Part shown: positions 1 to 64,000 of the stretch, one piece after another | Layout of the letters: every line of letters begins with the position of its first letter | Position numbering within the stretch: position 1 is the stretch's first letter | NCBI GenBank assembly: GCA_964538085.1 | Contig: CAZIDF010000008.1 | Span: 80,466 to 144,465, forward strand | Origin: an uncultured Eubacteriales bacterium | Lineage (GTDB): Bacteria > Acidobacteriota > Aminicenantia > Aminicenantales > Aminicenantaceae | DNA length: 64,000 nt | Direction: 5' to 3' | The notes under the pieces: generated by a model | Told to the model about the DNA's origin: nothing | What the model saw: only the letters and a program-made list of their open reading frames with translations | Databases searched by the model: none | Program-made: the position numbers and the translations under genes

Positions 1-837
1 ATGCTGGTAACTGGATTTATCCTGATGATTTGTATTTTGCTAACCCTGATCGTCCATAAAAGGGAAGTCACCAAATCCTCGAGGAAAATCCTCGAACAAA
101 AAACAAATGAATCCGTCACCGAAAAAGCCGAGGAAAAACCACTCAAAAAAGGCGGCGGCTTTCGTATAATATTCCAGAGCAAGTACCTTTTCTTGGTCGC
201 ATTAGTCATTTTGTGTCTTAATTACGTCAACACTACAGGAGAATACATAAAATCCAGCGTGTGGCAGAAAACAACGACTGAAGCTATCGCGTCAGGAAAG
301 ATCGAAAATACAGCGGAAGCTAGGTCGGAATTCTACACAAAAACAGAATCTGATTTCACCTCAGTCGCGAATCTGTTGGCCATGCTCATCCAGCTCTTTT
401 TGGTTTCCCGAATTTTCAAATGGTTTGGCGTAAGAGGAGCAATGCTCTTTCTCCCCTTCATCGCATTGGGGGGTTATTTTCTAATCGGTCTTGGCGCATC
501 ATATGCTGTTGTCAGATGGACTAAAACGGCAGAAAACAGCACGGACTATTCTTTGATGAACACCGTCAAGCAAGCTTTATATCTCCTCACGGACAGGGAA
601 GCAAAATACAAAGCTAAGGCAGCCATAGACACGTTTTTCGTGAGAACGGGAGATGTTTTGGTGGCTTTGACAATATTTATCGGGACTACCTACTTTGCAT
701 TGAATTTGGAAAGTATTGCGAGACTAAACGTGGCGGTTGCTGTGATTTGGATAATTCTGAGCTTTTTGACTATCAAAGAGCACAAACGATTATCAGCGAA
801 AAGAGTCGCCGATCAGCAAAATCCAAATGCCGAATGA
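1..837 (+). CDS. C-terminal portion of a polytopic membrane transporter, possibly a TLC-family nucleotide (ATP/ADP) translocase-like protein; the 5' end lies outside the window
   Basis: The ORF is open at the window start and contains several hydrophobic helices. The segment KYKAKAAIDTFFVRTGDV resembles the conserved K-x-K-A-A-V-D...GK region I recall from TLC ATP/ADP translocases. This assignment is from memory of the family only. Confidence 0.45.
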   Translation: MLVTGFILMICILLTLIVHKREVTKSSRKILEQKTNESVTEKAEEKPLKKGGGFRIIFQSKYLFLVALVILCLNYVNTTGEYIKSSVWQKTTTEAIASGKIENTAEARSEFYTKTESDFTSVANLLAMLIQLFLVSRIFKWFGVRGAMLFLPFIALGGYFLIGLGASYAVVRWTKTAENSTDYSLMNTVKQALYLLTDREAKYKAKAAIDTFFVRTGDVLVALTIFIGTTYFALNLESIARLNVAVAVIWIILSFLTIKEHKRLSAKRVADQQNPNAE

Positions 838-861
838 ATCGAACACAAAGAACAGCCTCCC

Positions 862-1698
862 CTATCGCAAATCCTTGACCTTCAGGATTCCGCCCGAATC
901 CTGGGCGATGTACAAAAAGCCCTCATCGTCTCTGGCGATTCCTTCCTGATTATCCCCAACGAATGCATACTCTTTGACGATCCTGCCTTCGAGGGTTATC
1001 TCGACAAGGATGTTGTCCGCATCGTCCACCACATTCAACAATCGGGTTCGATGATCATAATACATGGCCGCAGGGTCGTCTAATTTCAGGGGCAAAACCC
1101 GAAGGATGTGGGCTTCCGCTGTCCGCTCCTGGCTGGATTTCAAAGGAATTTGGACTTCCATGACACAAGGGGGATCCCACTGGTTCCCGATATAAAATGT
1201 CCCCCCTTCCGGATGTTCTTTATCCTCCACGAATGCGATGGATTCGATTCCATTGTCAAAACGGTCCTCTCGCTTCTCGATATAACCGGGATTGCCTTCA
1301 TACTCACGATTTAAAGGGAAGGAACGGATGACCTCCCTTTTTTCAGGATCGAACTCTAATATTATATCAGCTCCCTCTTTCACCAGATACAAAAGCCCTG
1401 ACTCCGGATTGACTGTAACACCTTCAAGATCTCCCGGAATTGCTTTCCTGAACACGGGAGTGCCATCTTTTTCGATTTCCATAATCTCACCTTCATCGCT
1501 GACGACAAAAAGCGTTTTCCTCGTCGGATGAAAACAAATACCCGATGGCTCAGGGAACTCTTGATGATCTATAGTCCCGCCATACCCAGGCTCACCCAGC
1601 CACTGGTAGGGAAACCGGATGGTAGGAGAATACTTTGTATTCGAGCAAGCCGCCAGAAAAAACAGGAATATCAACACCCAAATTTTTGTTCTTTTCAT
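862..1698 (-). CDS. lipoprotein with an SdiA-regulated/phytase-like beta-propeller domain
   Basis: The N-terminus MKRTKIWVLIFLFFLAACS has a lipobox Cys. The motif EPSGICFHP...LFVVSDEG is typical of the SdiA-regulated (YjiK-like) propeller family. Confidence 0.55.
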   Translation of the reverse strand: MKRTKIWVLIFLFFLAACSNTKYSPTIRFPYQWLGEPGYGGTIDHQEFPEPSGICFHPTRKTLFVVSDEGEIMEIEKDGTPVFRKAIPGDLEGVTVNPESGLLYLVKEGADIILEFDPEKREVIRSFPLNREYEGNPGYIEKREDRFDNGIESIAFVEDKEHPEGGTFYIGNQWDPPCVMEVQIPLKSSQERTAEAHILRVLPLKLDDPAAMYYDHRTRLLNVVDDADNILVEITLEGRIVKEYAFVGDNQEGIARDDEGFLYIAQDSGGILKVKDLR

Positions 1699-1810
1699 TT
1701 AACCTGCCTTTTGTGAATGATCCATAACATTTTATTTGATTTTCTAGCGACTTGTCATTATTATATTAAGGCAAAACGAATGGGGAAAAGATAGACATGA
1801 GGGAAAAACC

Positions 1811-2635
1811 ATGAAAAGGGCAATTTTTCTCACCATAACCTCCGTTTTTATGTTATCCACTTTTTTGGCCCATGCGCAATTCAGTATGGATGAGATCGCC
1901 AAAAGGGAAAAAATTGAACAACTACTCAAAAAAGCCGATATTTCCAAAGCCGAAGAAATCGGGGAAGGCGTTACTAAGCCCTGGCGGCTTTACCTAAACA
2001 AAGAGGAAGAAGAACTGAGCGGGTGTTGGAAGAATCCCCAAGGAGTCCAGAAGGGCCACTTGGAAGGATGGCAGTATGAGATCGCAGCTTACCGGATGGA
2101 CAAGCTCCTGGGATTAAACATGATTCCTCCCACTGTCGAGAGAGAGTTCGAAGGAAAAAAAGGCTCTCTTCAGCTCTGGGCCGAATCGGATTTCAGTTTA
2201 CTCGATGTGATGGAACAAGGTATTCCTCTTCCAGTCAAAAATCCCGAAGCTACGATATTCAACAGAGGTAAGTATTTAGCCCGGGCATTCGATAGCCTCA
2301 TTGCAAACGAAGATCGAACACAACAAAATGTCCGCTATAGAAAGGATTGGCGAATGATTCTGATTGATCATTCTCGTTCCTTCCGCAGCAAGAAGAAATA
2401 CCAGAAGAAACTGTTGTATGGAAAGAATGGATCGAAAGAAAAAAAACTTTTCAAGCAGCTCCCCTACTCATTCGTGGAAAAGGTCAAATCCTTAGATTTT
2501 GATACAATTAAAAATGCAGTGGGCCCTTACCTTTCGAACGAAGAGATAACCGCTATTCTGGCTCGTAAAAAACTGCTCCTCGAAGAAATCGAGGAGATGA
2601 TCGAAGAAATGGGCCAAGACAAGGTACTATACTAA
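1811..2635 (+). CDS. secreted atypical protein kinase, Fam20C/four-jointed-like fold (paralog 1)
   Basis: There is a signal peptide (MKRAIFLTITSVFMLSTFLAHA). The catalytic-loop-like LIANEDRTQQN and metal-binding-like ILIDHSRSF align with GNMDRHH...HLDNGRGF of Fam20C as I recall it. It is 60-70% similar to the adjacent paralog over the core. Confidence 0.5.
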   Translation: MKRAIFLTITSVFMLSTFLAHAQFSMDEIAKREKIEQLLKKADISKAEEIGEGVTKPWRLYLNKEEEELSGCWKNPQGVQKGHLEGWQYEIAAYRMDKLLGLNMIPPTVEREFEGKKGSLQLWAESDFSLLDVMEQGIPLPVKNPEATIFNRGKYLARAFDSLIANEDRTQQNVRYRKDWRMILIDHSRSFRSKKKYQKKLLYGKNGSKEKKLFKQLPYSFVEKVKSLDFDTIKNAVGPYLSNEEITAILARKKLLLEEIEEMIEEMGQDKVLY

Positions 2636-2662
2636 ATTACCTATGAAGGAGGGACAATAACG

Positions 2663-3493
2663 ATGAAAAAGCTTTTCCTCTTGTTATTAATCTTGACATT
2701 TGCCGTTGGCTTCCCATTCCAGGCTTTTGCCCAATTCACTGACGAAGAAGTGGCCGAAAGGGCAAAGTGGGAGGATTTTCTCACCAATGCAGAAGTCACT
2801 GCGCAGGAACAGCCTTTCAGTGAATCGGAAGCTGTGACAAAACCATGGAAACTCACCCTGGAAAAGGATGGAGTCACAAAAAATGCGCTTTGGAAGAACG
2901 CCGAAGGGCGCATGAGGGGATTTGTGGAAAATTGGAGATGGGAGATCGCCGCGTACCTACTGGATAAACATCTGGGGTTGAACATGGTTCCTCCCACAGT
3001 AGAAAAAAGATTCCAGAATAACCTTGGTTCTTGCCAGATTTGGGTGGATGCCAAGATGAGCCTCAAGGAGAAATTCGAGCAAGATATAAAGACACCTTCA
3101 TATAAAGTTTTTCCTTGGAATCGGGCTCTTTACCTGCAACGGGCGTTCGATAATCTGATAGCCAACGAAGACCGTCATCAGAATCAATACCTTATAACCG
3201 AAGACTGGCGTATGATATTAATCGATCATTCCCGCTCTTTTCGCACTTCCGGTAAATTCGCCAAAAATCTCATCTACGACGAGAATTACAAAGAAGGTCC
3301 CCGTTTGATGAAACAACTGCCTCGCGCATTTGTGGATAAATTGAAAGCTCTAGATGCCGACTCCATCAAAGGTGTTGTCGGTGAATATTTAACTGACAAA
3401 GAGATCGAGTTCGTCCTGATTCGGCGGGACCTTATCATCAAATGGCTGGATAAAGAAATCAAAAAAGAGGGAGAAGATAAAGTATTATATTGA
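2663..3493 (+). CDS. secreted atypical protein kinase, Fam20C/four-jointed-like fold (paralog 2)
   Basis: There is a signal peptide (MKKLFLLLLILTFAVGFPFQAFA). It carries the motifs LIANEDRHQNQ and ILIDHSRSFR, in tandem with its paralog. Its RBS/start lies 28 nt after the previous stop. Confidence 0.5.
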   Translation: MKKLFLLLLILTFAVGFPFQAFAQFTDEEVAERAKWEDFLTNAEVTAQEQPFSESEAVTKPWKLTLEKDGVTKNALWKNAEGRMRGFVENWRWEIAAYLLDKHLGLNMVPPTVEKRFQNNLGSCQIWVDAKMSLKEKFEQDIKTPSYKVFPWNRALYLQRAFDNLIANEDRHQNQYLITEDWRMILIDHSRSFRTSGKFAKNLIYDENYKEGPRLMKQLPRAFVDKLKALDADSIKGVVGEYLTDKEIEFVLIRRDLIIKWLDKEIKKEGEDKVLY

Positions 3494-3949
3494 ATCCGAA
3501 GCTTTGATTTCCTCGATGCTTTTGTGCATAATCAAAATATTCTGATCATTTTCCCTTCGGTACTCAAATCCATTCATGAGCTGCCGGGATAAAAATATAC
3601 CCAAGCCTCCTGTCTGGCCTTGGTTGACCATTTCCTGGATATCCGGATCCGGAGCTTCCCTGGGATCGAAAGGAATACCCCAGTCTCTAATCTCAAAAAA
3701 TAATTTTTTATCCTGATTCCATATTTTCAGGAAAATTTCCCCCTTCTCCTCCGGATAGGCGTAACGAACGATATTGATACACATTTCCAGGAGGGATAAT
3801 TCGATCGAATAGTAAGCTTCTTCAGAAAGGTTGAGGCTTTTGAGTGTTTTTTCCAGAAAGTTGCGAACCTTCTCTATCTCGATGAGTTCGCTTTTTACAG
3901 TTATAGAATTCTCCATCCAAATTGCTATTTCTTCTCTTATTTCTGCCAA
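3485..3949 (-). CDS. anti-sigma regulatory factor-type serine kinase (RsbW/SpoIIAB-like HATPase)
   Basis: It is 154 aa, with a GGLGIFL G2-box-like motif and an N-box-like LEMCINIVRYA, which fits the RsbW family size. No STAS partner is adjacent. Confidence 0.6.
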   Translation of the reverse strand: MAEIREEIAIWMENSITVKSELIEIEKVRNFLEKTLKSLNLSEEAYYSIELSLLEMCINIVRYAYPEEKGEIFLKIWNQDKKLFFEIRDWGIPFDPREAPDPDIQEMVNQGQTGGLGIFLSRQLMNGFEYRRENDQNILIMHKSIEEIKASDSI

Positions 3950-4096
3950 TGCATCGAATGTATCTAGCAGATTCCCTTGATACTTTATATAAAAGCAAAA
4001 TTGATGTCAATCCATAATTGCCAAAATTGCATGGGCGGGATGTGTTGGCTTCACAAAGGGTTTAGAACTGATAAGAACAAGGATATTCCAGTCAGT

Positions 4097-4360
4097 TTAT
4101 TGCAGACTTTGAATGGAAGGCTTTCCATCTGTCGGGGCACTGTCCTCGTCATCATCTTCGATTTCCACTTGAACACCCAAAAGTTCAGCCGTTCCCACAT
4201 ATATCTGCTTAAAGGATTTTTTTGATTCTTGGAGTTTAGCCAAACGTTGCCGAGCTTTTTGCAGTTCTTTCTCCATCTCACCATCGATCCCGTTCAGCTG
4301 ATTTTTGGCTTCATTCATGGTTTTTTTGTAGAGTTCTTCTTGTTCTTTGGTTAATGACAT
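4097..4360 (-). CDS. small coiled-coil hypothetical protein with an acidic C-terminus
   Basis: The 87-aa ORF lies directly upstream of the receiver-TonB gene on the same strand, and its stop is 10 nt before the next start. It is KE-rich and helical. The overlapping ORF 4051..4284 was rejected. Confidence 0.4.
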   Translation of the reverse strand: MSLTKEQEELYKKTMNEAKNQLNGIDGEMEKELQKARQRLAKLQESKKSFKQIYVGTAELLGVQVEIEDDDEDSAPTDGKPSIQSLQ

Positions 4361-4369
4361 TTTTTACAC

Positions 4370-6247
4370 CTATTCTGTTTTATTTTTCTTAAATGCGATG
4401 GAAAATGTTTTCCATACTTTAACATTCACACCATCTTTCTGGGCCGGGGAAAACCTCCATTGACGAACAGCCTCATCACACACTTTCTTAAATGCAGGAG
4501 CCGTTTTTGTTGGATCCAAAAAGGCAACATCCAGGACATTCCCGAATTCGGAGATGAGCGCACGAAAAACGACCGTTTCTTCAATCCCCTGTTGAAAGGC
4601 AGCAGGGGGATATTTGGGATTGACCTTTTTCGTAGCCACAGGAGGCACGTCAACGGATTCAATCGGTACCAAATCCCCAGTCTTGATCCTGTCAGAGGTG
4701 TTTTCTGACTGGATGATGTTTTGGACTGTTTCCTTTAACAGAGGTGAGCTCATTTCAACATCCGATTGTCCTAACTCTTCCTCGCCTGTCTCTTCTACCT
4801 CGATAATCTCGAACTGACGTGACTCAGGCTCGGGAGCACCCTCTTGAAGCATAACCTGACGCTGATTCGAAGGCAGCCCTGTTGTGGACATAAACTCAGC
4901 CGTCGATTCTGGCACTGTCTCCGTTTCACCAGAGTTATCATTAGAAGTCGAGTCAATAGCGGCTGGATCCCCCATGACTCCTTCGAGAGAAGACTCACCT
5001 TGCGTTCCCCCTTGATCATTTTCCTCCTGCGTCACTGGAGTGGAGGAATACTCCAAATTTCCCATGGCGGACGTCGAACGCTCCACATCTGAAATCGATT
5101 TCATGCTTTTTGGATCGGAAAGTGTCTTTGGTTTATCCGGTTTCAAGAAATAATATGTAGCTCCAGCGGCAGCGAGGATCACAAAAACAGTCGAGACTAT
5201 CATCAAAGGAAGGGATTTCCTGATCTTTGTAATAAAAGCGAATATATTTTTAGAACCAGATGTTTTTTCTGGTTCTTCAAAATAGTCTTCAAAGATTTTT
5301 TCCTCGGGCTCTTCTCCCTCAGCCTTTTTTTCTTCTCTGCTCTCTTCTTCCGCAACTTCGATTTTCTCTTCCCGTTCCTTTTCGACAGCACCAACTTCAT
5401 ATTTTTTGCTTTCTTCTATCTCTTCTTCTTTCTGAATCAACTCTTCAATGAGCTCTTCTGTTTTCAGTTCTTTTTCCTCAACTGGAGATTCAACCTCAAG
5501 CTCAAGTGGCTGGACAGGTTCCTTATCATGAATCTTTTCAGCCCTCTGGGCCTCTTTTTGGACTACCCGTGCTTCACTTTTCTTTGCGTCTTCCTTTTTT
5601 TGTACCTGTTCATCTTTTTTTTCTGCAGGTTTTTTATCGATATTCAGTCCGAAATCGGAGAGTGCATCCTGAAGCATCTCATCGACTTCGGAAGTTAGAC
5701 CGTGTTTAACAGCTTTTTGTGCTGTCGCCCTGGATTTTTGGTTTCCATCTGCTGGGGACAGATCTTGTTCTTTGATGCTTCTCTCCATTTCCCTCACACT
5801 TTCTTCAATATCAAACGAAGCGGCTTTTTTCTTCTGGATACTCTTTTTAAGGTCTTTAACACTCCCTGATGTCCCGTTTCCCAATAAATCATGGATGGTC
5901 GTCAATAAATCTTCATTTTTGTAGGGCTTTTCGAAAAAAGCAGCGGCGCCGAAGGTTTCGAGCGCTTCAGATCTATAGTGATCCCCTTTATAAAAACCTG
6001 TTGTGATAATGACAGGGGCGCTTTTTTTGGAGTCTTTAGAAATTTTCCGACAAAGATCGAAACCGTGGAGCTTCAGGAGCATAGGCTCAAGGATGACTAA
6101 ATCTGGATTCTCCGACTCAAACATCAGTAATCCTTCGTGCCCATCTTTGGCTGTTACTACTTGAAATCCCTCTGTTTGCAAAGTTTGTAAAAGCGTATTT
6201 AGGGAATTCTCTTCGAATTCAACGACCAATATTTTTTCGTTTCTCAT
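4370..6247 (-). CDS. fusion protein: N-terminal CheY-like receiver domain (Asp to Glu at the phospho-acceptor), long Glu/Lys-rich linker, one TM helix, C-terminal TonB C-terminal domain
   Basis: The receiver is KILVVEFEEN...DLVILEPMLL...VIITTGF...FFEKPY, with E where D57 is expected. The TM segment is LPLMIVSTVFVILAAAGATYYFL. The C-terminus (VNPKYPPAAFQQGIEETVVFRALISEFGNVLDVAFL...AVRQWRFSPAQKDGVNVKV) matches the TonB_C consensus. Confidence 0.65.
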   Translation of the reverse strand: MRNEKILVVEFEENSLNTLLQTLQTEGFQVVTAKDGHEGLLMFESENPDLVILEPMLLKLHGFDLCRKISKDSKKSAPVIITTGFYKGDHYRSEALETFGAAAFFEKPYKNEDLLTTIHDLLGNGTSGSVKDLKKSIQKKKAASFDIEESVREMERSIKEQDLSPADGNQKSRATAQKAVKHGLTSEVDEMLQDALSDFGLNIDKKPAEKKDEQVQKKEDAKKSEARVVQKEAQRAEKIHDKEPVQPLELEVESPVEEKELKTEELIEELIQKEEEIEESKKYEVGAVEKEREEKIEVAEEESREEKKAEGEEPEEKIFEDYFEEPEKTSGSKNIFAFITKIRKSLPLMIVSTVFVILAAAGATYYFLKPDKPKTLSDPKSMKSISDVERSTSAMGNLEYSSTPVTQEENDQGGTQGESSLEGVMGDPAAIDSTSNDNSGETETVPESTAEFMSTTGLPSNQRQVMLQEGAPEPESRQFEIIEVEETGEEELGQSDVEMSSPLLKETVQNIIQSENTSDRIKTGDLVPIESVDVPPVATKKVNPKYPPAAFQQGIEETVVFRALISEFGNVLDVAFLDPTKTAPAFKKVCDEAVRQWRFSPAQKDGVNVKVWKTFSIAFKKNKTE

Positions 6248-6616
6248 TTTAACCCTTGCCTATTTTATTTTTCATTAGAGTCATCCGACTTGACGCCAAT
6301 ATTGTACTTCAATAGGCTTTTCCCTGGTCAATCACCCTTTGAGGTGATATTGGGGATGATTTTTTGCTCAGTCAGTTTTTCATGAAACCAGCTGGATTAA
6401 CGCTGATGTATTCACCCCTTGCAAATGCAGTATTATCACCAGATTGCTCATAAGACAAATATCGCTTCCAATTTGTTCTTTTTGGCGGTTGCTGGCTTAA
6501 GAGCTGATCAGGGAGGAAGGATTCAAAACCTTCAGACAGGAATAAAAATGCGAGGAGGCCAGATCTCGTTTCCTAAGAGTGAAGGCAGGACCAGGGGCCT
6601 GCGGCATGGCTATGCA

Positions 6617-8587
6617 TCATCGCTCATCCACATCATCAGATAACAATCGAAAAGCTTGAACGCGGCTGTTGTCTCTCTCGACAACGTACACATTCCCGTT
6701 GGAATCGACGATAATTCCCGAGGGATAATTAAACTGGCCATCACCTGCACCTTTATCTCCCCATTTGGAAATGAACTGACCCGACCTATCAAATTTTTGT
6801 ATCCTGTTATTGCCGGAATCAGCGATGTAAACAAACCCGTTTTTATCGAGACACACTCCCATGGGAATATTGAGGTCACCATCATCAGAACCGGCTTTTC
6901 CCCAAGAATCGAGCAACTCTCCATCCAGGGAAAATTTTTGAAGCCGGGTTCTATCCAGAACGTACAATTCATTTTTTTGATTTATGGCAATGGCTGCCGG
7001 GAAAATAAACTCTCCTCCCTCAGTTCCCCTCTTCCCGAAACTTCGTTTAAAATCACCAAGATTCGAGAACTTTTTGATGCAATGGTTTGTGGAATCAGCG
7101 ACATAGACGTTTCCTTCTCTATCGACTGCAATGCCCAAAGGTGTTTTAAATTCAAGGTTATCCGATCCTTCCTTTCCCCATTTTTTTACTAAATTCCCGC
7201 TTTTATCAAACTTCAGAACAGCGTGTTTTTTTTCATCCGTCACAAATATGTTCCCTTGGCTATCGACCGCAATCCCTCCAGGACTTTTCACATTTTTGAA
7301 ATCTTTTCCTCCAGAACTCCAGTTGGGATCGATCTTTCCATCTGGCAGGATTTTTTTTATTTTCGTTTCGCTGTCATCGGCGACATAAAGGATACCATTA
7401 TGATCCACTGAAATGCTGACGGGTCGTTGGAATACCGTGCTGTTCGGAGCACCCCACTTCTTGACATACACATAGGTTTTTCCGGCGAGCAAAACATCGA
7501 TAGAGATCGGATTTTCCCCAAGGGGAATCTCGACTATGCCTTCCCAATCGGCATAATTCTTTTTAGATATTCTTACGTTATGGGTACCGAAGGAGACATA
7601 GGGCAATACGCTATCCGTTACCTGCCCTGTATCTTCCTCGTCCAAAAAGATATTCGCACCCTGCGGCATGGATTTCACTTCCAAATTCCTTCCCAATCTT
7701 TCTAAATCATATTCTTTATCCGTATCTTCCTGGGATAGGAACAGTTCATCTTTTTGGATTTTGTACCCCTCTTTTTCTATCTCAAGAATCACTTTAGGGG
7801 ATTCTGACCTGTATATCAGAGGTGTCACCCCGATATGTTCGCCATTGATCTTTATGCTTGCCTGCTCTGGCCGAGATGAAATTCGAAGGGAATAGTTCTT
7901 GATTATACCAAGATATTCCTTTTCCGCTTGATCAATCAAGCCCCCGATATTTGGATCATAGATATTGCGTGTGATCATCTTTCCATAGGCATAATCCACC
8001 TCAAACATGTTTCTGATTTCTTTGAGAGCCGCATAGGCATCTCCCAAGCCTGAATAAGCCATCCCTGTCCATAAAAATATCTCTGTTGCCAACTGTCTTT
8101 GCTTCTGGATATCTTCCACACGAAAAGTCTTGGCAACAAGGGGACTCAGAGAAACCAAAGCGTCTTCAAATTTATTCTCCTGCCTGATAAATTGCCTGCT
8201 TTCCTCCAACCGGATTTCGATCTTACGGACAATTTCTGATTGGCTCTCGACGTTTAAAGGAATAGAGGCACTGGTTGCCTCGGCCAGCTCATCTTCACTC
8301 ATGGCTCTAACCAGCATCTCATGAATAAATCCCGTGATCTTAAGGCCTTCTTTGTCAAAAGTAACTTTATACCACTCCCCTTGTTTTTCCATTGCATCGA
8401 GAAGGGTGTTTAGAGGAATTCGCGCCAAAGTCTCACCATCGATCTCAGGTGTTACTTTGACAGTGGCGCTATCCACAATGACTTTGACTTTGACTGGATT
8501 TTCTTCTTGAGAAATTGCCGGCAGAAAAACGACTGCCATGAGTAGAATTATCCATGTGAAATGTATTTTTCGTGCCATTCGAGACAT
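6617..8587 (-). CDS. exported NHL-repeat beta-propeller protein with a PEGA-like domain and TPR-like N-terminal region
   Basis: There is a signal peptide. NHL-like motifs repeat (GIAVDSQGNIFVTD, GIAVDREGNVYVAD, GVCLDKNGFVYIAD, GIIVDSNGNVYVVE). A PEGA-like segment IKINGEHIGVTPL is present. Confidence 0.7.
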   Translation of the reverse strand: MSRMARKIHFTWIILLMAVVFLPAISQEENPVKVKVIVDSATVKVTPEIDGETLARIPLNTLLDAMEKQGEWYKVTFDKEGLKITGFIHEMLVRAMSEDELAEATSASIPLNVESQSEIVRKIEIRLEESRQFIRQENKFEDALVSLSPLVAKTFRVEDIQKQRQLATEIFLWTGMAYSGLGDAYAALKEIRNMFEVDYAYGKMITRNIYDPNIGGLIDQAEKEYLGIIKNYSLRISSRPEQASIKINGEHIGVTPLIYRSESPKVILEIEKEGYKIQKDELFLSQEDTDKEYDLERLGRNLEVKSMPQGANIFLDEEDTGQVTDSVLPYVSFGTHNVRISKKNYADWEGIVEIPLGENPISIDVLLAGKTYVYVKKWGAPNSTVFQRPVSISVDHNGILYVADDSETKIKKILPDGKIDPNWSSGGKDFKNVKSPGGIAVDSQGNIFVTDEKKHAVLKFDKSGNLVKKWGKEGSDNLEFKTPLGIAVDREGNVYVADSTNHCIKKFSNLGDFKRSFGKRGTEGGEFIFPAAIAINQKNELYVLDRTRLQKFSLDGELLDSWGKAGSDDGDLNIPMGVCLDKNGFVYIADSGNNRIQKFDRSGQFISKWGDKGAGDGQFNYPSGIIVDSNGNVYVVERDNSRVQAFRLLSDDVDER

Positions 8588-8624
8588 CCTTCTCTTTATA
8601 TATTTTAACCGATAGAGACAAATA

Positions 8625-10364
8625 TTATCTAAATACCAATATTTTCCAAGTGTTTTCCAGTCTCTCCAAAGTTAATGTTTTTTTCCCTTCGAAAATCACT
8701 TTATTGCTTCCCGTTTTTTTGTCAAGGCCGACTAAAAGATGGGAGAAACTCACATCGGCATGGTCCCGATCTATAAAATTGATCTGAAGATCGGCTATTC
8801 GAGAGTTAATATCATCATAGTTATTGAATAACTGCATAGCATCAGCCCTCTTTTTGGACGAAAGTGACGCAGGGCCGATATCGCTTAAAAATGCCAATAG
8901 ATCCTTTTGCTCTTCTGCATTCCTCTGACGTTCGATGATTTGACGAATGGCATTTTCTGAGAGCGCACGATCAGCCAAATCGAAATAACGTTGAGCCTCT
9001 GTGTTGTGGCTGTCTATTTTCAGCGCTTGTTCCATGTTGACCATTGTCTGCTCGTAATTGCCACTTTCATAATCCCGTTTTCCTGCTTTGATGTACCTAT
9101 CTACCTGGTTCTGACTTATTTTGCCTCTTGCTCTTGAAAGATAATCGAGGGCTTCTTTATTCTGTTCGTCTTGAGCCAATATCATCTGGGCGATTCTGAT
9201 AGACTCTGAATAGTCACCTCTCTCAAAGCTTTTCACCAGCTTTTCCGAATCTGTCTCAAAAAATTCCATAACCGGGATCATCGGGCGTGAAACCGGCAAG
9301 GCGCTTTCGACCAAAAGGGGCTGAACATCCCCTGAAAAAGATGTTCTGTTCCCGAATTTTCGGTACAGGAAAAAACCTCCGATCCCAGCTACGATGACAG
9401 CCCCTGCCAAAGCGAGCGGAAGGATAATTTTTTTCTTCTTTTTCGCCGGAGCTTTTATGCCAAATGCTGATTCTCGAATACCAGTCATGGCCAAGGTCTC
9501 ATCAGAGAAATGTGTTATTTTCCTCAAATCGGCGGCCAAATCCGCACAAGAACTGTACCGGCTATCCGGATCCTTTGCTAGAGCTTTTGCAATAATGAGT
9601 TCGAATTCTGGCGGAAGTTCCTTTCTGACCTGGGCTAAGGGTATAGCTTCTTCATTGACGATTTTGTATATCACCGTCGTGATACTTTCGCCATCGAAAG
9701 GCCTCTTTCCCGTAAGCAGTTCGTATAATATGGCACCCAAAGAAAATATATCTGAACGCTTATCTATCTTTTTCCCCATCACCTGTTCTGGCGACATATA
9801 GCTTGGAGTTCCGATCGTTGTCCCGGTTTGAGTTATTGTCGACATCTCGACATGTGCCACTCCGAAGTCACAAATGTGCGGTTTCCCATGGATATCCAGC
9901 AATATGTTGGCGGGCTTGATGTCTCTATGCACGATTCCGCGTTGGTGAGCGAAATCCAAAGCATCACAGAGTTGGAGCATGAGCTTCACGATATCGGGAG
10001 CTGAAAATTTCTTTTTGGAAGAGATCCAATTCTGAAGACTGGGACCCTCGATGTACTGCATGACGATATAGGTCATATCTTTTTCTTTTCCCACATCGTG
10101 AATGGTTATGATATTTGGATGGCCAAGTCTGCCCGCGGCCCTGGCTTCCCGAATGAACCTCAACATAAGCTCATTCTTTTCCTCATCATCTGAGATAAGA
10201 TCGAAACGGATGGTCTTGACAGCGACTTCACGATCTATATCAGGGTCGAGAGCTTTGTACACGATGCCCATCGCACCTTTGCCCAAAAGATCGATGATTT
10301 CGTATTTCCCGATTTTTTCCATACGCCCTTTTCTAAATCCAGAAAAATTGTGTTCGCTAGACAA
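8625..10364 (-). CDS. Hanks-type Ser/Thr protein kinase with a TM segment and C-terminal TPR-like domain
   Basis: Kinase motifs are GKGAMGIVYKA, VAVKTI, HRDIKPANILL, DFGVA and GTPSYMSPE. A TM segment LPLALAGAVIVAGIGGFFLY follows. The start may instead be the downstream Met at about 10322. Confidence 0.85.
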   Translation of the reverse strand: MSSEHNFSGFRKGRMEKIGKYEIIDLLGKGAMGIVYKALDPDIDREVAVKTIRFDLISDDEEKNELMLRFIREARAAGRLGHPNIITIHDVGKEKDMTYIVMQYIEGPSLQNWISSKKKFSAPDIVKLMLQLCDALDFAHQRGIVHRDIKPANILLDIHGKPHICDFGVAHVEMSTITQTGTTIGTPSYMSPEQVMGKKIDKRSDIFSLGAILYELLTGKRPFDGESITTVIYKIVNEEAIPLAQVRKELPPEFELIIAKALAKDPDSRYSSCADLAADLRKITHFSDETLAMTGIRESAFGIKAPAKKKKKIILPLALAGAVIVAGIGGFFLYRKFGNRTSFSGDVQPLLVESALPVSRPMIPVMEFFETDSEKLVKSFERGDYSESIRIAQMILAQDEQNKEALDYLSRARGKISQNQVDRYIKAGKRDYESGNYEQTMVNMEQALKIDSHNTEAQRYFDLADRALSENAIRQIIERQRNAEEQKDLLAFLSDIGPASLSSKKRADAMQLFNNYDDINSRIADLQINFIDRDHADVSFSHLLVGLDKKTGSNKVIFEGKKTLTLERLENTWKILVFR

Positions 10365-10515
10365 AATATCTCAGAAATCCCCCACTTGTCAAGAAAAGAT
10401 TCCCCTGTTGAGTCCACCCCGTGCCAGCTCACCCCTCCGCTAACCCACCTCGCCCTACATTAAGGTAGTATTGTGTCCTATGTTAAATAATGATATACAG
10501 GAATGTTTTTCTGCC

Positions 10516-11610
10516 ATGAAGATTTCTAAACAAAATGCCCGAGAGTTCCAGAAAAAACTCCAGGCTTGGTATTCCACACATCACAGAAAACTGCCATGGC
10601 GGGAAACACAAGATCCTTACAAAATATGGATATCCGAAATCATGCTCCAACAGACAACAGTCCAATCCGTTATTCCCTATTACACCGAATGGATGACATC
10701 TTTCCCAGACATGTTGACATTGAGCAAGGCTCCCCTGCAAAAGGTACTCAAAGCATGGCAGGGATTGGGATATTACAACCGAGCGAAAAACCTCCACCGG
10801 GCATCCAAAATCATCGTGACTGATTTCAACGGCCACATTCCTCAAGATTACGAGGATTTGATAAAATTGCCAGGGTTCGGTCCGTACACAACAGCGGCAG
10901 TCCTAAGCATCGCTTTTGATAAGCCCCATCTGACTATCGATGTCAACATCCGACGTATTATGATGCGGCTATTGAAATGGTCCCAAAAAGCCACCTCCAG
11001 CATCGACAAAAAGCTTCATCTATATTTCTTGCATCTTCTTCCACAAAAAGACATAGGGATATTTAACCAAGCGTTGATGGAACTGGGATCACTCGTTTGC
11101 AGGCCAAAAAATCCCTTGTGTCTGCTGTGTCCGGTGATCGACTTCTGTGGTGCCTACAAAGCTGGCAAACAGGAGGTCATCCCTATCCCCGAGAAGCGAA
11201 GTTATAAAAAAATTGACGCCGTTATTGGAATAATCGAAAAAAACGGGAATTTTTTGATCCAGAAAAGACCTCCGACTGGATTGTTGGCCGATCTTTGGGA
11301 ATTTCCAGGGGGAAAACTAAAAAAAGGAGAAACAGCCGAACAGGCTCTTAGGCGAGAAATCCAGGAAGAAATCGGTTCTAATATCCAAGAGGTACGATTC
11401 CTCACGAAGGTGCAGCACTCCTACACTCAGTTTCAGGTTACCCTCCAAGCTTGGTCATGCACCCTGAAAACTAATCCAGCCTTAGACAAGGATCGTCATC
11501 GCTGGGTGTCTCTCAAAGGAATGCGGCAGTTCCCCTTTCCATCCGGGAGCGCTAAGGTTATCCAATTTTTAGAAAACAGAAGAGAGGCCAATCGCAAGCG
11601 ATGTCCATAA
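10516..11610 (+). CDS. mutY: A/G-specific adenine DNA glycosylase MutY with C-terminal NUDIX-like domain
   Basis: HhH-GPD motifs are LPWRETQDPYKIWISEIMLQQT, LPGFGPYTAAAV and an Fe-S Cys cluster CRPKNPLCLLCP. The C-terminus carries LWEFPGGK...E. An alternative upstream start is at 10471. Confidence 0.8.
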   Translation: MKISKQNAREFQKKLQAWYSTHHRKLPWRETQDPYKIWISEIMLQQTTVQSVIPYYTEWMTSFPDMLTLSKAPLQKVLKAWQGLGYYNRAKNLHRASKIIVTDFNGHIPQDYEDLIKLPGFGPYTTAAVLSIAFDKPHLTIDVNIRRIMMRLLKWSQKATSSIDKKLHLYFLHLLPQKDIGIFNQALMELGSLVCRPKNPLCLLCPVIDFCGAYKAGKQEVIPIPEKRSYKKIDAVIGIIEKNGNFLIQKRPPTGLLADLWEFPGGKLKKGETAEQALRREIQEEIGSNIQEVRFLTKVQHSYTQFQVTLQAWSCTLKTNPALDKDRHRWVSLKGMRQFPFPSGSAKVIQFLENRREANRKRCP

Positions 11611-12653
11611 CCCGAATCACATCCGATTATCGATTCGTTCCTTATGGAAGCCGGTTCCGGCCCAAAAAGGACACCCTTGTGTTGGATGTCGGAATGGAAA
11701 CCATCCCCGGGATCATCGATCATCACCATCCCGATGCAGAATCCGAATGCACGGCCTCCCTGATCGTCAAATACCCCTCCTTGGTCCTGAACCACATCGA
11801 CAGGGAAAAAATAACACAAGAATCCGGCCAACCCTATGTCTTGAATATTTTTACACATCGTCGGCCTGACTTCGATGCCATCGCTTCGATATTTTTGGTC
11901 CTCCGGCTATTGGAAACAGGAAAGGTCGATCCTGTCATGAAAAAAATCGGCAGCTTCACAAAAATGGTCGATTCCGCTACCCTTCCCAAAGGATGGGACC
12001 TTCCTTCGACTCCCTATGCCATTCTCAGGGCTCTGTTCCTGAAGATAAGAAAAAAGAATGACGAAGGCTATCTCAAGAGGGTGAGAAAGGGCCTGAATTT
12101 CATGAATTTCCTTTATAACAAATCGAGGGAAGGCCAAGAGATCTTCCAAAATAAATCCATTTATGCTGGAATTTCTCATTACGAACAAGCTATCCGCAAA
12201 GCAGAAGAGGATTATTTCGATTATCTATGGGATCTGGAGCAGAGCCAAATTCTCAGCCTTGATTTGCCTCTTTCTTCAGGATTAGGAAAAAAGACGGTGG
12301 ATGGGCTTATAACGAGAAATCCTCGCAGCTACCTCTTTAAAGACTGGGCCCGCAGAGACAACACCCACACGCCTCTCATGCAAGGATTTTCATTTCTTAT
12401 GACCAATTTCGGGAATAAACGTTATATTCTTGGAGTGGATCCTGAGATGGGTGTCTATCTCAAAGGTTTGGGGGATCTACTCAACATCAAAGAAGCTGAA
12501 CGAAGAAAACGGGAAAACCGGCCCTTTAACGAGCATTGGTATGAAGGCAAATGCCCGTTGTTTAACTTCCGTATCATCGACTCCCCTCAAGATGTCTCAT
12601 CGCTATCTCACCAGGAGATCTTGGACACGATACTGAAATTCAGCCAATCATAG
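11601..12653 (+). CDS. hypothetical protein; overlaps the mutY stop by 10 nt
   Basis: The 350-aa ORF has coding-like composition. It contains IIDHHHPD and RRPDFDAIAS, reminiscent of DHH phosphoesterase motifs but in atypical order. No confident family assignment. Confidence 0.45.
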   Translation: MSITRITSDYRFVPYGSRFRPKKDTLVLDVGMETIPGIIDHHHPDAESECTASLIVKYPSLVLNHIDREKITQESGQPYVLNIFTHRRPDFDAIASIFLVLRLLETGKVDPVMKKIGSFTKMVDSATLPKGWDLPSTPYAILRALFLKIRKKNDEGYLKRVRKGLNFMNFLYNKSREGQEIFQNKSIYAGISHYEQAIRKAEEDYFDYLWDLEQSQILSLDLPLSSGLGKKTVDGLITRNPRSYLFKDWARRDNTHTPLMQGFSFLMTNFGNKRYILGVDPEMGVYLKGLGDLLNIKEAERRKRENRPFNEHWYEGKCPLFNFRIIDSPQDVSSLSHQEILDTILKFSQS

Positions 12654-15600
12654 TTATTTTTTGCGCCTCACAATAAATATGGTATACATGGCTGGGACCA
12701 CCACAAGAGTGAGTATGGTGGCAAAGGAAAGCCCGAAGATGATCGTCATGGCAAGAGGATTCCAAAAGGCTGCATTGTCCCCTCCGAAATAAATTTGAGG
12801 GTCGAGACGGGTCAGGAATGTCTGAAAGTTGAAGTTCATCCCGATAGCCAGAGGAACGAGCCCTAGGACAGTAGAAAGGGCAGTGAGAAGAACCGGCGTG
12901 AGACGCGTGGCACCGGCCTGGATAATCGCCTCCATCCTGTCCATCCCCGTTGCGATGCGGTTGTCGATGTAGTCGATGATGATGATACCGTTTTTCACCA
13001 CGACTCCGGCTACAGCGATGATACCCATCCCTGTCATCATGACCGAGATATCGATCCCAAAGACCACAAATCCCAATAATACCCCGATGAAACTGAAAAA
13101 AAACATCGAAATAATGATGAGAGGTTTAGCTATGGAATTGAACTGGGCCACCAAGATGATAAAAATAAGAGCAAGGGCGATGAACATGGCCAGAACCATA
13201 AACTGGCCGGTCTCCTGCTGCATATCCTGTTCACCCGTAAACTGGATGGTATAGCCTTCAGGCATGGGGAATTTGGGCAAAACACGGCCGATGCGGAAGA
13301 TGATCTCGGTGGCATTGTATCCGGAAAGCACGTTGGATGAGATGGTGATAACCCGCTTGTTGTCGATGCGTTGGATGCCCCCATAGCTGGTCTGGTACGA
13401 AATATTGGCCACGGATGCAAGAGGGACCTTATAAGGCATTGAGTTCGGCTCACGGGAAGGTACGGTGATTTCTTGGCTGAGCAACACTCCGAGATCTTCC
13501 CTGTATTTTTTGGCCAAACGCAACTGAATGGGATACTCCTCATCGCCCTCTTTGAACTCCGAAATCTCTAGCCCGTAGATGGCGGTTCGAAGGGCCATTC
13601 CGATCTGGGCAGTGCTCATCCCTAATTTATTGGCTTTGTCACGGTCGAGCTCCAATATCAGCTCAGGTTTGTTGACCTCCATGCTTGATTTAAGCTTTTC
13701 GATCCCTGCAATGTTCAATGACTCGACGAATTCGATGAAACGTTCTGAGATGACCACCAATTCATCTATTTCCTCTCCGGAAATTTCGATATTGATCGGC
13801 ATTCCTGTAGGGGGTCCCATAGCTTCCCGGTCGATACGGATTTGTGCACCAGGAATTCCCTTCACATCTGCCCTGAGTTTATCTAGATATGTGCGCGTAC
13901 GTGGTCCGGTTCGGTATTTGTACTCGACAAACGTTATGGTGACCTTAGCCAGTTTGTCCTGTGCAAATCGCTCGAATAAACTGGCTCCTGCACCGAGTGC
14001 CACGTTGGAAACCACTGACTCCACATCCGGATTGTCTCGTCCCAGTACGTCAAAAACTTTATCCTCCACCTGCTTACAGACCTCGTTTGTAACATCAATG
14101 TGAGTCCCTTCGGGCATGGTGATATACACAAGCAGAGAGTTGGGATCGCCGCTTGGGAAAAATACGATTCTGGGTGTTTTGATCCCCATCAGAAAAAAGG
14201 AAAAAAACAAAAGGAGGACAATGGAAGTGACAACAAGATAGGGCCGCTTTCCCTTGAGAGAAAAGCCCAAGGTCTTCCGGTAAAGATCCAAAAATTTCGG
14301 TAGCACACAGCACTGGAATTTGTCGATAAAAAAGTAAACCACATACTTGAAAAGATAATAAAGGATCAAACCGAAAATCAGGAGGTTCGCCAGCACTCGC
14401 ACGCCGGATACAGTGAAAAACACGATCAAGGCCAAAGCAATACCAGTCAGAATAAGGGCTTTTTTTGATGGGAGCCGGGTGCGCTTTTTATCGTCTTCAG
14501 GGTCTGGTCGTTTCATGAAGGAGACGGCAAATACCGGATTCATGATATAGGCCACTAATATGGAGGCCGCCAGTGTAATGATGATCGTGATAGGGAGAAA
14601 TGACATGAATTTGCCGGGGATTCCGGGTGTGAAAATCAAAGGAAAAAAAGGCGCGATCGTGGTCAATGTCCCGGTAAAAACGGCCAACGCGATCTCGCCT
14701 GCACCTCGTTTGGTAGCATCGATTATGCTCAGGCCTTCCGTCGTCGTGAAATGTCTGTAGATATTTTCTACCACAACGATAGAGTTATCCACCACGATCC
14801 CCAGCACCATGATGAATGACATCAGCACGACCATGTTCATCGTGAATCCCACCAATGGAATGAAGATAAAAGCGATCAGCATGGAAAGGGGGATGGAAAC
14901 GCCTACGAACAGAGCATTGGCTTCGCCCATGAAAAACATCAAGATGAACACGACCACGATGAACCCAAGGATAACGGTGTTGAACAGGTCATCGACAGAA
15001 TTTTTGGTTTGGGTGCTGCTGTCTCCAGTAAGGGTCACGATCAGGTTTTTGGGTGCAGTTTTTTGATAATCGGCCACAATAGCTTTGATCTTGTCAACAG
15101 CGAAGATCAGGTTCTCGCCACTCTTTTTGATGATATTGAGGGTGATAACGTCCTGTCCGTTTAGCCGGGCGTAGCTCTCCCGGTCTTTGTATCCATCCTT
15201 GACCTCAGCGATATCTTTGAGATAGATTCCTTCCTGGAGCATGAGGTTTGCGATCTCATTGACGTTGCTGAATTCCCCCACGACGCGAAGATTTCGTTTC
15301 ATCCCGTCGGTATCGATCTGACCGGCCGATATCGTCAGGTTTTCAAAGGACACGGCGTTCTGGATGGTGTTAAAAGAGAGCCCAGCCGCTTGCATCTTGT
15401 AAAGATCCACATTGATCTGGATCTCTCTATCGAGAGCTCCAGCTATATCGGCTCTCGTGATCTCTTCGAGGGCTTCGATTCTATCCTGGAGTTTTTCGGC
15501 GATCTCCTTGAGATTGACCAATCCGAGGTCTCCCGAGAGGTTGATGAACAGGACCGGGATCTCGGACAGATCGATCCGTGAGATCTGAGGTTCCTGGAAG

Positions 15601-15983
15601 AGATCTGTCGGAAGTTCTGGCCGGGCATCATCCACAGCCTGCTTCACATCGAGATAGGCTTGGGTCTCGTCGGCCGAAAGTTCGAATTCCACAAAAATGG
15701 AGGAATAGTCTTGGATGGAGTTGCTGGAAATCTGTTTAACGCCATCGATTCCTTCCAGCTGTTTTTCGATCGGCCGGGTTATCAGGTTTTCCACATCTTC
15801 AGGAGCCGTTCCCGGATGGATCGTTCCGATCATGAAATAAGGGAATATGATCTCAGGAAACCGTTCTTTAGGAGTGGCATTGTACTGAATGATACCGAAG
15901 ACAATGAGCAAAACGGTGAAAATATAGACGGTTGTGCGATTGGCAATCGCCACATTGGAGGGTTTGAATTCTTTGTACTTCAT
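12654..15983 (-). CDS. RND efflux transporter permease (AcrB/HAE1-like)
   Basis: The protein is 1109 aa with 12 TM helices and two large periplasmic loops. The N-terminus MKYKEFKPSNVAIANRTTVYIFTVLLIVFG is typical of the family. Confidence 0.9.
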   Translation of the reverse strand: MKYKEFKPSNVAIANRTTVYIFTVLLIVFGIIQYNATPKERFPEIIFPYFMIGTIHPGTAPEDVENLITRPIEKQLEGIDGVKQISSNSIQDYSSIFVEFELSADETQAYLDVKQAVDDARPELPTDLFQEPQISRIDLSEIPVLFINLSGDLGLVNLKEIAEKLQDRIEALEEITRADIAGALDREIQINVDLYKMQAAGLSFNTIQNAVSFENLTISAGQIDTDGMKRNLRVVGEFSNVNEIANLMLQEGIYLKDIAEVKDGYKDRESYARLNGQDVITLNIIKKSGENLIFAVDKIKAIVADYQKTAPKNLIVTLTGDSSTQTKNSVDDLFNTVILGFIVVVFILMFFMGEANALFVGVSIPLSMLIAFIFIPLVGFTMNMVVLMSFIMVLGIVVDNSIVVVENIYRHFTTTEGLSIIDATKRGAGEIALAVFTGTLTTIAPFFPLIFTPGIPGKFMSFLPITIIITLAASILVAYIMNPVFAVSFMKRPDPEDDKKRTRLPSKKALILTGIALALIVFFTVSGVRVLANLLIFGLILYYLFKYVVYFFIDKFQCCVLPKFLDLYRKTLGFSLKGKRPYLVVTSIVLLLFFSFFLMGIKTPRIVFFPSGDPNSLLVYITMPEGTHIDVTNEVCKQVEDKVFDVLGRDNPDVESVVSNVALGAGASLFERFAQDKLAKVTITFVEYKYRTGPRTRTYLDKLRADVKGIPGAQIRIDREAMGPPTGMPINIEISGEEIDELVVISERFIEFVESLNIAGIEKLKSSMEVNKPELILELDRDKANKLGMSTAQIGMALRTAIYGLEISEFKEGDEEYPIQLRLAKKYREDLGVLLSQEITVPSREPNSMPYKVPLASVANISYQTSYGGIQRIDNKRVITISSNVLSGYNATEIIFRIGRVLPKFPMPEGYTIQFTGEQDMQQETGQFMVLAMFIALALIFIILVAQFNSIAKPLIIISMFFFSFIGVLLGFVVFGIDISVMMTGMGIIAVAGVVVKNGIIIIDYIDNRIATGMDRMEAIIQAGATRLTPVLLTALSTVLGLVPLAIGMNFNFQTFLTRLDPQIYFGGDNAAFWNPLAMTIIFGLSFATILTLVVVPAMYTIFIVRRKK

Positions 15984-17128
15984 GGCATCCTTTCTACCTT
16001 TTCCTCTTGGATAGAAACGGTCTGACCATCAGCCAATGTCTGGAATCCAAAGGTGATCACGAATTCTCCTGCGCTAAGGCCTTCCCGGATCTCGACCCGG
16101 TCGGAATAATTTTCGCCCAAGGTCACGGTTTGCCGGCGTGCAATCCATTTGTCGTTCTGTTTCTCTGCAACGAATAAAAAGTTAGCGGTTCCTGTATCCT
16201 GGACGATATTTTGAGGAACGGTAATGGCCTCTGTGTTGGTGTAATCGTTTATGGTCACAACCGACAGCATGTTGGGTTTTAAATCTTTCTCCTGAGCTGG
16301 GATTTGAATTTCGATCTGGAAAGTGCGATTGTTCAGATCGATAACTTGAGACACCGCATCGATTTTCAGTTCCATCTCACGCCCCACAACAGGGACCTGT
16401 ACCTTGACAGGATAGTTTTTCCTGACACTGGAGATGTAGTTTTCAGATAGAGCGACAACGATCTTCAGACGAGATAACTGGACTATGCGGATGGTACCGC
16501 GGCCTGCGGCAGCCATCTCCCCTTCTTTGATCATCACATCATCCACAGTGCCGCTGATCGGCGCATAGATTCTGGTAAGTTTGACCTGTTCGTTGAGGGT
16601 TTCCAGTTTTTTCTCTAGGTTTTCTTTATTATTTTTAGCCTGAAGATATTCAAGTTCGCTGCCGATATTCTTTTTCCACAACCTCTCTTGTCGCTCGTAT
16701 ATGGTGGTGACCAGTTGAAGAGAATGTTTAACCTCATCGATATTGCTTTCCAAGATAGCTCCGTCCAATTCCGCCAAAAGCTGACCTTGGTTCACACGGT
16801 CTCCTTGTCGGACATGGATTTTTTTCACAACACCGTTAGATTGAGCAGGAATTAAAATGTTGTTATCTGACTCAATAGTGCCCTGTACTTGGATATAATG
16901 CTGAAAAAGAGAGGGTTGCACTTCGATTCCCCGAACAAACGCTATATCTTCCTTTGGAGATACACTTGTCTCCCCCTCGATCTCATTTTTGAGTTGTTCT
17001 ATCTGGGTATCGAGAGCCTCTCGCTGAGCTTCTAGCCGAGCTAGCCGTGCCTGATTGTCCTGGGGAGGGCCACAAGCAGCGATAATCAGCATGATCAATA
17101 CCGGAATTATGAATGTTTTTTTGTTCAT
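15980..17128 (-). CDS. RND efflux periplasmic adaptor (membrane fusion protein), lipoprotein
   Basis: The true start MNKKTFIIPVLIMLIIAACG carries a lipobox. It has coiled-coil and beta-barrel MFP architecture. It overlaps the RND gene by 4 nt. Confidence 0.85.
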   Translation of the reverse strand: MNKKTFIIPVLIMLIIAACGPPQDNQARLARLEAQREALDTQIEQLKNEIEGETSVSPKEDIAFVRGIEVQPSLFQHYIQVQGTIESDNNILIPAQSNGVVKKIHVRQGDRVNQGQLLAELDGAILESNIDEVKHSLQLVTTIYERQERLWKKNIGSELEYLQAKNNKENLEKKLETLNEQVKLTRIYAPISGTVDDVMIKEGEMAAAGRGTIRIVQLSRLKIVVALSENYISSVRKNYPVKVQVPVVGREMELKIDAVSQVIDLNNRTFQIEIQIPAQEKDLKPNMLSVVTINDYTNTEAITVPQNIVQDTGTANFLFVAEKQNDKWIARRQTVTLGENYSDRVEIREGLSAGEFVITFGFQTLADGQTVSIQEEKVERMP

Positions 17129-17132
17129 GTTT

Positions 17133-18530
17133 TTATCCTTCTGTCGAAACTTTATAGTCGTTGCGAAGTCTGTCCAGCTTGTTTTTTGCATCCAATAGTT
17201 CGGACATGGCCTGAATATAGCTGGACTGAGCAGCAAGGAATCGGTCATTGGCCTGAGTTAGGTCTGTGCTGGATGCCAACCCTTCCTGATACTTGATCAG
17301 TGTTTTTTCGTATACCTTTTGGGAAAGTTCCATATTCTCTTTTACATTGATATAATTTTCGTAAGCAGAAGAGAGGGCATTTTTAGCTCTGGCCTCTTCA
17401 AGAAGAAGACCTTGAGAGACTTGGAGCTTTGTCTGACGGGCCTGATCCAATGCAATAGAGGCCTGATTCACTCGAGCTTTTTGCACACCGCTTTTGAAAA
17501 GCGGGATGTTGAGGTTCACTCCGACGATTTGCGAGCGGTACCATCGTTCATCGAAATCTAAAAAATTGAATCGGTCGCGTTGAGCAGCCCATGATAAAGA
17601 ATAAAAGGCACTGATGGTCGGCCAGTACTGGGCTTTTTCATTCTTGAGATTCATCTCTGCCAGCTTTTCTTGTGTTTGGATCAGACGATAATCGATGTTC
17701 TCTTCCAAGTCGAGACTTCCTTCCAATGCATTTTGTACATCTTGCTCCGAGATGATCTCTTCTAAGCTTTCCGTGAGCTCTATCTCTTCGCTGAGGTCGA
17801 TCCCCATCTGGAATTTCAGCAATTGATATGCCGTTTCCGTTTGCTTCTCGAGGTTCTGGAGACCATTTTTAAGCGCTGTCACCGAGATCTGGATGACATC
17901 GGCATCTGTTTCCTCGACAAAACCCTCATTATAAAGTTCACGAATCTCGTACAATGTCTTTTCCAGATTTTGCAGGTTTCCCTGGAAGATTCTTTGGCTC
18001 TCCTGAGAGACAAGGATCAGGTAATACGTTTGGGACACTGTTTCCATCACATCTAACTGGGTTCTTTCCAAACCTTCGGTGGCCAAACGTTTGTAGATCC
18101 GGGAAGTCGCCAGACCGACAAAGTAACTTCCGTTGAACACAAGCTGTTGGATTTGCAGATTGAGATTGGCATTGTGTTGCGTGCCGAACTGAATCTCGAT
18201 CTTGTCATTAGGATCATTGAAAAAATCTGGAATAAGTACAGTGGGCAGCTCGATGTTGTTGTTGTAAGCAAGCGAGGTGGAGATCTGAGGCAATCCTGCC
18301 CCGATGGTTTCTCTTATCCTTCTCTCGGTCACAGCCACATTCATCTCGGACTTGATCGACTCATAGTTGTGCTGGATGGCATAAGTTTGAGCCTCCTGCA
18401 GGCTGAAGGTTTTGAGACTTTTTTCAGCAGATGCATTAGGCTTGATCAGAACCATCAGCATCAATCCCATACATACTATCTTTGTAAGATTCCGACTGAG
18501 ATGGCTTTGATTAATAGTTTGAACCGACAT
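17133..18530 (-). CDS. TolC-family outer membrane efflux protein
   Basis: It is 465 aa with a signal peptide and the two-repeat OEP architecture. It ends 4 nt before the MFP start, forming an OMF-MFP-RND operon. Confidence 0.85.
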   Translation of the reverse strand: MSVQTINQSHLSRNLTKIVCMGLMLMVLIKPNASAEKSLKTFSLQEAQTYAIQHNYESIKSEMNVAVTERRIRETIGAGLPQISTSLAYNNNIELPTVLIPDFFNDPNDKIEIQFGTQHNANLNLQIQQLVFNGSYFVGLATSRIYKRLATEGLERTQLDVMETVSQTYYLILVSQESQRIFQGNLQNLEKTLYEIRELYNEGFVEETDADVIQISVTALKNGLQNLEKQTETAYQLLKFQMGIDLSEEIELTESLEEIISEQDVQNALEGSLDLEENIDYRLIQTQEKLAEMNLKNEKAQYWPTISAFYSLSWAAQRDRFNFLDFDERWYRSQIVGVNLNIPLFKSGVQKARVNQASIALDQARQTKLQVSQGLLLEEARAKNALSSAYENYINVKENMELSQKVYEKTLIKYQEGLASSTDLTQANDRFLAAQSSYIQAMSELLDAKNKLDRLRNDYKVSTEG

Positions 18531-18736
18531 GATTCATCCTTTATTCTGATATAAATTTCCTTTTAGATATTTAAAAGGATGAGGAAAAAGATCGTAGGTT
18601 TATCTAAAAAGCATCGACCCTAAAATTCTTTCTTATTTTCCTCTTCTAAGTTGTTAAATACGTATTTTAGCATAATTGGTTCACTATGTATCGGGTTTTT
18701 CTCCTTATCTGGAAAAAATAGGTTCACTGGCAGTCC

Positions 18737-18829
<93 letters not shown>

Positions 18830-18878
18830 ACCGGAGGATTCCGGTCCTCATTGTAACACTTTTACAACCGGAGTCAAC

Positions 18879-18968
18879 TGGCGGAGGGAGAGGGATTCGA
18901 ACCCCCGTCACGATTGCTCGTAAAGCGGTTTTCAAGACCGCCGCCTTCAACCACTCGGCCATCCCTCC
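18879..18968 (-). tRNA. tRNA-Ser (anticodon TGA)
   Basis: The reverse complement reads GGAGGGATGGCCGAGTGGTTGAAGGCGGCGGTCTTGAAAACCGC...GGGGGTTCGAATCCCTCTCCCTCCGCCA. It has a long variable arm and anticodon TGA. Confidence 0.85.
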
Positions 18969-18969
18969 G

Positions 18970-20316
<1,347 letters not shown>

Positions 20317-20565
20317 TCATCAACATTCTCGGCCCTGCGGAACTGCGCTTTCCTATGTGAATCCCAACTCAACGATCCATGTTTTCCTCAACATCTCCCA
20401 ATGCCTATTCCAGTGCTCAAACAGTCCTCGGGTCCGACTTTGTCGGATTCCCTCGAATACTGAATCGAAAAGGCTAAATCTTTAATATCGTTCAGTAGAT
20501 TAATAAAAACATCACTAGAGTTTGCAGATATGACAGTTGACTAGAGGCGGGGGAATAAAATATAG

Positions 20566-21123
20566 TTGAAGAAGATGGAAGATCGAGATCAGGGCGATAA
20601 ATTCAAGGGCTACATCCAGGTCTATACCGGCAATGGCAAGGGAAAAACTACGGCGGCTTTAGGTCTCGCTTTACGGGCGGCCGGTCACGGCTTCAAGACA
20701 TATTTCGGACAGTTTCTCAAAGGACAAGATTATGGGGAGCTGTCTGCCATCCAAAAACTCTCACCTCTTATAACCATCGAGCAATTCGGCCGCAAGGGCT
20801 TCATTCATGTGACGGAAAATCCCGATAAAGAGGATGTAAACAGAGCCCAAAGAGGTCTGCGAAAATGCAAACAGATGATGACGTCTCAGAAGTACCGCAT
20901 TATCGTGCTGGATGAGATAAACGTAGCCGTTCATTTCAATCTTTTTTCGGAAAAAGAGATCCACGACTTTCTGGATAAAAAACCGGAAGGCACAGAAGTG
21001 ATACTGACAGGACGGTACGCTCCCGAATCTTTTATCGAACGAGCGGACCTGGTTACCGAAATGAAGGAGATCAAACACTACTACAAAAAAGGGACTCAGG
21101 CCCGTCTCGGGATCGAAAAATAA
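20566..21123 (+). CDS. cob(I)yrinic acid a,c-diamide/cobalamin adenosyltransferase (CobO/BtuR family)
   Basis: It has the P-loop-like GNGKGKTTAALGLALRAAGHG and is 185 aa, typical of the family. Confidence 0.75.
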   Translation: MKKMEDRDQGDKFKGYIQVYTGNGKGKTTAALGLALRAAGHGFKTYFGQFLKGQDYGELSAIQKLSPLITIEQFGRKGFIHVTENPDKEDVNRAQRGLRKCKQMMTSQKYRIIVLDEINVAVHFNLFSEKEIHDFLDKKPEGTEVILTGRYAPESFIERADLVTEMKEIKHYYKKGTQARLGIEK

Positions 21124-21137
21124 GCTCCCCTACATCG

Positions 21138-21521
21138 ATGGTAAAAGAAAAATTCGAAAAACTCGTGGAAGAAGCATTGTTAGATCTCCCAAAAGAATTC
21201 AAGAAACTCATGGACAATGTGGTCGTGATGGTGGAAGAGGAGGCTCCTCAAGAGGTTTACAGACAAACAGGAGTCCATCCTTTCAGCAGGATATTGGGCA
21301 CCTACCACGGGGTTCCATACCCTCACAGGGGGCCATATTATGGGAACATTCTTCCAGATAGAATCACCATCTATCAAAATCCGATCGAAGAGATCTGCTC
21401 CACCGAGGAAGAAATCAAAGAGCAAGTTAAGAAAACTGTCCTGCATGAGATCTGGCACTATTTTGGACGAACGGACGAAGAAATTGTTGAGTTGGAGAAG
21501 AAAACTCTCATGAAAAAATAA
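21138..21521 (+). CDS. small zincin-like metallopeptidase family protein
   Basis: It is 127 aa with the HExxH motif HEIWHYFG near the C-terminus. Confidence 0.5.
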   Translation: MVKEKFEKLVEEALLDLPKEFKKLMDNVVVMVEEEAPQEVYRQTGVHPFSRILGTYHGVPYPHRGPYYGNILPDRITIYQNPIEEICSTEEEIKEQVKKTVLHEIWHYFGRTDEEIVELEKKTLMKK

Positions 21522-21533
21522 ATAGGAGAAAAA

Positions 21534-22427
21534 TTGATGGCGGAGAAACTTCAGGGCGTTTATGCGGCGCTGACCACACCTTTTGAAAAAGACAAAATCT
21601 CGACACACCATTTTCGGGATAACATAAAAAAATACAACAAATTTGGACTGGCCGGTTATGTCATCGGCGGAAGCAGCGGAGAGGCGGCCTATCTAACAGA
21701 CGAAGAATGCGAAATTTTAGTTAAAGAAGCTCTCGAATCCCGTGACCCAGAAAAAAAAATCATCGTGGGAACAGCAAGGGAATCCACCGATTCCACCATC
21801 GCCTTCACCAAACGTCTGGTTGATCTTGGAATCCATGCGGCCTTGATCCGCACACCCAGCTACTTTAAATCAGCGATGACAGGAGAGGCTTTGAAAAAAC
21901 ATTATTATGCCATCGCCGATGAGGTCCAGATCCCGGTGATCCCCTACCATATCCCCCAGGTAACGGGATTATCCATCGACCCGAAGCTTGTCATCGAACT
22001 TTCCGAACACCCCAACATCATCGGTATGAAGGACAGTTCTGGAAATCTACCCTTTTTGGGAGAGGTCATTCTAGACCTTCCCCCCGATTTCAGTTATTTA
22101 TGGGGGGCAGGCAGTGTGTTTCTCTTTGGCCTCTGCTTGGGAGCCTCTGGAGGAATCCTCAGGCTTGCCGATATCATCCCTGAACTGTGTGTGAGAGTGT
22201 ATAACGATTTTCTGGACGGTGAATGGGAGAGGGCAACCAAGCTTCAGCGGGACATCATTCCTTTGAACAATGCCATCATCCAGAGGTACGGTATCGCTGG
22301 AACAAAATATGCGATGGAATTTTTGGGTCTTTATGGTGGGCCTCCGAGAAATCCGATCCTTCCCCTCGATACAAAAGGCCAAATCGAGATCGAAAAGATC
22401 TTGAAAAGATTGGATTTGATTCAATAA
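21534..22427 (+). CDS. DapA-family class I aldolase (dihydrodipicolinate synthase / N-acetylneuraminate lyase family)
   Basis: Motifs are GVYAALTTPF...GYVIGGSSGEAAYLT and the 297-aa TIM barrel size fits. The substrate is not assignable. Confidence 0.7.
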   Translation: MMAEKLQGVYAALTTPFEKDKISTHHFRDNIKKYNKFGLAGYVIGGSSGEAAYLTDEECEILVKEALESRDPEKKIIVGTARESTDSTIAFTKRLVDLGIHAALIRTPSYFKSAMTGEALKKHYYAIADEVQIPVIPYHIPQVTGLSIDPKLVIELSEHPNIIGMKDSSGNLPFLGEVILDLPPDFSYLWGAGSVFLFGLCLGASGGILRLADIIPELCVRVYNDFLDGEWERATKLQRDIIPLNNAIIQRYGIAGTKYAMEFLGLYGGPPRNPILPLDTKGQIEIEKILKRLDLIQ

Positions 22428-22469
22428 AGAAAAAAAAGGCCGTGCACCCAGCTCCGGCAGGACTCCCCC

Positions 22470-22610
22470 TGCGTTATCCATGCAGTTAGCTCAGGAAAGG
22501 CTGATCTGCCGCACAAGAGACCGCTCTGCTACCGCTGCTACCTCCCGGTCCTGACGGGGTTTACAGAGAGTTCTTCGCGCAGGGCCCATACCTTCAACAC
22601 CACTTACATG
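22470..22610 (-). ncRNA. ffs: signal recognition particle RNA (4.5S/ffs); the exact ends are uncertain
   Basis: The minus-strand sequence CTCTCTGTAAACCCCGTCAGGACCGGGAGGTAGCAGCGGTAGCAGAGCGG matches E. coli 4.5S domain IV (CTCTGTTTACCAGGTCAGGTCCGGAAGGAAGCAGCCAAGGCAGA) nearly position for position. It lies in an ORF-free gap; the overlapping ORFs 22223..22489 and 22608..22817 are spurious. Confidence 0.65.
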
Positions 22611-22820
22611 AACACAGTCCAGAAAAAGCACAGCCTCGGCGGGGAATTCGATCCCACTGTAGCGGATTGTGAGTTACAGGGCACCGCTAGCTCCCCATCT
22701 AGCACGGCCAAGCTATTCATAAAAAAATGCCGTTTCAAAAATCTTTTTTTAAAATTGTCCAAAAGAATATTTTATCATAAACATAGGCTTTTTTTTATGA
22801 AATGTTCTGGGGCATAAAAC

Positions 22821-23663
22821 TTAAAATTTGTAGGCAAGGCCTGCTCGGAGAATAAAACCGTCCCAGATGCCTGCCTCTGCTTTTAAATGCAGGTGTGGGA
22901 TGACTTCGGCTCTCACACCGAGGGAAATCTGCAAAAGCGGGAGGATATTCGGCAGGTTGAAATCGGCGTCTTCCTCGGCCTCTTTTATATTTCTCGAATC
23001 TTCCTCCTGGTAACCTTCGGTCCCTCTGGCCCAATAGTACGTCCCATTATAATTATATCTCACCTCTCCGTTAAGGGCGGCTACACCTATTCCGAGGACA
23101 AAATAAGGGGTTACGATCCAATCCGGTTTTATATCCCAACGGAAACTGAGGTTGGTAAAAAGAGGGTTCAATTCCACAACACCCACAGCTTCCATCTCGG
23201 CGTATGAGCCGTCATTGAACTGCACATTGATCGGCCCCTCTACTGTGGCCTCCATGTGTGTTTTTTCGATGGACACGCCCAGGCTGAAGGAAGAATAACG
23301 TCCTCCAGGATAAAACCTTAGCTCGAATCCATAAATCGACCCAGAGGAGCCGAATACGAGATTGTGGTCATGCCCGACTTTGACTATGTTATAGCCGGAT
23401 TCATTGATCTTGATGCCGATTTCTTTCGCAATCTCATCGCTCAACGACTTGGTAAGGTCATCCTCGAACAATCCTTTAAACACATCCAGGGTCCAGTACC
23501 CGTAATGAACATCAACCTCTAGTTTTCCTGCGATGCCGTCATCGAAGATCAAACGCGGCAGCTCTTCCTCCTGTTCTTCCTGCTGGGCGAAAATACCCTG
23601 TGCTGAAACAAACACGATCAATAGCACCAAAACCAAAGATTTTTTCCAGCTCATCTGAATCAT
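22821..23663 (-). CDS. outer membrane beta-barrel protein
   Basis: There is a signal peptide (SWKKSLVLVLLIVFVSAQGIFAQ). It has alternating amphipathic strands and a C-terminal LAYKF. Confidence 0.5.
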   Translation of the reverse strand: MIQMSWKKSLVLVLLIVFVSAQGIFAQQEEQEEELPRLIFDDGIAGKLEVDVHYGYWTLDVFKGLFEDDLTKSLSDEIAKEIGIKINESGYNIVKVGHDHNLVFGSSGSIYGFELRFYPGGRYSSFSLGVSIEKTHMEATVEGPINVQFNDGSYAEMEAVGVVELNPLFTNLSFRWDIKPDWIVTPYFVLGIGVAALNGEVRYNYNGTYYWARGTEGYQEEDSRNIKEAEEDADFNLPNILPLLQISLGVRAEVIPHLHLKAEAGIWDGFILRAGLAYKF

Positions 23664-23841
23664 GTTAACCTCTGCAAAATCCTATATGTTACTCATTTTT
23701 TTGTCAATACTAATGCATAACAGATACTTATTTATATTAGTCGTAGAAAGCAAGAGATGCATGACAAGTTGAATTCTCTTGACAGCCGTCCAGTCCAAGT
23801 GATAGATAAAAAGCTCGGTATTAAAAAAAATGGAGGGACTC

Positions 23842-26442
23842 ATGAAAAAAACGACCATACTTACTACTGTATTTTTGCTTTTGGTTCTCCCCTGTTTTTT
23901 AGCCTCCCAGACCTCGCCTGAAGAATTTTTGGGGCACAGAGTGGGAGCGGATAGAAAACTGGCTGACTACGGCCAAATTCAGGATTATTTTACGAAGCTG
24001 GATTCAGAATCCAATAAAATGAATGTGTTGACCATCGGTAAATCAACGCTTGGAAAACCGATGATCTTGGCTGTCATCTCTTCTGAAGAAAACATGGCCA
24101 ACCTTGAAAAATACACGGATATAACAAAAAAGTTAAGGAATGCCCGGGGTCTCACCCCTGCGGATGCCAAGGAGCTTGCCCGGCAGGGAAAAGCTATCCT
24201 TTTGATAACATGCAGTCTGCATGCCACAGAGATCGCCGCTTCCCAGATGGCCATGGAGCTGGCCTATTTGCTCGTCACAGGCAAAACGCCTTTCGATGCG
24301 GATAAGGCATTGAACGATGTGATCGTGCTCCTCTCCCCTACCACAAATCCAGACGGCCAGCAGATGGTCACGGATTGGTACCGAAAGTATGTGGGCACAG
24401 AATTTGAGGGAGGCAGTATGCCATGGCTGTACCATCACTATGCAGGACATGACGACAACCGCGACTGGTTCATGTTCAACCTCAAAGAAACCCAGGCCGT
24501 CACTAAAGTCCTGTATCACGATTGGATCCCGCAAATCCAAATCGATGAACACCAGATGGGCTCCACAGGAGCCCGGCTTTTCGTTCCTCCTTTCATGGAC
24601 CCTCCGGTCCCGACGATCCATCCCCTTCTCTGGCGGGGGGTAGCCCTTTGCGGCACCAACATGGCCTATGACCTTCAAAAAAACGGCTACAGCGGTGTTG
24701 TCCATGGACGGAGCTACACAGGATGGTGGATCGGGGCCTGCGACGACACGACCTGGCTCCACAACACCATCGGGCTACTTTCCGAGATGGCTTCCGCCCG
24801 GATAGCGACCCCGATATACATCGATCCCACCGAACTCCCCCAGGCCTATGTCGAAAAACGCATGGAATTTCCTGATCCCTGGCCAGGCGGCTGGTGGAGA
24901 TTGAGAGACCTTGTGGATTATGAACTGACGCTATCCTTGAGCCTAGTTGAAACTGCCTATCATCACAAGGAAGATCTGCTCTTCAATTTCTACAAGATGT
25001 GCAAAGATGCGATAGAAATCCAAGAAGAAGGCCAACCTTTTGCTTTTGTCATCCCCCAGAAACAACATGACTACCCGACAGCTTTACGCATGCTGAAAAT
25101 CTTGATGATGGGCGGCGTCGAGATCCACCAGGCAAAAACGGATTTCGTAGCCGATGGCAAATTCTATCCGGCCGGATCCTTCGTGGTCCTGATGTCCCAA
25201 CCATACCGGCCCTATGCCCAGGCACTCCTCGAGAAACAAAAATACCCGGATATGCGGCAATACCCGGGAGGCCCTCCCGTCCCCCCTTATGACAACGCCG
25301 GCTGGACCTTGCCTCTTCAAATGGGCGTAAAATGCGATCAAATCGACGATTCCTTCGCAACAGAATTAGAGATGCTGGATGCCATCGAATTCCCCACAAT
25401 CCCTGCACCTGACGAATCGGCACCCTATTATGTGCTGGATTCCCGTCACAATGCCTCCCATTCGGTCGTTTTTGCCTTGATGAAAGGGAACGCCGAAATC
25501 TACCGCTCCCAGAATCCCATCGGGGGAGACAGATACAGCGCGGCCGCCGGAAGCTTTATCGTGAAAAATTCATCCGGGGTGATGAAATTGCTGCCTGCTC
25601 TGGTCCAAAAATGGCATATCCGCGCTCATTCGCTCGACGACATTTCAGGAATTGCAAAATCCAGGATCGCCAATCACCGGGTAGGTCTCTACCAATCCTG
25701 GCGAGCCAACATGGATGAAGGGTGGACCAGGTATTTATTTGACGATCTGGAAATCCCCTACACCACCATCCACAACAAGGATTTCGAAGGAGAAAAGGAC
25801 AAGAAGGTCGACCTGAAAGAAAAATTCGATGTCATCGTTTTTGCCGACGAGAGCGCCGACATCATCAAAGACGGAAGGCGAAGTCCATCTTCCCAATCCG
25901 GAAGGTATTCCCGAGGTGGCAATATGCCTCCCGAATACGAAGGCGGAATCGGCAAAGATGGGGTGGATGCGTTGAAGAAGTTTGTAGAGGACGGCGGTAT
26001 CCTTGTGACCCTCAACGGCGCCTGCGAATTAGCTTTTAAAGAATTCACAGTACCGGCTCAAGATGCATTGGAAAGGGTGAACCGGGAACAATTTTTCTGC
26101 CCCACATCCATCCTCAGGATCAAGGTAGACAACATGACTCCCATCGGGTATGGGATGCCGAAGGAAGCCAGCGCTATGTTCTCTGGAAGCTTAGCCATTC
26201 GGACAAGGGTACCCTCAGGAGAATGGGATAGGAAGGTGGTGGCCAGCTTCCCGGAGCAGGATGTGTTAATGAGCGGATGGCTGCTCGGGGAGGATGTTAT
26301 CGCGAGAAACGCCGCTGTTGTGGATATCACGCACAAAAAAGGACACATCATCCTGATCGGCATCCGCAGCCAGCACAGGGCCCAATCCCACGGCACCTAC
26401 AAATTCCTGCTCAACGCGCTGCTTTACCCCGAATCCAACTAG
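23842..26442 (+). CDS. secreted M14-family zinc carboxypeptidase with large C-terminal extension
   Basis: The start is the second ATG, preceded by GGAGGG. There is a signal peptide. The Zn-ligand motif is CSLHATE and NPDG is present; the protein is 866 aa. Confidence 0.7.
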   Translation: MKKTTILTTVFLLLVLPCFLASQTSPEEFLGHRVGADRKLADYGQIQDYFTKLDSESNKMNVLTIGKSTLGKPMILAVISSEENMANLEKYTDITKKLRNARGLTPADAKELARQGKAILLITCSLHATEIAASQMAMELAYLLVTGKTPFDADKALNDVIVLLSPTTNPDGQQMVTDWYRKYVGTEFEGGSMPWLYHHYAGHDDNRDWFMFNLKETQAVTKVLYHDWIPQIQIDEHQMGSTGARLFVPPFMDPPVPTIHPLLWRGVALCGTNMAYDLQKNGYSGVVHGRSYTGWWIGACDDTTWLHNTIGLLSEMASARIATPIYIDPTELPQAYVEKRMEFPDPWPGGWWRLRDLVDYELTLSLSLVETAYHHKEDLLFNFYKMCKDAIEIQEEGQPFAFVIPQKQHDYPTALRMLKILMMGGVEIHQAKTDFVADGKFYPAGSFVVLMSQPYRPYAQALLEKQKYPDMRQYPGGPPVPPYDNAGWTLPLQMGVKCDQIDDSFATELEMLDAIEFPTIPAPDESAPYYVLDSRHNASHSVVFALMKGNAEIYRSQNPIGGDRYSAAAGSFIVKNSSGVMKLLPALVQKWHIRAHSLDDISGIAKSRIANHRVGLYQSWRANMDEGWTRYLFDDLEIPYTTIHNKDFEGEKDKKVDLKEKFDVIVFADESADIIKDGRRSPSSQSGRYSRGGNMPPEYEGGIGKDGVDALKKFVEDGGILVTLNGACELAFKEFTVPAQDALERVNREQFFCPTSILRIKVDNMTPIGYGMPKEASAMFSGSLAIRTRVPSGEWDRKVVASFPEQDVLMSGWLLGEDVIARNAAVVDITHKKGHIILIGIRSQHRAQSHGTYKFLLNALLYPESN

Positions 26443-26443
26443 A

Positions 26444-26592
26444 GGGGAATCCCATTCGGTACCACCCTATAGCAATGTAGACCTATATCGTGTGAATGCA
26501 TGCTTCTTCGTCATTCTAAAAAGTAATCCTGAACTTCATTTTTTTCAGATAAGGATCGAAAGACATAAGGTGGGACCGAATGGGATGTCCCC
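26444..26592. repeat. long-range inverted repeat: 23-nt arms (26444..26466 and 26569..26592, 2 mismatches) separated by about 100 nt
   Basis: Arm 1 is GGGGAATCCCATTCGGTACCACC. Arm 2 is GGTGGGACCGAATGGGATGTCCCC, which is its reverse complement with 2 mismatches. It lies between the M14 stop and the arsR promoter. Confidence 0.8.
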
Positions 26593-26610
26593 CTATCTCC
26601 GCCTATCTTA

Positions 26611-26639
26611 TTGAAATAATGATGTTTGAATATTATAAT
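26611..26639 (+). promoter_or_regulatory. sigma70-like promoter TTGAAA-17-TATAAT with the palindrome AATATTATAATATT over the -10 element (candidate ArsR operator)
   Basis: TTGAAA is at 26611..26616, the spacer is 17 nt, and TATAAT is at 26634..26639. It sits about 30 nt upstream of the arsR-family start. Judged by eye. Confidence 0.45.
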
Positions 26640-26668
26640 ATTAGTAAAGAAATGGAAAGGTGAACCAG

Positions 26669-27004
26669 ATGAAAAAAAAGGAATTTTATTCGCTGCATTC
26701 CGGTGTCTGCAAAACCCTGGCCAATCCCAAACGGCAGGAAATCCTGGATTGCCTCCGGCACAAGGACATGACGGTTAACGAACTGGTAAAAAAAACAGGG
26801 ATTTCCCAGGCCAATCTCTCGCAGCATCTCGCCATTTTGAGAGCCAAGGGCATCGTCTCTACCGAGCGTAAAGGGATCAATGCGTATTACTCTCTCTCCA
26901 ATAGCAAAATAATCCAAGCCTTCGACCTGATCAGCGAAGTGCTTCAAGATTCCTTAGACTCTCAGAGCAAGACGGTGAGATCAGCCATTTATCGAAAAAA
27001 GTAA
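26669..27004 (+). CDS. ArsR/SmtB-family transcriptional regulator
   Basis: The winged-HTH segment is LANPKRQEILDCLRHKDMTVNELVKKTGISQANLSQHLAILRAKGIV. The ATG at 26669 is preceded by GGAAAGGTG. Confidence 0.8.
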   Translation: MKKKEFYSLHSGVCKTLANPKRQEILDCLRHKDMTVNELVKKTGISQANLSQHLAILRAKGIVSTERKGINAYYSLSNSKIIQAFDLISEVLQDSLDSQSKTVRSAIYRKK

Positions 27005-27022
27005 AAAAGGGAGATTTTTCTG

Positions 27023-27505
27023 ATGGAAGAACAAAAAAAGAAAAAGCTCGCTATGGTCGTTTTTAGCGGGGATTTGGATAAATTATTCGCCGCCTTCAGC
27101 ATCGCCACTGGAGCGGCGGCTTCCAACATGGATGTCACCATGTTTTTCACGTTCTGGGGACTCCGCGCTCTAAAGAAAAAAAAGCGGACCGGTAAAAGTG
27201 TTTTAGGCCGTTTGATGGGCATTTTTTATGGAGGCGACATCGATCGCGCCTCTCCAAGTAAAATGAGCTTTGGCGGACTCGGCCGCTGGATGTTCAAAAA
27301 GATGATGAAAGCCAAACGTGTGCCCACCCTGGCCGAGATGCGAAAGTTGGCCATCGACCTCGGCGTGAAACTCTATGGTTGTCAAATGAGCATGGAAGTC
27401 ATGGAAATTCCCAAGGAAAAGATGATCGATGAGGTCGCCCAGTGTGTGGGAGTTGCCACCTTCCTCGAACAAGCTCAACAAGCCGACGTCTCACTTTTTG
27501 TTTAA
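27023..27505 (+). CDS. DsrE/DsrF-like (DrsE_2-type) sulfur-relay family protein
   Basis: It is 160 aa. The N-terminus LAMVVFSGDLDKLFAAFSIATGAAASNMDVTMFFTFWGL is typical of this family, and pairing with an ArsR regulator is common. Confidence 0.5.
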   Translation: MEEQKKKKLAMVVFSGDLDKLFAAFSIATGAAASNMDVTMFFTFWGLRALKKKKRTGKSVLGRLMGIFYGGDIDRASPSKMSFGGLGRWMFKKMMKAKRVPTLAEMRKLAIDLGVKLYGCQMSMEVMEIPKEKMIDEVAQCVGVATFLEQAQQADVSLFV

Positions 27506-27582
27506 TAGACAGCACCCTTTCCTTAAATTTTGAGATATAATATACTGCATTATAGAATTTCATAATTTATTGGAAGGGAATT

Positions 27583-29518
27583 ATGAAAAAACCCACCGAA
27601 GTAGGGATTATTCTTTATGCATTGTTTGTTTTTTTGAGCGTGTCTCTATGGGGAGACGAATTCTGTGTCAAAACATCCATCGAGATCCAGAATGCTTTGA
27701 CTGAAGCCGCATCAAACGGGGAGGACGACGTCATCCGTATTGTTAGGGGGACCTATGCCGGGAATTTCATCTTCGATTCCTCAGAAGGAAAAAACCTAAC
27801 CTTGTTAGGGGGATTTTCCTCAACCTGCGCAAACCGGATCCTCGATCCTGCCAATACGATCCTAGATGGCAACAGTATTGGCCGGGTATTATTTCTTAAT
27901 AATACATCTGGCGGAGACATTTATGTGGAGGGATTAAAAATAAGAAAAGGCCTAACACTGGATAAAGGAGGAGGCATTTATGCCGTTTCTCAATCGTGGG
28001 ATATGGCAGGAAACATCACGATTACGGATAACATCGTACTGGATAACGAGGCCGCAATGGGGAGCGGAATATATGCTCTGACATCAAATGAACAAGTTGA
28101 CTTGAAAACAACGATCGGAAGTAGGGCTGGAAGGAGAGGGGTATTTCCTCAAGAAAACAGGATGGCAAGCCATGAAATGAAGGTCGAAACGAACAGTACA
28201 GGTGATATCGTCATTTCAGATAATAAGATCAAAAACAACAGAGGCGACGGGCTTTATGTCGGAACGGGTGGAGAACTTTTCGGCGGTTTCGTCACAATCA
28301 GAAACAACCTCGTCACAAGGAATTCAGGCAGAGGAATCGTTGCAAACACTTTTGCGGGCAATATGAGAATAGAGGGAAACTTCATCTCTAAAAACACATC
28401 CTCGACAAACGGCGGGGGAATTTATGCAAGGGGTTATCTCTACCTCGGGGGAGGAGGAAATATTCGACTCATAAATAACATCATCACGGAGAATTCCTCT
28501 GTCTACGGCGGGGGGATATATGCCATTGTCGCAGGTGACAGTATTGCCGGCCAACTAGACCTAATCAATAACACAATCACAGAGAACAGTTGCTCCGATT
28601 CGGGTGGCGGGATATATTTTGACGGAAAACTGGACAGTGTTTTAAACCTATACAACAACATCGTTTGGGGGAAACTCTGCTCTTATTGGAAGGGATATTT
28701 CCCTCGTTTTCGATCCCTCCTATGGGGCAGAATCCAACGGTTTCAATAATGACTTTTCCTTCATTTCCGGAAAATGGATCCACTCTGGTCAGAACATCAA
28801 CACCTCTCCTCAATTTGTGGCTCCTGCAAATGAAGACTATCATCTTCAATCCACCTCTCCCTGCATAGATAAAGGGAATAACACAGCGCCTAGCTTGCCA
28901 GATAAAGACTATGATGGTGAACCTAGGATATTCGACGGGGACCAGGACAACACGCCAACAATCGACATAGGCGCCGACGAATTCATCGGTGTGCCTCTGC
29001 AATACCTAACGATAGAATCCACCAGCGGAGGGAGTACAATACCCCAACCAGGTCAACACGTTTATGCCCAAGGAATTTCAGTTCAAATCACGGCCACTCC
29101 AGAAGCGGACTATAGATTTCATGAATGGACTGGCGATATCCCAGCAGGGAAAAAACAGGATAATCCACTGGTTATAAGCATGGGATCGAATAAATCAATC
29201 AAAGCTCATTTCGTCCGGATTATCTATCCTCCTTCTGGAGTGACAGGACAGAAAGTCATGAACCGTTCTCTCTCACAAGTCGAATACATCAATGTTCTGA
29301 AATGGAGCGTCAATCCAAACAATCAGGGTTTAGCTATTTCCCAATATCGCATATATGTTTTGGATGGAGCAAGCCGAACCCTTTTGGCTGAACTAAGCTC
29401 AAACATTTTTGAATTCTGGCATCGGGGGGTGTCGAAGGATAGGATATACAACTATGTCATTTACGCCGTGAATGACAATAGCCAGGAAGGCGATCCGGTT
29501 TATTTAACCGTACAATGA
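27583..29518 (+). pseudogene. secreted right-handed parallel beta-helix repeat surface protein with C-terminal Listeria-Bacteroides-type repeat and FN3-like region, interrupted by a +1 frameshift at a G5 tract (28667..28671)
   Basis: ORFs 27583..28749 and 28817..29518 are parts of one gene. Removing one G from the GGGGG run joins NLYNNIVWG to NSALIGRDISLVFDPSYGAESNG...FVAPANEDYHLQSTSPCIDKGNN...IDIGADEF, which is the canonical C-terminal part of these proteins. There is a signal peptide and repeated GGGIYA beta-helix motifs. Confidence 0.6.
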
Positions 29519-29532
29519 CAAGGAGTATGAGG

Positions 29533-30081
29533 ATGAAAAAAAAGATCCTTTTCATGGCTCTCTTTATGATTATATGTGGGACGGTCGGTGCGACCAGCAT
29601 CCGATTCGAAGCAAAAGCTAAATATTTTAATCCCGGAGAACAGGCATTCAAGGACATATACGGAAGCGGCATCATGTTCGGAGCAGAGATAAGCATCGGC
29701 ATTTGGAAAAATCTCGAACTTTGGGTGACAGGGGGCACCTTTTCCAAAACCGGGGAACTAACATTCACAAAAGAACAAACGAAGCTCAGGATAACACCTG
29801 CAGGAATCGGAATAAAATATGTTCATCCGGCTGGATCGAAGATGGACATCTATGGGGGCATTGGTATCAATTATTACTCCTATAATGAAGAGAATCCCAT
29901 AGGAGAGGTCAAAACGAATAAAATTGGGTATATCGGCACGATAGGAACTTATGTGAAAGTGACGGAAGGTATATTTTTTGACTTATTTTTTGATTATTCC
30001 CATTGCAAAATAAAACCAGATGAAATCAACGTTAATATCGGAGGATTCGGAGCCGGTGTCGGCATAGGATTTCGAATCTGA
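29533..30081 (+). CDS. small outer membrane beta-barrel protein
   Basis: AGGAG lies 7 nt upstream of the ATG. There is a signal peptide MKKKILFMALFMIICGTVGA. The protein is Gly/Tyr-rich, strand-like, and ends GIGFRI. Confidence 0.5.
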   Translation: MKKKILFMALFMIICGTVGATSIRFEAKAKYFNPGEQAFKDIYGSGIMFGAEISIGIWKNLELWVTGGTFSKTGELTFTKEQTKLRITPAGIGIKYVHPAGSKMDIYGGIGINYYSYNEENPIGEVKTNKIGYIGTIGTYVKVTEGIFFDLFFDYSHCKIKPDEINVNIGGFGAGVGIGFRI

Positions 30082-30088
30082 GTCTAAT

Positions 30089-30508
30089 CTACTCCCCGAT
30101 AATTTTGACAAGGACTCTTTTGCGACGACGGCCGTCGAATTCGCCATAAAAGATCTGCTCCCAGGGGCCGAAGTCCAAACGGCCTGCGGTGATCGCCACG
30201 ACAACCTCCCGGCCCATAATCGTTCTTTTCAGGTGCCCATCCGCGTTGTCCTCCCCTGTCCGGTTGTGCTTGTACTTGGATATTGGCTGATGGGGTGCCA
30301 ACTCCTCCAGCCATTCCTCGTAGTCGGCGTGCAGCCCCCGCTCGTCATCATTGATGAACACGCTTGCTGTGATGTGCATGGCGTTGACCAGACAGAGGCC
30401 TTCCTGAACATCGCTTTTCTCTACCAGCGCCTCGACATCGGGTGTGATGTTAATAAAGTCCACCCGATTTTTCGTGTCAAAAACCAGATATTCCGTCAGA
30501 GATTTCAT
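30089..30508 (-). CDS. YjbQ/UPF0047 family protein (secondary thiamine-phosphate synthase-like)
   Basis: It is 139 aa starting from MKSLTEY. The motifs [20 protein letters not shown]...[15 protein letters not shown] match the YjbQ family. Confidence 0.7.
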
Positions 30509-32010
30509 TTTTTCCCTTTCAAACTGATCAATATGCCCCCACCTCCTAAAGTTAACATGATCAATGATTGAACGAAAGTTTTCCACTGGATCTGGTCGGC
30601 GAGGAAAACAGCTTGGATCAAGAAAAAGACCCCGGCGATGCCTATCACACTGTAAACACCCAGCATGATCCCCCAAGCCTTCCGGTTGGTTTTGGGCGTG
30701 TCTTCAGAGAGATAACGATCGTACAGCAGCATCCCGGCCAAACAAAAGATCCCCAGCCCGGCAAAGATAAGCCAAAAATGCCGGACTTGGCCCAGAACTT
30801 CTGGGGATAGTGGTGTGCCTGCGGCAACAGCCTCAGCAGTGGGTGCGATAGGAGCGAGCATTTTCTCATAAAGAACCGCCCCGAGGTTGCTGCCGATAAG
30901 GCTTCCGAGAACCCCGTACAGAAAGGCATACCCCATGTACACGGCCTTTTTATCCTGCGGGGCGACAAGACCGACATAACTGTAATACTTGGGATGAGCC
31001 GTCATCTCGCCTAAAGAAAAAACAGCGATCCCCAGAATAAACATCCAGGCACTGTGCGTGAAAGCCAAAACCACAAATCCCCCCAGTCCGACCACGATTC
31101 CCCCTGCCATCACAGGAAGGGCTTTCATGTTCTTGGTGATGCGGCTGACTAAAACGACAAAAAGAACGATGGTCCCGGCATTGATGATGGTGACAAACTC
31201 GGCATCGAATGTGAAGGGTTTTAATATCCAGATTTTCTGCATGAAGGCATCCACCGGCGCCCTATAGACGAAATCGCGCAGGTACCAGAGCACGGACCCG
31301 AACATCTGGAAGTAAAGGATCCAGAAGGTGGAGTAAACGATGATCAACAGCATAAAACGGGAATCGCTCAGCACCAGCATGGCCTCCTTCAGCACCTGCC
31401 GGATGGGCTTGGTACTGGTGGGCTTTTCCGGATCTTTGTACAGGAACACAGAGGGAATGAGCATCAGGAAACACCAGAAGGCCGAAGCAAAAAACACATA
31501 CCGCCAGCTGAATCCTTTGATCCAACTGATGAAAAACGGGGCGAGGAATGCGCCCAGATTGATGCTCCAGTAATAAACGCCGAATCCGAAACCGCTGGTC
31601 TCCTTGGTCGTGGTCCGGGCCACGGTTCCGGTGATGATGGGCTTGAACAACCCGCTGCCTGTGGCCATGATCAACAGGAACAAGAATATCAATCCGTAGG
31701 AGTCGAAATTTCCTGCCGCAAAATAACCGATCGTCAGCAGCGAAAAGGCAACAAGAAGGATCTTCCTGTATCCCAGGCGATCCCCCAAGGCACCCCCGAT
31801 GATGGGAACGATGTAGGTCAAGGCATACACGAATCCCTGCAGCAATCCCACTTCCTGCTGGCGGAAACCGAGAACATCCACAAGATAAACGGCCAGGACA
31901 GAATTCAACCCGTAATAAGCGCCTCTTTCGAAAAATTCCATCATGTTGGCTAGCCAGAACGTTCCCGGAAAGGATATCAGCATGCCTTTTTTCTTCGTTT
32001 CTTCTGTCAT
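30505..32010 (-). CDS. POT/PTR2-family proton-dependent di-/tripeptide transporter (MFS)
   Basis: [18 protein letters not shown] matches the POT ERFSYYG signature, with 12-14 TM helices. The start MTEETKKK is preceded by GGGAGA. Confidence 0.75.
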
Positions 32011-32023
32011 GGTTTCTCCCTCT

Positions 32024-33130
32024 CTACTCCCAATCACTCACCAGAGCTGCGATCAGGTCCGTGAGCGCTTCGAGATCCGCCCTGTGTATTTTTTCGATGA
32101 AGGAATGCGAGTATGTACCCGGCCAGGAGAGCGGGATGTTCACCGCTCCTTCCGGAACGAACATCGATCCGTCATTCCCTCCCCTTGTGTTCCCCAGTTG
32201 GATCGGGATCTTATGGGTTCTGGCGATGGCGATCACCTTTTTCAACTGCGCTTGTGGTGCGATATTGCTGGAATCGATGGCCCGGAGAACGGCCCCTTTT
32301 CCCAAAGGCAAATGGGCGAACCTCTTGGAATCGAACGGCCCTGCCGATGAGACAAAAGTATCCACAGGAAAAACATAATCAGCATCGAGCTTTTTGGCAA
32401 GCTCGGATGCACCAAAAAGGCCTGTTTCCTCCTGCACGTCCCAAGCAAACGTGATGGTTTTGTTATCGATCTTTGTCCAATCAACTCTTAGGGCCGTATC
32501 TAAAAGAGCTGCGCATCCTGCTCTATCGTCCACAGCGCGTGTTGCCAAAAGGTCTGGAGAAAGTTCGACGATTTTTTTCTTGATCGTGACCGAATCTCCT
32601 TTGGAAATTCCCAACGCCCTGGCTGCTTCTTGACTTGAAACGCCGAGATAAATATCGACCTCCTCTTCAGTAAAGGGGGAAAGCTCCAGATCGCGCTGAA
32701 AATAACCGGGTCGAGGTGCCACGATACCTTCGACCACTCCGCTGTTTGTGTGAACCTGGACAGCATGCCCTTCGTACATCTGGGGCAGGAATCCTCCCCG
32801 GCTTGACACCTTCAGCATGCCTTGAGCTGTAACTTCCTCGATGACAAATCCGAGCTCATCTGTGTGTGCAACAAAAACGAGGTGTGGTCTGCCTTTTCCG
32901 ACGGAAAACCAGAGATTGTGCATATCATCGACCTGGGCCTCGACTTCCCGAGGCAATCTGGACCTAATGAATTCGGCCACTTCGTTTTCATATCCTGAAA
33001 CCCCAGGGATCAAAACCAGTTCTTTGAGCATCTCCCAAGCAGAATCGGGTCGGTTCGATGTTTGAGAGAGCAAACTACTACCCAAAAGAATAGCCAGGCA
33101 GATCGTTAAAAGTGTGTTTCTTTTCATCAC
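32024..33130 (-). CDS. M42-family (FrvX/glutamyl aminopeptidase-like) peptidase with N-terminal signal peptide
   Basis: It has GYENEVAEFIRSRL...HLVFVAHTDELGFVI and the M42 fold length. The N-terminus MMKRNTLLTICLAILLGSSLLSQ is signal-like. Confidence 0.65.
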   Translation of the reverse strand: MMKRNTLLTICLAILLGSSLLSQTSNRPDSAWEMLKELVLIPGVSGYENEVAEFIRSRLPREVEAQVDDMHNLWFSVGKGRPHLVFVAHTDELGFVIEEVTAQGMLKVSSRGGFLPQMYEGHAVQVHTNSGVVEGIVAPRPGYFQRDLELSPFTEEEVDIYLGVSSQEAARALGISKGDSVTIKKKIVELSPDLLATRAVDDRAGCAALLDTALRVDWTKIDNKTITFAWDVQEETGLFGASELAKKLDADYVFPVDTFVSSAGPFDSKRFAHLPLGKGAVLRAIDSSNIAPQAQLKKVIAIARTHKIPIQLGNTRGGNDGSMFVPEGAVNIPLSWPGTYSHSFIEKIHRADLEALTDLIAALVSDWE

Positions 33131-34242
33131 ATCCTCCCCTCTTGCAACAGGGCAGAAAGCAAGGAATCTAGCGCCTCCATATCTCTGGCATCCACAATCT
33201 CGGAAGGCGTTTGTTCAAATTTCACGGGTAAAAAAAGTCCGATGACTTCCTTCTCTTCCGCTGAAAAAGGACTCAACACAGAGGAGCTGTAATCCGGAGC
33301 GACCTGGAGGGGAAGGCCCAATTCTCGAGCCAGGTCTTGAATTCTCTCCCCTATTCTTGTGATTTTGTCTTCAGAGTACACAAGCACCGGTCCATTTCCC
33401 ACAACCAGATTCCTATGTTCTTCCACATCACAAGGAAAAACATCGACGACGATAATGTTTTTAGCCTGGACCTCTTTGGATACACGTAGTGCTCCTAAAG
33501 CTGATCGGGGTCGGGACCGTCGCACAGGAAATTTTGTCTGGGCCATCCATACAAACGTGGCGATGGGATTTTTTGATACGGAAAAACTATTCGCTTGATC
33601 CAGAACGAGAGCCATGCAACATTTAAGACCCAAAGAATGACCCGACATCTTGCCGTCTGCCAGCATCGTGATCTCTCTCCAGGGAGTGACGGCATCCAGC
33701 ATCTCGATTCCTTTTTCCCGCGCTTCTGTCTCTGAATTCACTCCGACATCCAAAAAAGCCAGCTGCAAACCTGGATTCTCCTGAAAATCTTTCCTGACAT
33801 CAGAGGTAAGGATGTGCAGCGAGGGAAGAGCCAATACGCCTTCGATCGGTCCTTTATCGGTCCACACGATCATCGGATGCCCGAGGTGATAGGAATCGAT
33901 CAGAGAGGGCACATTAACGGCTTTGTCGATCCTCAAATATCCCTGCGAATTTATGCCACTGACAAAATAGCCTGCTTCATCCATCGGCGTACAGACAGCC
34001 AGCTGGGAGCCCTGATTTTCCGGTCCCCAATACAAACTTCCTAGGTTATCTCTCTTGATCTGAAAGCCCGAGGGCAGAATCCCTGTGATAACCTTAACGA
34101 TAGGTTCTTCATATCCTGTTGGACATGGGATGGGAAACAAGGTTTGTGCAAGTTTCAGGACAGAAGATTCTTCGGTATATGAAACTGCAACAGAAAACAC
34201 AACGAGAATACCGAAGGCAATAGAGATAAACCGTTTATCCAT
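33127..34242 (-). CDS. M42-family peptidase paralog with N-terminal signal peptide
   Basis: It is paralogous to the preceding gene (TGYEEPIVKVI..., similar length). The N-terminus is MDKRFISIAFGILVVFSVAVS. It overlaps its neighbour by 4 nt. Confidence 0.6.
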   Translation of the reverse strand: MDKRFISIAFGILVVFSVAVSYTEESSVLKLAQTLFPIPCPTGYEEPIVKVITGILPSGFQIKRDNLGSLYWGPENQGSQLAVCTPMDEAGYFVSGINSQGYLRIDKAVNVPSLIDSYHLGHPMIVWTDKGPIEGVLALPSLHILTSDVRKDFQENPGLQLAFLDVGVNSETEAREKGIEMLDAVTPWREITMLADGKMSGHSLGLKCCMALVLDQANSFSVSKNPIATFVWMAQTKFPVRRSRPRSALGALRVSKEVQAKNIIVVDVFPCDVEEHRNLVVGNGPVLVYSEDKITRIGERIQDLARELGLPLQVAPDYSSSVLSPFSAEEKEVIGLFLPVKFEQTPSEIVDARDMEALDSLLSALLQEGRM

Positions 34243-34400
34243 AATACCTCCTCGAACCTGGACGATTCATTGAATATACCCATACCAGCCCGCCCTGCCC
34301 AGCCTTAAGATACTCGACAGAATATTATCCTGATATTTTTACAAATGGCAACACAAACATTTTCGATCCTTAAGAGTTGTGGGGGAAATGTTTGGCTTGG

Positions 34401-34781
34401 CTACGCCTTCAATATCTTCAACGCTCTGTCTATATCTGAAACATCCATGATGACGGAAAATGTGTTGGCTTTCGAAGCAAGCGTTCCGTAACAATACTCG
34501 ATGTTAATACCTTTGTTTCCCAACAAAGCGGCCACATCGGCAAGAGCACCAGGTCTATTTTCTAGATCCACCCTCAAAACATCCCTTGTTTCTATCTCAT
34601 AATTGTAGTTTGCAAGGATTTTCATCGCTTTGTTGATTTTTTTCACATACAACTTGGCGGAGTCTTGAAAAAGCCCTATCGCCTCGATGTTGATATCGTT
34701 CTCAGAAAGACACCCACAAAGATCTCCCAGTGTTGAAGGTTTGTTTTCCAAAACAACGAATATTTCAGTGATTCTTTTCAT
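34401..34781 (-). CDS. tandem ACT-domain protein
   Basis: It is 126 aa with two repeats of the ACT-like pattern (IFVVLENKPSTLGDLCGCL...; LRVDLENRPGALADVAALL...). Confidence 0.65.
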   Translation of the reverse strand: MKRITEIFVVLENKPSTLGDLCGCLSENDINIEAIGLFQDSAKLYVKKINKAMKILANYNYEIETRDVLRVDLENRPGALADVAALLGNKGINIEYCYGTLASKANTFSVIMDVSDIDRALKILKA

Positions 34782-34804
34782 CTGTCCCCCTGTTTTTTTT
34801 AATT

Positions 34805-35797
34805 TTATTTTTTTCCTGAATAGGTTTTTATGAACTGGGAGCGAAAATAGGCCTGAGCCTCACCTAGATCCTTCAAGCTCAACTCCTGATTTTTAAACGA
34901 GAGCTCCCCGCGGAAACTTGCAAGATCGGGATATTTATGTTCTGCCATCCACGCTTCCAGCTCACCCAGAAGATTGGCGGTTTCCTCCAATCCTTTTTGA
35001 TAAAAAAGAGAACACACTTGAACAGCAGAGGCCCCGGCAAGTATTTGCTTGACCACGTCGCTGCCATCCTGAATTCCCCCTGATGAGGCCACATCACAAC
35101 CCACCCTCCCAGAAAGAATCCCCACCCAGCGCAAGCTCTGATGGAGAGAACCGGTTCCCTTCATGCTCTTTGTCCGCAGGTTGCGAACATCGATATCCGG
35201 GACCAGGAACCAATTGAATAAAACCACGGCATCACAACCCGCTTCGGCAAGCCTCTTTGTCAAATGAGGAAGAGCGGTGATCTGATGGGTGAGTTTCACA
35301 GCCACAGGAATGCTAATTTCCTTTTTCACTTTTTCCAAAATATCGAGGTGATATCTCTCATAGTCGGCCCCTGAGGAATCGAGATCGATCGGGAGGAAGT
35401 ATATGTTCAATTCCAATCCATCGGCTCCCGCATTCTGAAGTTGCCGGGCAAAACTTGGCCATAGCTTGTTCGATCGACAGTTGATGCTCGCAAAAATCGG
35501 GATGTCCACCTCTTTTTTTGCTTGTTCTATCATTTTGACAAGCTCCTGGGGAGCATATTCAAGGAGCCCACCGTGCCTCATGTAATCCAGAGCTTCCGGA
35601 TAAATATTGATTTCCTCTTCAGGAATTTCTTGTTCGACCTGGAATTGCTCCTCGAATATGGACTTCAGAACGACCGCACCCGCTCCTGAGTCTGCGCAGC
35701 GCTTTATTCCGGCTAAAGATTTGGTCAGTCCAGAGCTTCCGACAATGATCGGATTGCGGAGTTCCAATCCCATATAAGAGGTTTTTAAATCAATCAT
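34805..35797 (-). CDS. dihydroorotate dehydrogenase-family (class 1 PyrD-like) TIM-barrel flavoprotein
   Basis: It has the class-1 DHOD-like N-terminus LELRNPIIVGSSGLTKSLAGIKRCADSGAGAVVLKSI and is 330 aa. There is no adjacent pyrK. Confidence 0.55.
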   Translation of the reverse strand: MIDLKTSYMGLELRNPIIVGSSGLTKSLAGIKRCADSGAGAVVLKSIFEEQFQVEQEIPEEEINIYPEALDYMRHGGLLEYAPQELVKMIEQAKKEVDIPIFASINCRSNKLWPSFARQLQNAGADGLELNIYFLPIDLDSSGADYERYHLDILEKVKKEISIPVAVKLTHQITALPHLTKRLAEAGCDAVVLFNWFLVPDIDVRNLRTKSMKGTGSLHQSLRWVGILSGRVGCDVASSGGIQDGSDVVKQILAGASAVQVCSLFYQKGLEETANLLGELEAWMAEHKYPDLASFRGELSFKNQELSLKDLGEAQAYFRSQFIKTYSGKK

Positions 35798-35931
35798 CTA
35801 TCTCTCCATTCTGAATTATTGTAGCGTATACGCAGTATTCATGTACAGCTTCATGAGCCATTGCCTTGTCCCACCTTGAATGTAGGGTGGGGTGGGTCGG
35901 CTATGTCATTTTGCGATTTAATGCAAATACT

Positions 35932-37353
35932 CTACATGTCAAAGATTTTCCCTGGATTGAGGATATTGTTTGGATCGAAGGCTTTTTTTATTCCCTTCAT
36001 GAGGAGAATGGATTCTTCATCTATAACATAGGAAAGGTAGGTCTTTTTCACGATCCCGATCCCGTGTTCACCAGAAATCACGCCTCCCCTTTCTTTACAA
36101 TCCCGGTATAGCTCCTGTCGGACCTTTTCCAACTTGTGGCCCCAATCTAATTCAGGTAGAGGGATTATCTCGCCATCTTCGAATGCGGCTTTCATGATGT
36201 GCGTGTGCACATTCCCATCAGCAGCATGCCCAAAAGTCGGCAGCCAGATCCCGTATTTCCGGGAAACTTCTTGCACGCGTTTGACATGCAAGGCGATCTC
36301 AGCACGCGGAACTGAGATATCCAAGATTTCTAATGTGTGGGCTTTGATGGCTTCGTAAATTTTGCTGCGGATCTCGAGTACCTGCTGCTGTTTGCTCGGA
36401 CTGTCAGCAACAAAAACATCCAGAGCGTCGTTTTCCATACAAATGGCGGCAACCTGCTCGGATAACTTCTCCATCTGTTCAGCGCTCGATGCATCGAGGA
36501 TGATCAGCAGATAGGTGTTGCCCAGTGTGCTTGGCCATCTTTTGCTCAAGAATTTTTCCGTGATCTGGATGACATCCTTGGGAATAAACTCAACAGCTAA
36601 CGGCATTATTTTTTCTGCGATAAGTTTGGGCACGGTATCGATGGCCCGCTCCAGGTTATCGTATGGAATGATGAGAGAACGAGACATCTGGGCAGATGGC
36701 ATAAGCTGTATGATAGCTTTGGTGATTATTCCCAATGTTCCTTCCGAGCCGATCATCAAATTCAATAAATTATACCCTGTGCTGGATTTCATCAGCTTCC
36801 CACCGAAGTGGACAACGGCCCCGGAAGGCAGAACCACTTCCAATCCTCTCACATAGTTCCGGACGACACCGTATTTGACCGCCCTGGATCCTCCGGCATT
36901 GGTGGCAATCACACCGCCGATCATGGCGCTCTCATCTCCAGGATGTGGGGGGAAAAACAGTCCCTCCTCCTCGACTCGGGGATAAAAATCCATCAGCATA
37001 ACTCCAGATTCAACCACGACCATCTGATTAGGCTTGTCTATCTCGATGATCTTATTCATCCTCTCGAGTGAAAGAACGATGCCTGCATAGGCCGGGACAC
37101 ATCCTCCACACAACCCTGTTGCCCCTCCTCGAGGAGTGACCGGGATCTTATTTTCGTTAGCCAAACGAAGGATACGAGAAACCTCTTCTGTGGATTTGGG
37201 TTTGACCACGACATCCGGTTCCCGGGCTATATCCCTGAGCGAGAATTCATCATGGCCATAATCTCTCATCTTTTCCGGATCACGAATCACATATATTTTC
37301 CCGATTATATTTTCCAGTTCCTGCACGATCCTATCCGTCAAAGAATTGAACAT
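35932..37353 (-). CDS. FAD-linked oxidase (GlcD/D-lactate dehydrogenase family)
   Basis: It has the FAD-binding PCMH motifs IPVTPRGGATGLCGG and is 473 aa. Confidence 0.8.
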   Translation of the reverse strand: MFNSLTDRIVQELENIIGKIYVIRDPEKMRDYGHDEFSLRDIAREPDVVVKPKSTEEVSRILRLANENKIPVTPRGGATGLCGGCVPAYAGIVLSLERMNKIIEIDKPNQMVVVESGVMLMDFYPRVEEEGLFFPPHPGDESAMIGGVIATNAGGSRAVKYGVVRNYVRGLEVVLPSGAVVHFGGKLMKSSTGYNLLNLMIGSEGTLGIITKAIIQLMPSAQMSRSLIIPYDNLERAIDTVPKLIAEKIMPLAVEFIPKDVIQITEKFLSKRWPSTLGNTYLLIILDASSAEQMEKLSEQVAAICMENDALDVFVADSPSKQQQVLEIRSKIYEAIKAHTLEILDISVPRAEIALHVKRVQEVSRKYGIWLPTFGHAADGNVHTHIMKAAFEDGEIIPLPELDWGHKLEKVRQELYRDCKERGGVISGEHGIGIVKKTYLSYVIDEESILLMKGIKKAFDPNNILNPGKIFDM

Positions 37354-37355
37354 GA

Positions 37356-38534
37356 TTATTCACCTATAAGCCCGGTTTTTTTTCTTCGTCCTTTTTGAAA
37401 CGCAATGATGATCAACGGAGGGGTGACGATCGTCGTTAGAAGAGACATACCCAACACCACAGTATACACCTCTTGTGTGATCGATTTGAGAGAAAGACCG
37501 ATCAGAGCGACGATAATGCCCACTTCTCCCCGTGGAATCATGCAAACGCCGGTTTGAATCCTCGTACGCCAATCCTCCTTCCAGCAAGCCAATGCTGCTC
37601 CGATCATCTTGCTCACTACAGCAACCGCTGATATGGTAAGAACCAATAGGACTAAACGGAGATCGAGAAAGGTCCGGGGATCGAGGTGCGCTCCCATCAT
37701 AACAAAAAAGAAAGGGAGTAAAAATTCATTGACGTATTTGACTTTATTCTCCAAATCATACACCCCCGCCATCTCGTCGATCACGACCCCAGCCATAAAA
37801 GAACCGATGATGGCAGCCAATCCGATTACATCGGCCAGCTCTGCCAGCCCCAAACAGAGAATAACGGATAAAACGAAGGGACCTTCTGGGATGTTTAATT
37901 TTTCCACCCATTTTCGCGTTCGTTTTGCCACTTTCGGTCCCCACCACGTGAGGAATCCGACAAAAGCGATGGACTCCAAGACCAATAGGGAAATTTCTAT
38001 GACATGGAATTCCTGGCGCGCAAGTCCCTTCACGATAGCGAGCACGATCAAGGCAAGGATGTCATCAAGCACTGCAGCGCCCAAAACGATGTAGGCCACC
38101 TTGTGTTTGATCAATCCCATATCTTGAAGAACCTTGACCGATATACCCACACTGGTGGCCAATATGGCCGTCGCGATAAAGAGGCTCTCGACAAAAGGGA
38201 AACCCAGCCAAAAAACGGTTAGGAAGCCCATGACAAGCGGAAAAAGAACACCCAGCAATCCCACAAAAACAGCGGTACGACCCACGGCAAACAGGTCCTT
38301 GACCCGGATCTCCAGTCCGACATGAAACAACAGAAAAATAACCCCGATTTCAGCAAAGGACATCAAAACATGATTTTCCGTACTGATGATCCCCAGAACA
38401 TAGTTCCCCAGCACTATACCGGCCATCAACTCTCCGACGATGGCAGGCATTCGGAGGCGAATGAACAATTCCCCCAGTATTTTGGCCGAAGTAAAAATGA
38501 TGAAAAAATAAAAAAGGAGATTGCCTTCTTCCAT
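37356..38534 (-). CDS. cation:proton antiporter (CPA family Na+/H+ exchanger-like)
   Basis: It is 392 aa with about 12 TM helices. The N-terminus LFYFFIIFTSAKILGELFIRLRMPAIVGELMAGIVLG is typical of the family. Confidence 0.8.
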   Translation of the reverse strand: MEEGNLLFYFFIIFTSAKILGELFIRLRMPAIVGELMAGIVLGNYVLGIISTENHVLMSFAEIGVIFLLFHVGLEIRVKDLFAVGRTAVFVGLLGVLFPLVMGFLTVFWLGFPFVESLFIATAILATSVGISVKVLQDMGLIKHKVAYIVLGAAVLDDILALIVLAIVKGLARQEFHVIEISLLVLESIAFVGFLTWWGPKVAKRTRKWVEKLNIPEGPFVLSVILCLGLAELADVIGLAAIIGSFMAGVVIDEMAGVYDLENKVKYVNEFLLPFFFVMMGAHLDPRTFLDLRLVLLVLTISAVAVVSKMIGAALACWKEDWRTRIQTGVCMIPRGEVGIIVALIGLSLKSITQEVYTVVLGMSLLTTIVTPPLIIIAFQKGRRKKTGLIGE

Positions 38535-38544
38535 CTTTACAGAT

Positions 38545-39336
38545 TTATTTTTTAAACCAAGTGAGACTTTCTGTCAAATTCCTTTTTTTTGGGACCCTCC
38601 CTTTTTGAACTCCAATCTGGCTGGGGAAAAAGAGCATGATCTGGGGTTGTCCTCTGTATTCCTCCAAGAATCCGGAGACCTGGATTGTTTTTCCTTCCAT
38701 CCCTCGAGGATCCTGGAATAATGGAAGATATTCATCCTGTATGACCGCAGCGAAATCTCCGGTTTTGGTTTGGAGAAAGAGCAAGCGCCCACTTTCTCTG
38801 ACGCGGGCGCAGAAAAAACTCACCTGTACAAGCTCCCCGATGTGCTCCTGGACCTGCGGCATTGCGACTGACGGATAAGGTTTGTCATACCAGAATCCTC
38901 TCCCCTCCTCCTGGGCCTCTTTTTGTGCCTGGATGAATTTTCTCTTCACGGCATATGGAAATTTGAGATAGACACGGGCAAATCCTTGTTCCAGAATGAA
39001 CTGGTTGAAAAGCCCGCTATCTTTCCAAACATAGGCTAAGAGTCTCCCATACCTGTCTTCCAGTTCGCGTTCATATGTCAGTTCTACTCGTTGCCGGAAA
39101 AGATGGTGGAAAGTGAACCGCTTGGCCAACAATGCCTCCAAGGGTGTCTCTTTAGGTGTTTCCCCGATCTCCGGGGTGTCGATCCCGATCAGCCGGACCC
39201 GCCGCTCCGCTCCGCTATCGAACCTCACCTTGACGGTGTCCCCATCATAAACGACAACCACAGTTCCTTGGCTGGCCGGACGGATCTGTGCGGCTAAAAG
39301 ATCGATGAACAAAAGAAAAATCAGCGCTTTTTTCAT
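38545..39336 (-). CDS. secreted thermonuclease (SNase-like) family protein with C-terminal extension
   Basis: There is a signal peptide. The SNase motifs are VVYDGDTVKV...RVRLIGIDTPE...YGRLLAYVW. Confidence 0.65.
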   Translation of the reverse strand: MKKALIFLLFIDLLAAQIRPASQGTVVVVYDGDTVKVRFDSGAERRVRLIGIDTPEIGETPKETPLEALLAKRFTFHHLFRQRVELTYERELEDRYGRLLAYVWKDSGLFNQFILEQGFARVYLKFPYAVKRKFIQAQKEAQEEGRGFWYDKPYPSVAMPQVQEHIGELVQVSFFCARVRESGRLLFLQTKTGDFAAVIQDEYLPLFQDPRGMEGKTIQVSGFLEEYRGQPQIMLFFPSQIGVQKGRVPKKRNLTESLTWFKK

Positions 39337-39363
39337 CTTTCGATAGAAGATAAGAAGAATAAG

Positions 39364-41193
39364 CTACTTCTTTTTGATGATTTGCTTCACAGCCTGTTTT
39401 ATATGCTCGGCAGAAATGCCATACTTTTCCAGCAATTCATGGGGTTCGCCAGAACGGGGAAGTTCATCGACAGCCAGATGCAGGATATCCGCCTCGCCGG
39501 CGAGCAGAGAAGCGAGGGCGTCTCCAAGGCCGCCGCTCCGGAAATGATCCTCCACGACCACGACCTTGTTTCCTGCTTTGGCGATCTCTGTTCGAATCTT
39601 GAGATCCAAAGGCTGGACAGAGTAGGCATCGATCACGCGAATAGGAATATTATCCTTCTTGAGATCTTCATAAGCCTTCAGAGCTTCATGAATGGTTATG
39701 CCGGCAGCTACCACAGCGACTTTGTCTTTTTGGCTCTTTTTCAAGACCTTCGAGCCCCCGATAGGGAAAGCCTCTCCCTTCTTGTAAAGGATAGGTGTCG
39801 CTGGACGGGAGGTCCTGAGATACGCCAATCCTCTGTATTTGGTCATGGCTTCGACACACCCTTCTGTGGAATATGCGTCGCTGGGATAAAGCACAGCACA
39901 TCCTGGAATCGGGCGAAACAGAGCGAGATCCTCCAGGCCCATCTGGGAAGGCCCGTCAGCCCCGATGCTCACCCCGACGTGAGAACCGACCAATTTCATG
40001 TTGGAAAAGGAATAGCCGGCCATCCTTATCTGGTCATGAGCCCGGCACAAAAACGCCGCAAAGGTGGCAAGAAACGGGAGATACCCCCTTGCGGCCATCC
40101 CGATCCCGATCCCCACCATGTTCTGCTCGGCTATAAACACATCGAAAGATCTTTTGGGATAAGCGGCGAAAAAAGAATCGGCATACGTGGAATTTTTCAC
40201 ATCTCCATCGATGCATACTACCGAATCGTTGACTTTTCCCAGGCTGACAAGGGCATTGCCATAGGCACGTCGAGTGGCCGTCTCCTTGCTGTATGTGTTT
40301 TTCGCGAATCGAAAACCCCTTTTTAATTGGGGTTTTTTCAGTTTGTTCGGCTTTCTCACATATTTTTTTGCATCGATCTCCGGCATCGGCCCGAGCTCAT
40401 CGAGCGCTCGCTGGAGATCTTCCCGATTCAAGGGCTTGCCATGCCATCCATTTCTGTCTTCTAAAAATGAAACTCCTTTGCCCTTTATGGTCTTTGCGAC
40501 GATCGCCGTGGGCTTTTTGGACTGTTTGGCTTTTTTCAAAGCGGATAGAATCTGGGGAATGTTATGGCCATCGATCTGGATAGCATTCCAGCCAAAGGCC
40601 TTGAATTTTCTTTCATAAGCATCCAGATCGTATTCATGCATGGTCACACCGGACTGACCGAGCCTGTTGATATCCAAAATCGCACAGAGGTTATCGAGAC
40701 CAGCCAGAGCGGCTTGGTTCGCTGCTTCCCAGACAGCTCCTTCAGCACATTCCCCGTCTCCCAACACGACATAAACCCGTCTGGGGCATTTTCCGAGCTT
40801 CATCGCCAAGGCCAATCCCACCCCGACAGAAAGCCCTTGTCCGAGAGAACCGGTCGCTGCTTTAACCCATTTCATACGCGGTGTCGGGTGTCCTTCCAAT
40901 GTGGACGTGATCTTCCGAAGATTCATAAGGCTTTTTTGCGAAATGATACCGGCTTCGGCATAAGCTGCCCATAGGAGGGGAGCCGCATGGCCTTTGGATA
41001 AAACGAACTCGTCGTTGGACCAATCAAAAGGATCATGGATGTTGTACCTCATTTCATCGAAGAATAAACAGGCAGCCAGTTCTGCCATGGACGAACAAGT
41101 GGTCGGGTGCCCGGATCCTGCTTTGGTGGTCATTTTGAATGAGTGGATCCTTAACCTCTGAGCAATCTTTTCCAGGGCCTTTTTTTTGTCCAT
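39364..41193 (-). CDS. tkt: transketolase (N- and C-terminal sections fused in one 609-aa protein)
   Basis: The TPP-binding motif is SGHPTTCSSMAELAACLF and GDGECAEG is present. Pyr and C-terminal domains are also present. Confidence 0.75.
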   Translation of the reverse strand: MDKKKALEKIAQRLRIHSFKMTTKAGSGHPTTCSSMAELAACLFFDEMRYNIHDPFDWSNDEFVLSKGHAAPLLWAAYAEAGIISQKSLMNLRKITSTLEGHPTPRMKWVKAATGSLGQGLSVGVGLALAMKLGKCPRRVYVVLGDGECAEGAVWEAANQAALAGLDNLCAILDINRLGQSGVTMHEYDLDAYERKFKAFGWNAIQIDGHNIPQILSALKKAKQSKKPTAIVAKTIKGKGVSFLEDRNGWHGKPLNREDLQRALDELGPMPEIDAKKYVRKPNKLKKPQLKRGFRFAKNTYSKETATRRAYGNALVSLGKVNDSVVCIDGDVKNSTYADSFFAAYPKRSFDVFIAEQNMVGIGIGMAARGYLPFLATFAAFLCRAHDQIRMAGYSFSNMKLVGSHVGVSIGADGPSQMGLEDLALFRPIPGCAVLYPSDAYSTEGCVEAMTKYRGLAYLRTSRPATPILYKKGEAFPIGGSKVLKKSQKDKVAVVAAGITIHEALKAYEDLKKDNIPIRVIDAYSVQPLDLKIRTEIAKAGNKVVVVEDHFRSGGLGDALASLLAGEADILHLAVDELPRSGEPHELLEKYGISAEHIKQAVKQIIKKK

Positions 41194-41310
41194 AAGGGGA
41201 AAGCCTCCTTTTTGGATTTTTTATTCAGGGCATTTCAGGCGCATTATAGTATCATCTCTTCGATTTAACAACCCTTATTGTTTTTAAACGATTATTTCAT
41301 TTTTTCTAGG

Positions 41311-42237
41311 TTAAAATAGATTTTTTTCGTACCAAAATTCTCGCGATTTCACGCGAAAACCCATTGTTTTGTACAGCTGTATGGCGGGAGTATTTTCGCT
41401 ATCGACCGTTAGTTCCAATGAGGAAACTTCCCTTTTTTTCAAATGTTCCCAGCATGCGAGGAACAGCTTTTTTCCCCATCCTTTTCCTTGGAAATCAGGA
41501 TCGATCCCGAACATGTGAAGCCGCCATTTTCTTTTTTCGACGGGCTTTCCCTCTCTTATAAAAGGATGCAGCCAGCCGTATCCGATGATTTTGGCATTCT
41601 CTCGAATCAGGAGGATATCCTGCCATTTGGACTGGGTAAGACGAAAAAAGTAGCGGATATCATCGGGGGAATTGGGGCAAAATCCCCAACTGCCCGTAAA
41701 AATGCGATTCTGAACCGTGGCCAGTAAAGCTGCATCTCCAGCTCGAAAATGTTCCACAGGAACAGAATCAACTGTTTTCTTATGCGGACCTGCCAGAACG
41801 GCTTCCATCCCTAAAAAACACCGGGCTTGAGAGAAACCCAGCTCGACAGCAAAATTTCGGTTAAACTTGTCTTCTTCTGGAGAACTGAGGTGAGCCACAT
41901 GGGCTCCCTGTTGTCGACCTCGCTCACAGCCATACTTCACCAGTTCTCTCCCAATTTTTTTTCTCTGGACGCCAGGATGCACGAACCATTCGATGATCGC
42001 CCGGCCTATGCGAAGCTCTGTCGTCACATCGACGATACCCACGAGCCTCCGGTTCAACTCGGCGATGAATAGGTCCTTTTCTAATGAATAATTGGACCGG
42101 CCCAGATTATTTTTGACGACCGGAGATCCCCCTTGCCAGATTTCGCCCTTCATATGATACGCGTAGCGAAAAAAGCTTTGAAATTTGGCCCAATCTCGAG
42201 ATGTGGGATTTGTGATGGAGAGCGATCCAGTGTACAT
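41311..42237 (-). CDS. two-domain GNAT N-acetyltransferase (MshD-like architecture)
   Basis: It is 308 aa with two GNAT cores (VHPGVQRKKIGRELV...; IDPDFQGKGWGKKLF...). Confidence 0.7.
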   Translation of the reverse strand: MYTGSLSITNPTSRDWAKFQSFFRYAYHMKGEIWQGGSPVVKNNLGRSNYSLEKDLFIAELNRRLVGIVDVTTELRIGRAIIEWFVHPGVQRKKIGRELVKYGCERGRQQGAHVAHLSSPEEDKFNRNFAVELGFSQARCFLGMEAVLAGPHKKTVDSVPVEHFRAGDAALLATVQNRIFTGSWGFCPNSPDDIRYFFRLTQSKWQDILLIRENAKIIGYGWLHPFIREGKPVEKRKWRLHMFGIDPDFQGKGWGKKLFLACWEHLKKREVSSLELTVDSENTPAIQLYKTMGFRVKSREFWYEKNLF

Positions 42238-42330
42238 GATTTAATCGGGGATGTTCCCCAAAGGCAAGGATTGTATCAGAGAATATGTTAATATACAATT
42301 TCTGACACATTATTTTAGAGAGGGAATGAT

Positions 42331-43035
42331 ATGACTGAAAAAAAAGCCGATTTTCTGGTGTTCACGCCACATCCAGATGACGCTGAATTCGGAACCTCTG
42401 GCACCGTGGCCAAGCTGACGCAAGAGGGAAAAACAGTCGTGTATATTGTCTGCACCAACGGAGACAAAGGCACGGATGATATAAATGTGCTCCCTGAGGA
42501 TCTTGTCAAGATTCGAGAAAAAGAACAAGAGGAGGCAGCGAAAATTTTAGGGGTCCAAGAAGTGATATTTCTGCGCCACCCAGACCAGGAATTGGAGGAT
42601 ACTCCAGAATTTCGCAAAGAAATTGCCAAATACATTCGTATGTACAAACCTGAAATCGTGATCACGGCTGATCCCTATCGGCGATACGTGTGGCACAGAG
42701 ACCACAGGATCGTCGGCAGAGTTGTCATGGATGCCATCTTTCCTTATGCCAGAGATGTGTGGGCCTACCCGGATTTCATGGACTTGGGGCTTCTCCCTCA
42801 CAAAGTCAAAGAGGTGTGGCTGTGGGCACCTGAAGACCAGGATATCAACTTTCGTTCAGACATCACGGAAACCTTCGAAACCAAGGTCAAAGCATTGAGC
42901 TGCCATAAAAGCCAGATCAAGGAGCCATTCAAATCAGAGATGGAAAAATGGCTCTGTAAGCGGGCAAAAGACATGGCAGAAGGTCAAGCGTTCAAGTTGG
43001 CGGAAGGCTTTCACCGTGTTGAAATATGGTTTTAG
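42331..43035 (+). CDS. PIG-L/LmbE-family N-acetylglucosaminyl deacetylase (BshB/MshB-like)
   Basis: FTPHPDDAEFGTSGT...VVYIVCTNGDKGT matches the LmbE signature, and the 234-aa length is BshB-like. Confidence 0.8.
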   Translation: MTEKKADFLVFTPHPDDAEFGTSGTVAKLTQEGKTVVYIVCTNGDKGTDDINVLPEDLVKIREKEQEEAAKILGVQEVIFLRHPDQELEDTPEFRKEIAKYIRMYKPEIVITADPYRRYVWHRDHRIVGRVVMDAIFPYARDVWAYPDFMDLGLLPHKVKEVWLWAPEDQDINFRSDITETFETKVKALSCHKSQIKEPFKSEMEKWLCKRAKDMAEGQAFKLAEGFHRVEIWF

Positions 43036-44275
43036 ACCGAAAATCGATCTTCAGCAGTTCTTCGAAAATCCGATAAATTTTTTCGGCTGTTCTGTCCCAT
43101 GAAAACCTGCGGACAACGTCCTCTCTGACCGAGGCTACACTCCAGAGTTTTTTACGATGATCGAACAAATTTTCTATCGCGTGTAAAAGGGAGACAGGAT
43201 CACCCGGACGAAAAGAAAATCCATTTTTCCCCTCTTTTACAATGTTTCTCATTCTCCCGACCTGACTGACGATGATCGGTGTCCCGCAAGCCAGGGCTTC
43301 CACTGTTACGAGGCCAAATGATTCATACAACGAAGGAACGATCAGGGCATCGGCAACAGAATAATATTTACGGAGCTTAGAATGGTCGATCGATCCTAAA
43401 AAACTCACTTTATTTTCAAGCCCAATTTGTTCGGCCTGTGCTTCTATGCGAGAGACTTCCTCGTTTTCGAATAATTCTTCTTCCATTTTTCCTCCCCCGA
43501 TGACAAGAAGCTTGGTCTTTTCGAAGAGGAGAGGATTTTTTTGCTTCATGATTTTCAAGGCCTCGATCACGAGGGCAAGTCCCTTTACAGGTTCGATTCG
43601 TCCCACGAACAGGAGAATAAAATCATCCTTTCGGATCCCCTTTTTATTCAGAAACACCCGGTTCTCTCCTGGATAAAATAGCCTCGGATTCACACCAGGA
43701 TGCACAACTTCTACCTTTGAGGGAGAAATGCCATATTCCTTGACCAGACTTTCCCTTTCTTCTTTGGATGGCGAAATGATCAAGTCGGAATCGTTGGCGA
43801 TATATCGCTCCGAATTTGCCCGGTTGCTGTGTTCCTTTTGGCCCAATGCCCTCCTCTTGATGAACCCGAGAGTGTGATAGGTATGAACGAGAGGCAAACC
43901 TAATTTTCGTTTGATGAAAATCCCAGCTAATCCTGAAAGCCAGTAGTGGGAGTGGACAATATCATAGTCTTCCTTTTGGCGGTGGATATACTCTTCCAGA
44001 TTTTTCGAGAATTCCGGAATAAACGGATACAGATCCGTCCGATCGATAGCAGTCTCCGGGCCTCCCCTCAGCTGGACAACACGGATCTGTGGGGAAATAT
44101 CCTTGGCCTCCACACAAATGGGGTCCTTGGCACGCGTGAGAATGTCGACGCTGACGTGCGGGAAATCTACCAATCCGGCTGTCAACTCGCGCAGGTAAAC
44201 ACTCATGCCTCCACTTCCGTTTCCGCCTAAACTGGAATACGGACAGCTGTGAAAGCTGATCGTGCAGATTTTCAT
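42992..44275 (-). CDS. GT4-family retaining glycosyltransferase (MshA/BshA-like)
   Basis: It has the GT-B fold with an EX7E region and the N-terminus MKICTISFHSCPYSSLGGNGSGGMSVY. Its 3' end overlaps the convergent LmbE gene by 44 nt. Confidence 0.8.
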   Translation of the reverse strand: MKICTISFHSCPYSSLGGNGSGGMSVYLRELTAGLVDFPHVSVDILTRAKDPICVEAKDISPQIRVVQLRGGPETAIDRTDLYPFIPEFSKNLEEYIHRQKEDYDIVHSHYWLSGLAGIFIKRKLGLPLVHTYHTLGFIKRRALGQKEHSNRANSERYIANDSDLIISPSKEERESLVKEYGISPSKVEVVHPGVNPRLFYPGENRVFLNKKGIRKDDFILLFVGRIEPVKGLALVIEALKIMKQKNPLLFEKTKLLVIGGGKMEEELFENEEVSRIEAQAEQIGLENKVSFLGSIDHSKLRKYYSVADALIVPSLYESFGLVTVEALACGTPIIVSQVGRMRNIVKEGKNGFSFRPGDPVSLLHAIENLFDHRKKLWSVASVREDVVRRFSWDRTAEKIYRIFEELLKIDFRSKTIFQHGESLPPT

Positions 44276-44280
44276 CGTTT

Positions 44281-45282
44281 CTATTCTCTTGGTCTCAATT
44301 TTAAGCTGTATATTTTACTTTCTTCCGCGCCAAAAAAATACTTATATTTTTCCCCTCCTCTCAGGAAGTCTGCGATTGAAATTTGATTAGCTATAGCATG
44401 CTTGATCGCACGATCGAAAAGATAGAATCCAGGGCTGTAAGACGCATAATCTCGATCATAGGCAATATTATAGAAATACAATATGTCTTCAAACCAAAAA
44501 TTCAACAGGGCGGCTATAAATCTATTTTCGAAATACAGCATGTTTAATTCCACCCAACTCTCGGAAGAAAAGTGATCGGTAAGAGTTTGGAAAAAATCGG
44601 ACATCTCTCGTTTCTGCCAAAATTCCCGTTTCGAGAGATTGCTCCTTTTGTGCAGAGATATGAACTCTTGGATGGCAGGCTTCAATTCCTCGGACGTTTT
44701 GATTTGCTCATACCGAATATGCCCTAATGATTCCAATTTCCGGATTTTTCTGCGAAGTTCATGTCGATTTTTTCGGCCGAGGTTCGTGACATATTCCTGG
44801 TAGGAGCCCGGCAGTCTCAAGATCGGGACACTTTCCCCCTCCTTTATTTCGCAGGTCATATTGTGTTCGTTTGCCAATCGAGGGAGGACCGACAAAGTGG
44901 GAGAAGATCCGGGAATGTTGATGAACTCTGCATGAGAATATTCGGGAATATTCCTTTGCAAATGATCCAGCAAGTCTCCATAGAACTCATCATGTTTTTC
45001 TGCATTCGAGAAAAAATCGCAGTAATCCGTCACTTCATGACTGGCAATAAATCCAAGCACATTGTTGGATTCCATCAAAGGGGCGATTCCGACAAGAGAT
45101 TCCGACCTATCTCGAAAAAATAATATTTCGAGTTCTCTATCCCGTCCAAAATTTTGCCACCAGGCATCGAACCACTGATGTGCAAGAAACGGGCTGTTCT
45201 GACCGGAACAAGATAGAAGCGCATTCCACTGCTGCCTGGTTTCGATGAACCTTTCATATCTGGCTATCCGCTCGACTTCCAT
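44281..45282 (-). CDS. Fem/CelD/BioF2-like acyl- or aminoacyl-transferase (GNAT-fold, Acetyltransf_6-like)
   Basis: It is 333 aa, and family resemblance (FemAB-like fold) is judged from length and pattern only. It lies immediately upstream of the GT4 gene on the same strand with a 5-nt gap. Confidence 0.45.
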   Translation of the reverse strand: MEVERIARYERFIETRQQWNALLSCSGQNSPFLAHQWFDAWWQNFGRDRELEILFFRDRSESLVGIAPLMESNNVLGFIASHEVTDYCDFFSNAEKHDEFYGDLLDHLQRNIPEYSHAEFINIPGSSPTLSVLPRLANEHNMTCEIKEGESVPILRLPGSYQEYVTNLGRKNRHELRRKIRKLESLGHIRYEQIKTSEELKPAIQEFISLHKRSNLSKREFWQKREMSDFFQTLTDHFSSESWVELNMLYFENRFIAALLNFWFEDILYFYNIAYDRDYASYSPGFYLFDRAIKHAIANQISIADFLRGGEKYKYFFGAEESKIYSLKLRPRE

Positions 45283-45496
45283 GAATTTTCTATTTTAATA
45301 AATTGGGGACAGGATATCCATTCACCAATTAGATTGATTTGCCCTAAGGGAAAAAATTGAGAATGTTAGCCTGGCCAACCCACTCCCACCCTGACATTAA
45401 AGGAACGACAAAGCAGCTGCTCATACAGCTTTTATTTGTCTGCCGCGAATGAGCTACGATGAAGCTGATACTGTGAAATGAATAAATTTGTCATTG

Positions 45497-45631
45497 TTAG
45501 CCTGAATCATTTTACAGGTTTTGATTGCTGTAGCGGCGAGGAGATGGCTCATGAGTTGTATTATGTATACTGCGATTGGGCCATGACGATGCCGATGCAG
45601 TGAGATTAGCCTGTAAAATGATTCAGGCTAG
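45497..45631. repeat. inverted repeat: 22-nt arms (45497..45518 and 45610..45631, 21/22 match) flanking about 91 nt
   Basis: Arm 1 is TTAGCCTGAATCATTTTACAGG; arm 2 is CCTGTAAAATGATTCAGGCTAG. Additional TGTTAGCCTG/ATTAGCCTG copies occur at 45371, 45493 and 45605. The element is intergenic. Confidence 0.85.
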
Positions 45632-47661
45632 AACATGTAGGCGAATTTGAGGAACAGAGTATGCCCCTGTCTTCCTCTCTCGCCGAATTCCCCTGTTCCC
45701 TTTTGGTAAGCGACTTGAATGGAGCCGAACGGAGGCTGGAAACGGTAGACAAAAAGAACCTGTACATTGCTCTTGTCGATCACGGTGTTCAGTTGATAGA
45801 AAAGTTTGATGAACAGATCGTTCGTGAAATAATTCGTAGCACGAACGACATGAATCCATGTGCTCTCATTTTCCGGATCAGGATCGAACAGCACGCGTTC
45901 TAATCCGTAAGAAACCGAAAGGTCTTGTGTCAGTTTGAAGTTGACATTCCCCTCGAGAAGCTGGAAATCCCTATCATAATTTTTCCCGAAGCTGTAGGCG
46001 ACAGAAGCATGCTGCCACTCTCGGGTGTTATAACCGATACCGATCTCACTCTGCCGGTTCCGGAATTCTTTCTCATACAACTTGAACTCCTCATGATGTT
46101 CCAGTGTGACAGAAAATTTATTTTTCAAATCGAAACCCACTTCTTGATCGATCTTCCAGCTGCGCAACGTTCCGTCCAGGCCCCAATAGATGTTGTAGTT
46201 GGAACTATACTCGATGCGCTGGAATCCCCAATTCTTAGGAAAGAACGTCTTTTCCACGGCCGAATCCAGTTCTCTCCGGTTGTCATCCCGGATAAATCCC
46301 ACTTCGTTAGCATTGTCAGCAAAGTTTCTCCCCAGTTGGGTGTACCGTATATGAATATGAAAGGTAGTGGTGTCATAACTGGGACGGAGGAAGAAAGCGA
46401 TGTTATCGGTATTATGGTCTCCATAACTCAGGGCAAACTGGCCGGTGAACTTGAATGTATCCGAAAAGTAGAGGGCTGTATCGATACCAGTAGTGCCCCA
46501 ATTTTTGCCATTGACGAGCTTGTTTGCCGCGATGAAACCGATGTTCGAGGATTTCATCACATCCTTTTTCAGGCGGAATACCGTGAAATTGGCCGAATCC
46601 TCGCCTCTTTCTTCATCTTCTCTTGTCTGGGTAGTTAACCCCTGAAACTCAAAGCCCCCGACCTTCCCGTAGACTTTGGCACCCCCATAAATATCTGAAA
46701 TTCTCCTTGAATAGAACAACTGGATTCGCTGCTGGTAGATCTCGCTCCCCTCCAGGAAAAAGTTTCTCTTTTCTGGAAGAAAGGTTTCGAAACGGGTAAG
46801 GTTGATGACCTCTTGATCCGCCTCGACAGTGGCAAAATCAGGATTGATGCTAAGGTTCCCTGAGACCGTCTGAGAAAAGGCATACCGGGCATCCACACCC
46901 ACATCCGCTGTCGTTTTTTGCCCTTCCTGTGCTTTAGCGATGATATGGGGAATGATCTGGAATTTTTTCTCAGATTTCTTCAGATCCAGGCCCTTCAATT
47001 CGCCGAATTGGGAAACCTTGTATGCAGATTCCAAAGGCCCTGTCCAGAAGCTGAATTCCAGTTTTCGGGGAATCCCACGTCCCAAGCTCAATCCCCACGT
47101 TTTTCCATCTCCCGGTTTGTATTTGATACTGCTGAGCTCGACGGCAAACTCAGCCGTCCACCCAAATTCGGCTCGATGTGCTCCTGACTTCCAAATTCCA
47201 TCCCAGGTGGAATCGAATGTACGGCCGTTTTCCGTGATTCGGCCATCCCATTGGGTGCCCAGCAGATTGGTACACACATAATAACACGTTCTCCGGTCGT
47301 GAAAAGTATCGAGGAGAACATACACCGAGTCATCCGAACGGATGTCGGTATCCCTCTTTGTCATCCGTCCCACTATTTTATCCGGCTCCGAATCGTAACA
47401 CCAAAAACCGATATAGATATATCTGTCATCGAACAGGACTTTGACAACAGTCCTTTCTGAAGCTGATTTTCCCTTTTCGGGCTGCAGCTGGATAAAATCC
47501 GTCGCTTCAGGCGCAGATTCCCAAATCGATTCATTCAAAAGGCCATCCACTAGAATGGGCGAATCGGTTTTTATCCCTAACAACTCTTTGGATTTCCATT
47601 GGGCAGCCAGGATCGAAGACAAGAGAAAGAAACAGGCCAAAATGGAAAAGAGCTTTTTCAT
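45628..47661 (-). CDS. outer-membrane protein with N-terminal CBM9-like (DUF5916-type) domain
   Basis: The signal peptide MKKLFSILACFFLLSSILAA is present. The N-terminal ILVDGLLNESIWESAPEATDF...VKVLFDDRYIYIGFWCYD resembles CBM9/DOMON-like modules. The C-terminus FAYMF is a typical barrel terminus. Confidence 0.45.
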   Translation of the reverse strand: MKKLFSILACFFLLSSILAAQWKSKELLGIKTDSPILVDGLLNESIWESAPEATDFIQLQPEKGKSASERTVVKVLFDDRYIYIGFWCYDSEPDKIVGRMTKRDTDIRSDDSVYVLLDTFHDRRTCYYVCTNLLGTQWDGRITENGRTFDSTWDGIWKSGAHRAEFGWTAEFAVELSSIKYKPGDGKTWGLSLGRGIPRKLEFSFWTGPLESAYKVSQFGELKGLDLKKSEKKFQIIPHIIAKAQEGQKTTADVGVDARYAFSQTVSGNLSINPDFATVEADQEVINLTRFETFLPEKRNFFLEGSEIYQQRIQLFYSRRISDIYGGAKVYGKVGGFEFQGLTTQTREDEERGEDSANFTVFRLKKDVMKSSNIGFIAANKLVNGKNWGTTGIDTALYFSDTFKFTGQFALSYGDHNTDNIAFFLRPSYDTTTFHIHIRYTQLGRNFADNANEVGFIRDDNRRELDSAVEKTFFPKNWGFQRIEYSSNYNIYWGLDGTLRSWKIDQEVGFDLKNKFSVTLEHHEEFKLYEKEFRNRQSEIGIGYNTREWQHASVAYSFGKNYDRDFQLLEGNVNFKLTQDLSVSYGLERVLFDPDPENESTWIHVVRATNYFTNDLFIKLFYQLNTVIDKSNVQVLFVYRFQPPFGSIQVAYQKGTGEFGERGRQGHTLFLKFAYMF

Positions 47662-47740
47662 TTTTTTCCCAAATAGTCTGACAATGTAGCACAAATAGTA
47701 TTCAAGGACAACCGCTCAACACTCGCAATGAAGAGCGATT

Positions 47741-50700
47741 TCAGAGAGTGGAAAGATAGTGTTGGGCCCAGATATGATTGATGTTCAATCCCAAGGCATT
47801 CTCGAATTCTGATTTGGCTTTTTCCTTATCTCCCTTTCCCAAATAGCTCAAGCCCAATAAATAATGCGCTTGGGCTTTCCGGAACGCTGCCGATTGCCTT
47901 TCCCCGAACTTAGCGAAAAAATCCATGTCCGCTGTCGCTTCCAATCTTTCTTCTGCAAACTGTTTCAATCCCGAAAACATCCGCATGGCATCCTCTTTTC
48001 GTCCTAATTCCCGGTAGGACATCCCTTGGTAAAAACTCAACTCAGACCATTCTCTTTCCTGCTCGATAGCCTTTTCATGATATTCTCTAGACTTTCCCTC
48101 ATCTCCCAGACTTTCATATGCTAAACCCACAAAATACTGGACTCGCGGCTCCCCTCCTCCACGAACCGGCTTGCCGACTTCCAAATTCTCTGGATACTCC
48201 AATGCAGCGAGAAAACTCCTGAGGGCGCTCTCATAACCTCCGGATGAAAAAGATCGCAGCCCACGCAAGAGATGGGCATCGACATACACGTTGTGGATCC
48301 TCCCTCCTCCTTCCCACACATGGAAGTGATGGGTTTGGAGCAACTCGATCGCTCTTTCATAATCTCCCATCTGAACCAAAAGACCGATCTCCCGGGATAG
48401 AGCATCGTCCCTCATTCGCACAATCTCGTGGTTCTCCGCCAAGAGGGCAAGCCTTTTGTCCGGAGATACTCCCCCCGCTTCATACAAAATGTCTAACTCA
48501 TAGTAAAGCCGGGGCTCCGAAGGAGCAAACGCACGGGCCTTCTCCATGCTCTCTATCGCGCGGGCAACATCATTTTGCACCCGGGCATACGCTAATCCCA
48601 AGTTGCGATGGCATAGGGCAAAATGATCATCCAAAGATATGGATATATCCCAGTGCTTTATAGCTTCTTCCGGTTGATGGTCGAACAACAGGTTTCCCAT
48701 ATAATAGAATGCTTTAGAATCCAACGGATTTTTCTCAAGGGCTTGTTTGAGGACATCCCTGGTTTCCCATCGGAAGGGAAAACAGAAATCTGGAGGCATT
48801 TGACTGGCTCTTTTGTAATACGCGACGGCTTTATCCTCGTCTCCTTTTTTCCCAAAATAATACCCTATATAGTAATATACCATCGGAAATGGAGATTTTT
48901 GTCGCTCCAACCGGCTCAGCACATCGATCGCTTCATTCCATAATCCGGCCCTCCCGTAGTCCACAGCCAGCTCCAGAAAATTTTGAGCAAAATAATGCAT
49001 TTTCGAGTCTAATTTTTTTTGATGTGCGGCGGCTTCACTCTTGTGTCCCAACTCTGCCAGTAACATTCCTAGCTCATTGGCCGCCCAAAAGTTTATGGGA
49101 TCTTCTGACAATATCTTTTCCGCAGTCCAAGAGGCCTCTTCCTTTTTGCCGATTTTTCTCAGCAACACAGATTTCAGATTCTGTGCCCGCAAATTCATAG
49201 TATTCAATGCAAGAGATTTGTCGATAAACTCCAGGGCTTTCGGATACTCCCCCTTGATGCATGTAAGTTCTGCCAATTCATAATAACTCGCTGCTCCCCA
49301 CGCCTGACTCCACGCAGCTCTGAAAAAAGCATCATAAGCCTCGTCATATCTGTGCTGTGAACGAAGAGCCAATCCAAGATAATAGTATGCCTCCCCATCT
49401 TTTGGCCTGACGTAATTTTTTGTCGCTCTTCGCAAGGCCCGATTTAAACATTCTTCGGCTTGGACAAACATGCCCCGTTTGCAAAAGAGGATAGCCAAAG
49501 CCGTGTTGACAGCATAATTGTCCGGATCTCTTTTCAGAGCTTCCTCATAATAAGGATAGGGCTCGAGGGCTGGATTCAAGAACTGTTCCAGTTTTAATCC
49601 TGTGTGGTAGAGTTCGTCTACCGTGCCGATCTTTTCTGGGGTAGGTGGAGATTTGACCGCTTCTGGCAAGGAATTTCCTTCTGGCTTTTCGGGAACATAA
49701 CTGATCAGGTTCTCCCCCGCAGGGGAAAAAAGTGAAAATCGAAGGTTTTCCCTCTGCAAATCGATTGGAAGTTTTAGCTCCTCAAAATAGGGAGCCTGCG
49801 GAGAAATATCGATTGTCTTTTCAAACACAACTTTTTTTCCTGCCAATAAGACCAGCTTTGCACCCCGATGCGAGCGGGTTGTATTCAATCCCATCTGTAC
49901 AAATCCCTCAGGATTCGTTTCAAGATAGAGGGCGGCTTCTCTGTTGGCATTTTTTACACCCTGGATCTTCCGCAAAGGAAACCAGAGCTGCTTGACCACC
50001 CTCGCTTCAAAAGGCTGGAGCCAGCTGTAATCAGGCTGGTTGTCCGAGTAGGCTCCGACCATCAACTCGATATATGGGCCATCCGCGTCGGTCAGGATCT
50101 TTTCCCACATCTTTCCCTGCGTTCCAGTTCCCCATGTCCAGAACTTCTTGCCCGGAACGATGTGGTGATCTGCGACATGAACCACGCCGGCCTTTTTCCC
50201 ATGGTCGTATCCAGCCGAAAAATCCTCCTCACAATCCCAGGCAAAAAAGGATGTGGGAGCTGGATGGTTTTTGTACCAGCTGATGTCCACACCTTGGGTA
50301 TAATCCACACCATTGAAGACCTCGGTCGAAATCGGCCAGCGCGAAAATTGATTTTTCCCGTGGAAAGTGGCAAATTCAGTACCCGGTGGAAAGATGATCT
50401 GGTAATCCTCGTTGGCATGAACCGCCACATTGGCCCAATAAAGCATGGACTGGGCCAGAGGCGTGCGGTTGAAGAGTTTGACCGTCGCCTCCAGGTAGGA
50501 TCTCTCGGGATAAAGAGTGAGACCGATGATCCATTTGGTCCGGTGGCGGATCTCCACCTCCCCTATCCATATGGTTTTGCTGCCATCGGGATTTTCTGTC
50601 AGGGTGTAGTCGACCGGCATAAATGACGTGGCCCTGTGATGATGGGGAAAATTCCACTCCACTCCACCGGATATCCAAGCCCCCAACATACCGATCAAGG

Positions 50701-51088
50701 CGGGCTTTATGACGTTTTGGCGATAGAAAAAATCATACCCGTTGGTCTTATCCAGGGCAGAGAAAATTCTCCCGCCGATCTCCGGAAGCACGCAGATCTG
50801 CACATAGTCATTCTCGAGATACAGCGCTTTGTATGTTTTGTCCTCGTATTGGTCTGTCAGCATATCCAGCATCGGATAGGGATAGATCGGCCCTCTGGCC
50901 CCTTGATAGGCACGTCCGTTGTAGAAGAGGGGAAATTTGTCGGGTTCACCCACGAGGTAAGTGGGAATGATAAGAGACTCTTCCCAAGCCTTAACATCCG
51001 GAAAAGCAAAAGAGGATTGTGTTCCCCACAACAATACGACCATCCCAAGAACAAGCGATAGGGCACCCCATCTTTCCCTTTTTTTCAT
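47741..51088 (-). CDS. large exported TPR-repeat protein with N-terminal non-TPR domain (DUF5107-like)
   Basis: It is 1115 aa with a signal peptide. The C-terminal roughly 650 aa are TPR-like (repeated AxxYYxLGxxY patterns). Confidence 0.55.
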   Translation of the reverse strand: MKKRERWGALSLVLGMVVLLWGTQSSFAFPDVKAWEESLIIPTYLVGEPDKFPLFYNGRAYQGARGPIYPYPMLDMLTDQYEDKTYKALYLENDYVQICVLPEIGGRIFSALDKTNGYDFFYRQNVIKPALIGMLGAWISGGVEWNFPHHHRATSFMPVDYTLTENPDGSKTIWIGEVEIRHRTKWIIGLTLYPERSYLEATVKLFNRTPLAQSMLYWANVAVHANEDYQIIFPPGTEFATFHGKNQFSRWPISTEVFNGVDYTQGVDISWYKNHPAPTSFFAWDCEEDFSAGYDHGKKAGVVHVADHHIVPGKKFWTWGTGTQGKMWEKILTDADGPYIELMVGAYSDNQPDYSWLQPFEARVVKQLWFPLRKIQGVKNANREAALYLETNPEGFVQMGLNTTRSHRGAKLVLLAGKKVVFEKTIDISPQAPYFEELKLPIDLQRENLRFSLFSPAGENLISYVPEKPEGNSLPEAVKSPPTPEKIGTVDELYHTGLKLEQFLNPALEPYPYYEEALKRDPDNYAVNTALAILFCKRGMFVQAEECLNRALRRATKNYVRPKDGEAYYYLGLALRSQHRYDEAYDAFFRAAWSQAWGAASYYELAELTCIKGEYPKALEFIDKSLALNTMNLRAQNLKSVLLRKIGKKEEASWTAEKILSEDPINFWAANELGMLLAELGHKSEAAAHQKKLDSKMHYFAQNFLELAVDYGRAGLWNEAIDVLSRLERQKSPFPMVYYYIGYYFGKKGDEDKAVAYYKRASQMPPDFCFPFRWETRDVLKQALEKNPLDSKAFYYMGNLLFDHQPEEAIKHWDISISLDDHFALCHRNLGLAYARVQNDVARAIESMEKARAFAPSEPRLYYELDILYEAGGVSPDKRLALLAENHEIVRMRDDALSREIGLLVQMGDYERAIELLQTHHFHVWEGGGRIHNVYVDAHLLRGLRSFSSGGYESALRSFLAALEYPENLEVGKPVRGGGEPRVQYFVGLAYESLGDEGKSREYHEKAIEQEREWSELSFYQGMSYRELGRKEDAMRMFSGLKQFAEERLEATADMDFFAKFGERQSAAFRKAQAHYLLGLSYLGKGDKEKAKSEFENALGLNINHIWAQHYLSTL

Positions 51089-51483
51089 TCTTTTTCCTTC
51101 GATCTATTTTTATCTTTTCTCCTCTTGAAATCGCGCACATTCAACCCGATCGATAGACAAAAAGCGGTAACTAAAAAAGCGATAGCGAATTTATCCACCA
51201 GCGCCCGGCTGACATCCAGACCGGTCAATTGCTCGACAAGGAATTCTAGATAGGAGGTCGAACTATCGTACAGGCCCAGTTTCATCCTCACCTGCCAGTG
51301 CCAATCCGTGCAGGGACAATAGCCGAAGCCATACCAGATCCCCAAAAAAAACCAGGATAATGCTGTCAACAGGATAATAACCAGATTGGCCAATCTCGTC
51401 TTTTTCCAGATCCATCCAAAAACGATGAACAGAATAAGACAGGTGTGGAATACAAAGAAAAAAATGTTCAGGAAGACGTACAT
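51085..51483 (-). CDS. small polytopic membrane protein (DUF2784-like)
   Basis: It is 132 aa with 3-4 TM helices. Its stop overlaps the TPR gene start. Confidence 0.4.
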   Translation of the reverse strand: MYVFLNIFFFVFHTCLILFIVFGWIWKKTRLANLVIILLTALSWFFLGIWYGFGYCPCTDWHWQVRMKLGLYDSSTSYLEFLVEQLTGLDVSRALVDKFAIAFLVTAFCLSIGLNVRDFKRRKDKNRSKEKE

Positions 51484-51491
51484 GCTCCGAA

Positions 51492-52094
51492 CTAAAATTC
51501 TATCCCAAAATTCAACCTGATATAAAAAGCATCATTGTAGAACGACTCCTTTGGATCGTATATATAAATAAAAGAACTTCCCAGGTTCAAGGCTAGATGG
51601 GGATTGGATTTCCATAAAAATATTTTTACCCCCGGATTTCCAACCAAGTGATAATAGACTCCGCTATAACTATACCACTCTCCCCAGTTTATCCCCCCTC
51701 CCCCAGAGATATACAGTTGGAATAAACCCCATTTGGGGAGACTGTAGATTCCTTTCAAACCCAATGCCGAAAATCCATAGCTGTTTTCGCCAGAATTATA
51801 AGGGAAACTGGGATGGTGAAAGGTCCATTCATCGAGCACGCTCTGATAGTTGAAATCCAACTGCAAACCAAAACTCGGGGAGAGGTTGAGCTGGGCATAC
51901 CCGCCCAGATGAAACTGAAGGACATGCCGGTCAGACCAGGGCCTGTAATGCCAGCGGAAGGTGTAACCTGTCCCCCAGGACCATCCTCCGTATACTCCCC
52001 ATGTGAATTTTTTCGATCGTTGGGGAAAAAGAGGCAAAGCCAGGTATACAAGAAAGAGAATAATGGATGCCTGCTTGACCAACTTTTTTTGCAT
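51492..52094 (-). CDS. outer membrane beta-barrel protein
   Basis: There is a signal peptide. It is Gly/Tyr/Trp-rich and ends NFGIEF. Confidence 0.45.
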   Translation of the reverse strand: MQKKLVKQASIILFLVYLALPLFPQRSKKFTWGVYGGWSWGTGYTFRWHYRPWSDRHVLQFHLGGYAQLNLSPSFGLQLDFNYQSVLDEWTFHHPSFPYNSGENSYGFSALGLKGIYSLPKWGLFQLYISGGGGINWGEWYSYSGVYYHLVGNPGVKIFLWKSNPHLALNLGSSFIYIYDPKESFYNDAFYIRLNFGIEF

Positions 52095-52233
52095 CGTAAA
52101 TACCCCTTTTTATCGTATTCTTCCTAAGTATAGCCAATTGAAATGATTTCGTGAACAGTTATTTATCGCCCGAGCGAATCCTTTTGTGATTGGGTTACGT
52201 ATATATAAATGGGGATGGGAAAGGAAGAACAAA

Positions 52234-52410
52234 ATGAAAACAAAAACGAAAATCGCCATCTTGGTGGTTGCAGTCCTTCTTTCCCTGTTCGGTTTTAATC
52301 TGATCACATGCAACGACTGTGTCATGGAAATGCTTGCAGGAAAGGATGCCGGTTACACAGTAACGACACAAGTGATTTCTGTCGTGCCGAATATGGCAGC
52401 GGTACCTTAG
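52234..52410 (+). CDS. small exported peptide (58 aa) with a CNDC motif
   Basis: The RBS GGAAAGGAAG precedes the ATG. The N-terminal MKTKTKIAILVVAVLLSLFGFNL is signal-like. Short ORF, so low certainty. Confidence 0.3.
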   Translation: MKTKTKIAILVVAVLLSLFGFNLITCNDCVMEMLAGKDAGYTVTTQVISVVPNMAAVP

Positions 52411-52415
52411 ATCTA

Positions 52416-52991
52416 TTACTGGAGACTTTTAAGAGCCTTTATAAAAATGCGCCGCATTTTAATGCCTTGGATTTCGCCGGACACGCCATCCAAAGCTTTA
52501 AAATCATACCCTTTTTTCTTTTTGAAATAAGCAACCCAGAAAGGATAATAAATCTTCCTTCCTTCAGATATTTCCGTAGCATGAGGATGGCTGCGTGTCC
52601 GTAACCCGTGCTCCAACAGGATACCTTTATACTGGTCCAGAGCCATTTTTGCAGCTTCGGACGAAGAAATTTCAAAATCACAGGCAGGCCCAGGTGCTTG
52701 AAGGCCTTTTACGAGATCCAAGCCATGCTCTGCGTAGAGCACAGTATGCCCCAGAAGACCATCCACAAAAAGAGCCACGTGTTGTTGACTTGTGGGTGTG
52801 TTTTTCTGCCTCTTTTCATCCTTTTCGACCAGAACATCGAATAGATAAAAGGGCAGGTACACAACCTCCAATCTTTCGGGAGAAATATGTCTTTTCAGAA
52901 GAGAAAATTTAGAAACCAAGGGGAATGATGATTTCTCAGTAGAAAAGAGTCTCCCAGCCTGTTGTTGGGAGACTATCGGTTCGATGAACAT
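52416..52991 (-). CDS. hypothetical protein
   Basis: It is a 191-aa ORF with no recognisable motifs. Confidence 0.35.
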   Translation of the reverse strand: MFIEPIVSQQQAGRLFSTEKSSFPLVSKFSLLKRHISPERLEVVYLPFYLFDVLVEKDEKRQKNTPTSQQHVALFVDGLLGHTVLYAEHGLDLVKGLQAPGPACDFEISSSEAAKMALDQYKGILLEHGLRTRSHPHATEISEGRKIYYPFWVAYFKKKKGYDFKALDGVSGEIQGIKMRRIFIKALKSLQ

Positions 52992-52995
52992 ACAA

Positions 52996-53268
52996 TTATC
53001 TTCTGCGGCGTTTGTTGGATCTCCCTTTCAAGAAGGAAAAAATGCCGGCCGCAAGAAGCAGGGCTGCAGCGATGATGTTCGTAACGATCCCACGCATCAA
53101 CGGGACGTTTTCTGTGCCTTTGACAAAAAATGTGGCCAGCAGAACCACTATGCCGAAAAAGAGCCAGAAAACTCCCATGATTTCCAAGGGTTCGAAGCTC
53201 TGTTTTTGTTCTGACTGATTATCGTTTGTTTGCATTCGGTCCTCCATCTTGCCCTCAGAATATGACAT
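52996..53268 (-). CDS. small membrane protein
   Basis: It is 90 aa with two TM helices, upstream of the SSS transporter pair. Confidence 0.35.
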   Translation of the reverse strand: MSYSEGKMEDRMQTNDNQSEQKQSFEPLEIMGVFWLFFGIVVLLATFFVKGTENVPLMRGIVTNIIAAALLLAAGIFSFLKGRSNKRRRR

Positions 53269-53458
53269 AGAGAACGACCTGGATTCCCAGAAAGACAGTG
53301 GCCCAGATCCTCAGGTCCCGCCAACGCTTCTTATCCAACGCTCCTTCGAATATGAACTTAGGGGGACGAAACCAAGCCCAGATGATCATGCCGATAAAAA
53401 ATAAGGCGGCAATATATTTCCCTAAAACAGGAGGCAAACTTTCCAACCATCCCATCAT
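53255..53458 (-). CDS. small membrane protein, likely the accessory small subunit of the adjacent sodium:solute symporter (DUF3311-like)
   Basis: It is 67 aa with two TM helices. Its stop is 2 nt from the SSS gene start. Confidence 0.4.
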   Translation of the reverse strand: MMGWLESLPPVLGKYIAALFFIGMIIWAWFRPPKFIFEGALDKKRWRDLRIWATVFLGIQVVLYVIF

Positions 53459-53459
53459 T

Positions 53460-54977
53460 TTATTCCTCCCCTTCGGCTCTTTTTTTCAAGATGCCTTGCA
53501 TGTTTTCATCCTTCATCACAAGTCCGTAGACCAATCCCTCCAGTTTCTCGATCGGATCGGGTTTGGTCAACAAGCTGACTATGATCGTGATCAAGATCGA
53601 TCCTAAAAAGGACCACCAAGCGATGTACAGAAAACTGGCTTTGGTTACGAAAAATAACGAGCTGGAGATGGCCACGCCGCCCAAAAGTCCGAACAATCCG
53701 CCCCATTGATTGGCTCGCTTCCAGTAGATCCCGAGCAAGGTGATGGCAAATGTGGGCCCCTGGAATATGGACAAAAGAGTCTGCATCGCCACATAGATCC
53801 CAGGAAATGCTTTCGTGACCGGGGCAAAGGCGATAGCCCATATCACGAAAACGAGGGTGAGGATCCGGCCGACTTTGAGATAGTGTTTGTCCGAAGCATC
53901 TTTCTTGAAAAATCGCTGGTAGATGTCCCGTGTCCAGAGCGTAGCGGCAGAGTTAAGTGTGGAATCCACGCTGGAGATGAGGGCGGCCATAAAAGCGGCA
54001 AACACAAGTCCTGCCAGGCCCGCAGGCAACAAGTTTTTGATCAGCCAGGGAAAGGCCTTGTCCATGTCCGCTCCAGCTAATCCAGGATTGAGAGCCAGGG
54101 CAAGCAGCCCAGGCAGCACCACCAGGATAGGGATGAACATCTTGGGAAGAGCTGCGAACATCATGCCAGCCTTGGCATCCCATTCGCTGCGGGCTCCGAG
54201 TGTCCGCTGGATGATGGCCTGATGGCAGCACCACCAGGCTGGGGATAGGACAAGAGCCAGCCCGAAGATCATGCCCAGCCAGGGGTAGGTGGGATTACTC
54301 AACGGTAAAAACAACTTGAAGTGATCGGGATTGGCAGGCTTTATGGCTTCCACAAGACCGGACCATCCGCCTACGGTCCAAAGACCGAGTACAGTGAGAG
54401 CCACCCCGCCGATGAACATCACGAGAAGTTGGACCACATCGGTCATAGCGACGGCTGCAAGCCCTCCAGTGATGGTATAAACCCCGACGATCAGGGCTGT
54501 GATAAGGAGGCTGAATTCTACCGGGATACCCAGGTATTCGTTAAGCATAAGGCCGCTGGCCCAGAAAAAAACTCCCAATACACAGGCCAAAAATGCCCCC
54601 CAGAGTATGGCCTCGATCACCCGCACGGCCGTGTTGTATCGTCTACCCAGGAATTCCGGGACCGTGTAAACGCCGGCTTTCCAGTAATAGGGAACGAACA
54701 ATAGAGCTGCAAGCACCATGGCCGGGATGGCGCCGATCCACTCATAGTTGGCCTGGGCGATCCCGAACCTGTAGGCTCCGCCTGCCGCTCCCATGTAATC
54801 GTAAGCACCGATGTTGGTGCCGATGATGGACATGCTGATCACCCACCAGGGCAGCATCTTCCCGGCAAGGAAATAGTCTTCTTCGGTTTTGACATACTTC
54901 TTGAAATACACGCCGAAGATAGGGATCGCGACCAGGTAGGCGATAACGATGACCAGATCAATTCCGTGTATGCCCAT
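53460..54977 (-). CDS. sodium:solute symporter (SSS family)
   Basis: It is 505 aa with about 13 TM helices. The N-terminus IDLVIVIAYLVAIPIFGVYF...DYFLAGKMLPWWVISMSIIGTNIGA is typical of SSS. Confidence 0.85.
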   Translation of the reverse strand: MGIHGIDLVIVIAYLVAIPIFGVYFKKYVKTEEDYFLAGKMLPWWVISMSIIGTNIGAYDYMGAAGGAYRFGIAQANYEWIGAIPAMVLAALLFVPYYWKAGVYTVPEFLGRRYNTAVRVIEAILWGAFLACVLGVFFWASGLMLNEYLGIPVEFSLLITALIVGVYTITGGLAAVAMTDVVQLLVMFIGGVALTVLGLWTVGGWSGLVEAIKPANPDHFKLFLPLSNPTYPWLGMIFGLALVLSPAWWCCHQAIIQRTLGARSEWDAKAGMMFAALPKMFIPILVVLPGLLALALNPGLAGADMDKAFPWLIKNLLPAGLAGLVFAAFMAALISSVDSTLNSAATLWTRDIYQRFFKKDASDKHYLKVGRILTLVFVIWAIAFAPVTKAFPGIYVAMQTLLSIFQGPTFAITLLGIYWKRANQWGGLFGLLGGVAISSSLFFVTKASFLYIAWWSFLGSILITIIVSLLTKPDPIEKLEGLVYGLVMKDENMQGILKKRAEGEE

Positions 54978-55065
54978 GGATAACTCCCTCGTCCATTGTT
55001 GCCTACACTATATAAAAATTCCCCTCAAAAACTCAAACATAAAAAATCAATAAATAAAAAAAAGA

Positions 55066-56973
55066 CTATTTATGAAAAGTGTATTTGAATCCTAAAGCAA
55101 CGGCTCTGGCTTTCATCGGGTATCCGGGTTCTGTCACATAACCGTTATCCAAGAGGTTCTCGCCCTTGAGGAATACATCCACATTTGAAATCCTCACAGA
55201 AAAAACCGCGTTCAGGACAAAATAGCCGGGTATCCGGACGATGTCATTGAAGACGAGCACCTCTGCACTGGATGAGTATAACCCAAACAGCGTAAATTTT
55301 GTGTTCTTCGGTCCTTTGACATTCAGGACAAAATTCAGTTGAGACCGGGGAACTAGGTCCAACGGACGGTCTTCATCCTCGTTCACTCCATCGAGGTAAG
55401 TGTAATTGACGGAAAGGTCGAACCCCTGGAATGTTTTGGATAATTCCATCTCAAATCCAGCTATATGGGCCTGTCCTATGTTCAAATTCGTCTGGCTTCC
55501 ATCGATCTGCCGGACGCTTTGGATGAGATCCTTTATTTTGTTGTAAAAAACAGCTCCGGATAACAGGAAATCTCTCTCATACAGGAATCCCAGTTCGAAA
55601 CTCGTGCCCCTCTCATCCCTGAGATCTGGATTTCCCCCCGAAGAGCTGTACAGGGACCTCATCGAGGGGAATCGTGACTTTTGAGAGACGGAAATCCGGA
55701 TATCCATATAATCAGAAGGATTGAACTTGAGGCCGGCAATGGGATTCAAGGATGTTTTGTTCTCCCCTATAAATTTCCTAAGGTGGTCGAGGCTCACGCC
55801 TGCGATCAACCGCCATTTGGGATTCAACCGAAAATGGTTTTCCAATCCGAGGGAAACCGTCTGGTGCTGGAATTCTTCCCAAGCTTCTCCGATATCATCC
55901 TGAGTTCTGACCCTGTCGTCACGGAAATTCAGGCTGAATTTCCACTCATTTTGGGATGCATACGGCAAAGTGCCCAAAATGAATGCGCCATAGGAGTCGT
56001 TTTTATAAGTGGATACCCACTGCAAGTCATTATAATCCGGACGGGTGTAGGCATCCAGGACATTGAAATGGCGCACATAATAACTTCTGACCTTGAGGTT
56101 CCCACGCTTAAAAATAGTAAAGGTGCCACCCAGATTGAGCTGCCACCTGTCCCAATCCTTGAACCGCCAATAGCGGGGCCTGTAGTATTCTGTTGCTGCC
56201 GGAATGCCATAGTCTGAAGTGTAATATCCGGCCTCGAACAGGATTTCACTCTTATCATTGGGATAAAAATACACCTTCCCCGTGAAATTGGCCCTCGAGT
56301 AGCCGCTGTTATCCATCGCGGTGTGACGGCCTTCCTGTTTCCACTCGAATCCATCGGATTTATCGTAGGAAAAAAAGCCAGAGAAAAAGACTTTTTTCCA
56401 GCGAAGGGAGCCGGTCGATGCAAGATTGAACGCCTTCTGGCTGTCATAGGATGTGCTCAAAGAAAAGGAAGGAGATTCGGGTCTTCGGGTAATGACATTC
56501 ACGATCCCGCCCATGGCGTTCGGACCGTAAAGGACAGAAGATGCCCCTCTGACCACCTTGATGTTTTCGATTTCTTCCGTGGTGATGGTTTTCAGGTCGA
56601 AGGAGTTGAAATAAGGTTCATAAATCGGGATCCCGTCATAGAGCAGAGCAATTCTCTGGCCTTCGAGCCCGCGGATTTTGAGGTGAAATTCGTTTTTGGA
56701 CCCGACCGAGACAAACGTCCCTGAGGAATAAGAAAGCACATCCGATAGGTTTCTGGGCAGCAGGGCTTCCATTTTTTCCTTGAGGATTATGGTTGTGGTG
56801 GACAGAGGAACATCCTTGGGGCGCTCTGCTTCGACAACGATCTCCTCTGTTATCTGTTTTTGTTTTTTGCCTTCTTCCTGTTCTTTTTCCTGAGCAAAAA
56901 AGTCGGGTGGCGATAAAAGTGTTGCCATAATGAGCAAGCACGATAGTGCTAAGAATGCAATTCGGTGTTTCAT
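55066..56973 (-). CDS. TonB-dependent outer membrane receptor
   Basis: There is a signal peptide. The plug motifs are VVEAERP..., RNLSDVLSY and VLYGPNAMGGIVNVITRRP, followed by a 22-strand-barrel length. Confidence 0.8.
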   Translation of the reverse strand: MKHRIAFLALSCLLIMATLLSPPDFFAQEKEQEEGKKQKQITEEIVVEAERPKDVPLSTTTIILKEKMEALLPRNLSDVLSYSSGTFVSVGSKNEFHLKIRGLEGQRIALLYDGIPIYEPYFNSFDLKTITTEEIENIKVVRGASSVLYGPNAMGGIVNVITRRPESPSFSLSTSYDSQKAFNLASTGSLRWKKVFFSGFFSYDKSDGFEWKQEGRHTAMDNSGYSRANFTGKVYFYPNDKSEILFEAGYYTSDYGIPAATEYYRPRYWRFKDWDRWQLNLGGTFTIFKRGNLKVRSYYVRHFNVLDAYTRPDYNDLQWVSTYKNDSYGAFILGTLPYASQNEWKFSLNFRDDRVRTQDDIGEAWEEFQHQTVSLGLENHFRLNPKWRLIAGVSLDHLRKFIGENKTSLNPIAGLKFNPSDYMDIRISVSQKSRFPSMRSLYSSSGGNPDLRDERGTSFELGFLYERDFLLSGAVFYNKIKDLIQSVRQIDGSQTNLNIGQAHIAGFEMELSKTFQGFDLSVNYTYLDGVNEDEDRPLDLVPRSQLNFVLNVKGPKNTKFTLFGLYSSSAEVLVFNDIVRIPGYFVLNAVFSVRISNVDVFLKGENLLDNGYVTEPGYPMKARAVALGFKYTFHK

Positions 56974-57473
56974 TTCAGGTCCTTCTCATATTCGATAAGC
57001 CTATATTTTGGGCATCCTTCCCAAGGGATCCATCTCTTCACATAAAATCCACAGCTAAGATACATCTTTTGGGCAGGAATGAAAAAGGGATGGTCTAGCG
57101 TGGATACTTTTGCTCTACTGAATCTCCTCTTTTGGAACCGCCGGAGAATTTCTGCGATCTGCAGTTTTCCGAATCCTCGCCCCTGATACTCGGGAAGGAT
57201 ACCGTTGTGTCCAATGATGCCCAATGTCGGCCACTGCCTCGGGTCATAGGATGCGAAACCGATGAGTTTATCATCGAGCCAACTCAGAAATGTGCAGTCT
57301 CCGATGCCACCAGGATCTTCATATACATCGGTATCGAACCGTTCCCATCCTTCGGCTTCATTAGCCCAAAAATCCGGTTCGGAGGTGACAAGATCGGCAT
57401 AACAGATTTTCAAGATCGAAGCAATCTTCCCCGGTTCTTGAACGTGAGGTGATGTGAACTTTAGATCGGACAT
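56970..57473 (-). CDS. GNAT-family N-acetyltransferase
   Basis: The start is MSDLKF. The GNAT motif A is YQGRGFGKLQIAEIL. It overlaps the TBDR start by 4 nt. Confidence 0.65.
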   Translation of the reverse strand: MSDLKFTSPHVQEPGKIASILKICYADLVTSEPDFWANEAEGWERFDTDVYEDPGGIGDCTFLSWLDDKLIGFASYDPRQWPTLGIIGHNGILPEYQGRGFGKLQIAEILRRFQKRRFSRAKVSTLDHPFFIPAQKMYLSCGFYVKRWIPWEGCPKYRLIEYEKDLK

Positions 57474-57499
57474 GACAACCTTTGTGTCAGAGTATTCGT

Positions 57500-59143
57500 T
57501 TATTCCGATATGGCCTTCATCTTCTGGATGTGTTCGGCCATGAGCTTTAGCAACTCGGGCCCTCCCGGACCCCAGCAATGGGGCTCCCCTTCGCCGTATT
57601 CCACCACGCCGCCATAGTATGGATCTTCAGTGCTTTCCAGGAATTTCTCCATGAATACGACGGCATTATTCAGATAGTAGGAATCCATGTCCCCGACATA
57701 GATATGGAGTTTCCCCTCCAATTTTTGGCCGATCTCAGCCCAGTTCTGCTCTAGGTAAAGGCGCAGGTCAAAGTGTTCCTTCCAATAGCGGGCCACATCG
57801 GGATCGATGTCTCCTGTGAGCTTGTCCCAGGCTTCTTTAGGATAGCCAACCTCCCCGACCGGTCCGTAACAGGCCATGTAGATCTCCCACTGCCCTCCTG
57901 ACCGGCAATTATCTCCCACAGCCAGTTCGTAGTGGTTTTCGTCCTTCATCATCTCCCGGACTTGACCGTCCGTGCTTCTGAGAACTGGGCGTTCTACCCG
58001 CAACCAATCATAATCTGTGTAATAGGCATTTTCGTGTTCATACATATTCACCAGATGCTGGGCCCGGAAGTCTAAAGCATCGGGACATAAAGAGAATGTG
58101 CCGCCGAAGAAATCGGGATGAAAAACCTGAAGCGCAAAGGAGATCCAGCCTCCTGTGGATCCTCCTGAGAGAACGCGTGCATAGGGCTCTCGGATGATCC
58201 GAAAATTCTCCTCGATATACGGGATCAACTCCTGCATGATAGCATCACCGTAGGGCCCTAGATTGGGAGAATTCATGGCATGGGAGTCGTCATAATAGGG
58301 GCAGGGATGCTGGAATGTCACGGCTATCATCGGAGGACATTCGTCCGATTTCCAATACTCGAAAAACTCATACCCTCTGCTGCCCCAGCGATCGTTCTCT
58401 TCTGCCTTCTCTTCGCGGAAACCATAAGGAGCGCGCAATGAAAAATGCCCTTGGATGTAGTTGACAGGGTAATATTCATCGGGATTTTCATCGTATCCCT
58501 TTGGCAACAGGATGGTCGCCCCTAGGTACATCGGCTGTCCCCAGAAATCTGAGAGCAGCTTACTCTGGAATTTTATCCGCTTGACCCATTTTGTATCCGG
58601 CTCGACTTCGATGGGAGGAATCACATGATCGCAGGTGATGGATACGGTTTGTTTCTGGGATGGATCGATATGGATTTTGTGCACATCGCTGTACATGTTT
58701 CCGGGCGATCGCAGCCAATTTTGCCCCTCCCACTGGTCGTTGTGCAGCCACACGGTGTGGCCATCGGCGCGTTCGAATTGGGTGTAGACGTTGATAAAAC
58801 CCTGGACATAGTAATCCCCGGGTGGAATGTCACGGATGCTTTGAAGGGGGAATCCGTAAGATCTCTCATCTATAACTCCTGCCTCTCCTGCTTCCAATCC
58901 CGAGAAATTTTGCCCCCAAAAAGGGATCCCGCTCGCTCGGCGCACCTGAAACCGTGGCTCACGCTGGTCTGTCTGTGCCAACATGACATACACCCGGCCA
59001 GTCAAAGGCCCGGCATGAGCATCTTCCGTAAAACTTATGGCAAATTCAAGGTTCGAAACATTCGATACGCTGGTTCCATTTTGACAGCAGACTGAAACAC
59101 AAGCAAAGACAAAAAAGATGATCAATTTTAGGTTACTTTTCAT
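57500..59143 (-). CDS. exported alpha/beta-hydrolase esterase (putative esterase / enterochelin-esterase-like family)
   Basis: There is a signal peptide. The nucleophile-elbow-like motif is LSGGSTGGW. It is 547 aa and is the first gene of the esterase-GNAT-TBDR operon. Confidence 0.55.
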   Translation of the reverse strand: MKSNLKLIIFFVFACVSVCCQNGTSVSNVSNLEFAISFTEDAHAGPLTGRVYVMLAQTDQREPRFQVRRASGIPFWGQNFSGLEAGEAGVIDERSYGFPLQSIRDIPPGDYYVQGFINVYTQFERADGHTVWLHNDQWEGQNWLRSPGNMYSDVHKIHIDPSQKQTVSITCDHVIPPIEVEPDTKWVKRIKFQSKLLSDFWGQPMYLGATILLPKGYDENPDEYYPVNYIQGHFSLRAPYGFREEKAEENDRWGSRGYEFFEYWKSDECPPMIAVTFQHPCPYYDDSHAMNSPNLGPYGDAIMQELIPYIEENFRIIREPYARVLSGGSTGGWISFALQVFHPDFFGGTFSLCPDALDFRAQHLVNMYEHENAYYTDYDWLRVERPVLRSTDGQVREMMKDENHYELAVGDNCRSGGQWEIYMACYGPVGEVGYPKEAWDKLTGDIDPDVARYWKEHFDLRLYLEQNWAEIGQKLEGKLHIYVGDMDSYYLNNAVVFMEKFLESTEDPYYGGVVEYGEGEPHCWGPGGPELLKLMAEHIQKMKAISE

Positions 59144-59203
59144 GCCTTCTCCTCTCTATCAAACATTATATTTTCTTCAATCCCGCCCTAAAAAGCAATT
59201 ACA

Positions 59204-59297
59204 ATTCGGGGACAGGATACGTTTTCACTTAATTCTGTGCTGAGATACTTGATACCTTAATCATGATATGGAATAATTCGGTACCTGTTCCCGAATT
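59204..59297. repeat. inverted repeat AATTCGGGGACAGG (59204..59217) / CCTGTTCCCGAATT (59284..59297), 13/14 match, about 66-nt spacer
   Basis: It lies in the divergent intergenic region between the esterase and cupin genes. The left arm is part of a motif shared with 45301..45325. Confidence 0.7.
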
Positions 59298-59321
59298 AGA
59301 GTTATAACAAGGATAAAAGCA

Positions 59322-59681
59322 ATGGAAAAAGTCAATTTAAGCGAAAAATTCAGTTTATTCAAGGAAACCTGGACACCTAAAATCGCCGGTGAACTCAACG
59401 GGCAGTACGTCAAACTGGCCAAAACCAAAGGGGAGTTTGTCTGGCACAAACATGATACTGAAGATGAGTTTTTTCTTGTCATAAGCGGCACTTTGACCAT
59501 CAAACTCAGGGATAAGGACATTCGACTCGATCCAGGAGAATTTCTCATCGTCCCCAAAGGCATCGAACACAAACCCGTCTCAGAAAATGAGGCCCACGTC
59601 TTGGTATTCGAACCAAAAAACACAAAACACACCGGAGATGTCGAGAGCGAGATGACCGTTAAAAAATTCGACTGGATTTAA
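59322..59681 (+). CDS. cupin-domain protein
   Basis: It is 119 aa with the cupin motifs HKHDTEDEFFLVISG and PKGIEHKP. Confidence 0.7.
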   Translation: MEKVNLSEKFSLFKETWTPKIAGELNGQYVKLAKTKGEFVWHKHDTEDEFFLVISGTLTIKLRDKDIRLDPGEFLIVPKGIEHKPVSENEAHVLVFEPKNTKHTGDVESEMTVKKFDWI

Positions 59682-59776
59682 TCCCCTCTCTAGCAATTGG
59701 GGGATAAAATCCTTTGTCCTTTCAGCATGCAAAAATAGGGAAACACATATCCAGGTACCGAATTAAAAAAAAATGT

Positions 59777-59805
59777 TTGACAGAAGTTGCATTTTTTTTT
59801 ATTAT
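59777..59805 (+). promoter_or_regulatory. sigma70-like promoter TTGACA-17-TATTAT upstream of the helicase gene
   Basis: TTGACA is at 59777..59782 and TATTAT at 59800..59805. The next in-frame ATG (59816) would then be about 4-6 nt from the transcript start. Judged by eye. Confidence 0.35.
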
Positions 59806-59815
59806 GGTGAACAAA

Positions 59816-62161
59816 ATGGTGAACATACGGATCTCAGTCCGGGCTCTGGTCGAACATCTCCTCAAGAGAGGCGACCTATCGATGAGTTTCGATATTGCCG
59901 CGCGGACATCCCTATTCGCCGGCAACCACGCCCATCATAAGATCCAAAAATCCCGGCCAGAACCCTATACCGCCGAAGTACCCGTTTTTTATCGAGTCGA
60001 TAACGAACGCATCGTTCTCGACATCCAGGGACGGATCGACGGACTGTACGAACTAGCCGATTCCGTGGTGATCGAAGAAATAAAGACCACCCGAAAAGAC
60101 TTGGAAGGTTTCATAAAACAAAACAGCGAACTTCACTGGGCCCAGGTTAAAGTGTATGCTGCGATCTATGCGATCGAAAATAACCTGGATCGGATACTCG
60201 CTCAACTCACATACGGCCACATAGAAACTGGGGAGGTCAGGACCTATTTCCAGGAATACAATACAGATGAGCTCCGCATGTTTTTTTTGCATTTGCTGGA
60301 ACAATATTTCCAGTGGGTTGAAAAGATCCAAGATTGGCATGAGGAGAGGGATCGATCGATCTTCACATCAGATTTTCCCTTCGTGTCCTTCCGCAGCGGT
60401 CAACGCCAAATGATCGAAGACGTTGCCGCCATCATCGAACAGGAAGAGCAAATCATCATCCAGGCCCCAACAGGCATCGGTAAAACCGTGGCCGTCCTTT
60501 ATCCAGCCATCAAAGCTATAGCCGAAGGGCACATCCAAAAGATGTTTTACCTGACGTCGCGTACAACAGGACGCTTTATCGCTGAAAAAACTTTGATAGA
60601 GCTAAAAAAAAGCGGACTCCGCATAAAATTCGTGACATTGACCGCCAAGGAAAAGATCTGTTTCAACCCGGAAAAAAATTGCACTCCCGATGAATGTTCT
60701 TTTGCCAAGGGATATTATGACCGCTTCGTCGAAGCCCGTAAGTCCCTGTTTGACGAAGAAGCCTTCACTGCCGACAAGATCGCTGAGATTGCCCGTGTCC
60801 ACCAAATCTGTCCCTTCGAATTTTCACTCGACATGGCGCTTTGGGTGGAGTGTATCATCTGCGACCTTAACTATGTGTTCGATCCAAGGGTGTGTCTCCG
60901 ACGGTTTTTCCTGGAAAACCCAATCGATTGCACCATTCTCGTAGACGAAGCTCACAATCTCGTCGACAGGTCAAGAGAGATGTACTCCGCTAAAATCGAT
61001 AAAACAGATTTCTTGAAAATCCGGCGTCTCCTCAAGAACAAAGAATCCGAGCTCTATCGAGCAGCAGGAGAGGTCAACAGGCAAATGTCGGAAATGAAAA
61101 AAACGCTCGAAGAGGAAAATAGCGCTTGGCAGGATGAACGCCCCGAAAAACTCCTTCCCCCTCTCAGGCATCTTCTCACGAGCCTCGAACGCTGGCTATC
61201 TTCCCACCCAAGCTCCCCCCAAACCCAAGAGATGCTCGATCGCTACTTTGCGGTAAACTGGTTTCTAAGAGTCTCTGAACTTTACGATAAAAACTATGCG
61301 ACTTGCCTCGAACAAACTTATCGTAATTTCAGCACAAAACTTTATTGCATCGATCCTTCCGAACATCTCCGTGAGACTTTCGAACGGGTCAATTCATCCG
61401 TTCTTTTTTCAGCGACCATCACACCCATGTCCTACTTCGCTCAGATTTTTGGATTAAAGGATTCGGTCGAAAAACGGATTCTCCCCTCTCCTTTTCCCCA
61501 AGAAAACCTGTGTGTCCTCGTTTCTGATTCTGTTTCCACACTCTACAGACACAGGTCTCAAACAAAAAAAGCTCTGGTTCAGACCATCGGTTCTCTGGTC
61601 GAAGCCAAAAAGGGAAATTACATGGTTTATTTCCCTTCCTATGAATACCTGCAGATGGTGCATCCTCTGTATGAAGCGGCCTTTCCCCACCACAAAATCC
61701 TCATGCAGACACATGAGATGAGAGAAGACGAAAGAGTGGACTTCCTATCTAATTTCTCGGAAGAAAACGATCACAGCCTCGTGGGTTTTGTGGTGATGGG
61801 AGGTATTTTCGGGGAAGGCATCGATCTGGTCGGAGACCGGTTGACAGGAGCTGTCATCGTCGGTGTCGGATTGCCCGGAATTTCGCTGGAAAGAGAAATG
61901 ATCCGCCATCATTTCTCTGAAAACCAGCTCTCCGGTTTCGACTATGCTTATCGCTATCCAGGGCTGATCCGCGTGTTTCAAGCGGCAGGTCGGGTTATAA
62001 GAACCGAAAACGACCGTGGAACGATACTCTTGATCGATCCTCGTTATTCTCATCCCCAGTATAACGAACTGTTTCCCCAGGAATGGCTGGTCCAACCGGT
62101 ACAAAATCACGGTCAGATCCGGCAGATATTGGATGAATTTTGGGTTGAGCCAAAATCATGA
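59816..62161 (+). CDS. fusion of an N-terminal Cas4/RecB-like PD-(D/E)xK nuclease domain with an XPD/DinG-type (Rad3-like) Fe-S SF2 helicase
   Basis: Nuclease motifs are GRIDGL...VVIEEIKTT and QVKVY (QxxxY). Helicase motifs are Walker A QAPTGIGKT, a 4-Cys cluster (C-FNPEKNC-TPDEC...QICPFE), DEAH box VDEAHNL, and C-terminal helicase_C_2-like motifs. The upstream in-frame ATGs at 59714 and 59804 conflict with the predicted promoter. Confidence 0.7.
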   Translation: MVNIRISVRALVEHLLKRGDLSMSFDIAARTSLFAGNHAHHKIQKSRPEPYTAEVPVFYRVDNERIVLDIQGRIDGLYELADSVVIEEIKTTRKDLEGFIKQNSELHWAQVKVYAAIYAIENNLDRILAQLTYGHIETGEVRTYFQEYNTDELRMFFLHLLEQYFQWVEKIQDWHEERDRSIFTSDFPFVSFRSGQRQMIEDVAAIIEQEEQIIIQAPTGIGKTVAVLYPAIKAIAEGHIQKMFYLTSRTTGRFIAEKTLIELKKSGLRIKFVTLTAKEKICFNPEKNCTPDECSFAKGYYDRFVEARKSLFDEEAFTADKIAEIARVHQICPFEFSLDMALWVECIICDLNYVFDPRVCLRRFFLENPIDCTILVDEAHNLVDRSREMYSAKIDKTDFLKIRRLLKNKESELYRAAGEVNRQMSEMKKTLEEENSAWQDERPEKLLPPLRHLLTSLERWLSSHPSSPQTQEMLDRYFAVNWFLRVSELYDKNYATCLEQTYRNFSTKLYCIDPSEHLRETFERVNSSVLFSATITPMSYFAQIFGLKDSVEKRILPSPFPQENLCVLVSDSVSTLYRHRSQTKKALVQTIGSLVEAKKGNYMVYFPSYEYLQMVHPLYEAAFPHHKILMQTHEMREDERVDFLSNFSEENDHSLVGFVVMGGIFGEGIDLVGDRLTGAVIVGVGLPGISLEREMIRHHFSENQLSGFDYAYRYPGLIRVFQAAGRVIRTENDRGTILLIDPRYSHPQYNELFPQEWLVQPVQNHGQIRQILDEFWVEPKS

Positions 62162-63951
62162 ATAAAGAAAGATTGAACAAGCGAAAAAGCGATCTGAGCC
62201 TCAGAAAATTGACCGTGCTTGCCCTAGACTGCCAAGCTACCCACAGCAATCCCGAAATCGGTCGTCTATTCGAGATAGGCTGGGTAAATACACAAGCCAC
62301 TCCCCTATTCGACCATGAATTGACGGCTGAAAAAGTCAAATCACACTTGGTCACGATGGAGGACAATTTCCAGGTCCCCAAACAATTTCTTAGAATAACC
62401 GGGATAAAATCCGAGGAAATGAACGAGGCCATTTCTAAACGAAACACATGGCAAAAGCTCTATCGCACGGCAAAAAAAACGGCATCCAATAATCAGGGGA
62501 TATGCCCCGCCGTGATCCACTATAGCCGGTATGAAGAGCCATATCTCCAACACCTTCATCAGGAATTCGCACCCCAGCAGGATTTGCCGTTCACAATCGT
62601 CTGCACTCACAAGATTGTCAGCAGGCTTTTTCCCGGACTCCCCCGGAAAGGATTAAGGGCTGTAGCAGGTTATTTCGGATATTCCCTGCCAAATTTCAGG
62701 CGGAGCCTGCACCATGTGGTGGCAACTGCCTTTATTTGGAATCATGTAGTCCGGGTACTCGAAGAAAAAGAAAATATCACAACGTTTACTGGACTTCAGG
62801 ACTGGCTTAACTCCCCTGCTCCTCCTGCCCATTCCAAGCAATGGGAACGGGAATACCCGATGGAAAAGGCTCTTAGGCAAGACCTCCCGGAAAAACCAGG
62901 GATTTACAGGATGTACCGATCTTCAGGGGATTTGCTCTACATCGGGAAGGCAAAATCTCTCAAACACCGGGTGAACAGCTATTTTACCAAACGAGGACGG
63001 CATGCCGAGCATATCCTCGAGATGCTCAGCCAGGCTCGAACTCTTTCGACCACCGTGACACTGACAGCGTTCGAAGCAGCTATCAGGGAATCCGATGAGA
63101 TAAAGCTCCAATCTCCCCCGTACAACAGGGCTCTCCAACCAAATGAAAGACAACTGTATTTCTACCGCGAAAATCTCAAAAACAAACAAACAGAACCAAA
63201 CACAAAACATCCGGTCGGCCCCATTCCCTCTAATATCAAAATGGAATCGCTCGCAAAACTCCTCGATTTGCTAAATGCAAAGATAAAAAAAATCACCCCA
63301 CGCTTGATAGAGGAGTTGCTGGATTGTCCGCCAGAATATTCACCCGAAAAACAATGCTTTATCTCAGGTTTTGAAACATTCAAAAAGGAATTTTGTGTCT
63401 CCATCGAAACACCCGTAACATTAAACAAAATGATGAAATGGGGCACACAGTTCTGGCAGGAAAAATTAATTGAAAAGGAATCCGATATTGCGATAAGGGA
63501 TGCGGAAGAAACTCAAAAGGATGAAGATCAGAAAGAAATCGAGGAAGGCTGGACTCCTGAACGGGTTTTTAAGACTTTGAAGAGGAAAATCCGGATGGAT
63601 TCATACCAGATGCGTCGATCGCGGTGGTTCTGCCGCCTGAGCGAATCTCGCCTTGCTTGGACTAACACAAATGGAGCAGAAGAGGATAAAAATGTTCTCC
63701 TATTCGAGAATGGAACGATACAGTCTAACAATAGCGATCCGCTATCCAAAATTTCAGAGATTCCACCGGGACACCAAAAAACGCTCAATCAAAGACAAGC
63801 CAACTTCGATATCGCCACCTACGACAGGATGCGTATCGTCACGACCGAAATGCGTCGTATTATTCAAGAGGGTCGTGACATCGAGCTGACATTTCATCCA
63901 GGGAGCATTTTGAATAAGCAGCAGCTAGAAAAAATCTTGAAATGGATATGA
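62158..63951 (+). CDS. fusion of a DnaQ-like DEDDh exonuclease-fold domain (catalytic residues largely substituted) with a GIY-YIG nuclease domain
   Basis: Its start overlaps the helicase stop (ATGA). The exo-I-like motif is LALDCQATH (DxE to DxQ); exo II is IHYSRYEE; exo III is HHVVATA. The GIY-YIG motifs are GIYRMY...LLYIGKAKSLKHRVNSY, with downstream E and N. It is 597 aa. Confidence 0.7.
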   Translation: MNKERLNKRKSDLSLRKLTVLALDCQATHSNPEIGRLFEIGWVNTQATPLFDHELTAEKVKSHLVTMEDNFQVPKQFLRITGIKSEEMNEAISKRNTWQKLYRTAKKTASNNQGICPAVIHYSRYEEPYLQHLHQEFAPQQDLPFTIVCTHKIVSRLFPGLPRKGLRAVAGYFGYSLPNFRRSLHHVVATAFIWNHVVRVLEEKENITTFTGLQDWLNSPAPPAHSKQWEREYPMEKALRQDLPEKPGIYRMYRSSGDLLYIGKAKSLKHRVNSYFTKRGRHAEHILEMLSQARTLSTTVTLTAFEAAIRESDEIKLQSPPYNRALQPNERQLYFYRENLKNKQTEPNTKHPVGPIPSNIKMESLAKLLDLLNAKIKKITPRLIEELLDCPPEYSPEKQCFISGFETFKKEFCVSIETPVTLNKMMKWGTQFWQEKLIEKESDIAIRDAEETQKDEDQKEIEEGWTPERVFKTLKRKIRMDSYQMRRSRWFCRLSESRLAWTNTNGAEEDKNVLLFENGTIQSNNSDPLSKISEIPPGHQKTLNQRQANFDIATYDRMRIVTTEMRRIIQEGRDIELTFHPGSILNKQQLEKILKWI

Positions 63952-64000
63952 TAAAATTATTATTTTTAGCAGACACACATCTGGGATTCGATTATCCCTT

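Follow-up and report, generated by a model that had tools for sequence, protein, structure and literature searches.

A tandem pair of predicted exported Fam20-like kinase-fold proteins in Aminicenantes, with recurrent phosphatase and transporter neighbours

Two adjacent genes in the 64,000-nucleotide stretch of Aminicenantes DNA analysed here (the window) encode exported atypical kinase-like proteins, and profile and structure comparisons support the Fam20 kinases as the nearest characterised relatives of both. They are the closest bacterial relatives of these animal secretory-pathway kinases found in the present analysis. Judging from their sequences, both paralogs may well be active exported phosphotransferases in an envelope phosphorylation module with probable protein substrates, a reading to which we assign a probability of roughly 0.55. 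The linkage of kinase, phosphatase and transporter genes described below is a hint that free-living bacteria carry out phosphorylation outside the cytoplasm. It bears on the identity of the enzymes that phosphorylate exoproteins and surface proteins of bacteria, and on the source of their ATP; phospho-exoproteins are listed in PMC10450907 with no extracytoplasmic kinase assigned to them. It bears also on the role of the widespread NTT/TLC and NTT-HEAT-cNBD transporters in free-living bacteria, whose NTT homologues are functionally uncharacterised (PMC5381601). The recurrence of the linkage makes these exoprotein-kinase and transporter questions testable with a few recombinant proteins.

Gene pair and export signals

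An earlier note on this DNA had described a tandem pair of secreted proteins of about 275 aa at 1811-3493, and the open reading frames match those coordinates exactly. The genes and their predicted export signals are as follows.

1811..2635, + strand: paralog 1, 274 aa, exported Fam20-like kinase-fold protein of the DRTQQN type
1811..1876, + strand: predicted Sec signal peptide of paralog 1, aa 1-22, cut after AHA and before the invariant QF
2663..3493, + strand: paralog 2, 276 aa, exported Fam20-like kinase-fold protein of the DRHQNQ type
2663..2731, + strand: predicted Sec signal peptide of paralog 2, aa 1-23, cut after AFA and before the invariant QF

The two proteins are 47% identical over 262 residues (BLASTP, E 9e-84). 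Their genes are separated by a spacer of 27 nt, each has a Shine-Dalgarno-like site (GAGGGA at 1799-1804 for paralog 1, AAGGAGGG at 2646-2653 for paralog 2), and the terminator scan found no + strand terminator-like site between them; the pair thus appears to be one operon. A promoter scan of the window gave results at best equal to those for shuffled sequence.

Both N-termini show a K/R-rich start, a hydrophobic core and an A-x-A cleavage motif, followed by QF (paralog 1, MKRAIFLTITSVFMLSTFLAHA before the QF; paralog 2, MKKLFLLLLILTFAVGFPFQAFA before the QF). Sequence conservation sets in at this invariant Q-F, which is Q23-F24 in paralog 1 and Q24-F25 in paralog 2. In the AlphaFold models the N-terminus forms a separate helix, spanning residues 2-18 in paralog 1, with a low-pLDDT linker at 16-20, and residues 2-16 in paralog 2, with a low-pLDDT segment at 17-21; the maximum 10-aa Kyte-Doolittle score of the paralog 2 N-terminus is 3.2. 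A simple hydrophobicity rule finds a signal-peptide-like N-terminus in 87 of 101 family representatives, some of which carry lipoboxes. The claim of a signal peptide on each paralog is thereby borne out by rule-based prediction from the Sec layout and A-x-A sites, and both proteins share with Fam20 the trait of secretory or extracytoplasmic targeting.

Relationship to Fam20 kinases

Both paralogs contain the segments LIANEDR(T/H)Q and MILIDHSRSF. The line-up of ANEDR(H/T)Q and ILIDHSRSF with Fam20 motifs proposed in the earlier note was reproduced by HMMER, in which FDxLIANEDR corresponds to FDFLIGNMDRHH and LIDHSRSF to HLDNGRGF; the family segment EIAAYxLDKLLGLNMVPPTVE also aligns with a Fam20 segment. 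The features common to Fam20 and the bacterial family are colinear and comprise A-x-F-K on beta-3, E-x4-E-I-A-A-[YF]-x-L-D, V-P-P-T-V, F-D-x-L-I-x-N-x-D-R, the DFG equivalent [IL]-D-x-x-R-x-F and the C-terminal helices. Extracytoplasmic targeting is common to both groups, and both include paralog sets that contain a pseudokinase (Fam20A in Fam20, a third clade in the bacterial family). Within Fam20, Fam20C is a protein kinase and Fam20B a xylosylkinase; with ATP, these enzymes phosphorylate secreted proteins (S-x-E) or a xylose of proteoglycans.

When a profile of 91 family sequences was compared with PDB sequences, all solved Fam20 chains were matched, with E-values between 2.8e-15 and 1.1e-8 (FAM20A 2.8e-15, Fam20B 7.8e-12, drFam20C 8.3e-11, hFam20C 2.6e-10, ceFam20 1.1e-8; Fam20C chains overall 8e-11 to 1e-8). 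These matches are colinear over profile positions 78-132 and 155-276, that is, from beta-3 to the C-terminus. The next match after Fam20 was PI4K-II, at E 5e-5 and over profile positions 132-193 only. The signal for PI4K-IIalpha/beta is about ten orders of magnitude weaker than that for Fam20 and covers only the catalytic and DFG segments; moreover, these are cytoplasmic palmitoylated lipid kinases, whereas the paralogs have predicted cleavable signal peptides. A profile built from 22 closer relatives matched Fam20 chains exclusively. The AF2 models of the paralogs (pLDDT 85.4 and 84.0, pTM 0.83) gave a Foldseek top 10 consisting entirely of Fam20 structures, so that the Fam20 kinases (Fam20A/B/C, Four-jointed; PF06702) are the best match to the family in both sequence profile and structure. 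The Fam20-like fold claimed at the outset therefore stands, Fam20 ranking above PI4K-II in the profile search and filling the Foldseek top 10; neither an unrelated fold (by Foldseek) nor the lack of a signal peptide (by rule-based prediction) was encountered.

Other atypical kinases are more remote. HipA and HipA-like proteins (PF07804, PF20613) clearly lie further away than Fam20 or PI4K-II, by structure as well as by sequence; HipA is a cytoplasmic toxin-antitoxin component, and no HipB-like partner is found near the paralogs. CtkA (JHP0940) of Helicobacter pylori shows 12-15% identity and no sequence-profile match. It is a secreted proinflammatory Ser/Thr kinase, a host-cell effector acting where ATP is present, rather than an enzyme that a free-living bacterium keeps in its periplasm or on its surface. 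The best NCBIfam match was to SCO1664 (TIGR03843), an uncharacterised actinobacterial PI3/4-kinase-like family, at E 1e-11 from alpha-C to the C-lobe but with 42-44 bits against a cut-off of 172.4; the SCO1664 family is cytoplasmic. CotH spore-coat kinases are bacterial atypical kinases related to Fam20C that phosphorylate proteins of an extracytoplasmic structure (PMC7821199). Assignment of the paralogs to CotH, or to a HipA toxin-antitoxin system, was rejected on lower structural scores, the absence of partner genes and the lack of a family match.

The label Fam20C used in the earlier note stands as to relatedness but not as to membership of the curated family. The paralogs score 14.9 and 12.9 bits against the Pfam Fam20C model (PF06702), below its cut-off of 26.8, and only 16 of 91 relatives reach E<=0.01 with this model, although a natural two-domain relative, P0250, scores 29.4 bits. 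Other curated models likewise stay below threshold: HipA_2 (PF20613) gives 13-16 bits against 27 and TIGR03843 gives 44.2 and 41.7 bits against 172.4, while PF00454 has no match to either paralog at E<=10 (among relatives, 50 of 91 have sub-threshold PF00454 matches, the best at 2e-7). The mature proteins are about 250 aa long, and 223-231 of their residues align to Fam20 targets of 351-418 residues. The N-terminal segment, the Kbeta5-Kbeta7 insertion, the long Kbeta3-Kalpha3 loop with its dimer motif and the four disulfides of Fam20 are all absent from the paralogs, and no conserved Cys column occurs in alignments A1, A2 or A3. In the paralogs only 11 residues separate the beta-3 Lys and the acidic residue discussed below; the corresponding spacing in Fam20 is 19-21 (numbering of PMC5865150). 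With every curated model below threshold, and with the insertions and disulfides of Fam20 missing, the paralogs appear to belong to an unannotated family, for which 'Fam20-like sister family' is the accurate label.

This family is large. Each paralog has about 3,100 homologous clusters at 90% identity (E<=1e-3), and the family as a whole comprises 4,200 clusters at 50% identity at E<=1e-3, or 1,817 at E<=1e-10, figures that contradict the earlier view of such proteins as rare in bacteria. Cultivable carriers may be available among Acidobacteriota or Chromatiales relatives. No published description of the bacterial family was found in the literature covered, which is incomplete, and an earlier description is possible.

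Active-site residues

Residue conservation was counted in 101 diverse relatives, and columns are given in the numbering of paralog 2. The segments compared are these.

2063..2092, + strand: acidic residue and alpha-C Glu of paralog 1, E85-G-W-Q-Y-E90-I-A-A-Y94
2306..2329, + strand: catalytic loop of paralog 1, N166-E-D168-R169-T-Q-Q-N173, aligning with Fam20 GNMDRHHYE
2363..2383, + strand: DFG-equivalent metal-binding segment of paralog 1, I185-D186-H-S-R-S-F191, aligning with Fam20 LDNGRGF
2927..2956, + strand: acidic residue and alpha-C Glu of paralog 2, E89-N-W-R-W-E94-I-A-A-Y98
3164..3187, + strand: catalytic loop of paralog 2, N168-E-D170-R171-H-Q-N-Q175, with Gln in place of the near-invariant +5 Asn
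3221..3241, + strand: DFG-equivalent metal-binding segment of paralog 2, I187-D188-H-S-R-S-F193, aligning with Fam20 LDNGRGF

In Fam20 an essential acidic residue lies at the end of the beta3-alphaC loop (Fam20C E306, ceFam20 E213, Fam20B D152), and the position is a Gln in the pseudokinase Fam20A (PMC5865150, PMC5413348). Both paralogs have this Fam20-specific acidic residue, E85 or E89, five residues before E90 or E94, and the resulting E-x4-E spacing of the family equals that of Fam20C E306/E311. HMMER aligned E85-Y94 of paralog 1 with ERHNAEIAAF of drFam20C, and column 89 falls on E306 of Fam20C and on Q258 of Fam20A (FQRHNAEIAAF). E85 and E90 are invariant in alignment A3; in the wider set, column 89 is D or E in 99 of 101 sequences and column 94 is E in 79. 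The catalytic Asp and the DFG-equivalent Asp of Fam20C are D458 and D478 (PMC5865150, PMC5413348, PMC7948968), the latter within LDNGRGF (PMC5413348), and these align with D168/D170 and D186/D188 of the paralogs. Among the 101 relatives D170 is conserved in 96, R171 in 93, N168 in 91, N175 in 93, D188 in 98, D163 in 89 and F193 in 98. The beta-3 Lys, K78, is invariant among the 22 closer relatives, but its column in the 101 wider relatives contains K in 56, R in 25 and Q in 12; such variability is unusual for active kinases, and errors in the N-lobe alignment may contribute to it.

It had been suggested that paralog 1, in which Thr follows DR, is a pseudokinase. The family-wide census does not support this, since the H/T position varies naturally (N in 60, H in 19 and T in 13 of 101 relatives) and paralog 1 keeps all the conserved catalytic residues, its loop retaining the N, D, R and +5 Asn of the consensus N-x-D-R-[N/H/T]-x-x-N. 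Thr after DR is the conserved state across the whole paralog-1 clade. It is instead paralog 2 that deviates, at +5, being the only one of the 101 relatives with Q at column 175. In 80 loci from Aminicenantes species, 48 copies are of the DRH..Q type and 31 of the DRH..N type, which argues that Q is derived within this lineage.

Conservation of the pair and linked genes

The related loci obtained from the 22-sequence alignment represent 80 species-level loci, all from Aminicenantes. Tandem full-length copies are present in 53 of the 80, and their order is always DRT..N followed by DRH..; the relative P0250 is a natural fusion of two kinase-like domains in a single chain. In related genomes there is a third paralog, pseudokinase-like in having lost the catalytic Asp and Asn, which lies upstream of the pair and is fused or adjacent to an exported PPP phosphatase. 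The order of the module in these genomes is exported PPP phosphatase, third paralog, TLC/NTT-like inner-membrane transporter and the two kinases. From relatives such as locus L006 (87% identity), we infer that the phosphatase and third paralog lie to the left of the present window, which begins within the transporter gene.

1..837, + strand: TLC/NTT-like transporter, 3' part (278 aa) of a gene cut by the start of the window, Pfam TLC 31.5 bits against a cut-off of 21

The search for co-conserved neighbours in homologous loci called for in the earlier note found that both the PPP phosphatase and the TLC/NTT-like transporter recur. A degenerate DNA pattern, designed for the divergent clade with NxDRNxGN...IDH, served to sample other lineages, and matches of an ad-hoc PPP HMM below 60 bits were disregarded, since kinase genes themselves gave 20-48 bits (a trace of the kinase domain). 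A PPP gene is present in 31 of the 37 Aminicenantes loci whose upstream flank reaches 5 kb or more, and it is fused or adjacent in 11 of 31 metagenomic loci that come from other lineages and have 3 kb of flank or more. Seven of ten long relatives proved to be fusions of a Metallophos domain (GDxHG, GDxxDRG and GNHE motifs) to the kinase-like domain. The PPP partner has a weak match to ApaH; the PPP family also includes Ap4A hydrolases, so that a phosphatase partner is no proof of a protein substrate.

Of the same 37 Aminicenantes loci, 24 have the transporter gene; it also occurs in 5 of the 31 loci from other lineages, as well as in L090 and in L087, where the match, first found with an ad-hoc TLC HMM, is borderline (Pfam 21.4 bits against 21). 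In these other lineages TLC genes, with HEAT and with or without cNMP domains, adjoin family members. The fragment in the window scores 387 bits against an HMM of the Aminicenantes orthologues, and full-length orthologues of roughly 470 aa in L010 and L011 exceed the PF03219 threshold with 52.9-54.6 bits over model positions 160-488 of 491. Against TIGR00769, which represents characterised NTP/NDP exchangers, the TLC-like protein reaches 50.2 bits, far below the cut-off of 387.2. It should be added that the linkage to phosphatase and transporter, being absent from loci L003, L004, L088 and L089, is recurrent rather than universal, and that among Aminicenantes the inheritance of gene order could account for part of it.

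Proposed function and alternatives

The paralogs are predicted to be Sec-exported soluble proteins with a mature length of about 250 aa and a minimal Fam20-type kinase-like fold. Both would act as metal- and nucleotide-dependent phosphotransferases in the periplasm or on the surface of a presumably diderm Aminicenantes bacterium. In the numbering of paralog 2, K78 of beta-3 would pair with E89, the Fam20-specific acidic residue; E94 would lie on helix alpha-C and D163 would be the salt-bridge Asp of the FD motif, while D170 of N-x-D-R would serve as catalytic base, and the metal ligand of DFG type would be D188 of I-D-H. The substrates would most likely be exported proteins, phosphorylated on Ser, Thr or Tyr, because the commonest partner, fused or adjacent, is an exported phosphatase of the PPP family. 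The two paralogs are stably kept and have diverged at the +5 position that binds metal, where paralog 1 has Asn and paralog 2 Gln; they probably differ in specificity or act jointly as a pair.

A point against this reading is that the periplasm is generally assumed to be without ATP, which could moreover leak out through porins. The transporter might exchange cytoplasmic ATP for periplasmic ADP and so fuel the kinases. Taken together, the module could tentatively be viewed as a dedicated extracytoplasmic phosphorylation system of free-living bacteria, with Fam20-like writers, a PPP-pseudokinase eraser or regulator and an NTT/TLC ATP-exporting exchanger, although we consider the complete scheme doubtful. 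In such a system the exchanger, exporting ATP against ADP, would play the part that the ATP importer of the ER/Golgi plays in supplying Fam20C. Were the scheme correct, it would provide a role for the orphan NTT and NTT-HEAT-cNBD transporters of free-living bacteria, would identify kinases for bacterial phospho-exoproteins and would place the origin of the Fam20 lineage in bacteria.

The paralogs might instead phosphorylate something other than protein. Their target would then be a glycan of the envelope or outside the cell, by analogy with Fam20B and xylose, or the head group of a lipid, as for PI4K-II; LPS, capsule, exopolysaccharide and membrane lipids are examples. We regard this as unlikely, though worth keeping in mind. 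The commonest partner belongs to the PPP family, in which the enzymes characterised so far are mostly protein phosphatases or Ap4A hydrolases, and the neighbourhoods examined hold no recurring glycosyltransferase or lipid-synthesis genes. There is a smaller chance that the exported proteins transfer no phosphate at all, and are pseudokinase-type scaffolds for nucleotides or other ligands, or perform AMPylation or glutamylation in the manner of SelO or SidJ; alternative chemistry on kinase folds is documented in work cited in PMC7948968. The variable beta-3 Lys of the wider family, the Gln at the metal-binding +5 position of paralog 2, the degenerate third paralog in the module and the doubtful presence of ATP outside the cytoplasm all fit such a function. 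However, both window paralogs retain the beta-3 Lys, both Glu residues, the catalytic Asp and the DFG-type Asp, and these positions show 89-99% conservation across about 100 relatives with only some 30% identity, which argues for selection on catalysis. Furthermore, the pseudokinase of the family has visibly lost its catalytic Asp and Asn, and the window paralogs have not.

It is improbable that the locus is a phosphorus or nucleotide scavenging module, in which exported enzymes process organophosphates or nucleotides and the TLC-like transporter imports the products. All characterised NTT/TLC proteins do import nucleotides (PMC5381601), and neighbouring genes include a metallophosphoesterase and a phytase-like propeller lipoprotein; L003 adds genes of the sulfatase/phosphodiesterase type and L087 an alkaline phosphatase. 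It is nevertheless not obvious why scavenging would need a kinase that consumes ATP and conserves its catalytic base, and Pho-regulon genes such as pstS or phoU are not recurrent in the loci examined. A duplicated and diversified kinase-like gene, often fused to a phosphatase, fits a writer/eraser arrangement better than a linear degradation pathway.

Other neighbouring genes

Two further genes flank the pair on the opposite strand.

862..1698, - strand: lipoprotein with an SdiA-regulated/phytase-like beta-propeller, Pfam SdiA-regulated 2.6e-13 and Phytase-like 2.4e-8
3485..3949, - strand: RsbW-like HATPase_c_2 gene, Pfam HATPase_c_2 4.6e-27, NCBIfam RsbW sub-threshold

The beta-propeller lipoprotein, which has the lipobox FLAAC, is a frequent neighbour, found in 17 of the 37 loci with enough upstream flank, and a possible component of the module. 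The RsbW-like gene has no signal peptide; it is convergent with the pair, overlapping the stop of paralog 2 by 9 nt, and is found downstream on the opposite strand in 55 of 73 species loci.

The gene pair and its export signals

The two kinase-like genes lie side by side on the forward strand. The earlier note's description of them as a tandem pair was accurate: its coordinates are exact, and a signal-peptide layout and both of the motifs it named are present in each protein.

1811..2635 (+): paralog 1, ORF of 274 aa
2663..3493 (+): paralog 2, ORF of 276 aa

The intergenic gap is 27 nt, and Shine-Dalgarno-like sites are found ahead of paralog 1 (GAGGGA, 1799-1804) and paralog 2 (AAGGAGGG, 2646-2653). 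Since a terminator scan detected no + strand terminator-like site between the genes, they likely share a single transcript. The predicted proteins are 47% identical (E 9e-84) and have the segments LIANEDR(T/H)Q and MILIDHSRSF in common. Both N-termini follow the classical Sec signal layout of MKR or MKK, a hydrophobic core, and then AHA/QF or AFA/QF (slash, predicted cleavage site). Conservation among homologues sets in exactly at the invariant Gln-Phe behind this site, and in the AlphaFold models of both paralogs residues 1 to 16-18 form a helix set apart from the rest, with a low-confidence linker after it. N-termini of the same type were found in 87 of 101 diverse relatives by a simple hydrophobicity criterion; a few relatives have lipoboxes. 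Judged from these sequence features, both proteins are very probably exported. The Gln-Phe invariant in close relatives (window 1877-1882 and 2732-2737) could serve as an N-terminal pyroglutamate or as a sorting cue. Both proteins end in a conserved G-x-x-K-V-L-Y (2627-2632 and 3485-3490), which aligns with the Fam20A C-terminus.

Relationship to the Fam20 kinases

Single-sequence scans gave sub-threshold matches to HipA_2, Fam20C and FAM198 in Pfam, the Fam20C threshold not being reached, and to the SCO1664 family in NCBIfam (42-44 bits versus a cut-off of 172); phmmer matched Fam20B in the PDB (E 2.2e-4). Fam20 is viewed in the field as distantly related to bacterial HipA (PMC6829671). When a profile of 22 family sequences was used against the PDB, Fam20 chains were the sole matches. 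A profile built from 91 diverse members, which share about 30% identity with the query, matched FAM20A (2.8e-15), Fam20B (7.8e-12), zebrafish and human Fam20C (8e-11 and 2.6e-10) and C. elegans Fam20 (1.1e-8), in alignments spanning strand beta-3 through the C-terminus. PI4K type II ranked next among families (5e-5 to 2e-4) and aligned in the catalytic segment only. The AlphaFold models are confident (pLDDT 85.4 and 84.0; pTM 0.83), and Fam20 fills all top ten places in Foldseek. The profile searches are clear and the predicted structure agrees with them, which supports the Fam20 part of the earlier reading; we regard a Fam20-like fold and homology as almost certain.

There are, however, distinct differences from the known enzymes. 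Fam20 cores have about 350-420 residues, whereas the mature paralogs have about 250, of which only 223-231 align. Both paralogs lack the two elements from which the Fam20 dimer interface is built, namely the long beta3-alphaC loop and the N-lobe insertion, and no conserved cysteines were found in the family alignments. With their minimal Fam20-type core, the proteins make up a separate sister family outside curated Fam20 that is so far unannotated; no Pfam or NCBIfam model covers it. When 1.84 billion representatives were searched exhaustively with HMMER, 4,200 clusters scored E<=1e-3, of which 1,817 reached E<=1e-10 and 530 reached E<=1e-30. For each paralog the homologues fall into about 3,100 clusters. 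These originate chiefly in Aminicenantes and Acidobacteriota MAGs and lack any precomputed Pfam domain; those that are named are all called "hypothetical protein". Our literature search, whose coverage was incomplete so that an earlier bioinformatic mention is possible, yielded no account of exported Fam20-like proteins as a bacterial family, nor of their linkage with phosphatases and NTT-like transporters. Thus the fold and the putative chemistry are of a known kind, while the bacterial family, its predicted compartment and its gene module appear to be new.

Active-site residues and the pseudokinase question

The Fam20 catalytic set comprises a beta-3 ion-pair Lys, Asp D458 of N-M-D-R-H-H, the DFG-type Asp D478 and the salt-bridge Asp D451 in F-D. 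An essential acidic residue peculiar to Fam20 lies at the end of the beta3-alphaC loop (Fam20C E306, ceFam20 E213, Fam20B D152; Gln in the pseudokinase Fam20A), five residues before the canonical alpha-C Glu (PMC5865150, PMC5413348, PMC7948968). Onto these positions HMMER places A-x-[FW]-K78, E89-x4-E94-I-A-A-Y, F-D163, N168-x-D170-R171 and I-D188-H (paralog 2 numbering). Among the 101 diverse relatives, D170 is conserved in 96, R171 in 93, N168 in 91, D188 in 98 and D163 in 89; column 89 holds D or E in 99, and column 94 holds E in 79. From the alignment and the published numbering we infer that K78 is the equivalent of the ion-pair Lys; it is invariant in closer relatives, and in the broad set the position is K in 56, R in 25 and Q in 12.

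A His-to-Thr replacement in paralog 1 (DRTQQ) had been taken as a sign that this copy may be a pseudokinase, a suggestion that the family census contradicts. The residue after D-R is naturally variable (Asn in 60, His in 19 and Thr in 13 of 101 relatives), and Thr is the conserved state throughout the paralog-1 clade. Measured against the family consensus N-x-D-R-[N/H/T]-x-x-N, whose last Asn is found in 93 of 101, paralog 1 (DRTQQN) keeps that Asn, and it is paralog 2 (DRHQNQ) that has Gln there, with Asn displaced by one position. The best 80 of at least 541 species-level loci hold 52 DRT..N, 48 DRH..Q and 31 DRH..N copies, which makes the Gln a derived yet stably kept state inside the paralog-2 lineage. 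Since Fam20 proteins themselves have a Glu here by the HMMER alignment, a Gln is not necessarily incompatible with activity. In view of this residue and the family census, we consider it probable that both paralogs are active and that their metal or substrate geometries differ, and put the probability of catalytic phosphotransfer at roughly 0.6-0.65.

The idea of a pseudokinase partner does hold for the module, in a different gene. In related loci of other genomes a third paralog retains the beta-3 Lys, the two acidic residues and, as its DFG motif, V-D-F-S/G, and has lost the catalytic Asp (replaced by Cys, Ser, Arg or a gap) together with the preceding Asn. This looks like the signature of a nucleotide-binding pseudokinase such as Fam20A. 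Its coding sequence is either fused with that of an exported PPP metallophosphatase or overlaps the phosphatase stop codon, for example at:

L010:1121-2986
L008:2675-4543
L011:411-2301
L015:162-2097

Gene neighbourhood in Aminicenantes

In the scan of species-representative genomes, the best 80 loci were all from Aminicenantes. Tandem full-length copies were present in 53 of them, always on one strand and in the order DRT..N then DRH... Three tandem copies occur in some Saccharicenans genomes: six loci of Candidatus Saccharicenans and relatives (L045, L046, L049, L061, L062, L073) have full-length DRSLQN, DRTQQN and DRHMNN copies plus an upstream pseudokinase-like copy, and there the family appears to be expanding through serial tandem duplication. 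Most loci with enough upstream sequence have a larger arrangement in common:

Position 1: exported PPP-type metallophosphatase with GDxHG, GDxxDRG and GNHE motifs and a signal peptide
Position 2: third, divergent family member, in one chain with the phosphatase (L008 and L010, about 621 aa) or with a reading frame that overlaps the phosphatase stop codon
Position 3: TLC/NTT-like transporter (ATP/ADP-transporter family), about 470 aa
Position 4: opposite strand, lipoprotein with an SdiA-regulated/phytase-like beta-propeller; window 862-1698 (-), lipobox FLAAC, between transporter and kinase pair
Position 5: paralog 1, then paralog 2
Position 6: opposite strand, RsbW-like HATPase_c_2 gene; window 3485-3949 (-)

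Where at least 5 kb of upstream sequence was available, the phosphatase and third paralog were found in 31 of 37 loci, the transporter in 24 and the propeller in 17. The HATPase_c_2 gene, present in 55 of the 73 loci with downstream sequence, is of the anti-sigma-factor-type Ser kinase kind; in the window it is convergent, overlaps the last 9 nt of paralog 2 and lacks a signal peptide. The first 837 nt of the window (+) encode the C-terminal 278 aa of the transporter (Pfam TLC, 31.5 bits versus 21; 387 bits to the orthologue HMM). Because the window opens inside this gene, the phosphatase and third paralog of this genome would be expected just beyond the window's left edge; in L006, the closest relative (87% identity), both lie upstream of the transporter. 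In locus L056, whose record is titled Candidatus Hydrothermarchaeota archaeon, the gene pair and its neighbours match the Aminicenantia locus L055 from the same study, and the archaeal label probably results from a binning error, not from a true occurrence in archaea.

Linkage in other lineages

Within Aminicenantes, shared descent of the gene order could account for part of the linkage. Of ten long relatives found by the exhaustive search, seven were Metallophos-kinase fusions, one of them a Chromatiales cluster annotated only as "metallophosphoesterase". The relative P0250 (L090:8001-10016) has two complete family domains in a single chain (FNDDRNSGN and YNDDRNTGN), which suggests that two paralogous domains physically work together; in its locus a TLC-HEAT transporter, a metallophosphatase and the double kinase are encoded on one strand. 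Other lineages were sampled with a degenerate DNA pattern written for the divergent NxDRNxGN...IDH clade; it returned 80 metagenomic loci (GC 0.5-0.72), 73 of which encode family members. In the 31 loci with at least 3 kb of flank, a PPP phosphatase was fused or adjacent in 11 and a TLC gene adjacent in 5; TLC and HEAT domains were Pfam-confirmed in all five TLC neighbours, and four have a cNMP-binding domain. As TLC genes are few per genome, this adjacency is strongly enriched, though by no means universal. Neither a phosphatase nor a TLC partner was present in loci L003, L004, L088 and L089. Directly upstream of the single-copy homologue in two of these, on the same strand, is a SAM-dependent methyltransferase gene (L003:6922-7779, L004:7306-7938); the Pfam types differ and the placement may be coincidence. 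Free-living bacteria widely encode NTT and NTT-HEAT-cNBD proteins, as shown by Major et al. 2017 (PMC5381601), who stated their function to be unknown.

Possible functions of the module

What is observed is homology to Fam20 and its fold, a conserved set of catalytic residues, signals for export, a tandem duplication that is stably kept, and genes for an exported PPP phosphatase and a TLC-like transporter that repeatedly lie next to, or are fused with, those of the family. On the reading we prefer, both window proteins would be active phosphotransferases outside the cytoplasm, with distinct specificities or acting as a pair. The paralogs might instead use the kinase fold for something other than phosphotransfer; the variability of the beta-3 Lys in the wider family is an objection to active kinases, and the other catalytic positions are conserved in most relatives. 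They might also be glycan or lipid kinases, although a protein substrate would be more likely because the partner is a PPP phosphatase. On the preferred reading of extracytoplasmic phosphotransfer, the pseudokinase-phosphatase protein would reverse or regulate the modification.

The source of ATP is a main objection to such a scheme, since the periplasm is conventionally seen as devoid of it. The TLC-like transporter could fuel the system by passing ATP across the inner membrane in exchange for ADP, but its similarity to characterised NTTs is very distant (50 versus 387 bits). Alternatively, the cluster could be a phosphorus or nucleotide scavenging module whose transporter imports the products. 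The full module with transporter-supplied ATP is, in our view, doubtful.

Other genes near the pair

Further along the window are three reverse-strand genes:

4370-6247 (-): N-terminal response-regulator receiver, long Glu/Lys-rich low-complexity linker, apparent membrane segment and C-terminal TonB_C
6617-8587 (-): PEGA and NHL-repeat beta-propeller protein with signal peptide
8625-10364 (-): Hanks-type Ser/Thr kinase with C-terminal extracytoplasmic region

The unusual architecture of the first hints at a phosphorylation-controlled TonB-like protein. The second and third adjoin each other; an NHL gene was found near the kinase pair in 19 of 86 loci and a Hanks-type kinase in 14.

Follow-up and report, generated by a model that had tools for sequence, protein, structure and literature searches.

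The gene at 4370..6247 on the minus strand of the window (the whole stretch of DNA that was analysed, 64,000 nucleotides long) encodes a 625-aa bitopic inner-membrane protein of an Aminicenantes-type (Acidobacteriota-related) bacterium, here called RT, in which a pseudo-receiver, a linker, a TM helix, a spacer and a TonB C-terminal domain (TonB_C) follow one another. The protein probably functions as a signalling scaffold across the envelope and not as a genuine TonB energy transducer, and its gene forms, with that of a small cytoplasmic protein named SMALL, a conserved two-gene unit.

Domain organization and membrane topology of RT

RT is read in a single 625-aa frame, which begins with ATG, has no internal stops and ends with the stop codon at 4370-4372; the stop-to-stop frame is only 4 codons longer upstream, and M1 is invariant among the homologues. 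HMM searches, which an earlier sequence-only reading of this DNA had suggested for its proposed fusion of a receiver with TonB_C, bore out the fusion by finding both Pfam domains in one chain above the gathering cut-offs (30.2 bits for Response_reg and 24.6 bits for TonB_C), with Response_reg at residues 6-118 (E 8.1e-17, 61.8 bits) and TonB_C at residues 543-620 (E 1.7e-10, 41.6 bits). The NCBIfam matches were restricted to the receiver portions of OmpR/PhoB/PleD-type regulators.

Hydropathy analysis indicated one hydrophobic segment (~345-368), which places ~344 residues in the cytoplasm, in agreement with the ~330 estimated before. The cytoplasmic pseudo-receiver occupies residues 1-122 (5882..6247; all RT coordinates are on the minus strand), as supported by Pfam Response_reg, alignment with CheY, AF2 and Foldseek, and is followed by an acidic Glu/Lys-rich cytoplasmic linker, residues 123-344 (5216..5881), recognized by its composition, its islands of conservation and AF2. 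The single TM helix SLPLMIVSTVFVILAAAGATYYFL, residues 345-368 (5144..5215), was assigned by hydropathy and the AF2 helix 350-367, and it leads into a disordered periplasmic spacer, residues 369-519 (4691..5143), which is acidic and Ser/Thr-rich with ~7% Pro (12 Pro in residues 373-540). The chain ends in the periplasmic TonB_C, residues 520-625 (4373..4690), which was identified by Pfam, PDB matches and AF2, has the YP motif and WRF, is modelled with a pLDDT >90 and matches PDB sequences (2k9k, 1xx3, 2grx) that include Vibrio TonB2 (2k9k, E 2.6e-5) and the E. coli TonB CTD. Automated annotation labels this protein 'TonB family protein'. Promoter and terminator scans of 3300-10600 gave signals that were not above shuffled expectation.

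The linker is indeed rich in charged residues (Asp+Glu 27%, Lys+Arg 19%), as had been read from its sequence, and mostly disordered, with three helices predicted by AF2 at 147-161, 184-198 and 257-306, of which the second carries the conserved VDEMLQDALSDFGL and the third, consisting of 64% Glu+Lys+Arg, includes the conserved ELKTEELIEELI; the juxtamembrane motif IFEDYFEEPEK is also conserved. The possibility that the linker is the remnant of a decayed kinase was considered and rejected, because the Pfam scan gave no Pkinase signal in RT, linker included, and linker-island HMMs yielded only marginal matches in kinase-bearing proteins.

A receiver fold without the phosphotransfer residues

Alignment with CheY, Spo0F and PhoB equated CheY D12/D13/D57/T87/K109 with RT E10/F11/E54/T83/K107, E54 lying within LVILEPML (minus-strand codons: E10-F11, 6215-6220; E54, 6086-6088; T83, 5999-6001; K107, 5927-5929). 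The CheY-like (beta/alpha)5 fold is present, with an AF2 pLDDT of 83-90 and Foldseek TM-scores of ~0.9 to the receivers of MicA, YycF and PhoB, and the switch Thr/Lys are kept, whereas the Mg2+-binding pair and the Asp acceptor are missing. E54, T83 and K107 occur in all 80 homologue clusters, F11 in 79 of the 80 with one gap, and E or D at position 10 in 79/80. A pseudo-receiver is defined as a PF00072 match without the residues needed for phosphotransfer (PMC12632262), and, judged from its residues, the RT receiver is one, predicted to be unable to act as an Asp phospho-acceptor. HisKA or histidine-kinase domains were found neither in the scanned ORFs of window positions 1-20 kb nor recurring near the family loci.

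The earlier reading had singled out the Glu at the acceptor position; this Glu is the commonest pseudo-receiver substitution there (PMC12632262) and hence less remarkable than was thought, and the defect common to every receiver in the TonB_C-linked clade is instead the change of D13 to an aromatic residue. Depending on the branch, E, D or T stands at the D57 position, so that a constitutive on-state mimic is possible for the window protein's branch only. Thus, the earlier idea of a phosphorylation-independent receiver agrees with the lack of an Asp acceptor, whereas its suggestion of on-state mimicry narrows to the E54 branch and is unproven. Glu has been discussed as a partial phosphomimetic, a hypothesis that is open and has been disproved for some pseudo-receivers (PMC12632262, a 2025 review). 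The combination of F11 and E54 copies the pattern of PhoB D10A/D53E (2jb9), which is 'constitutively active' by its PDB title. Like the known pseudo-receivers FrzS and the plant PRRs, RT has the PF00072 fold without the catalytic residues and keeps the conserved T and K; unlike in these, its 'output' is a TM helix with a periplasmic TonB_C and not a DNA-binding or enzymatic domain. The words TonB and transmembrane are absent from the pseudo-receiver review (PMC12632262).

Hallmarks of energy-transducing TonB proteins

The earlier reading had offered either outer-membrane energy transduction or trans-envelope signalling as the role of the fusion. We compared the family with control TonBs, which for the TM helix and the spacer were the ExbBD-adjacent TonB_C proteins of the same scan, Acidobacteriota included. 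A His in the TM helix was present in 0/30 family members and in 16/21 controls, a criterion that is not absolute because 5/21 controls also have none; as the RT helix has no His, the TonB S-x3-H signature is absent from it. ExbB/ExbD (Exb/Tol) genes were found in the flanks of 0/31 family loci compared with 15/42 control loci (Fisher p = 7.6e-5), and no family locus had a gene of the MotA/TolQ/ExbB type. The 64-kb window likewise gave no Exb/Tol gene when E. coli proteins were compared by phmmer with all six-frame ORFs and 35 ORFs were scanned with Pfam. The Pro content of the spacer is 7% in the window protein and 11% on average in RT proteins versus a mean of 18% in the ExbBD-adjacent controls, although this is a soft criterion, given that a few controls are Pro-poor as well. 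These three differences make the energy-transduction half of the earlier proposal less likely and leave its signalling half standing.

It is still conceivable that RT is a bona fide TonB paralogue that pulls a subset of TonB-dependent transporters by means of ExbB/ExbD- or TolQ/TolR-type motors encoded elsewhere, with the pseudo-receiver, together with SMALL, gating or localising it. Like E. coli TonB and Vibrio TonB2, RT is bitopic with its N terminus inside, has a spacer that spans the periplasm and ends in a homologous domain, here a canonical one with the YP and WRF motifs and matches to solved TonB CTDs. A TonB-dependent transporter is encoded in the window (55066-56973), so the organism must own a working TonB system, the components of which were unseen in the window, and another adjoins the kinase-bearing relative at locus L085. 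Moreover, GltJ, which has the same topology, has been suggested to contribute, together with the Agl motor, to energy transduction (PMC11135422), and the His-free minority of the controls also fits a TonB paralogue. We nevertheless regard this as unlikely because, beyond the TM His and Exb/Tol counts, the RT spacer is acidic and Pro-poor rather than Pro-rich, and because the ~344 cytoplasmic residues, compared with few in TonB, and the full Ser/Thr kinase in the chain of relatives are a better fit for a signalling protein. RT further differs from TonB in that exbBD genes are not found nearby, that a small cytoplasmic partner is obligate and that kinase-bearing sisters exist.

SMALL and the kinase-bearing sisters

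Downstream of RT, the first base of the gene for SMALL, an 87-aa cytoplasmic protein (4097..4360, minus strand), lies 9 nt past the RT stop codon. A SMALL homologue of 80-95 aa was present on the same strand, 4-38 nt downstream, at 31/31 family loci, and, in the reverse test, 3/3 divergent SMALL members came after a REC-(kinase)-TonB_C gene. SMALL is thus the obligate and one universal partner of the RT family. It is conserved at 49% identity where RT is at ~30-32%, with Y11, E32, A41, Q44, K48 and L61 invariant and T14 in 30/31. AF2 predicts a single long amphipathic helix (residues 5-61, pLDDT >90), with hydrophobic residues at heptad-like spacing, and a disordered acidic tail. SMALL belongs to no Pfam family, its Pfam and NCBIfam matches all being sub-threshold coiled-coil noise. 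There are 233 representative clusters of it, and its named members belong to Aminicenantes and other Acidobacteriota. As Rosetta-stone fusions, the long matches to SMALL were uninformative on function: Most were frame-shifted miscalls with Arg-rich tails, and the others comprised a tandem duplication, a TIR-domain protein and a TonB_C fragment that continued into SMALL. We suppose that SMALL binds the cytoplasmic region of RT.

The sequence-only reading had asked whether receiver-TonB fusions recur, and the survey indicated that they do: RT homologues of about 530-690 aa with Response_reg and TonB_C in one chain form 80 independent clusters (assemblies from JGI, ENA, NCBI and Logan), and a scan of species-representative genomes gave full-length RT matches, with 17 RT-class loci versus 11 kinase-bearing loci. 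In sister proteins from other Acidobacteriota, an intact Hanks Ser/Thr kinase follows the degenerate receiver and precedes the TM helix. This REC-Pkinase-TM-TonB_C architecture accompanies SMALL at L025, L027, L030, L033, L035, L038, L039, L042, L064, L084 and L085, and it is also that of P0099. The HRD/DFG/SPE motifs of the fused sister kinases are intact, and all have the catalytic loop HRD[VI]SPQN. RT itself shows the family traits, namely, a D13-to-aromatic receiver, a TM helix without His, TonB_C and a helical ORF of 80-95 aa 4-38 nt downstream, and is without the optional Hanks kinase domain as judged by Pfam. Because the sisters combine a built-in kinase with the same SMALL, the window protein represents the branch without a kinase in a two-gene family that is uncharacterised and occurs in Acidobacteriota-type MAGs. 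Both SMALL and the built-in Hanks kinase of the sisters were absent from the earlier reading.

An alternative that gives these parts a purely structural meaning is that RT is an envelope tether or positioning factor, whose TonB_C passively binds peptidoglycan or an outer-membrane protein while the pseudo-receiver and the SMALL coiled coil anchor or localise a cytoplasmic assembly, for example, one of division, polarity or the cytoskeleton, with no signal sent. Long disordered spacers lie on either side of the membrane, the charged linker helix could itself be a spacer, and SMALL is a helix of the coiled-coil type and lacks any enzymatic domain; related forms of RT are found in a housekeeping slot beside accD-folC. 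Precedents are a localisation pseudo-receiver, FrzS of Myxococcus (PMC1974792), and a structural, septum-related role of the TonB-like SjdR of Anabaena (PMC8262864). However, the catalytically intact kinases of the sisters argue for signalling across the family, the invariance of E54, T83 and K107 suggests that the conformational state matters, and no division or cytoskeleton genes recurred nearby at 34 loci. A tether of this kind therefore seems doubtful to us.

Neighbouring genes

The earlier reading had placed RT among several kinases. A membrane Hanks Ser/Thr kinase (8625..10364, minus strand; Pfam Pkinase E 1e-59) with a TM segment at ~313-331, a canonical HRDIKPAN loop and a 250-aa extracytoplasmic tail was confirmed, as was an RsbW-like anti-sigma-type ATPase (HATPase_c_2; 3485..3949, minus strand; Pfam E 4.6e-27), whereas the 'Fam20-like' label rests on marginal local matches only (Pfam Fam20C E 0.089; PDB 5xom E 2e-4, no stretch significant alone). 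An exported or anchored PEGA + NHL beta-propeller protein with an N-terminal hydrophobic segment (Pfam NHL E 6e-44, PEGA E 2e-17) is encoded at 6617..8587 on the minus strand. By unbiased neighbour clustering, each of these genes was found at only 6-8 of 34 loci, all in close Aminicenantes: the Hanks kinase lies upstream of RT at 6 loci, in close Aminicenantes relatives only, the PEGA/NHL gene is present at 7/34 and the RsbW-like gene at 8/34. At L001 and L002, a gene on the opposite strand lies between RT and the kinase/NHL pair. The Hanks, PEGA/NHL, RsbW-like and Fam20-like neighbours were accordingly rejected as functional partners, and the kinase-rich neighbourhood is lineage-specific synteny only. 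That the window Hanks kinase is a domain split off from the fused relatives is also unlikely because its HRDIKPAN loop differs from their HRD[VI]SPQN and it has a TM helix and periplasmic tail of its own.

Discussion

A frameshift joining a response regulator to a TonB in annotation or assembly, an outcome that the earlier reading itself had named as fatal to its proposal, or a decaying pseudogene, has nothing in its favour but the unusual architecture and a middle region of low complexity, and is exceedingly improbable in view of the uninterrupted ORF, the 80 clusters with the same two-domain single chain, length and invariant residues, the full-length matches at the 17 RT-class loci of the species-representative scan and the conserved islands inside the linker.

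To explain the findings, we favour RT as a signalling scaffold that does not transduce proton-motive force, and, for the complete account with a hook that works without proton-motive force, a cytoplasmic platform and a kinase-less branch of a two-gene family, we put the chances at about even. TonB_C would serve as a long-reach periplasmic hook, its ligand being presumably the TonB box of an outer-membrane barrel or the cell wall. The contact state at TonB_C would be coupled to a cytoplasmic platform for protein interaction to which the pseudo-receiver, the helices of the linker and SMALL all belong. The receiver domain, which should be unable to bind Mg2+ or to take a phosphoryl group on Asp, would probably be in an active-like, dimer-prone state through E54/T83/K107. 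The output of the platform may be Ser/Thr phosphorylation in the sister proteins; the kinase-less RT would have to act by binding partners, possibly with a separate kinase serving it in trans. The direction, from TonB_C to the platform, is what this arrangement suggests.

Transmembrane Hanks kinases with extracytoplasmic sensors include the PASTA kinases PknB, PrkC and StkP, and GpsB is a small coiled-coil adaptor. The RT sisters resemble the PASTA kinases in combining a kinase, a TM helix and an extracytoplasmic binding domain with a small coiled-coil cytoplasmic protein; they differ in that the sensor is a TonB_C in a diderm periplasm and not PASTA, and in an extra N-terminal pseudo-receiver, and the window protein differs further in that the kinase domain was lost or never present.

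GltJ (AgmX) of the Agl-Glt gliding machinery of Myxococcus xanthus combines an effector region in the cytosol with a single TM helix and, in the periplasm, a flexible stretch and a TonB-C. Its cytosolic part is a protein-binding switch, in which the ZnR and GYF modules bind MglA, MglB and AglZ, and it has been proposed to act with a TolQR-like motor (PMC11135422). RT has all four of these parts in the same topology, but it has the pseudo-receiver, charged helices and SMALL in place of ZnR/GYF, neither of which was found by Pfam, and no agl/glt or TolQR-like genes nearby. In FecR-type cell-surface signalling, which employs a TonB-dependent transducer, an anti-sigma factor and an ECF sigma factor, a single-pass inner-membrane protein passes on to the cytoplasm the state of a TonB-dependent receptor in the outer membrane (PMC12036975, PMC11637429). 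In RT, by contrast, the Pfam scan gave no match to anti-sigma, FecR or ECF sigma domains; TonB_C itself is what faces the periplasm, and on the cytoplasmic side the family has a pseudo-receiver, in some members together with a kinase.

An undescribed architecture had been suspected from the sequence, and it proved to be conserved, with no paper on it retrieved: Literature searches (TonB_C + Response_reg; TonB + kinase + Acidobacteria; a census of TonB output domains; Aminicenantes + TonB) gave nothing relevant. TonB_C is nearly always read as an energy transducer for the uptake of iron or nutrients, whereas in RT the evidence points to a domain that forms the periplasmic part of a protein for signalling or tethering, and RT-type genes call for caution against scoring them as TonB systems in metagenomic surveys of iron uptake. 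If confirmed, the RT family would join Myxococcus GltJ as a second characterised class of TonB_C proteins that carry switch modules in the cytoplasm, and its natural pseudo-receiver with invariant D-to-E and D-to-F changes could be used for testing the 'phosphomimetic Glu' hypothesis. Confirmation would also give Acidobacteriota-type bacteria a defined two-gene module, hitherto unstudied. A further proposal, which we put forward tentatively and with the chances rather against it, is that the family represents an unrecognised trans-envelope signalling route of Acidobacteriota-type bacteria, in which TonB_C senses the TonB box of an outer-membrane receptor or the wall, a Hanks kinase controlled by the pseudo-receiver acts on or through SMALL, with the near-invariant T14 as a candidate phospho-site, and the window protein is a kinase-less adaptor or decoy made active-like by E54. 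If this were true, the route would be a Ser/Thr-kinase counterpart of FecR/ECF cell-surface signalling.

Results

The gene at 4370-6247 (minus strand), whose product is referred to here as RT, comprises one uninterrupted reading frame of 625 aa that opens with ATG. Pfam assigned residues 6-118 to Response_reg (E 8.1e-17, 61.8 bits; cut-off 30.2 bits) and residues 543-620 to TonB_C (E 1.7e-10, 41.6 bits; cut-off 24.6 bits), and the NCBIfam matches were only to the receiver halves of OmpR/PhoB/PleD-type regulators. One hydrophobic segment (approximately 345-368) separates about 344 cytoplasmic residues, including a linker that is 27% acidic and 19% basic, from about 257 periplasmic residues, where the spacer is Ser/Thr-rich and acidic with few prolines. 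AlphaFold2, fed a 44-sequence family alignment, modelled the receiver (pLDDT 83-90) and TonB_C (>90, starting near residue 520) confidently; it placed a TM helix at 350-367 and three helices on the cytoplasmic side (147-161, 184-198, and 257-306), with the remainder disordered. The receiver matched those of MicA, YycF, and PhoB by Foldseek with TM-scores of about 0.9, and the C-terminal 108 residues matched the solved C-terminal domains of TonB2 and TonB in a sequence search. The architecture of receiver, linker, TM helix, and TonB_C described in the sequence-only reading was borne out in every structural particular; neither fault that it had envisaged, a receiver region missing the Response_reg profile or two ORFs split by an undetected frameshift, was found, and an artefact of either a frameshift or two genes is excluded.

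Among 5.8 billion protein clusters, 80 combined the two Pfam domains in a single chain of roughly 530-690 aa, with identity down to about 30%, and the named members were of Candidatus Aminicenantes, the database label for RT-type proteins being 'TonB family protein' only. The receiver (0.84) was the most conserved region, ahead of TonB_C (0.78) and the TM helix (0.69), and short conserved islands punctuated both linkers. In a scan of 185,579 species-representative genomes, which relied on family-specific motifs and would miss independent receiver-TonB_C fusions in other phyla, full-length relatives were confined to Aminicenantes-type MAGs. NCBI places the RT-bearing MAGs in the candidate phylum Aminicenantota, and 'Aminicenantia', a class of Acidobacteriota in GTDB, appears in some record titles. 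Many MAG records with this Aminicenantes-type locus (L004-L006, L008-L010, L017, L020-L022, and L037) are titled 'uncultured Eubacteriales bacterium', some of the records so titled showing full Aminicenantes synteny, and the L014 contig, which shares its receiver with an Aminicenantia MAG, has been assigned to a 'Candidatus Methanofastidiosia archaeon' bin; the former titles are probably placeholder taxonomy and the latter a binning contaminant.

Alignment with CheY, Spo0F, and PhoB indicated that CheY D12/D13/D57/T87/K109 correspond to E10/F11/E54/T83/K107 of RT. Across the 80 clusters, F11, E54, T83, K107, and P108 were invariant and position 10 was Glu or Asp. The cytoplasmic receiver is a pseudo-receiver, incapable of Asp phosphotransfer. 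Degenerate receivers occur throughout the TonB_C-linked clade with lesions that differ between branches, the pattern being [D/E][F/Y]...E...T...K in the kinase-less branch and NY...D...T...E or DY...T...M...K in two kinase-bearing branches; common to all is the replacement of the Mg2+-binding D13 by an aromatic residue. Two further features mark the Glu-type receivers (window 5882-6247 and the family alignment): K59/H61/G62/F63/L65/C66, invariant within the motif MLxKLHGFDLC, and, on the beta4-alpha4 face, an insertion of 2 residues with G84-F85-Y86...Y91...E94-A95. Given one His and one Cys in each chain, these residues may form a metal or redox centre bridging a dimer, or else a surface for partner binding.

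Directly 3' of the RT gene, starting 9 nt past its stop codon, is an 87-aa ORF (4097-4360, minus strand), referred to as SMALL. A homologue was present on the same strand, 4-38 nt downstream, at all 31 examinable family loci, and SMALL was better conserved than RT (49% vs approximately 30-32% identity at the greatest distance). Conversely, three of three divergent SMALL members picked regardless of context were each preceded by a REC-(kinase)-TonB_C gene. SMALL had no Pfam domain in a Pfam scan and is predicted to form a single long helix (residues 5-61, pLDDT >90) with heptad-like spacing of hydrophobic residues, followed by a disordered acidic tail. Y11, E32, A41, Q44, K48, and L61 were invariant and T14 was present in 30 of 31; the family is specific, 1.84 billion proteins yielding 233 representative clusters of it. 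SMALL is therefore an obligate helical partner of RT, and the two genes are probably co-transcribed. The sole non-artefactual long protein among the SMALL profile matches was P0311 (362 aa), in which a TIR_2 domain precedes three SMALL-like helical repeats (E 2e-13).

The kinase-rich surroundings reported by the sequence-only reading are real, but the universal partner SMALL had been overlooked. The Hanks kinase (8625-10364), a PEGA/NHL protein (6617-8587), the RsbW-like ATPase (3485-3949), and the two 'Fam20-like' genes (plus strand, 1811-2635 and 2663-3493) were each found at only 6-8 close Aminicenantes loci in unbiased neighbour clustering of 34 loci, and at none of the kinase-bearing class. 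The kinase/NHL pair and the RT gene have an opposite-strand Dak2/DegV gene between them in L001 and L002. What is conserved as a unit is the pair of RT and SMALL genes (4097-6247).

The Fam20-like genes encode tandem secreted paralogues (about 275 aa, 46% identity), conserved beside the RsbW-like gene in close Aminicenantes relatives, which resemble known proteins only in a short stretch like a catalytic loop, ANEDRHQN...LIDHSRSF, that matches the Fam20B xylosylkinase 5xom (E 2e-4), and in marginal Pfam Fam20C/HipA_2 matches. In the syntenic relatives L001 (21354-21701) and L002 (17831-20100), the RsbW-like gene has a STAS (anti-sigma antagonist) gene downstream of it, joined in L002 by an FHA-GAF-SpoIIE phosphatase; together these form a partner-switching module, the remaining parts of which would lie beyond coordinate 1 of the window. 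The complete RND efflux operon (12654-18530, minus strand; OEP outer-membrane factor 17133-18530, HlyD-type adaptor 15980-17248, AcrB-type pump 12654-15983) is ordinary and also syntenic in L002.

The RT-homologous gene of other Acidobacteriota (Thermoanaerobaculia and unclassified lineages) encodes 890-1430 aa, with the receiver and the TM helix flanking a Hanks kinase domain, and is likewise followed by SMALL. The fused kinases (L025-L085) have intact HRD, DFG, and SPE motifs, and the catalytic loop of all is HRD[VI]SPQN, Ser replacing the usual Lys; that of the separate membrane Hanks kinase in the window (8625-10364) is HRDIKPAN, and its 250-aa periplasmic tail had no Pfam match. A stand-alone Glu-type receiver (135-160 aa; DY...E...T...K, KLHGFDLC) lies directly upstream of accD-folC in eight loci (L016, L018-L023, and L044), and the (REC-)kinase-TonB_C and SMALL pair does so in eight further loci, of other Acidobacteriota (L024, L030, L031, L033-L035, L038, and L052), a pattern that looks like a series of domain losses at a single chromosomal slot; ATP synthase genes follow accD-folC at all seven stand-alone-receiver loci examined for them. 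The RT-SMALL pair of the window is situated away from this slot. L085 (7524-13013, an Acidobacteriota MAG) is the only family locus with an adjoining TonB-dependent transporter, the genes after its REC-kinase-TonB_C and SMALL pair encoding a Peripla_BP_2/FecCD/ABC_tran importer, a TonB-dependent receptor, and CobU. P0081, an Aminicenantaceae protein (L087, contig JBMCVK010000009.1; genes 3915-4954 and 6001-8226), is a soluble REC(Glu-type)-Hanks kinase-REC protein encoded just downstream of genes for a Roadblock/LC7 (MglB-like) protein and a small Ras/Arf-like GTPase, with a PAS/GAF gene after it; these neighbours recall the MglA/MglB-GltJ connection of Myxococcus.

As controls for TonB function, we used ordinary TonB_C proteins recovered in the same genome scan. 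ExbB/ExbD homologues flanked none of 31 family loci vs 15 of 42 control loci (Fisher p = 7.6e-5). A TM-helix His was absent from all 30 family proteins and present in 16 of 21 exbBD-adjacent controls, usually in a visible S-x3-H context and in several cases from Acidobacteriota. Spacer Pro was 7% in RT and on average 11% in its branch, compared with 18% in controls. The C-terminal domain of RT is therefore a true TonB_C, but at the sequence level the protein lacks three of the features that define an energy transducer, namely Exb neighbours, a TM His, and a Pro-rich spacer. A TonB-dependent receptor (Plug and beta-barrel; 55066-56973, minus strand), preceded by a sodium:solute symporter gene (53460-54977), lies 50 kb from the RT gene and shows that functional TonB machinery is required by the organism; no Exb/Tol or TonB gene for such machinery was found anywhere in the 64-kb window.

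Discussion

Glu pseudo-receivers occur commonly, and one TonB_C protein bearing a cytoplasmic effector region has been studied before; the pseudo-receiver-TM-TonB_C combination was not found in the searched literature, most subscription journals lying outside the search. The nearest characterised analogue of RT is GltJ, whose cytosolic region acts as a protein-binding switch and is connected to TonB-C through one TM helix and a flexible stretch of periplasmic chain (PMC11135422). This precedent and the canonical C-terminal domain favour RT being a true TonB paralogue driven by distant Exb/Tol motors, but the comparisons with controls (Exb 0/31, TM His 0/30, low spacer Pro) make this unlikely.

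Together with T83 and K107, both invariant, E54 may keep the receiver active-like and dimer-prone. The natural F11+E54 pair reproduces the substitution pattern of the PhoB D10A/D53E mutant, described in PDB entry 2jb9 as constitutively active. Glu at the acceptor site has been discussed as a partial phosphomimetic, with counter-examples also noted (PMC12632262); because of these, and because sister branches have Asp or Thr at the E54 position, we hold the idea of a 'locked-on' receiver loosely. That RT is a passive structural tether would fit its spacers and its coiled-coil partner SMALL, but is improbable given the intact kinases of the sister proteins and the invariant switch residues of the receiver.

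Taken together, RT combines a TM helix unlike that of TonB with a periplasmic TonB_C at the end of a long, flexible spacer, and its sister proteins have built-in Ser/Thr kinases. On the favoured reading, TonB_C would make a periplasmic contact, with the TonB box of an outer-membrane barrel or with peptidoglycan, and RT would couple this contact to a cytoplasmic interaction platform. A less likely reading is that the family, a degenerate REC-(Hanks kinase)-TM-TonB_C protein with SMALL, performs Ser/Thr-kinase signalling at the cell surface in which TonB_C is the sensor.

Follow-up and report, generated by a model that had tools for sequence, protein, structure and literature searches.

In the window analysed here, a 64,000-nucleotide stretch of DNA, three adjacent genes encoding a Fem-like transferase, an MshA-like GT4 glycosyltransferase and an LmbE deacetylase appear, on balance, to form a cytoplasmic module that builds a small N-aminoacyl-glucosaminide, and the module probably yields a previously undescribed amino-acid–glucosamine metabolite. 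In the proposed pathway, the GT4 would move GlcNAc from UDP-GlcNAc onto a small phosphorylated acceptor, for which inositol phosphate is the leading candidate, with a sugar or polyol phosphate as an alternative. LmbE would then strip the N-acetyl group and expose the C2 amine. To this amine the predicted Fem-fold PF13480 enzyme would attach an amino acid supplied by aminoacyl-tRNA, a step for which mycothiol and bacillithiol synthesis rely on the ATP-dependent ligases MshC and BshC. The new alpha-amine would probably be acetylated last, in most Aminicenantes, by a tandem-GNAT enzyme acting as MshD does. Literature searches on PF13480, on LmbE with Fem and on Aminicenantes with thiols found no description of the module.

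The locus is laid out as follows:

44281..45282, minus strand: Fem-like double-GNAT transferase, PF13480, 333 aa
42992..44275, minus strand: MshA/SPS-like GT4 glycosyltransferase, 427 aa
42331..43035, plus strand (opposite to the other three genes): LmbE/PIG-L zinc de-N-acetylase, 234 aa
41311..42237, minus strand: tandem-GNAT acetyl-CoA-type acetyltransferase of MshD-like architecture, 308 aa
42992..43035, no strand: convergent overlap of the GT4 and LmbE 3' ends, 44 nt
42238..42330, no strand: divergent intergenic region from the LmbE start to the tandem-GNAT start, 93 bp

All four ORFs were recovered at the coordinates and with the domains that a sequence-only reading had given, and the PF13480, GT4 and LmbE assignments, for which it had asked for a profile check, were all confirmed by domain profiles. 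Because hundreds of orthologues exist for each gene, the ORFs are not chance occurrences. The GT4 gene starts 5 nt past the Fem-like stop, and its overlap with LmbE is exactly the 44 nt that had been claimed (42992-43035); of 35 Aminicenantes-type loci, 32 have an overlap of this same length, two have 39 nt, and in the remaining one an 826-bp gap takes its place. The divergent intergenic region presumably holds one or more promoters, although promoter and terminator scans gave matches no better than chance, the promoter-like ones in 42238..42330 included, and Rfam returned nothing within 41-46 kb. Upstream of the Fem-like gene lies a structured inverted repeat, which was not counted as part of the system because it is strain-specific. 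Judged from their sequences, all four proteins look cytoplasmic: none contains a membrane segment, a signal peptide or any hydrophobic segment. The neighbouring genes encode a secreted DUF5916/CBM9 protein (directly upstream), a transketolase, a nuclease and a Na/H exchanger. A role in defence is unlikely given the fixed chromosomal position.

No Aminicenantes locus of sufficient extent lacks any of the three genes for the Fem-like protein, GT4 and LmbE, and this holds down to 40% identity of the Fem-like protein. This linkage is weak evidence when taken from Aminicenantes alone, since synteny there also extends to unrelated neighbours such as the transketolase and the nuclease. Indeed, these two and the Na/H exchanger are equally syntenic, LmbE is encoded on the opposite strand behind a promoter region of its own, and the enzyme closest to LmbE is the catabolic Dac. 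All of this would fit genes that are neighbours by phylum-wide synteny only and serve unrelated processes, with LmbE acting, for instance, in the breakdown of chitobiose or GlcNAc and GT4 in the making of compatible solutes. We nevertheless consider such a coincidence very improbable, because Fem-like and PIG-L genes are found together again outside Aminicenantes, sometimes joined by GT4, in other orders and among different flanking genes, far above expectation for a domain present a few times per genome. Among 21 non-redundant loci outside Aminicenantes, PIG-L adjoins the Fem-like gene in 15 and GT4 alone does so in two more, and at least four other gene orders occur in other lineages, LmbE>GT4>Fem, Fem>GT4>LmbE and Fem>LmbE among them. 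Recurrence in several orders and phyla thus backs the functional link of the three genes. In loci L068 and L074 the module is flanked by housekeeping genes, and other sugar genes are lacking. The module is not accompanied by a dedicated tRNA or aminoacyl-tRNA synthetase gene in or near the clusters, which counts against the proposed tRNA donor; a lone ARAGORN tRNA call, in locus L011, falls inside a coding region and was taken as spurious.

The Fem-like protein matches PF13480 (Acetyltransf_6) with 110.5 bits (cut-off 22), its sole Pfam match, and has no significant sequence match to PF02388 (FemAB), for which its distant relatives L047 and P0375 give weak matches. PF13480 is a mixed family, and the window protein matches ~14,000 clusters at 50% identity (E 0.001 or better). 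Long members of the Fem-like family, checked as possible Fem-GT4 fusions, are Fem-Fem tandems, one with REC and GGDEF. Sequence searches of the PDB with the protein and its close-family profile found nothing; a profile of the wider family reached FemX (6snr) weakly, with E 0.048. The predicted structure is a confident double-GNAT Fem fold, and this model, together with the PF13480 match, agrees with the Fem/CelD fold proposed earlier. Almost all of the solved structures closest to it belong to aminoacyl-tRNA transferases (FemA, FemX, MprF and Sbb17), including, in Sbb17, an enzyme that glycylates an amino sugar. K314 is invariant within a DFLRGxEKYKY motif at the matching C-terminal position, which makes it a candidate counterpart of the catalytic Lys K305 of FemXWv.

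The donor of the acyl group is the point at which another reading arises. If the PF13480 enzyme used acyl-CoA or acyl-ACP, GT4 and LmbE would act as proposed and the product would be an N-acyl glucosaminide, for instance a glycolipid, surfactant or re-acylated sugar; the mixed nature of the family is compatible with this, as is the protein's single NCBIfam match, at 38 bits, to BspF, a reported crotonyl transferase. We regard such a donor as unlikely. The nearest structures that have been characterised all belong to users of aminoacyl-tRNA, and a clear gap in both Z and TM separates these from the CoA enzymes in the fold comparison. The CoA pyrophosphate-binding Q/RxxGxG/A motif is missing from the Fem-like protein (it is present in the neighbouring tandem GNAT), and the FemX region ERRNRSKVRLALKR lines up with a helix that is conserved and strongly basic. 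The double-GNAT fold, the basic helix and the lack of a CoA-binding motif are all shared with FemABX and MprF/aaPGS, and the conserved C-terminal Lys-containing motif may be a further common feature. Unlike these, the window protein has neither a coiled-coil insert nor a membrane domain in addition to lacking a significant PF02388 match, and its genomic partners suggest an amino sugar, not a peptidoglycan precursor or phosphatidylglycerol, as the acceptor.

Aminoacylation of this kind has a precedent in the BD-12 pathway, where an amino-sugar intermediate, streptothrisamine, receives Gly from Gly-tRNA at its C2 amine through the Fem-like Orf11, and where a glycosyltransferase and a deacetylase are also used (PMC10156733, PMC12945691). 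The sequence-only reading had suggested a conjugate of a new type; because BD-12 already shows that a de-N-acetylated amino sugar can be aminoacylated in a tRNA-dependent way, the product chemistry would not be wholly new. However, Orf11, Sbb17 and Sba18 are only 12-14% identical in sequence to the window protein, and BD-12 is the product of a Streptomyces secondary-metabolite cluster with a guanidino-N-glycosyltransferase, whereas here a compact module with an MshA-like glycosyltransferase occupies a fixed chromosomal site and is conserved over a whole class of bacteria.

The GT4 protein matches Glycos_transf_1 (142 bits) and Glyco_transf_4 (102 bits), and its best NCBIfam match is to MshA (TIGR03449), at full length but with 282.2 bits against a cut-off of 462.5; the BshA model gives 107.3 bits (cut-off 273.7). 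In the PDB it matches TeSPS (6kih, 201 bits) and CgMshA (3c4q, 200 bits), and since a sucrose-phosphate synthase is matched as well as MshA, these similarities do not fix the donor or the acceptor. Homologue searches returned Aminicenantes orthologues only, and hence no outside context. R79, Y111, H134, T135 and R152 are kept in 38 of 38 orthologues (R79 being K in one), and conservation extends to the UDP-binding and ExxxxxxxE residues. In CgMshA, K78, Y110, T134 and R154 are the residues reported to bind the acceptor phosphate (Vetting et al. 2008). In TeSPS, the phosphate ligands are R105 and R178 (PMC7264703). The GT4 counterparts of both sets are retained in all 38 orthologues, and the same residues are kept in the independent GT4s of L066, L068 and L074. 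As far as sequence conservation can indicate, the retained site points to a soluble phosphorylated acceptor.

Several known systems suggest that the acceptor might instead be a lipid or a glycan. A GT4 with a PIG-L deacetylase (PIG-A/PIG-L) produces GlcN-PI, and MprF-type relatives of the Fem-like protein aminoacylate lipids. GlcN-PG is likewise made by a GT4 and a deacetylase in the gpgSDF route (PMC12713373), and in PimA an inositol-phosphate-binding loop serves a lipid acceptor (PMC2988379). In addition, distant Fem-like/LmbE pairs, of the Gottesmanbacteria and the Deltaproteobacteria/Terriglobales type, lie amid several GTs, where their substrate may be a glycan and not a small molecule, and the secreted DUF5916/CBM9 protein is encoded next to the window module. 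GlcNAc would then be placed on the head group of a phospholipid or on a lipid-linked sugar, and the amine aminoacylated to tune surface charge. We find this rather improbable for the window locus. The GT4 scores 91.8 bits against the GpgS/GlcNAc-PG synthase model NF053787, which has a cut-off of 480, and has no PIGA domain; no flippase or membrane protein is found in the window, L068 or L074 clusters; no hydrophobic segment occurs in the four proteins; and DUF5916 is missing from several syntenic loci. The gpgSDF and PIG-A/PIG-L systems resemble the module in that a de-N-acetylase comes after a GT4-type GlcNAc transferase, but their substrates are lipids, they contain or depend on flippases or membrane enzymes, and they lack aminoacylation. 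An ordinary polysaccharide locus, which the sequence-only reading had named as the case against itself, is also not what the window contains: there is a single GT near which no flippase, polymerase, lipid-carrier/polyprenyl-phosphate transferase or export gene was found, alongside proteins free of membrane segments and a retained acceptor-phosphate site.

For the second step of the proposed route to a small glucosaminide, the LmbE protein matches PF02585 (PIG-L/LmbE) with 126 bits, carries the metal-binding motifs HPDD (residues 14-17) and HRDH (HxDH; residues 121-124), and is the most conserved of the four proteins at 66-91% identity. It had been described as MshB/BshB-like and BshB-sized, and family and size hold, but it is nearer to the archaeal diacetylchitobiose deacetylase Dac (8bgn, 140 bits) than to BshB1 (6p2t, 66 bits). 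The MshB model TIGR03445 aligns with the N-terminal part only, at 39.6 bits (cut-off 224), and the BshB1 equivalog gives 112.2 bits (cut-off 182.5).

The tandem-GNAT protein comprises two GNAT stretches, as expected of MshD architecture, with a canonical CoA motif, FQGKGWGKKL, in the C-terminal domain. Its likeness to MshD stops at this architecture: it aligns with the MshD model TIGR03448 over the full length but with 63.8 bits against a cut-off of 163, and its profile matches MAB_4324 (7q3a, 77.9 bits) better than MshD (47.9 bits) in the PDB. Nor is it a constant member of the locus, being present in 20 of 27 loci and missing from 7, mostly through losses within one sub-clade. We therefore treat it as an accessory member that possibly caps the amine of the amino acid.

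The resemblance to mycothiol synthesis lies in a retaining MshA/SPS-subgroup GT4 that keeps its acceptor-phosphate residues, in an LmbE-family de-N-acetylase with an adjacent tandem-GNAT acetyltransferase, and in the overall logic, in which a GlcNAc glycoside would be converted to a free amine, then to an amide with an amino acid, and finally N-acetylated. With bacillithiol synthesis the module shares a GT4 step, an LmbE deacetylase of ~230 aa and the acylation of the glucosamine amine. The domain set of an Msh/Bsh-like pathway, as first proposed, is thus present, but the proteins are not Msh or Bsh equivalogs, none of them reaching the NCBIfam cut-offs. Unlike the mycothiol case, LmbE is BshB-sized and Dac-like, the host belongs to Aminicenantes and not to Actinobacteria, and a Fem-fold transferase stands in place of a CysRS-like MshC; unlike the bacillithiol case, the GT4 keeps a phosphate-binding site better suited to a phospho-acceptor than to malate. 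No BshC, MshC/CysRS-like (tRNA-synt_1e) or inositol-phosphate synthase domain was found in the 50 largest ORFs that the 64-kb window contains, and it is to this scope that the claimed absence of a Cys ligase applies.

Were Cys-tRNA(Cys) the donor, the module would constitute a third, tRNA-dependent route to a mycothiol/bacillithiol-like thiol, (N-acetyl-)Cys-GlcN-X, that would serve as a redox buffer of Aminicenantes and several uncultured anaerobic lineages, with a Fem-type transferase replacing MshC/BshC. We consider this specific thiol chemistry doubtful.

Aminicenantes are a widespread uncultured group of sediments and the subsurface. If the proposed pathway is correct, it would provide a testable candidate route to a major small metabolite of these bacteria, and tRNA-dependent aminoacylation of amino sugars, so far tied to one antibiotic pathway, would become part of conserved, core-like metabolism. 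The pairing of PIG-L and PF13480 would then represent a general cassette for swapping the N-acetyl group of GlcNAc for an amino acid, which would assign a role to some members of a large family so far annotated only generically.

The four ORFs lie where the sequence-only reading had placed them, and Pfam agrees with its domain assignments for all four proteins.

Features of the module and its upstream region of the window
41311-42237, minus strand: tandem GNAT acetyltransferase, two GNAT stretches (Pfam)
42331-43035, plus strand: LmbE deacetylase, PIG-L/LmbE, 126 bits (Pfam)
42992-43035: convergent 3'-end overlap of the GT4 and LmbE genes, 44 nt
42992-44275, minus strand: complete GT4 glycosyltransferase, Glyco_transf_4 plus Glycos_transf_1 (Pfam)
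44281-45282, minus strand: Fem-like protein, PF13480, 110.5 bits (Pfam)
45498-45630: inverted repeat with 54-nt arms, between the DUF5916 and Fem-like genes

The 44-nt overlap between genes on opposite strands is also present as described, so that genes, domains and overlap are all verified and the finding itself is real. It measures exactly 44 nt in 32 of 35 Aminicenantes loci spanning 40-100% Fem-like identity; L028 has an 826-bp gap in its place. Given this overlap, the GT4 and LmbE mRNAs must be complementary at their 3' ends, and the overlap could couple them through antisense or transcriptional interference. The source names of close homologues place the organism in Aminicenantes (Acidobacteriota); one of these homologues sits on a complete 4.35-Mb genome.

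Judged by sequence, the resemblance to Msh and Bsh enzymes is one of architecture and logic and not of orthology, since none of the window proteins reaches an equivalog cut-off of the NCBIfam Msh/Bsh models and the PDB matches point the same way. The GT4, proposed to be MshA/BshA-like, scores 282 bits against the MshA model (cut-off 462.5) and 107 bits against BshA (cut-off 273.7); in the PDB it matches C. glutamicum MshA (CgMshA) at ~200 bits, but Thermosynechococcus sucrose-phosphate synthase (TeSPS) is equally close, with BshA at just ~65 bits. The supposed MshB/BshB-like protein does belong to the PIG-L/LmbE family, but it falls below both cut-offs (BshB1, 112 bits against 182.5; MshB, 40 against 224) and is closer in the PDB to an archaeal diacetylchitobiose deacetylase (140 bits) than to BshB1 (66 bits). 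Likewise, the two GNAT stretches bear out the MshD architecture, but the MshD model gives 64 bits against a cut-off of 163, and the best PDB match of the tandem-GNAT profile is the mycobacterial tandem GNAT MAB_4324 (77.9 bits), ahead of MshD (47.9 bits).

For the Fem-like model, whose nearest solved structures are nearly all aminoacyl-tRNA transferases, structure comparison gives scores of 14.6 for the best acyl-CoA tandem GNAT and 13.1 for MshD, and Foldseek ranks the matches in the same order. When distant members are included in the family profile, its top PDB sequence match is S. aureus FemX, and despite the weak E-value (0.048) the alignment is collinear across both domains, with the conserved basic helix RKNRHELRRK aligned to the FemX segment ERRNRSKVRLALKR. 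Two features never vary across the family: the Asp of (S/T)DY and the DFLRGxEKYKY motif. An acyl-CoA or acyl-ACP donor, one of the two main rivals to the favoured reading, is in our judgement unlikely: the C-terminal GNAT domain of the Fem-like protein has no CoA-binding Q/RxxGxG/A motif, which the tandem GNAT next door carries as FQGKGWGKKL. Among the wider PF13480 family are proteins, 750-1085 aa long, that have two tandem Fem-like modules (P0269, P0276, P0298, P0322, P0342, P0375 and P0274, the last also with response-regulator receiver and GGDEF domains); by analogy with FemA and FemB, these tandems suggest sequential aminoacylation steps.

The GT4 offers evidence on the acceptor. In TeSPS, Arg105 and Arg178 grip the phosphate of sucrose-6-phosphate (PMC7264703); with a constant +3 numbering offset, checked at six landmark residues, they correspond to R79 and R152 of the window GT4, which line up in the alignment with CgMshA K78 and R154, just as Y111, H134 and T135 do with Y110, H133 and T134. 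All five positions are kept in 38/38 distinct Aminicenantes orthologues (one R-to-K change at R79) and, except for the K78 equivalent, in the independent GT4s of L066, L068 and L074; two of these MshA-type phosphate-site residues are missing from the GT4s of the Deltaproteobacteria/Terriglobales type. The kept residues argue for a phosphorylated acceptor, and the adjacent de-N-acetylase gene leads us to infer UDP-GlcNAc as donor. The other main rival, a lipid or glycan target, has a precedent in GlcN-PG, where a GT4 and a deacetylase work on lipids (PMC12713373). However, none of the four window proteins has a hydrophobic segment, and the window Pfam domains include no flippase or polymerase gene near the module, a gene content at odds with an ordinary polysaccharide or lipid locus; a soluble acceptor is thus more likely than a lipid, and we rate this rival slightly below the acyl-donor one.

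In the 39 Aminicenantes loci with a Fem-like gene, drawn from species-representative genomes, GT4 and LmbE accompany it wherever the contig reaches, down to 40% Fem-like identity. The synteny takes in a transketolase, a nuclease and a Na/H exchanger as well, so this linkage alone proves little. Also syntenic in several Aminicenantes (L003, L006) are a 1115-aa DUF5107 and TPR protein and a DUF2784 protein (window 47741-51483). One relative, L004, has an upstream flank (1-3074) with an FGase, MATCAP and RimK/glutathione-synthetase-like ATP-grasp trio, and rubrerythrin, Rrf2 regulator and radical-SAM genes directly upstream of the Fem-like gene.

Linkage evidence is stronger outside Aminicenantes, where PIG-L lies beside the Fem-like gene in 15/21 non-redundant loci. 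Deltaproteobacteria/Terriglobales MAGs share a second cluster type, PIG-L>GT4>Fem-like preceded by a nucleotidyltransferase gene and a further GT (L049 2631-8978, L050 4253-9005, L056-L058: Glyco_trans_1_2, nucleotidyltransferase, (methyltransferase), PIG-L, GT4, PF13480); a radical-SAM/SPASM gene adjoins it in L050. Gottesmanbacteria have Fem-like>PIG-L with three GTs ahead (L047 3486-13371: GT2, GT1/GT28-like gene, GT2, a 455-aa protein with no Pfam match, then the pair); peptidyl-tRNA hydrolase and Mur ligase genes follow just downstream. A metagenome scan seeded solely with distant Fem-like members returned 20 loci, 16 with PIG-L and/or GT4 adjacent, and revealed Fem-like>GT4>PIG-L as a fourth order. 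In L068 housekeeping genes flank this trio, without other sugar genes; L074 has similar flanks, again without other sugar genes, and PIG-L was not seen there. A single-domain GNAT precedes the trio in L066.

The tandem GNAT is confined to Aminicenantes-type loci, where it invariably separates LmbE from transketolase. Of the 27 loci that show this interval, 20 have the gene; in the other seven, mostly one sub-clade of the Fem-like tree, the interval is only 238-558 bp. The tandem GNAT is thus an ancestral but dispensable accessory, consistent with its splitting into two overlapping ORFs in L007 (3262-4295), a frameshift error or pseudogene.

The 21-nt ends of the upstream inverted repeat are perfectly complementary (TAGCCTGAATCATTTTACAGG), and folding of the 358-nt intergenic RNA is much stronger than that of shuffled controls (z -5.35), with no Rfam match. 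Outside the window the repeat occurs in the same-species contig L002 alone, and related loci lack it; in L006 just a few bases separate the stop codon of the upstream gene from the Fem-like start.

In line with the sequence-only reading, neither MshC nor BshC turned up here: BshC, CysRS-like and inositol-phosphate synthase domains are absent from the 50 largest ORFs of the 64-kb window. A seryl-tRNA synthetase gene that directly adjoins two tRNA-Ser genes (anticodons GCT and TGA; 18738-20241), 22 kb off, looks like housekeeping. Our literature search found no thiol pathway in Aminicenantes and no description of a module of MshA-like GT4, LmbE and PF13480. A thiol version with Cys-tRNA as donor has no specific support, and we consider it less probable than either main rival. 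The series of steps proposed for this module is known from the streptothricin analogue BD-12, where glycosyl transfer and de-N-acetylation are joined by a Fem-like enzyme that aminoacylates the C2 amine of the sugar in a tRNA-dependent manner (PMC10156733, PMC12945691). Fem-type aminoacylation of a glucosamine amine in the Cys ligase's place is the best-supported reading, one that we favour with modest confidence.

Follow-up and report, generated by a model that had tools for sequence, protein, structure and literature searches.

Correia elements of Neisseria and the ERIC/IRU sequences of enterobacteria are units of about 100-150 bp without coding capacity, whose terminal inverted repeats fold the whole unit. 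They are intergenic, lie by gene ends in either orientation, are present or absent between related genomes, and show internal indels, nested copies and a short flanking duplication. REPINs and REP/BIME units, which are mobilised by RAYTs, are mosaics with singlet (arms-only) remnants and a position at gene ends (PMC3116915, PMC3337134). Their hairpin is presumed to be active in single-stranded form, and their spacers are conserved only as structure, not in sequence (PMC3337134). The attC sites of integrons are imperfect palindromes of 60-140 nt that come right after a stop codon and are recognised on one strand as folded DNA.

The hairpin described here comes from a Candidatus Aminicenantes bacterium (Acidobacteriota), i.e. 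its host phylum differs from those of the Correia and ERIC/IRU hosts. Aminicenantes are uncultured and known only from metagenomes, and one targeted literature search on MITEs in this group brought up no account of its repeat families. The likeness to Correia and ERIC/IRU lies in the properties listed above, the flanking duplication being only putative here; similarity in sequence is not expected. Unlike in those families, the core is better conserved than the arms, the arms are exchangeable and the pairing is markedly one-stranded, and the flanks look like 4-bp TWAG/TTAA, whereas Correia elements have TA.

We consider that the element is probably one copy of a MITE/REPIN-type family of non-coding hairpin repeats in the intergenic spacers of Candidatus Aminicenantes. 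A MITE-like element was one of the structures named in the original prediction and is now the favoured one, as the element is repeated, polymorphic at orthologous sites, and folds into a hairpin with compensatory changes. It is 135 bp long (MITEs are below about 600 bp), non-coding and bounded by terminal inverted repeats, and it occurs at several loci with both filled and empty sites. In other words, it seems to be a rather unremarkable miniature mobile element, the phylum being one for which none appears to have been reported. The window, i.e. the whole stretch of 64,000 nucleotides that was analysed, has the following features at the main site:

44281 to 45282, minus strand: GNAT gene (Acetyltransf_6, CelD/BcsL-like; faint FemAB_like match in homologues), the downstream flank.
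45283 to 45345, minus strand: native spacer outside the repeat, found in all relatives including the empty site L026.
45366 to 45404, plus strand: module C, TTAGCCTGGCCAACCCACTCCCACCCTGACATTAAAGGA (module comparison, B/C alignment).
45394 to 45479, plus strand: degenerate second core copy in tandem with the main hairpin (covariance model R1, E = 0.01-0.05, model positions 26-110).
45496 to 45630, plus strand (the better-folding one): full-length foldback element, a 135-nt imperfect hairpin (R1 score, RNA fold, structure shared by seven full copies).
45497 to 45518, plus strand: left terminal inverted repeat TTAGCCTGAATCATTTTACAGG, itself a weak palindrome (AGCCTG..CAGGTT; sequence comparison).
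45519 to 45609, plus strand: conserved core with inner helices, a purine-rich internal loop and a GUAU/AUAC apical stem (16-copy core alignment, pair counts).
45610 to 45631, plus strand: right terminal inverted repeat, which contains the TAG stop of the DUF5916 gene (sequence comparison).
45628 to 47694, minus strand: DUF5916/CBM9 outer-membrane protein gene, the upstream flank; its stop codon abuts and overlaps the element end.

The left 22-mer recurs as its reverse complement in the right arm with 21 of 22 positions matching (one mismatch), and no inverted 22-mer match was found in any of 100 shuffles, so the near-perfect inverted 22-mers around 91 bp that had been predicted are borne out. 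They are the outer stem of the 135-nt hairpin and continue inward as imperfect 54-nt arms (45498-45551 and 45577-45630) that are 72% complementary. RNA folding, which had been proposed as a check, showed that the hairpin folds far better than its shuffles (z = -10.9 on the plus and -9.1 on the minus strand), and folding as DNA gave z = -9.5 and -8.6. The RNA fold energy is about -73 to -74 kcal/mol on the plus strand versus about -51 to -52 on the minus strand, and R1 scores the two strands at 142.6 versus 54.4 bits. A second assembly of the same strain from a separate sequencing run (L002) is identical to the window over the entire intergenic region, which rules out an assembly artefact.

The right arm together with 45606-45609 forms a small palindrome, TTAGCCTG-N10-CAGGCTAG. 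The original prediction had counted a core 10-mer four times; three occurrences of TTAGCCTG stand on the plus strand of the region it covered (45366, 45497 and 45606), whereas the fourth is only the variant CTAGCCTG on the minus strand (45624-45631). Over the whole window TTAGCCTG was observed five times versus 1.18 expected, and AGCCTG-N10-CAGGCT occurs once. The recurring cores are explained as the shared ends of the family's modules, i.e. those of the hairpin and of an older copy whose remains lie beside it at 45366-45479. The degenerate core within these remains is homologous to the inner part of L013, the closest relative, and its apex is a small terminator-like hairpin (45415-45430, a weak 5-6-bp stem, the site being on both strands). 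Module C is the inverted partner of a module B that replaces the left arm in other genomes; in the window it has no partner.

The position is as had been predicted, between a gene end and the promoter side of a "Fem-like" gene, the latter being the GNAT gene. The hairpin starts at the DUF5916 stop codon (TAG at 45628-45630, minus strand), which falls within the right arm, and lies 213 bp upstream of the GNAT start (45282, minus strand). Within the native spacer, a palindromic block of 30 bp (45301-45330) is conserved, and TGGATA-17-TAAAAT, just 5' of the GNAT ATG on the minus strand, resembles a promoter.

The hairpin is kept in seven full copies and is maintained by compensatory change: its 45 pairs are 91.4% paired and 12 pairs are altered on both sides, which none of 500 shuffles reached, and where one arm has lost 1 nt, the opposite arm has a deletion as well. 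Structure conservation in relatives, which bore directly on the original prediction, was thus found. The GUAU/AUAC apical stem is conserved and its loop varies. The pairing differs sharply between the strands. G.U wobbles number 7 on the plus strand versus 0 on the minus strand in the window and 4-9 versus 0-2 by strand in most other copies (4 versus 1 in L016_1), and two wobbles, at columns 24/114 and 32/106, stay unchanged in all seven copies. The favoured strand tracks the element and not the genes, i.e. at the main site it runs antisense to the two flanking genes, whereas in L015 and L008 it is the gene-sense strand. A mutational bias is judged an unlikely source of the asymmetry: in copies turned round with respect to the genes, the favoured strand is still that of the element. 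The asymmetry might have been inherited from a master copy.

The comparison set comprised 23 orthologous intergenic regions (given here as L numbers); loci were drawn from scans of genome and metagenome collections, of which the latter gave six, and further orthologues from a protein search and the contigs encoding the proteins. Gene order is conserved, and a related hairpin lies in the same spacer of many relatives. The spacers are a mosaic of exchangeable modules, some with the full hairpin, and the element is present, absent or rearranged at orthologous sites. At the main locus L026 has an empty 59-nt site, L016 carries the full hairpin twice in tandem, L017 combines the same core with other outer arms (the B/C modules), L013 (79% GNAT protein identity to the window) is without the core, and L005 and L020 carry a nested insert with its own 15-bp inverted repeat. 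The exact insertion junctions at the main site are blurred by nesting. Over 16 aligned copies the core is the best-conserved part, and it is kept even with different outer arms. The element of the window is 92-93% identical to those of L003 and L014, whose GNAT genes are 73-77% identical to that of the window, whereas the elements of L014 and L009 are 69% identical and their GNAT genes 83%. Judged by these identities, the divergence of the element is incongruent with that of the flanking genes.

The family is repeated, both in the window and in relatives, as the following copies illustrate:

35810 to 35905, minus strand: second, decayed family copy in the window (nhmmer core profile E = 3.3e-6; blastn; R1 E = 0.18).
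L022:19-93, plus its end at 201-227: copy in another spacer.
L015:14079-14220: copy in another spacer, an example of the 25-27-nt arms seen in other copies.
L008:14074-14268: copy in another spacer.
L020:10769-10802: arms-only hairpin.
L026:480-506: copy in another spacer.

The decayed copy, an intergenic one between the genes for DHO_dh and the FAD-oxidase, is 10 kb away from the main hairpin and consists of a terminal CTGAATTATT, a core (35820-35869) and a GGGTGGGGTGGG module. It matches the cores of other loci with blastn E down to 5e-6 and has lost the hairpin (fold z about -1). Together with the copies elsewhere in relatives it shows that the unit has more than one copy, against the single-copy case that would have spoken against the original prediction. 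In related genomes, at least three further intergenic regions hold members of the family. The GNAT308-transketolase and SSF spacers are empty in the window and filled in L015, L008, L020 and L022, and the insertions of L015 versus L008/L020 are at two different points within one spacer. Truncated and arms-only copies are common, and copies also lie upstream of genes, beside unrelated genes and in both orientations. Among the genomes sampled, two loci were found in the window (at 45.5 kb and 35.8 kb) and two each in L022, L015 and L008. On this small scale, the count is two loci in the 64 kb of the window, and for relatives four sites in spacers over ~370 kb of DNA, most of it syntenic. All extra sites fall within one roughly 20-kb syntenic block, and local duplication or gene conversion among neighbouring spacers could mimic part of the pattern.

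No transposase domain was detected in the nine neighbouring window proteins scanned (about 39-53 kb), nor was a transposase present among the genes called within 10 kb on either side in the syntenic loci of relatives, in agreement with the original remark that none is nearby; an autonomous partner was not seen either. Viral contigs scanned with one arm sequence gave no matches; a core 16-mer gave five, which we take as chance because they extend only 16-22 nt. The element would be moved in trans by a transposase encoded elsewhere, and the likeliest route would be cut-and-paste, with about 4 bp of a target resembling TWAG/TTAA being duplicated on insertion. The L015 copy, which has TAAG on both sides, is the sole clean and non-palindromic case of such a duplication: L015 reads ATAAG[CCTGG...CAGG]TAAGTTGTT, and L020 and L008 read uninterrupted ATAAGTTGTT. 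The other junctions are obscured by nesting. In the window the copy ends in the 22-bp inverted repeats (CCTGAATCATTTTACAGG plus TAG/CTA) and has TTAG and CTAG as its two flanks, and the downstream copy of L016 has apparent TTAA/TTAA (its right flank inferred from L009); both are compatible with a duplication but palindromic.

A good hairpin on one strand only, which travels with the element, does not fit the simple cut-and-paste picture and points to a step in which the element may be read single-stranded. One reading of this kind, possible but clearly the less likely, is an element of the REPIN/REP or IS200/IS605 type that a RAYT-like tyrosine HUH transposase mobilises as single-stranded DNA, each arm being a REP-like palindrome and the pair forming a hairpin recognised on one strand. 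The small palindrome in each arm suits it, as do two such palindromes in inverted order that form a hairpin (doublet z = -10.9), the strand-specific and in part invariant wobbles, the favoured strand that follows the element, and arms-only forms such as that of L020. To our knowledge, however, REPIN/REP and IS200/IS605-type families make no target duplications, and the clean TAAG duplication is at odds with this. Nor is there a GTAG-type fixed flank, since the left tetranucleotide varies over copies (TTAG, TAAG, TTGA, ATGA, TTTG, TTTT), and no RAYT gene was seen among the neighbouring genes examined. RAYT-mobilised families have a cognate RAYT gene with REPs on its flanks, and number tens to hundreds of copies. 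The core is here the best-conserved part in sequence, in contrast to REPIN spacers (PMC3337134).

In neither MITEs nor REPINs is the core usually better conserved than the arms, and its conservation here hints at a function of its own. We regard it as a tentative idea that the core is a functional single-stranded structure, for instance the recognition substrate of an undescribed single-strand transposition or recombination system of Aminicenantes, or a small RNA borne by the element and used by it or by the host; the invariant wobbles, the one-strand pairing and the retention of the core with interchangeable outer arms suggest this. At any rate, the one-stranded pairing and conserved core pose a small puzzle as to the recognition of such elements. 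Once catalogued, a MITE/REPIN-like family would account for contig breaks and for variable spacers in Aminicenantes assemblies; it would also yield strain-typing markers and be a pointer to an active transposase.

An attC site was considered on account of the motifs GTTAGCC and GGCTAAC, which resemble the core sites GTTRRRY and RYYYAAC. It was rejected: the motifs are in reversed order, the unit beginning with GTT... and ending with ...AAC on either strand, the neighbourhood has neither a cassette array nor an integrase, and copies lie upstream of genes in both orientations.

The original prediction had also offered a large regulatory or terminator hairpin, and as the primary nature of the element this is not supported. 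It would correspond to a cis-acting RNA of the host, vertically inherited and retained at the locus through selection, for instance a stabiliser, terminator or processing site in the DUF5916 3'-UTR or a regulator of the GNAT-glycosyltransferase genes. The exact start of the hairpin at the DUF5916 stop codon, the conserved gene order with a related hairpin in the same spacer of many relatives, the covariation of the structure and the weak terminator-like hairpin on the gene strand (45415-45430) speak for such an RNA. We nevertheless consider it improbable. A Rho-independent terminator has a short G+C-rich stem followed by a U-tract, and the terminator scan found no U-tract at the large hairpin, only the weak stem at 45415-45430. 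The gene-sense strand folds worse by about 22 kcal/mol, the better-folding strand being antisense. The element is missing in L026, without its core in the closest relative, replaced in other spacers and doubled in L016; the same sequences stand beside unrelated genes and in opposite orientation, and their divergence does not follow that of the genes.

Still less credit is given to a multi-copy small RNA gene on the plus strand, whose functional RNA would be the core, with the arms as mere flanks. The strand-specific wobbles with invariant G.U pairs, a core conservation above that of the flanking genes and the conserved apical stem with a variable loop agree with such a gene. However, neither a promoter nor a terminator travels with the element: inside it there is no terminator-like site, and the sole promoter-like hexamer pair (45589-45560) is on the minus strand. 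At the main site the favoured strand runs antisense to the two neighbouring genes, and many copies are truncated or reduced to the arms. An Rfam scan of the whole window at gathering scores gave no match near the region, and a permissive scan of 45100-45900 (E up to 10) gave only chance-level matches to eukaryotic snoRNAs.

The element is non-coding, and a small Cys-rich protein or selenoprotein from the 41-aa plus-strand frame at 45478-45603 (...DCCSGEEMAHELYYVYCDW...) is next to impossible: although the core translations resemble each other across copies, the frame has in-frame stops and frameshifts in L004, L005, L007, L008, L017, L020 and L022 (TAA in L005, TGA at three different positions in other copies, frameshifts in L004 and L022, a compensated indel in the arms), no start codon between the upstream in-frame stop and the 'DCC' motif in L003, L007, L008, L009 and L022b, substitutions spread evenly over codon positions (19/20/23) and no homologue by protein search. 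The selenocysteine reading, suggested by TGA in place of the second Cys codon (TGT) in L004, was rejected with it, as stops occur at varying positions and most copies have no start codon.

For the local genes, the insertion does no more than give the DUF5916 message a strong 3'-terminal stem, and no new biology follows for the GNAT-glycosyltransferase cluster. A DUF5916 mRNA that reads through would gain a 21-bp perfect stem at its 3' end, which could block exonucleases or be a target of RNase III, as a by-product of the insertion. Read-through of the DUF5916 TAG itself would open 56 codons in the window and meets an immediate stop in L003.

The spacer between the DUF5916 and GNAT genes holds a real, structured and repeated element. 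The near-perfect inverted 22-mers described originally are confirmed: the left arm TTAGCCTGAATCATTTTACAGG (45497-45518) recurs as its reverse complement at 45610-45631, with a single mismatch and a gap of 91 bp, and no comparable arm pair occurred in 100 shuffles. Further inward, imperfect arms of 54 nt extend the repeat, i.e. the entire 45496-45630 region is a single long irregular hairpin. Its RNA fold gives z = -10.9 (plus strand) and -9.1 (minus strand) against shuffled sequence, and as DNA, too, it folds much better than shuffled sequence. An assembly made independently from the same strain has an identical spacer over its full length. The site does lie between a gene end and the start of the Fem-like gene, as listed here (modules B and C are mutually inverted outer-arm sequences of the repeat family, the core is the conserved inner part of the element, and R1 is a covariance model trained on seven full copies).

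45628-47694, minus strand: DUF5916/CBM9 outer-membrane gene, TAG stop inside the right arm
45394-45479: degenerate core beside the intact hairpin (R1 E = 0.01)
45366-45404: module C beside the intact hairpin
start at 45282, minus strand: GNAT (Acetyltransf_6) gene

Three of the four predicted 10-mer cores are TTAGCCTG on the plus strand within the region studied; the fourth is CTAGCCTG and lies on the opposite strand. Module C and the degenerate core explain the third TTAGCCTG as well as a 131-bp direct repeat.

The GNAT protein relatives come from Candidatus Aminicenantes MAGs, and the genes keep the order TPR/DUF5107 - DUF5916 - spacer - GNAT - GT4. The 23 orthologous spacers compared are a mosaic of modules and not one sequence that has diverged.

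Arrangements in the orthologous spacers (L numbers are related loci)
Full hairpin: window, L003, L007, L014, L009/L019
Two copies in tandem: L016
Core kept, stop-codon-side arm swapped for C-rich module B (CCTGACCCTCCACCCC...): L004, L008, L015, L022, L027
Core flanked by B and by B's inverted partner C (same core, other outer arms): L017
Only a diverged core, enclosed by B and C: L013, the closest relative
Additional nested insert that carries a 15-bp inverted repeat of its own: L005, L020
59-nt spacer without the element: L026

The main spacer is best filed as a hot spot for insertions of such repeats, in which the element is nested. The distinct AT-rich insert (L005:5725-5803, L020:6340-6440) lies in the stop-codon-side arm; its inverted repeat in L005 is perfect (TAAAAACTGTTGATG), and it has a CCTGAATTATTCATAAAAA end in common with the L015 and L008 copies. 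The insert apparently represents a longer-armed subfamily. Two independent short-read contigs begin in the spacer, L001 at 48 nt ahead of the GNAT gene and L023 inside module B, as repetition of the modules in those genomes would predict. In L025, whose GNAT protein is the same as that of L022, two minus-strand ORFs without Pfam matches are called in place of DUF5916 (3984-5867); the gene calling may have erred here, or the gene may be disrupted.

Family copies were searched for with blastn, R1 and nhmmer profiles in the window and about 300 kb of related loci, and members were detected beyond the main spacer.

Window, about 35810-35905: second, decayed copy between DHO_dh (34805-35797) and FAD-oxidase (35932-37353)
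L022:19-93, arm at 201-227: copy upstream of an SSF transporter gene
L015:14079-14220 and L008:14074-14268: copies between a second GNAT gene (GNAT308) and transketolase
L020:10769-10802: arms-only hairpin
L026, L017, L023: arm remnants

The L015 and L008 copies have two separate insertion points and reversed orientation to the genes. The second window copy is recognised by the core profile (E = 3.3e-6) and by blastn (E down to 5e-6), and its folding is lost; arm-like hairpins also occur in the corresponding spacer of relatives (L026:20871-20898, L015, L009). The outcome that was to refute the original prediction, a single-copy sequence of unconserved structure, is thus not what we see. The seven full copies share 45 pairs that are 91.4% paired, with changes on both sides at 12 pairs, a level reached by none of 500 shuffles, and pairing drops to 24-44% in slid controls.

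The repeat copies, the polymorphism of the spacers, the non-coding nature and the maintained hairpin back the MITE-like reading of the original prediction, and the element is best filed in an Aminicenantes family of non-autonomous, MITE/REPIN-like repeats. Among the signs of mobility, element identity does not track host identity: the window element shares 92-93% identity with those of L003 and L014, the GNAT genes only 73-77%, whereas between L014 and L009 the elements are 69% and the GNAT genes 83% identical. The GNAT308-transketolase spacer reads ATAAG[CCTGG...CAGG]TAAGTTGTT in L015 and ATAAGTTGTT in L020 and L008, a clean 4-bp duplication. The window element is flanked by TTAG and CTAG, and the downstream L016 copy apparently by TTAA on both sides, the right flank being inferred from L009 sequence; further junctions are unreadable because of nesting. 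The element would insert with a 4-bp target duplication. As predicted, no transposase is nearby: no such domain was found in nine neighbouring window proteins, nor any transposase among the genes called up to 10 kb to each side in the syntenic loci. Movement would presumably occur in trans, and insertion might affect the DUF5916 message. The 'empty' sites at window 41194-41310 and L026:9947-10001 retain the arm's initial 9 nt, CCTGAAT(A/T)A, which could be excision footprints or preferred targets that resemble the element's own end.

The window element pairs much better on the plus strand (7 G.U pairs, about -73 kcal/mol) than on the minus strand (none, about -51 kcal/mol). Most other copies are alike, the asymmetry being reversed in L013 and small in L017, and in all seven full copies two of the wobble pairs stay the same. 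At the main site the better-paired strand runs antisense to the genes on either side, in L015 and L008 it is gene-sense, i.e. it goes with the element and not with transcription. Such one-stranded pairing is expected of elements read as single strands (REP/RAYT, IS200/IS605, attC). Neither the clean 4-bp duplication nor the conservation of the element's spacer fits REPINs as PMC3337134 describes them. The asymmetry may also be inherited from a master copy.

A coding reading could appeal to a 41-aa plus-strand ORF with similar peptide translations in several copies. It was rejected: most copies lack a start codon and have a stop directly upstream, the frame is broken by TAA or TGA at varying places, L004 and L022 carry frameshifts, the arms contain a compensated 1-nt indel, and substitutions are even over codon positions (19/20/23). 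Selenocysteine, suggested by a TGT-to-TGA change, was dropped with it. The ORF has no homologue in the protein database, and the element has no Rfam match. The proposed large terminator hairpin is not borne out, as the hairpin has no U-tract and the sole terminator-like site is a weak stem (45415-45430) within the degenerate copy.

A 30-bp imperfect palindrome, AATTGGGGACAGGATATCCATTCACCAATT (45301-45330), immediately precedes the GNAT start and is kept in every relative, the element-free L026 included. Part of it coincides with a promoter-like TGGATA-17-TAAAAT, whose end is about 9 nt from the ATG, and the start has no Shine-Dalgarno sequence; the block looks like an operator or promoter, the start being leaderless-like. 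A further, inverted copy of the block directly follows the DUF5916 stop in L011 and, weakly, in L006, so that the block brackets the whole spacer. Unconnected with the repeat element, the window also carries a large-type bacterial SRP RNA (178 bits) and two tRNA genes on the minus strand (22440-22707 and 18741-18968).
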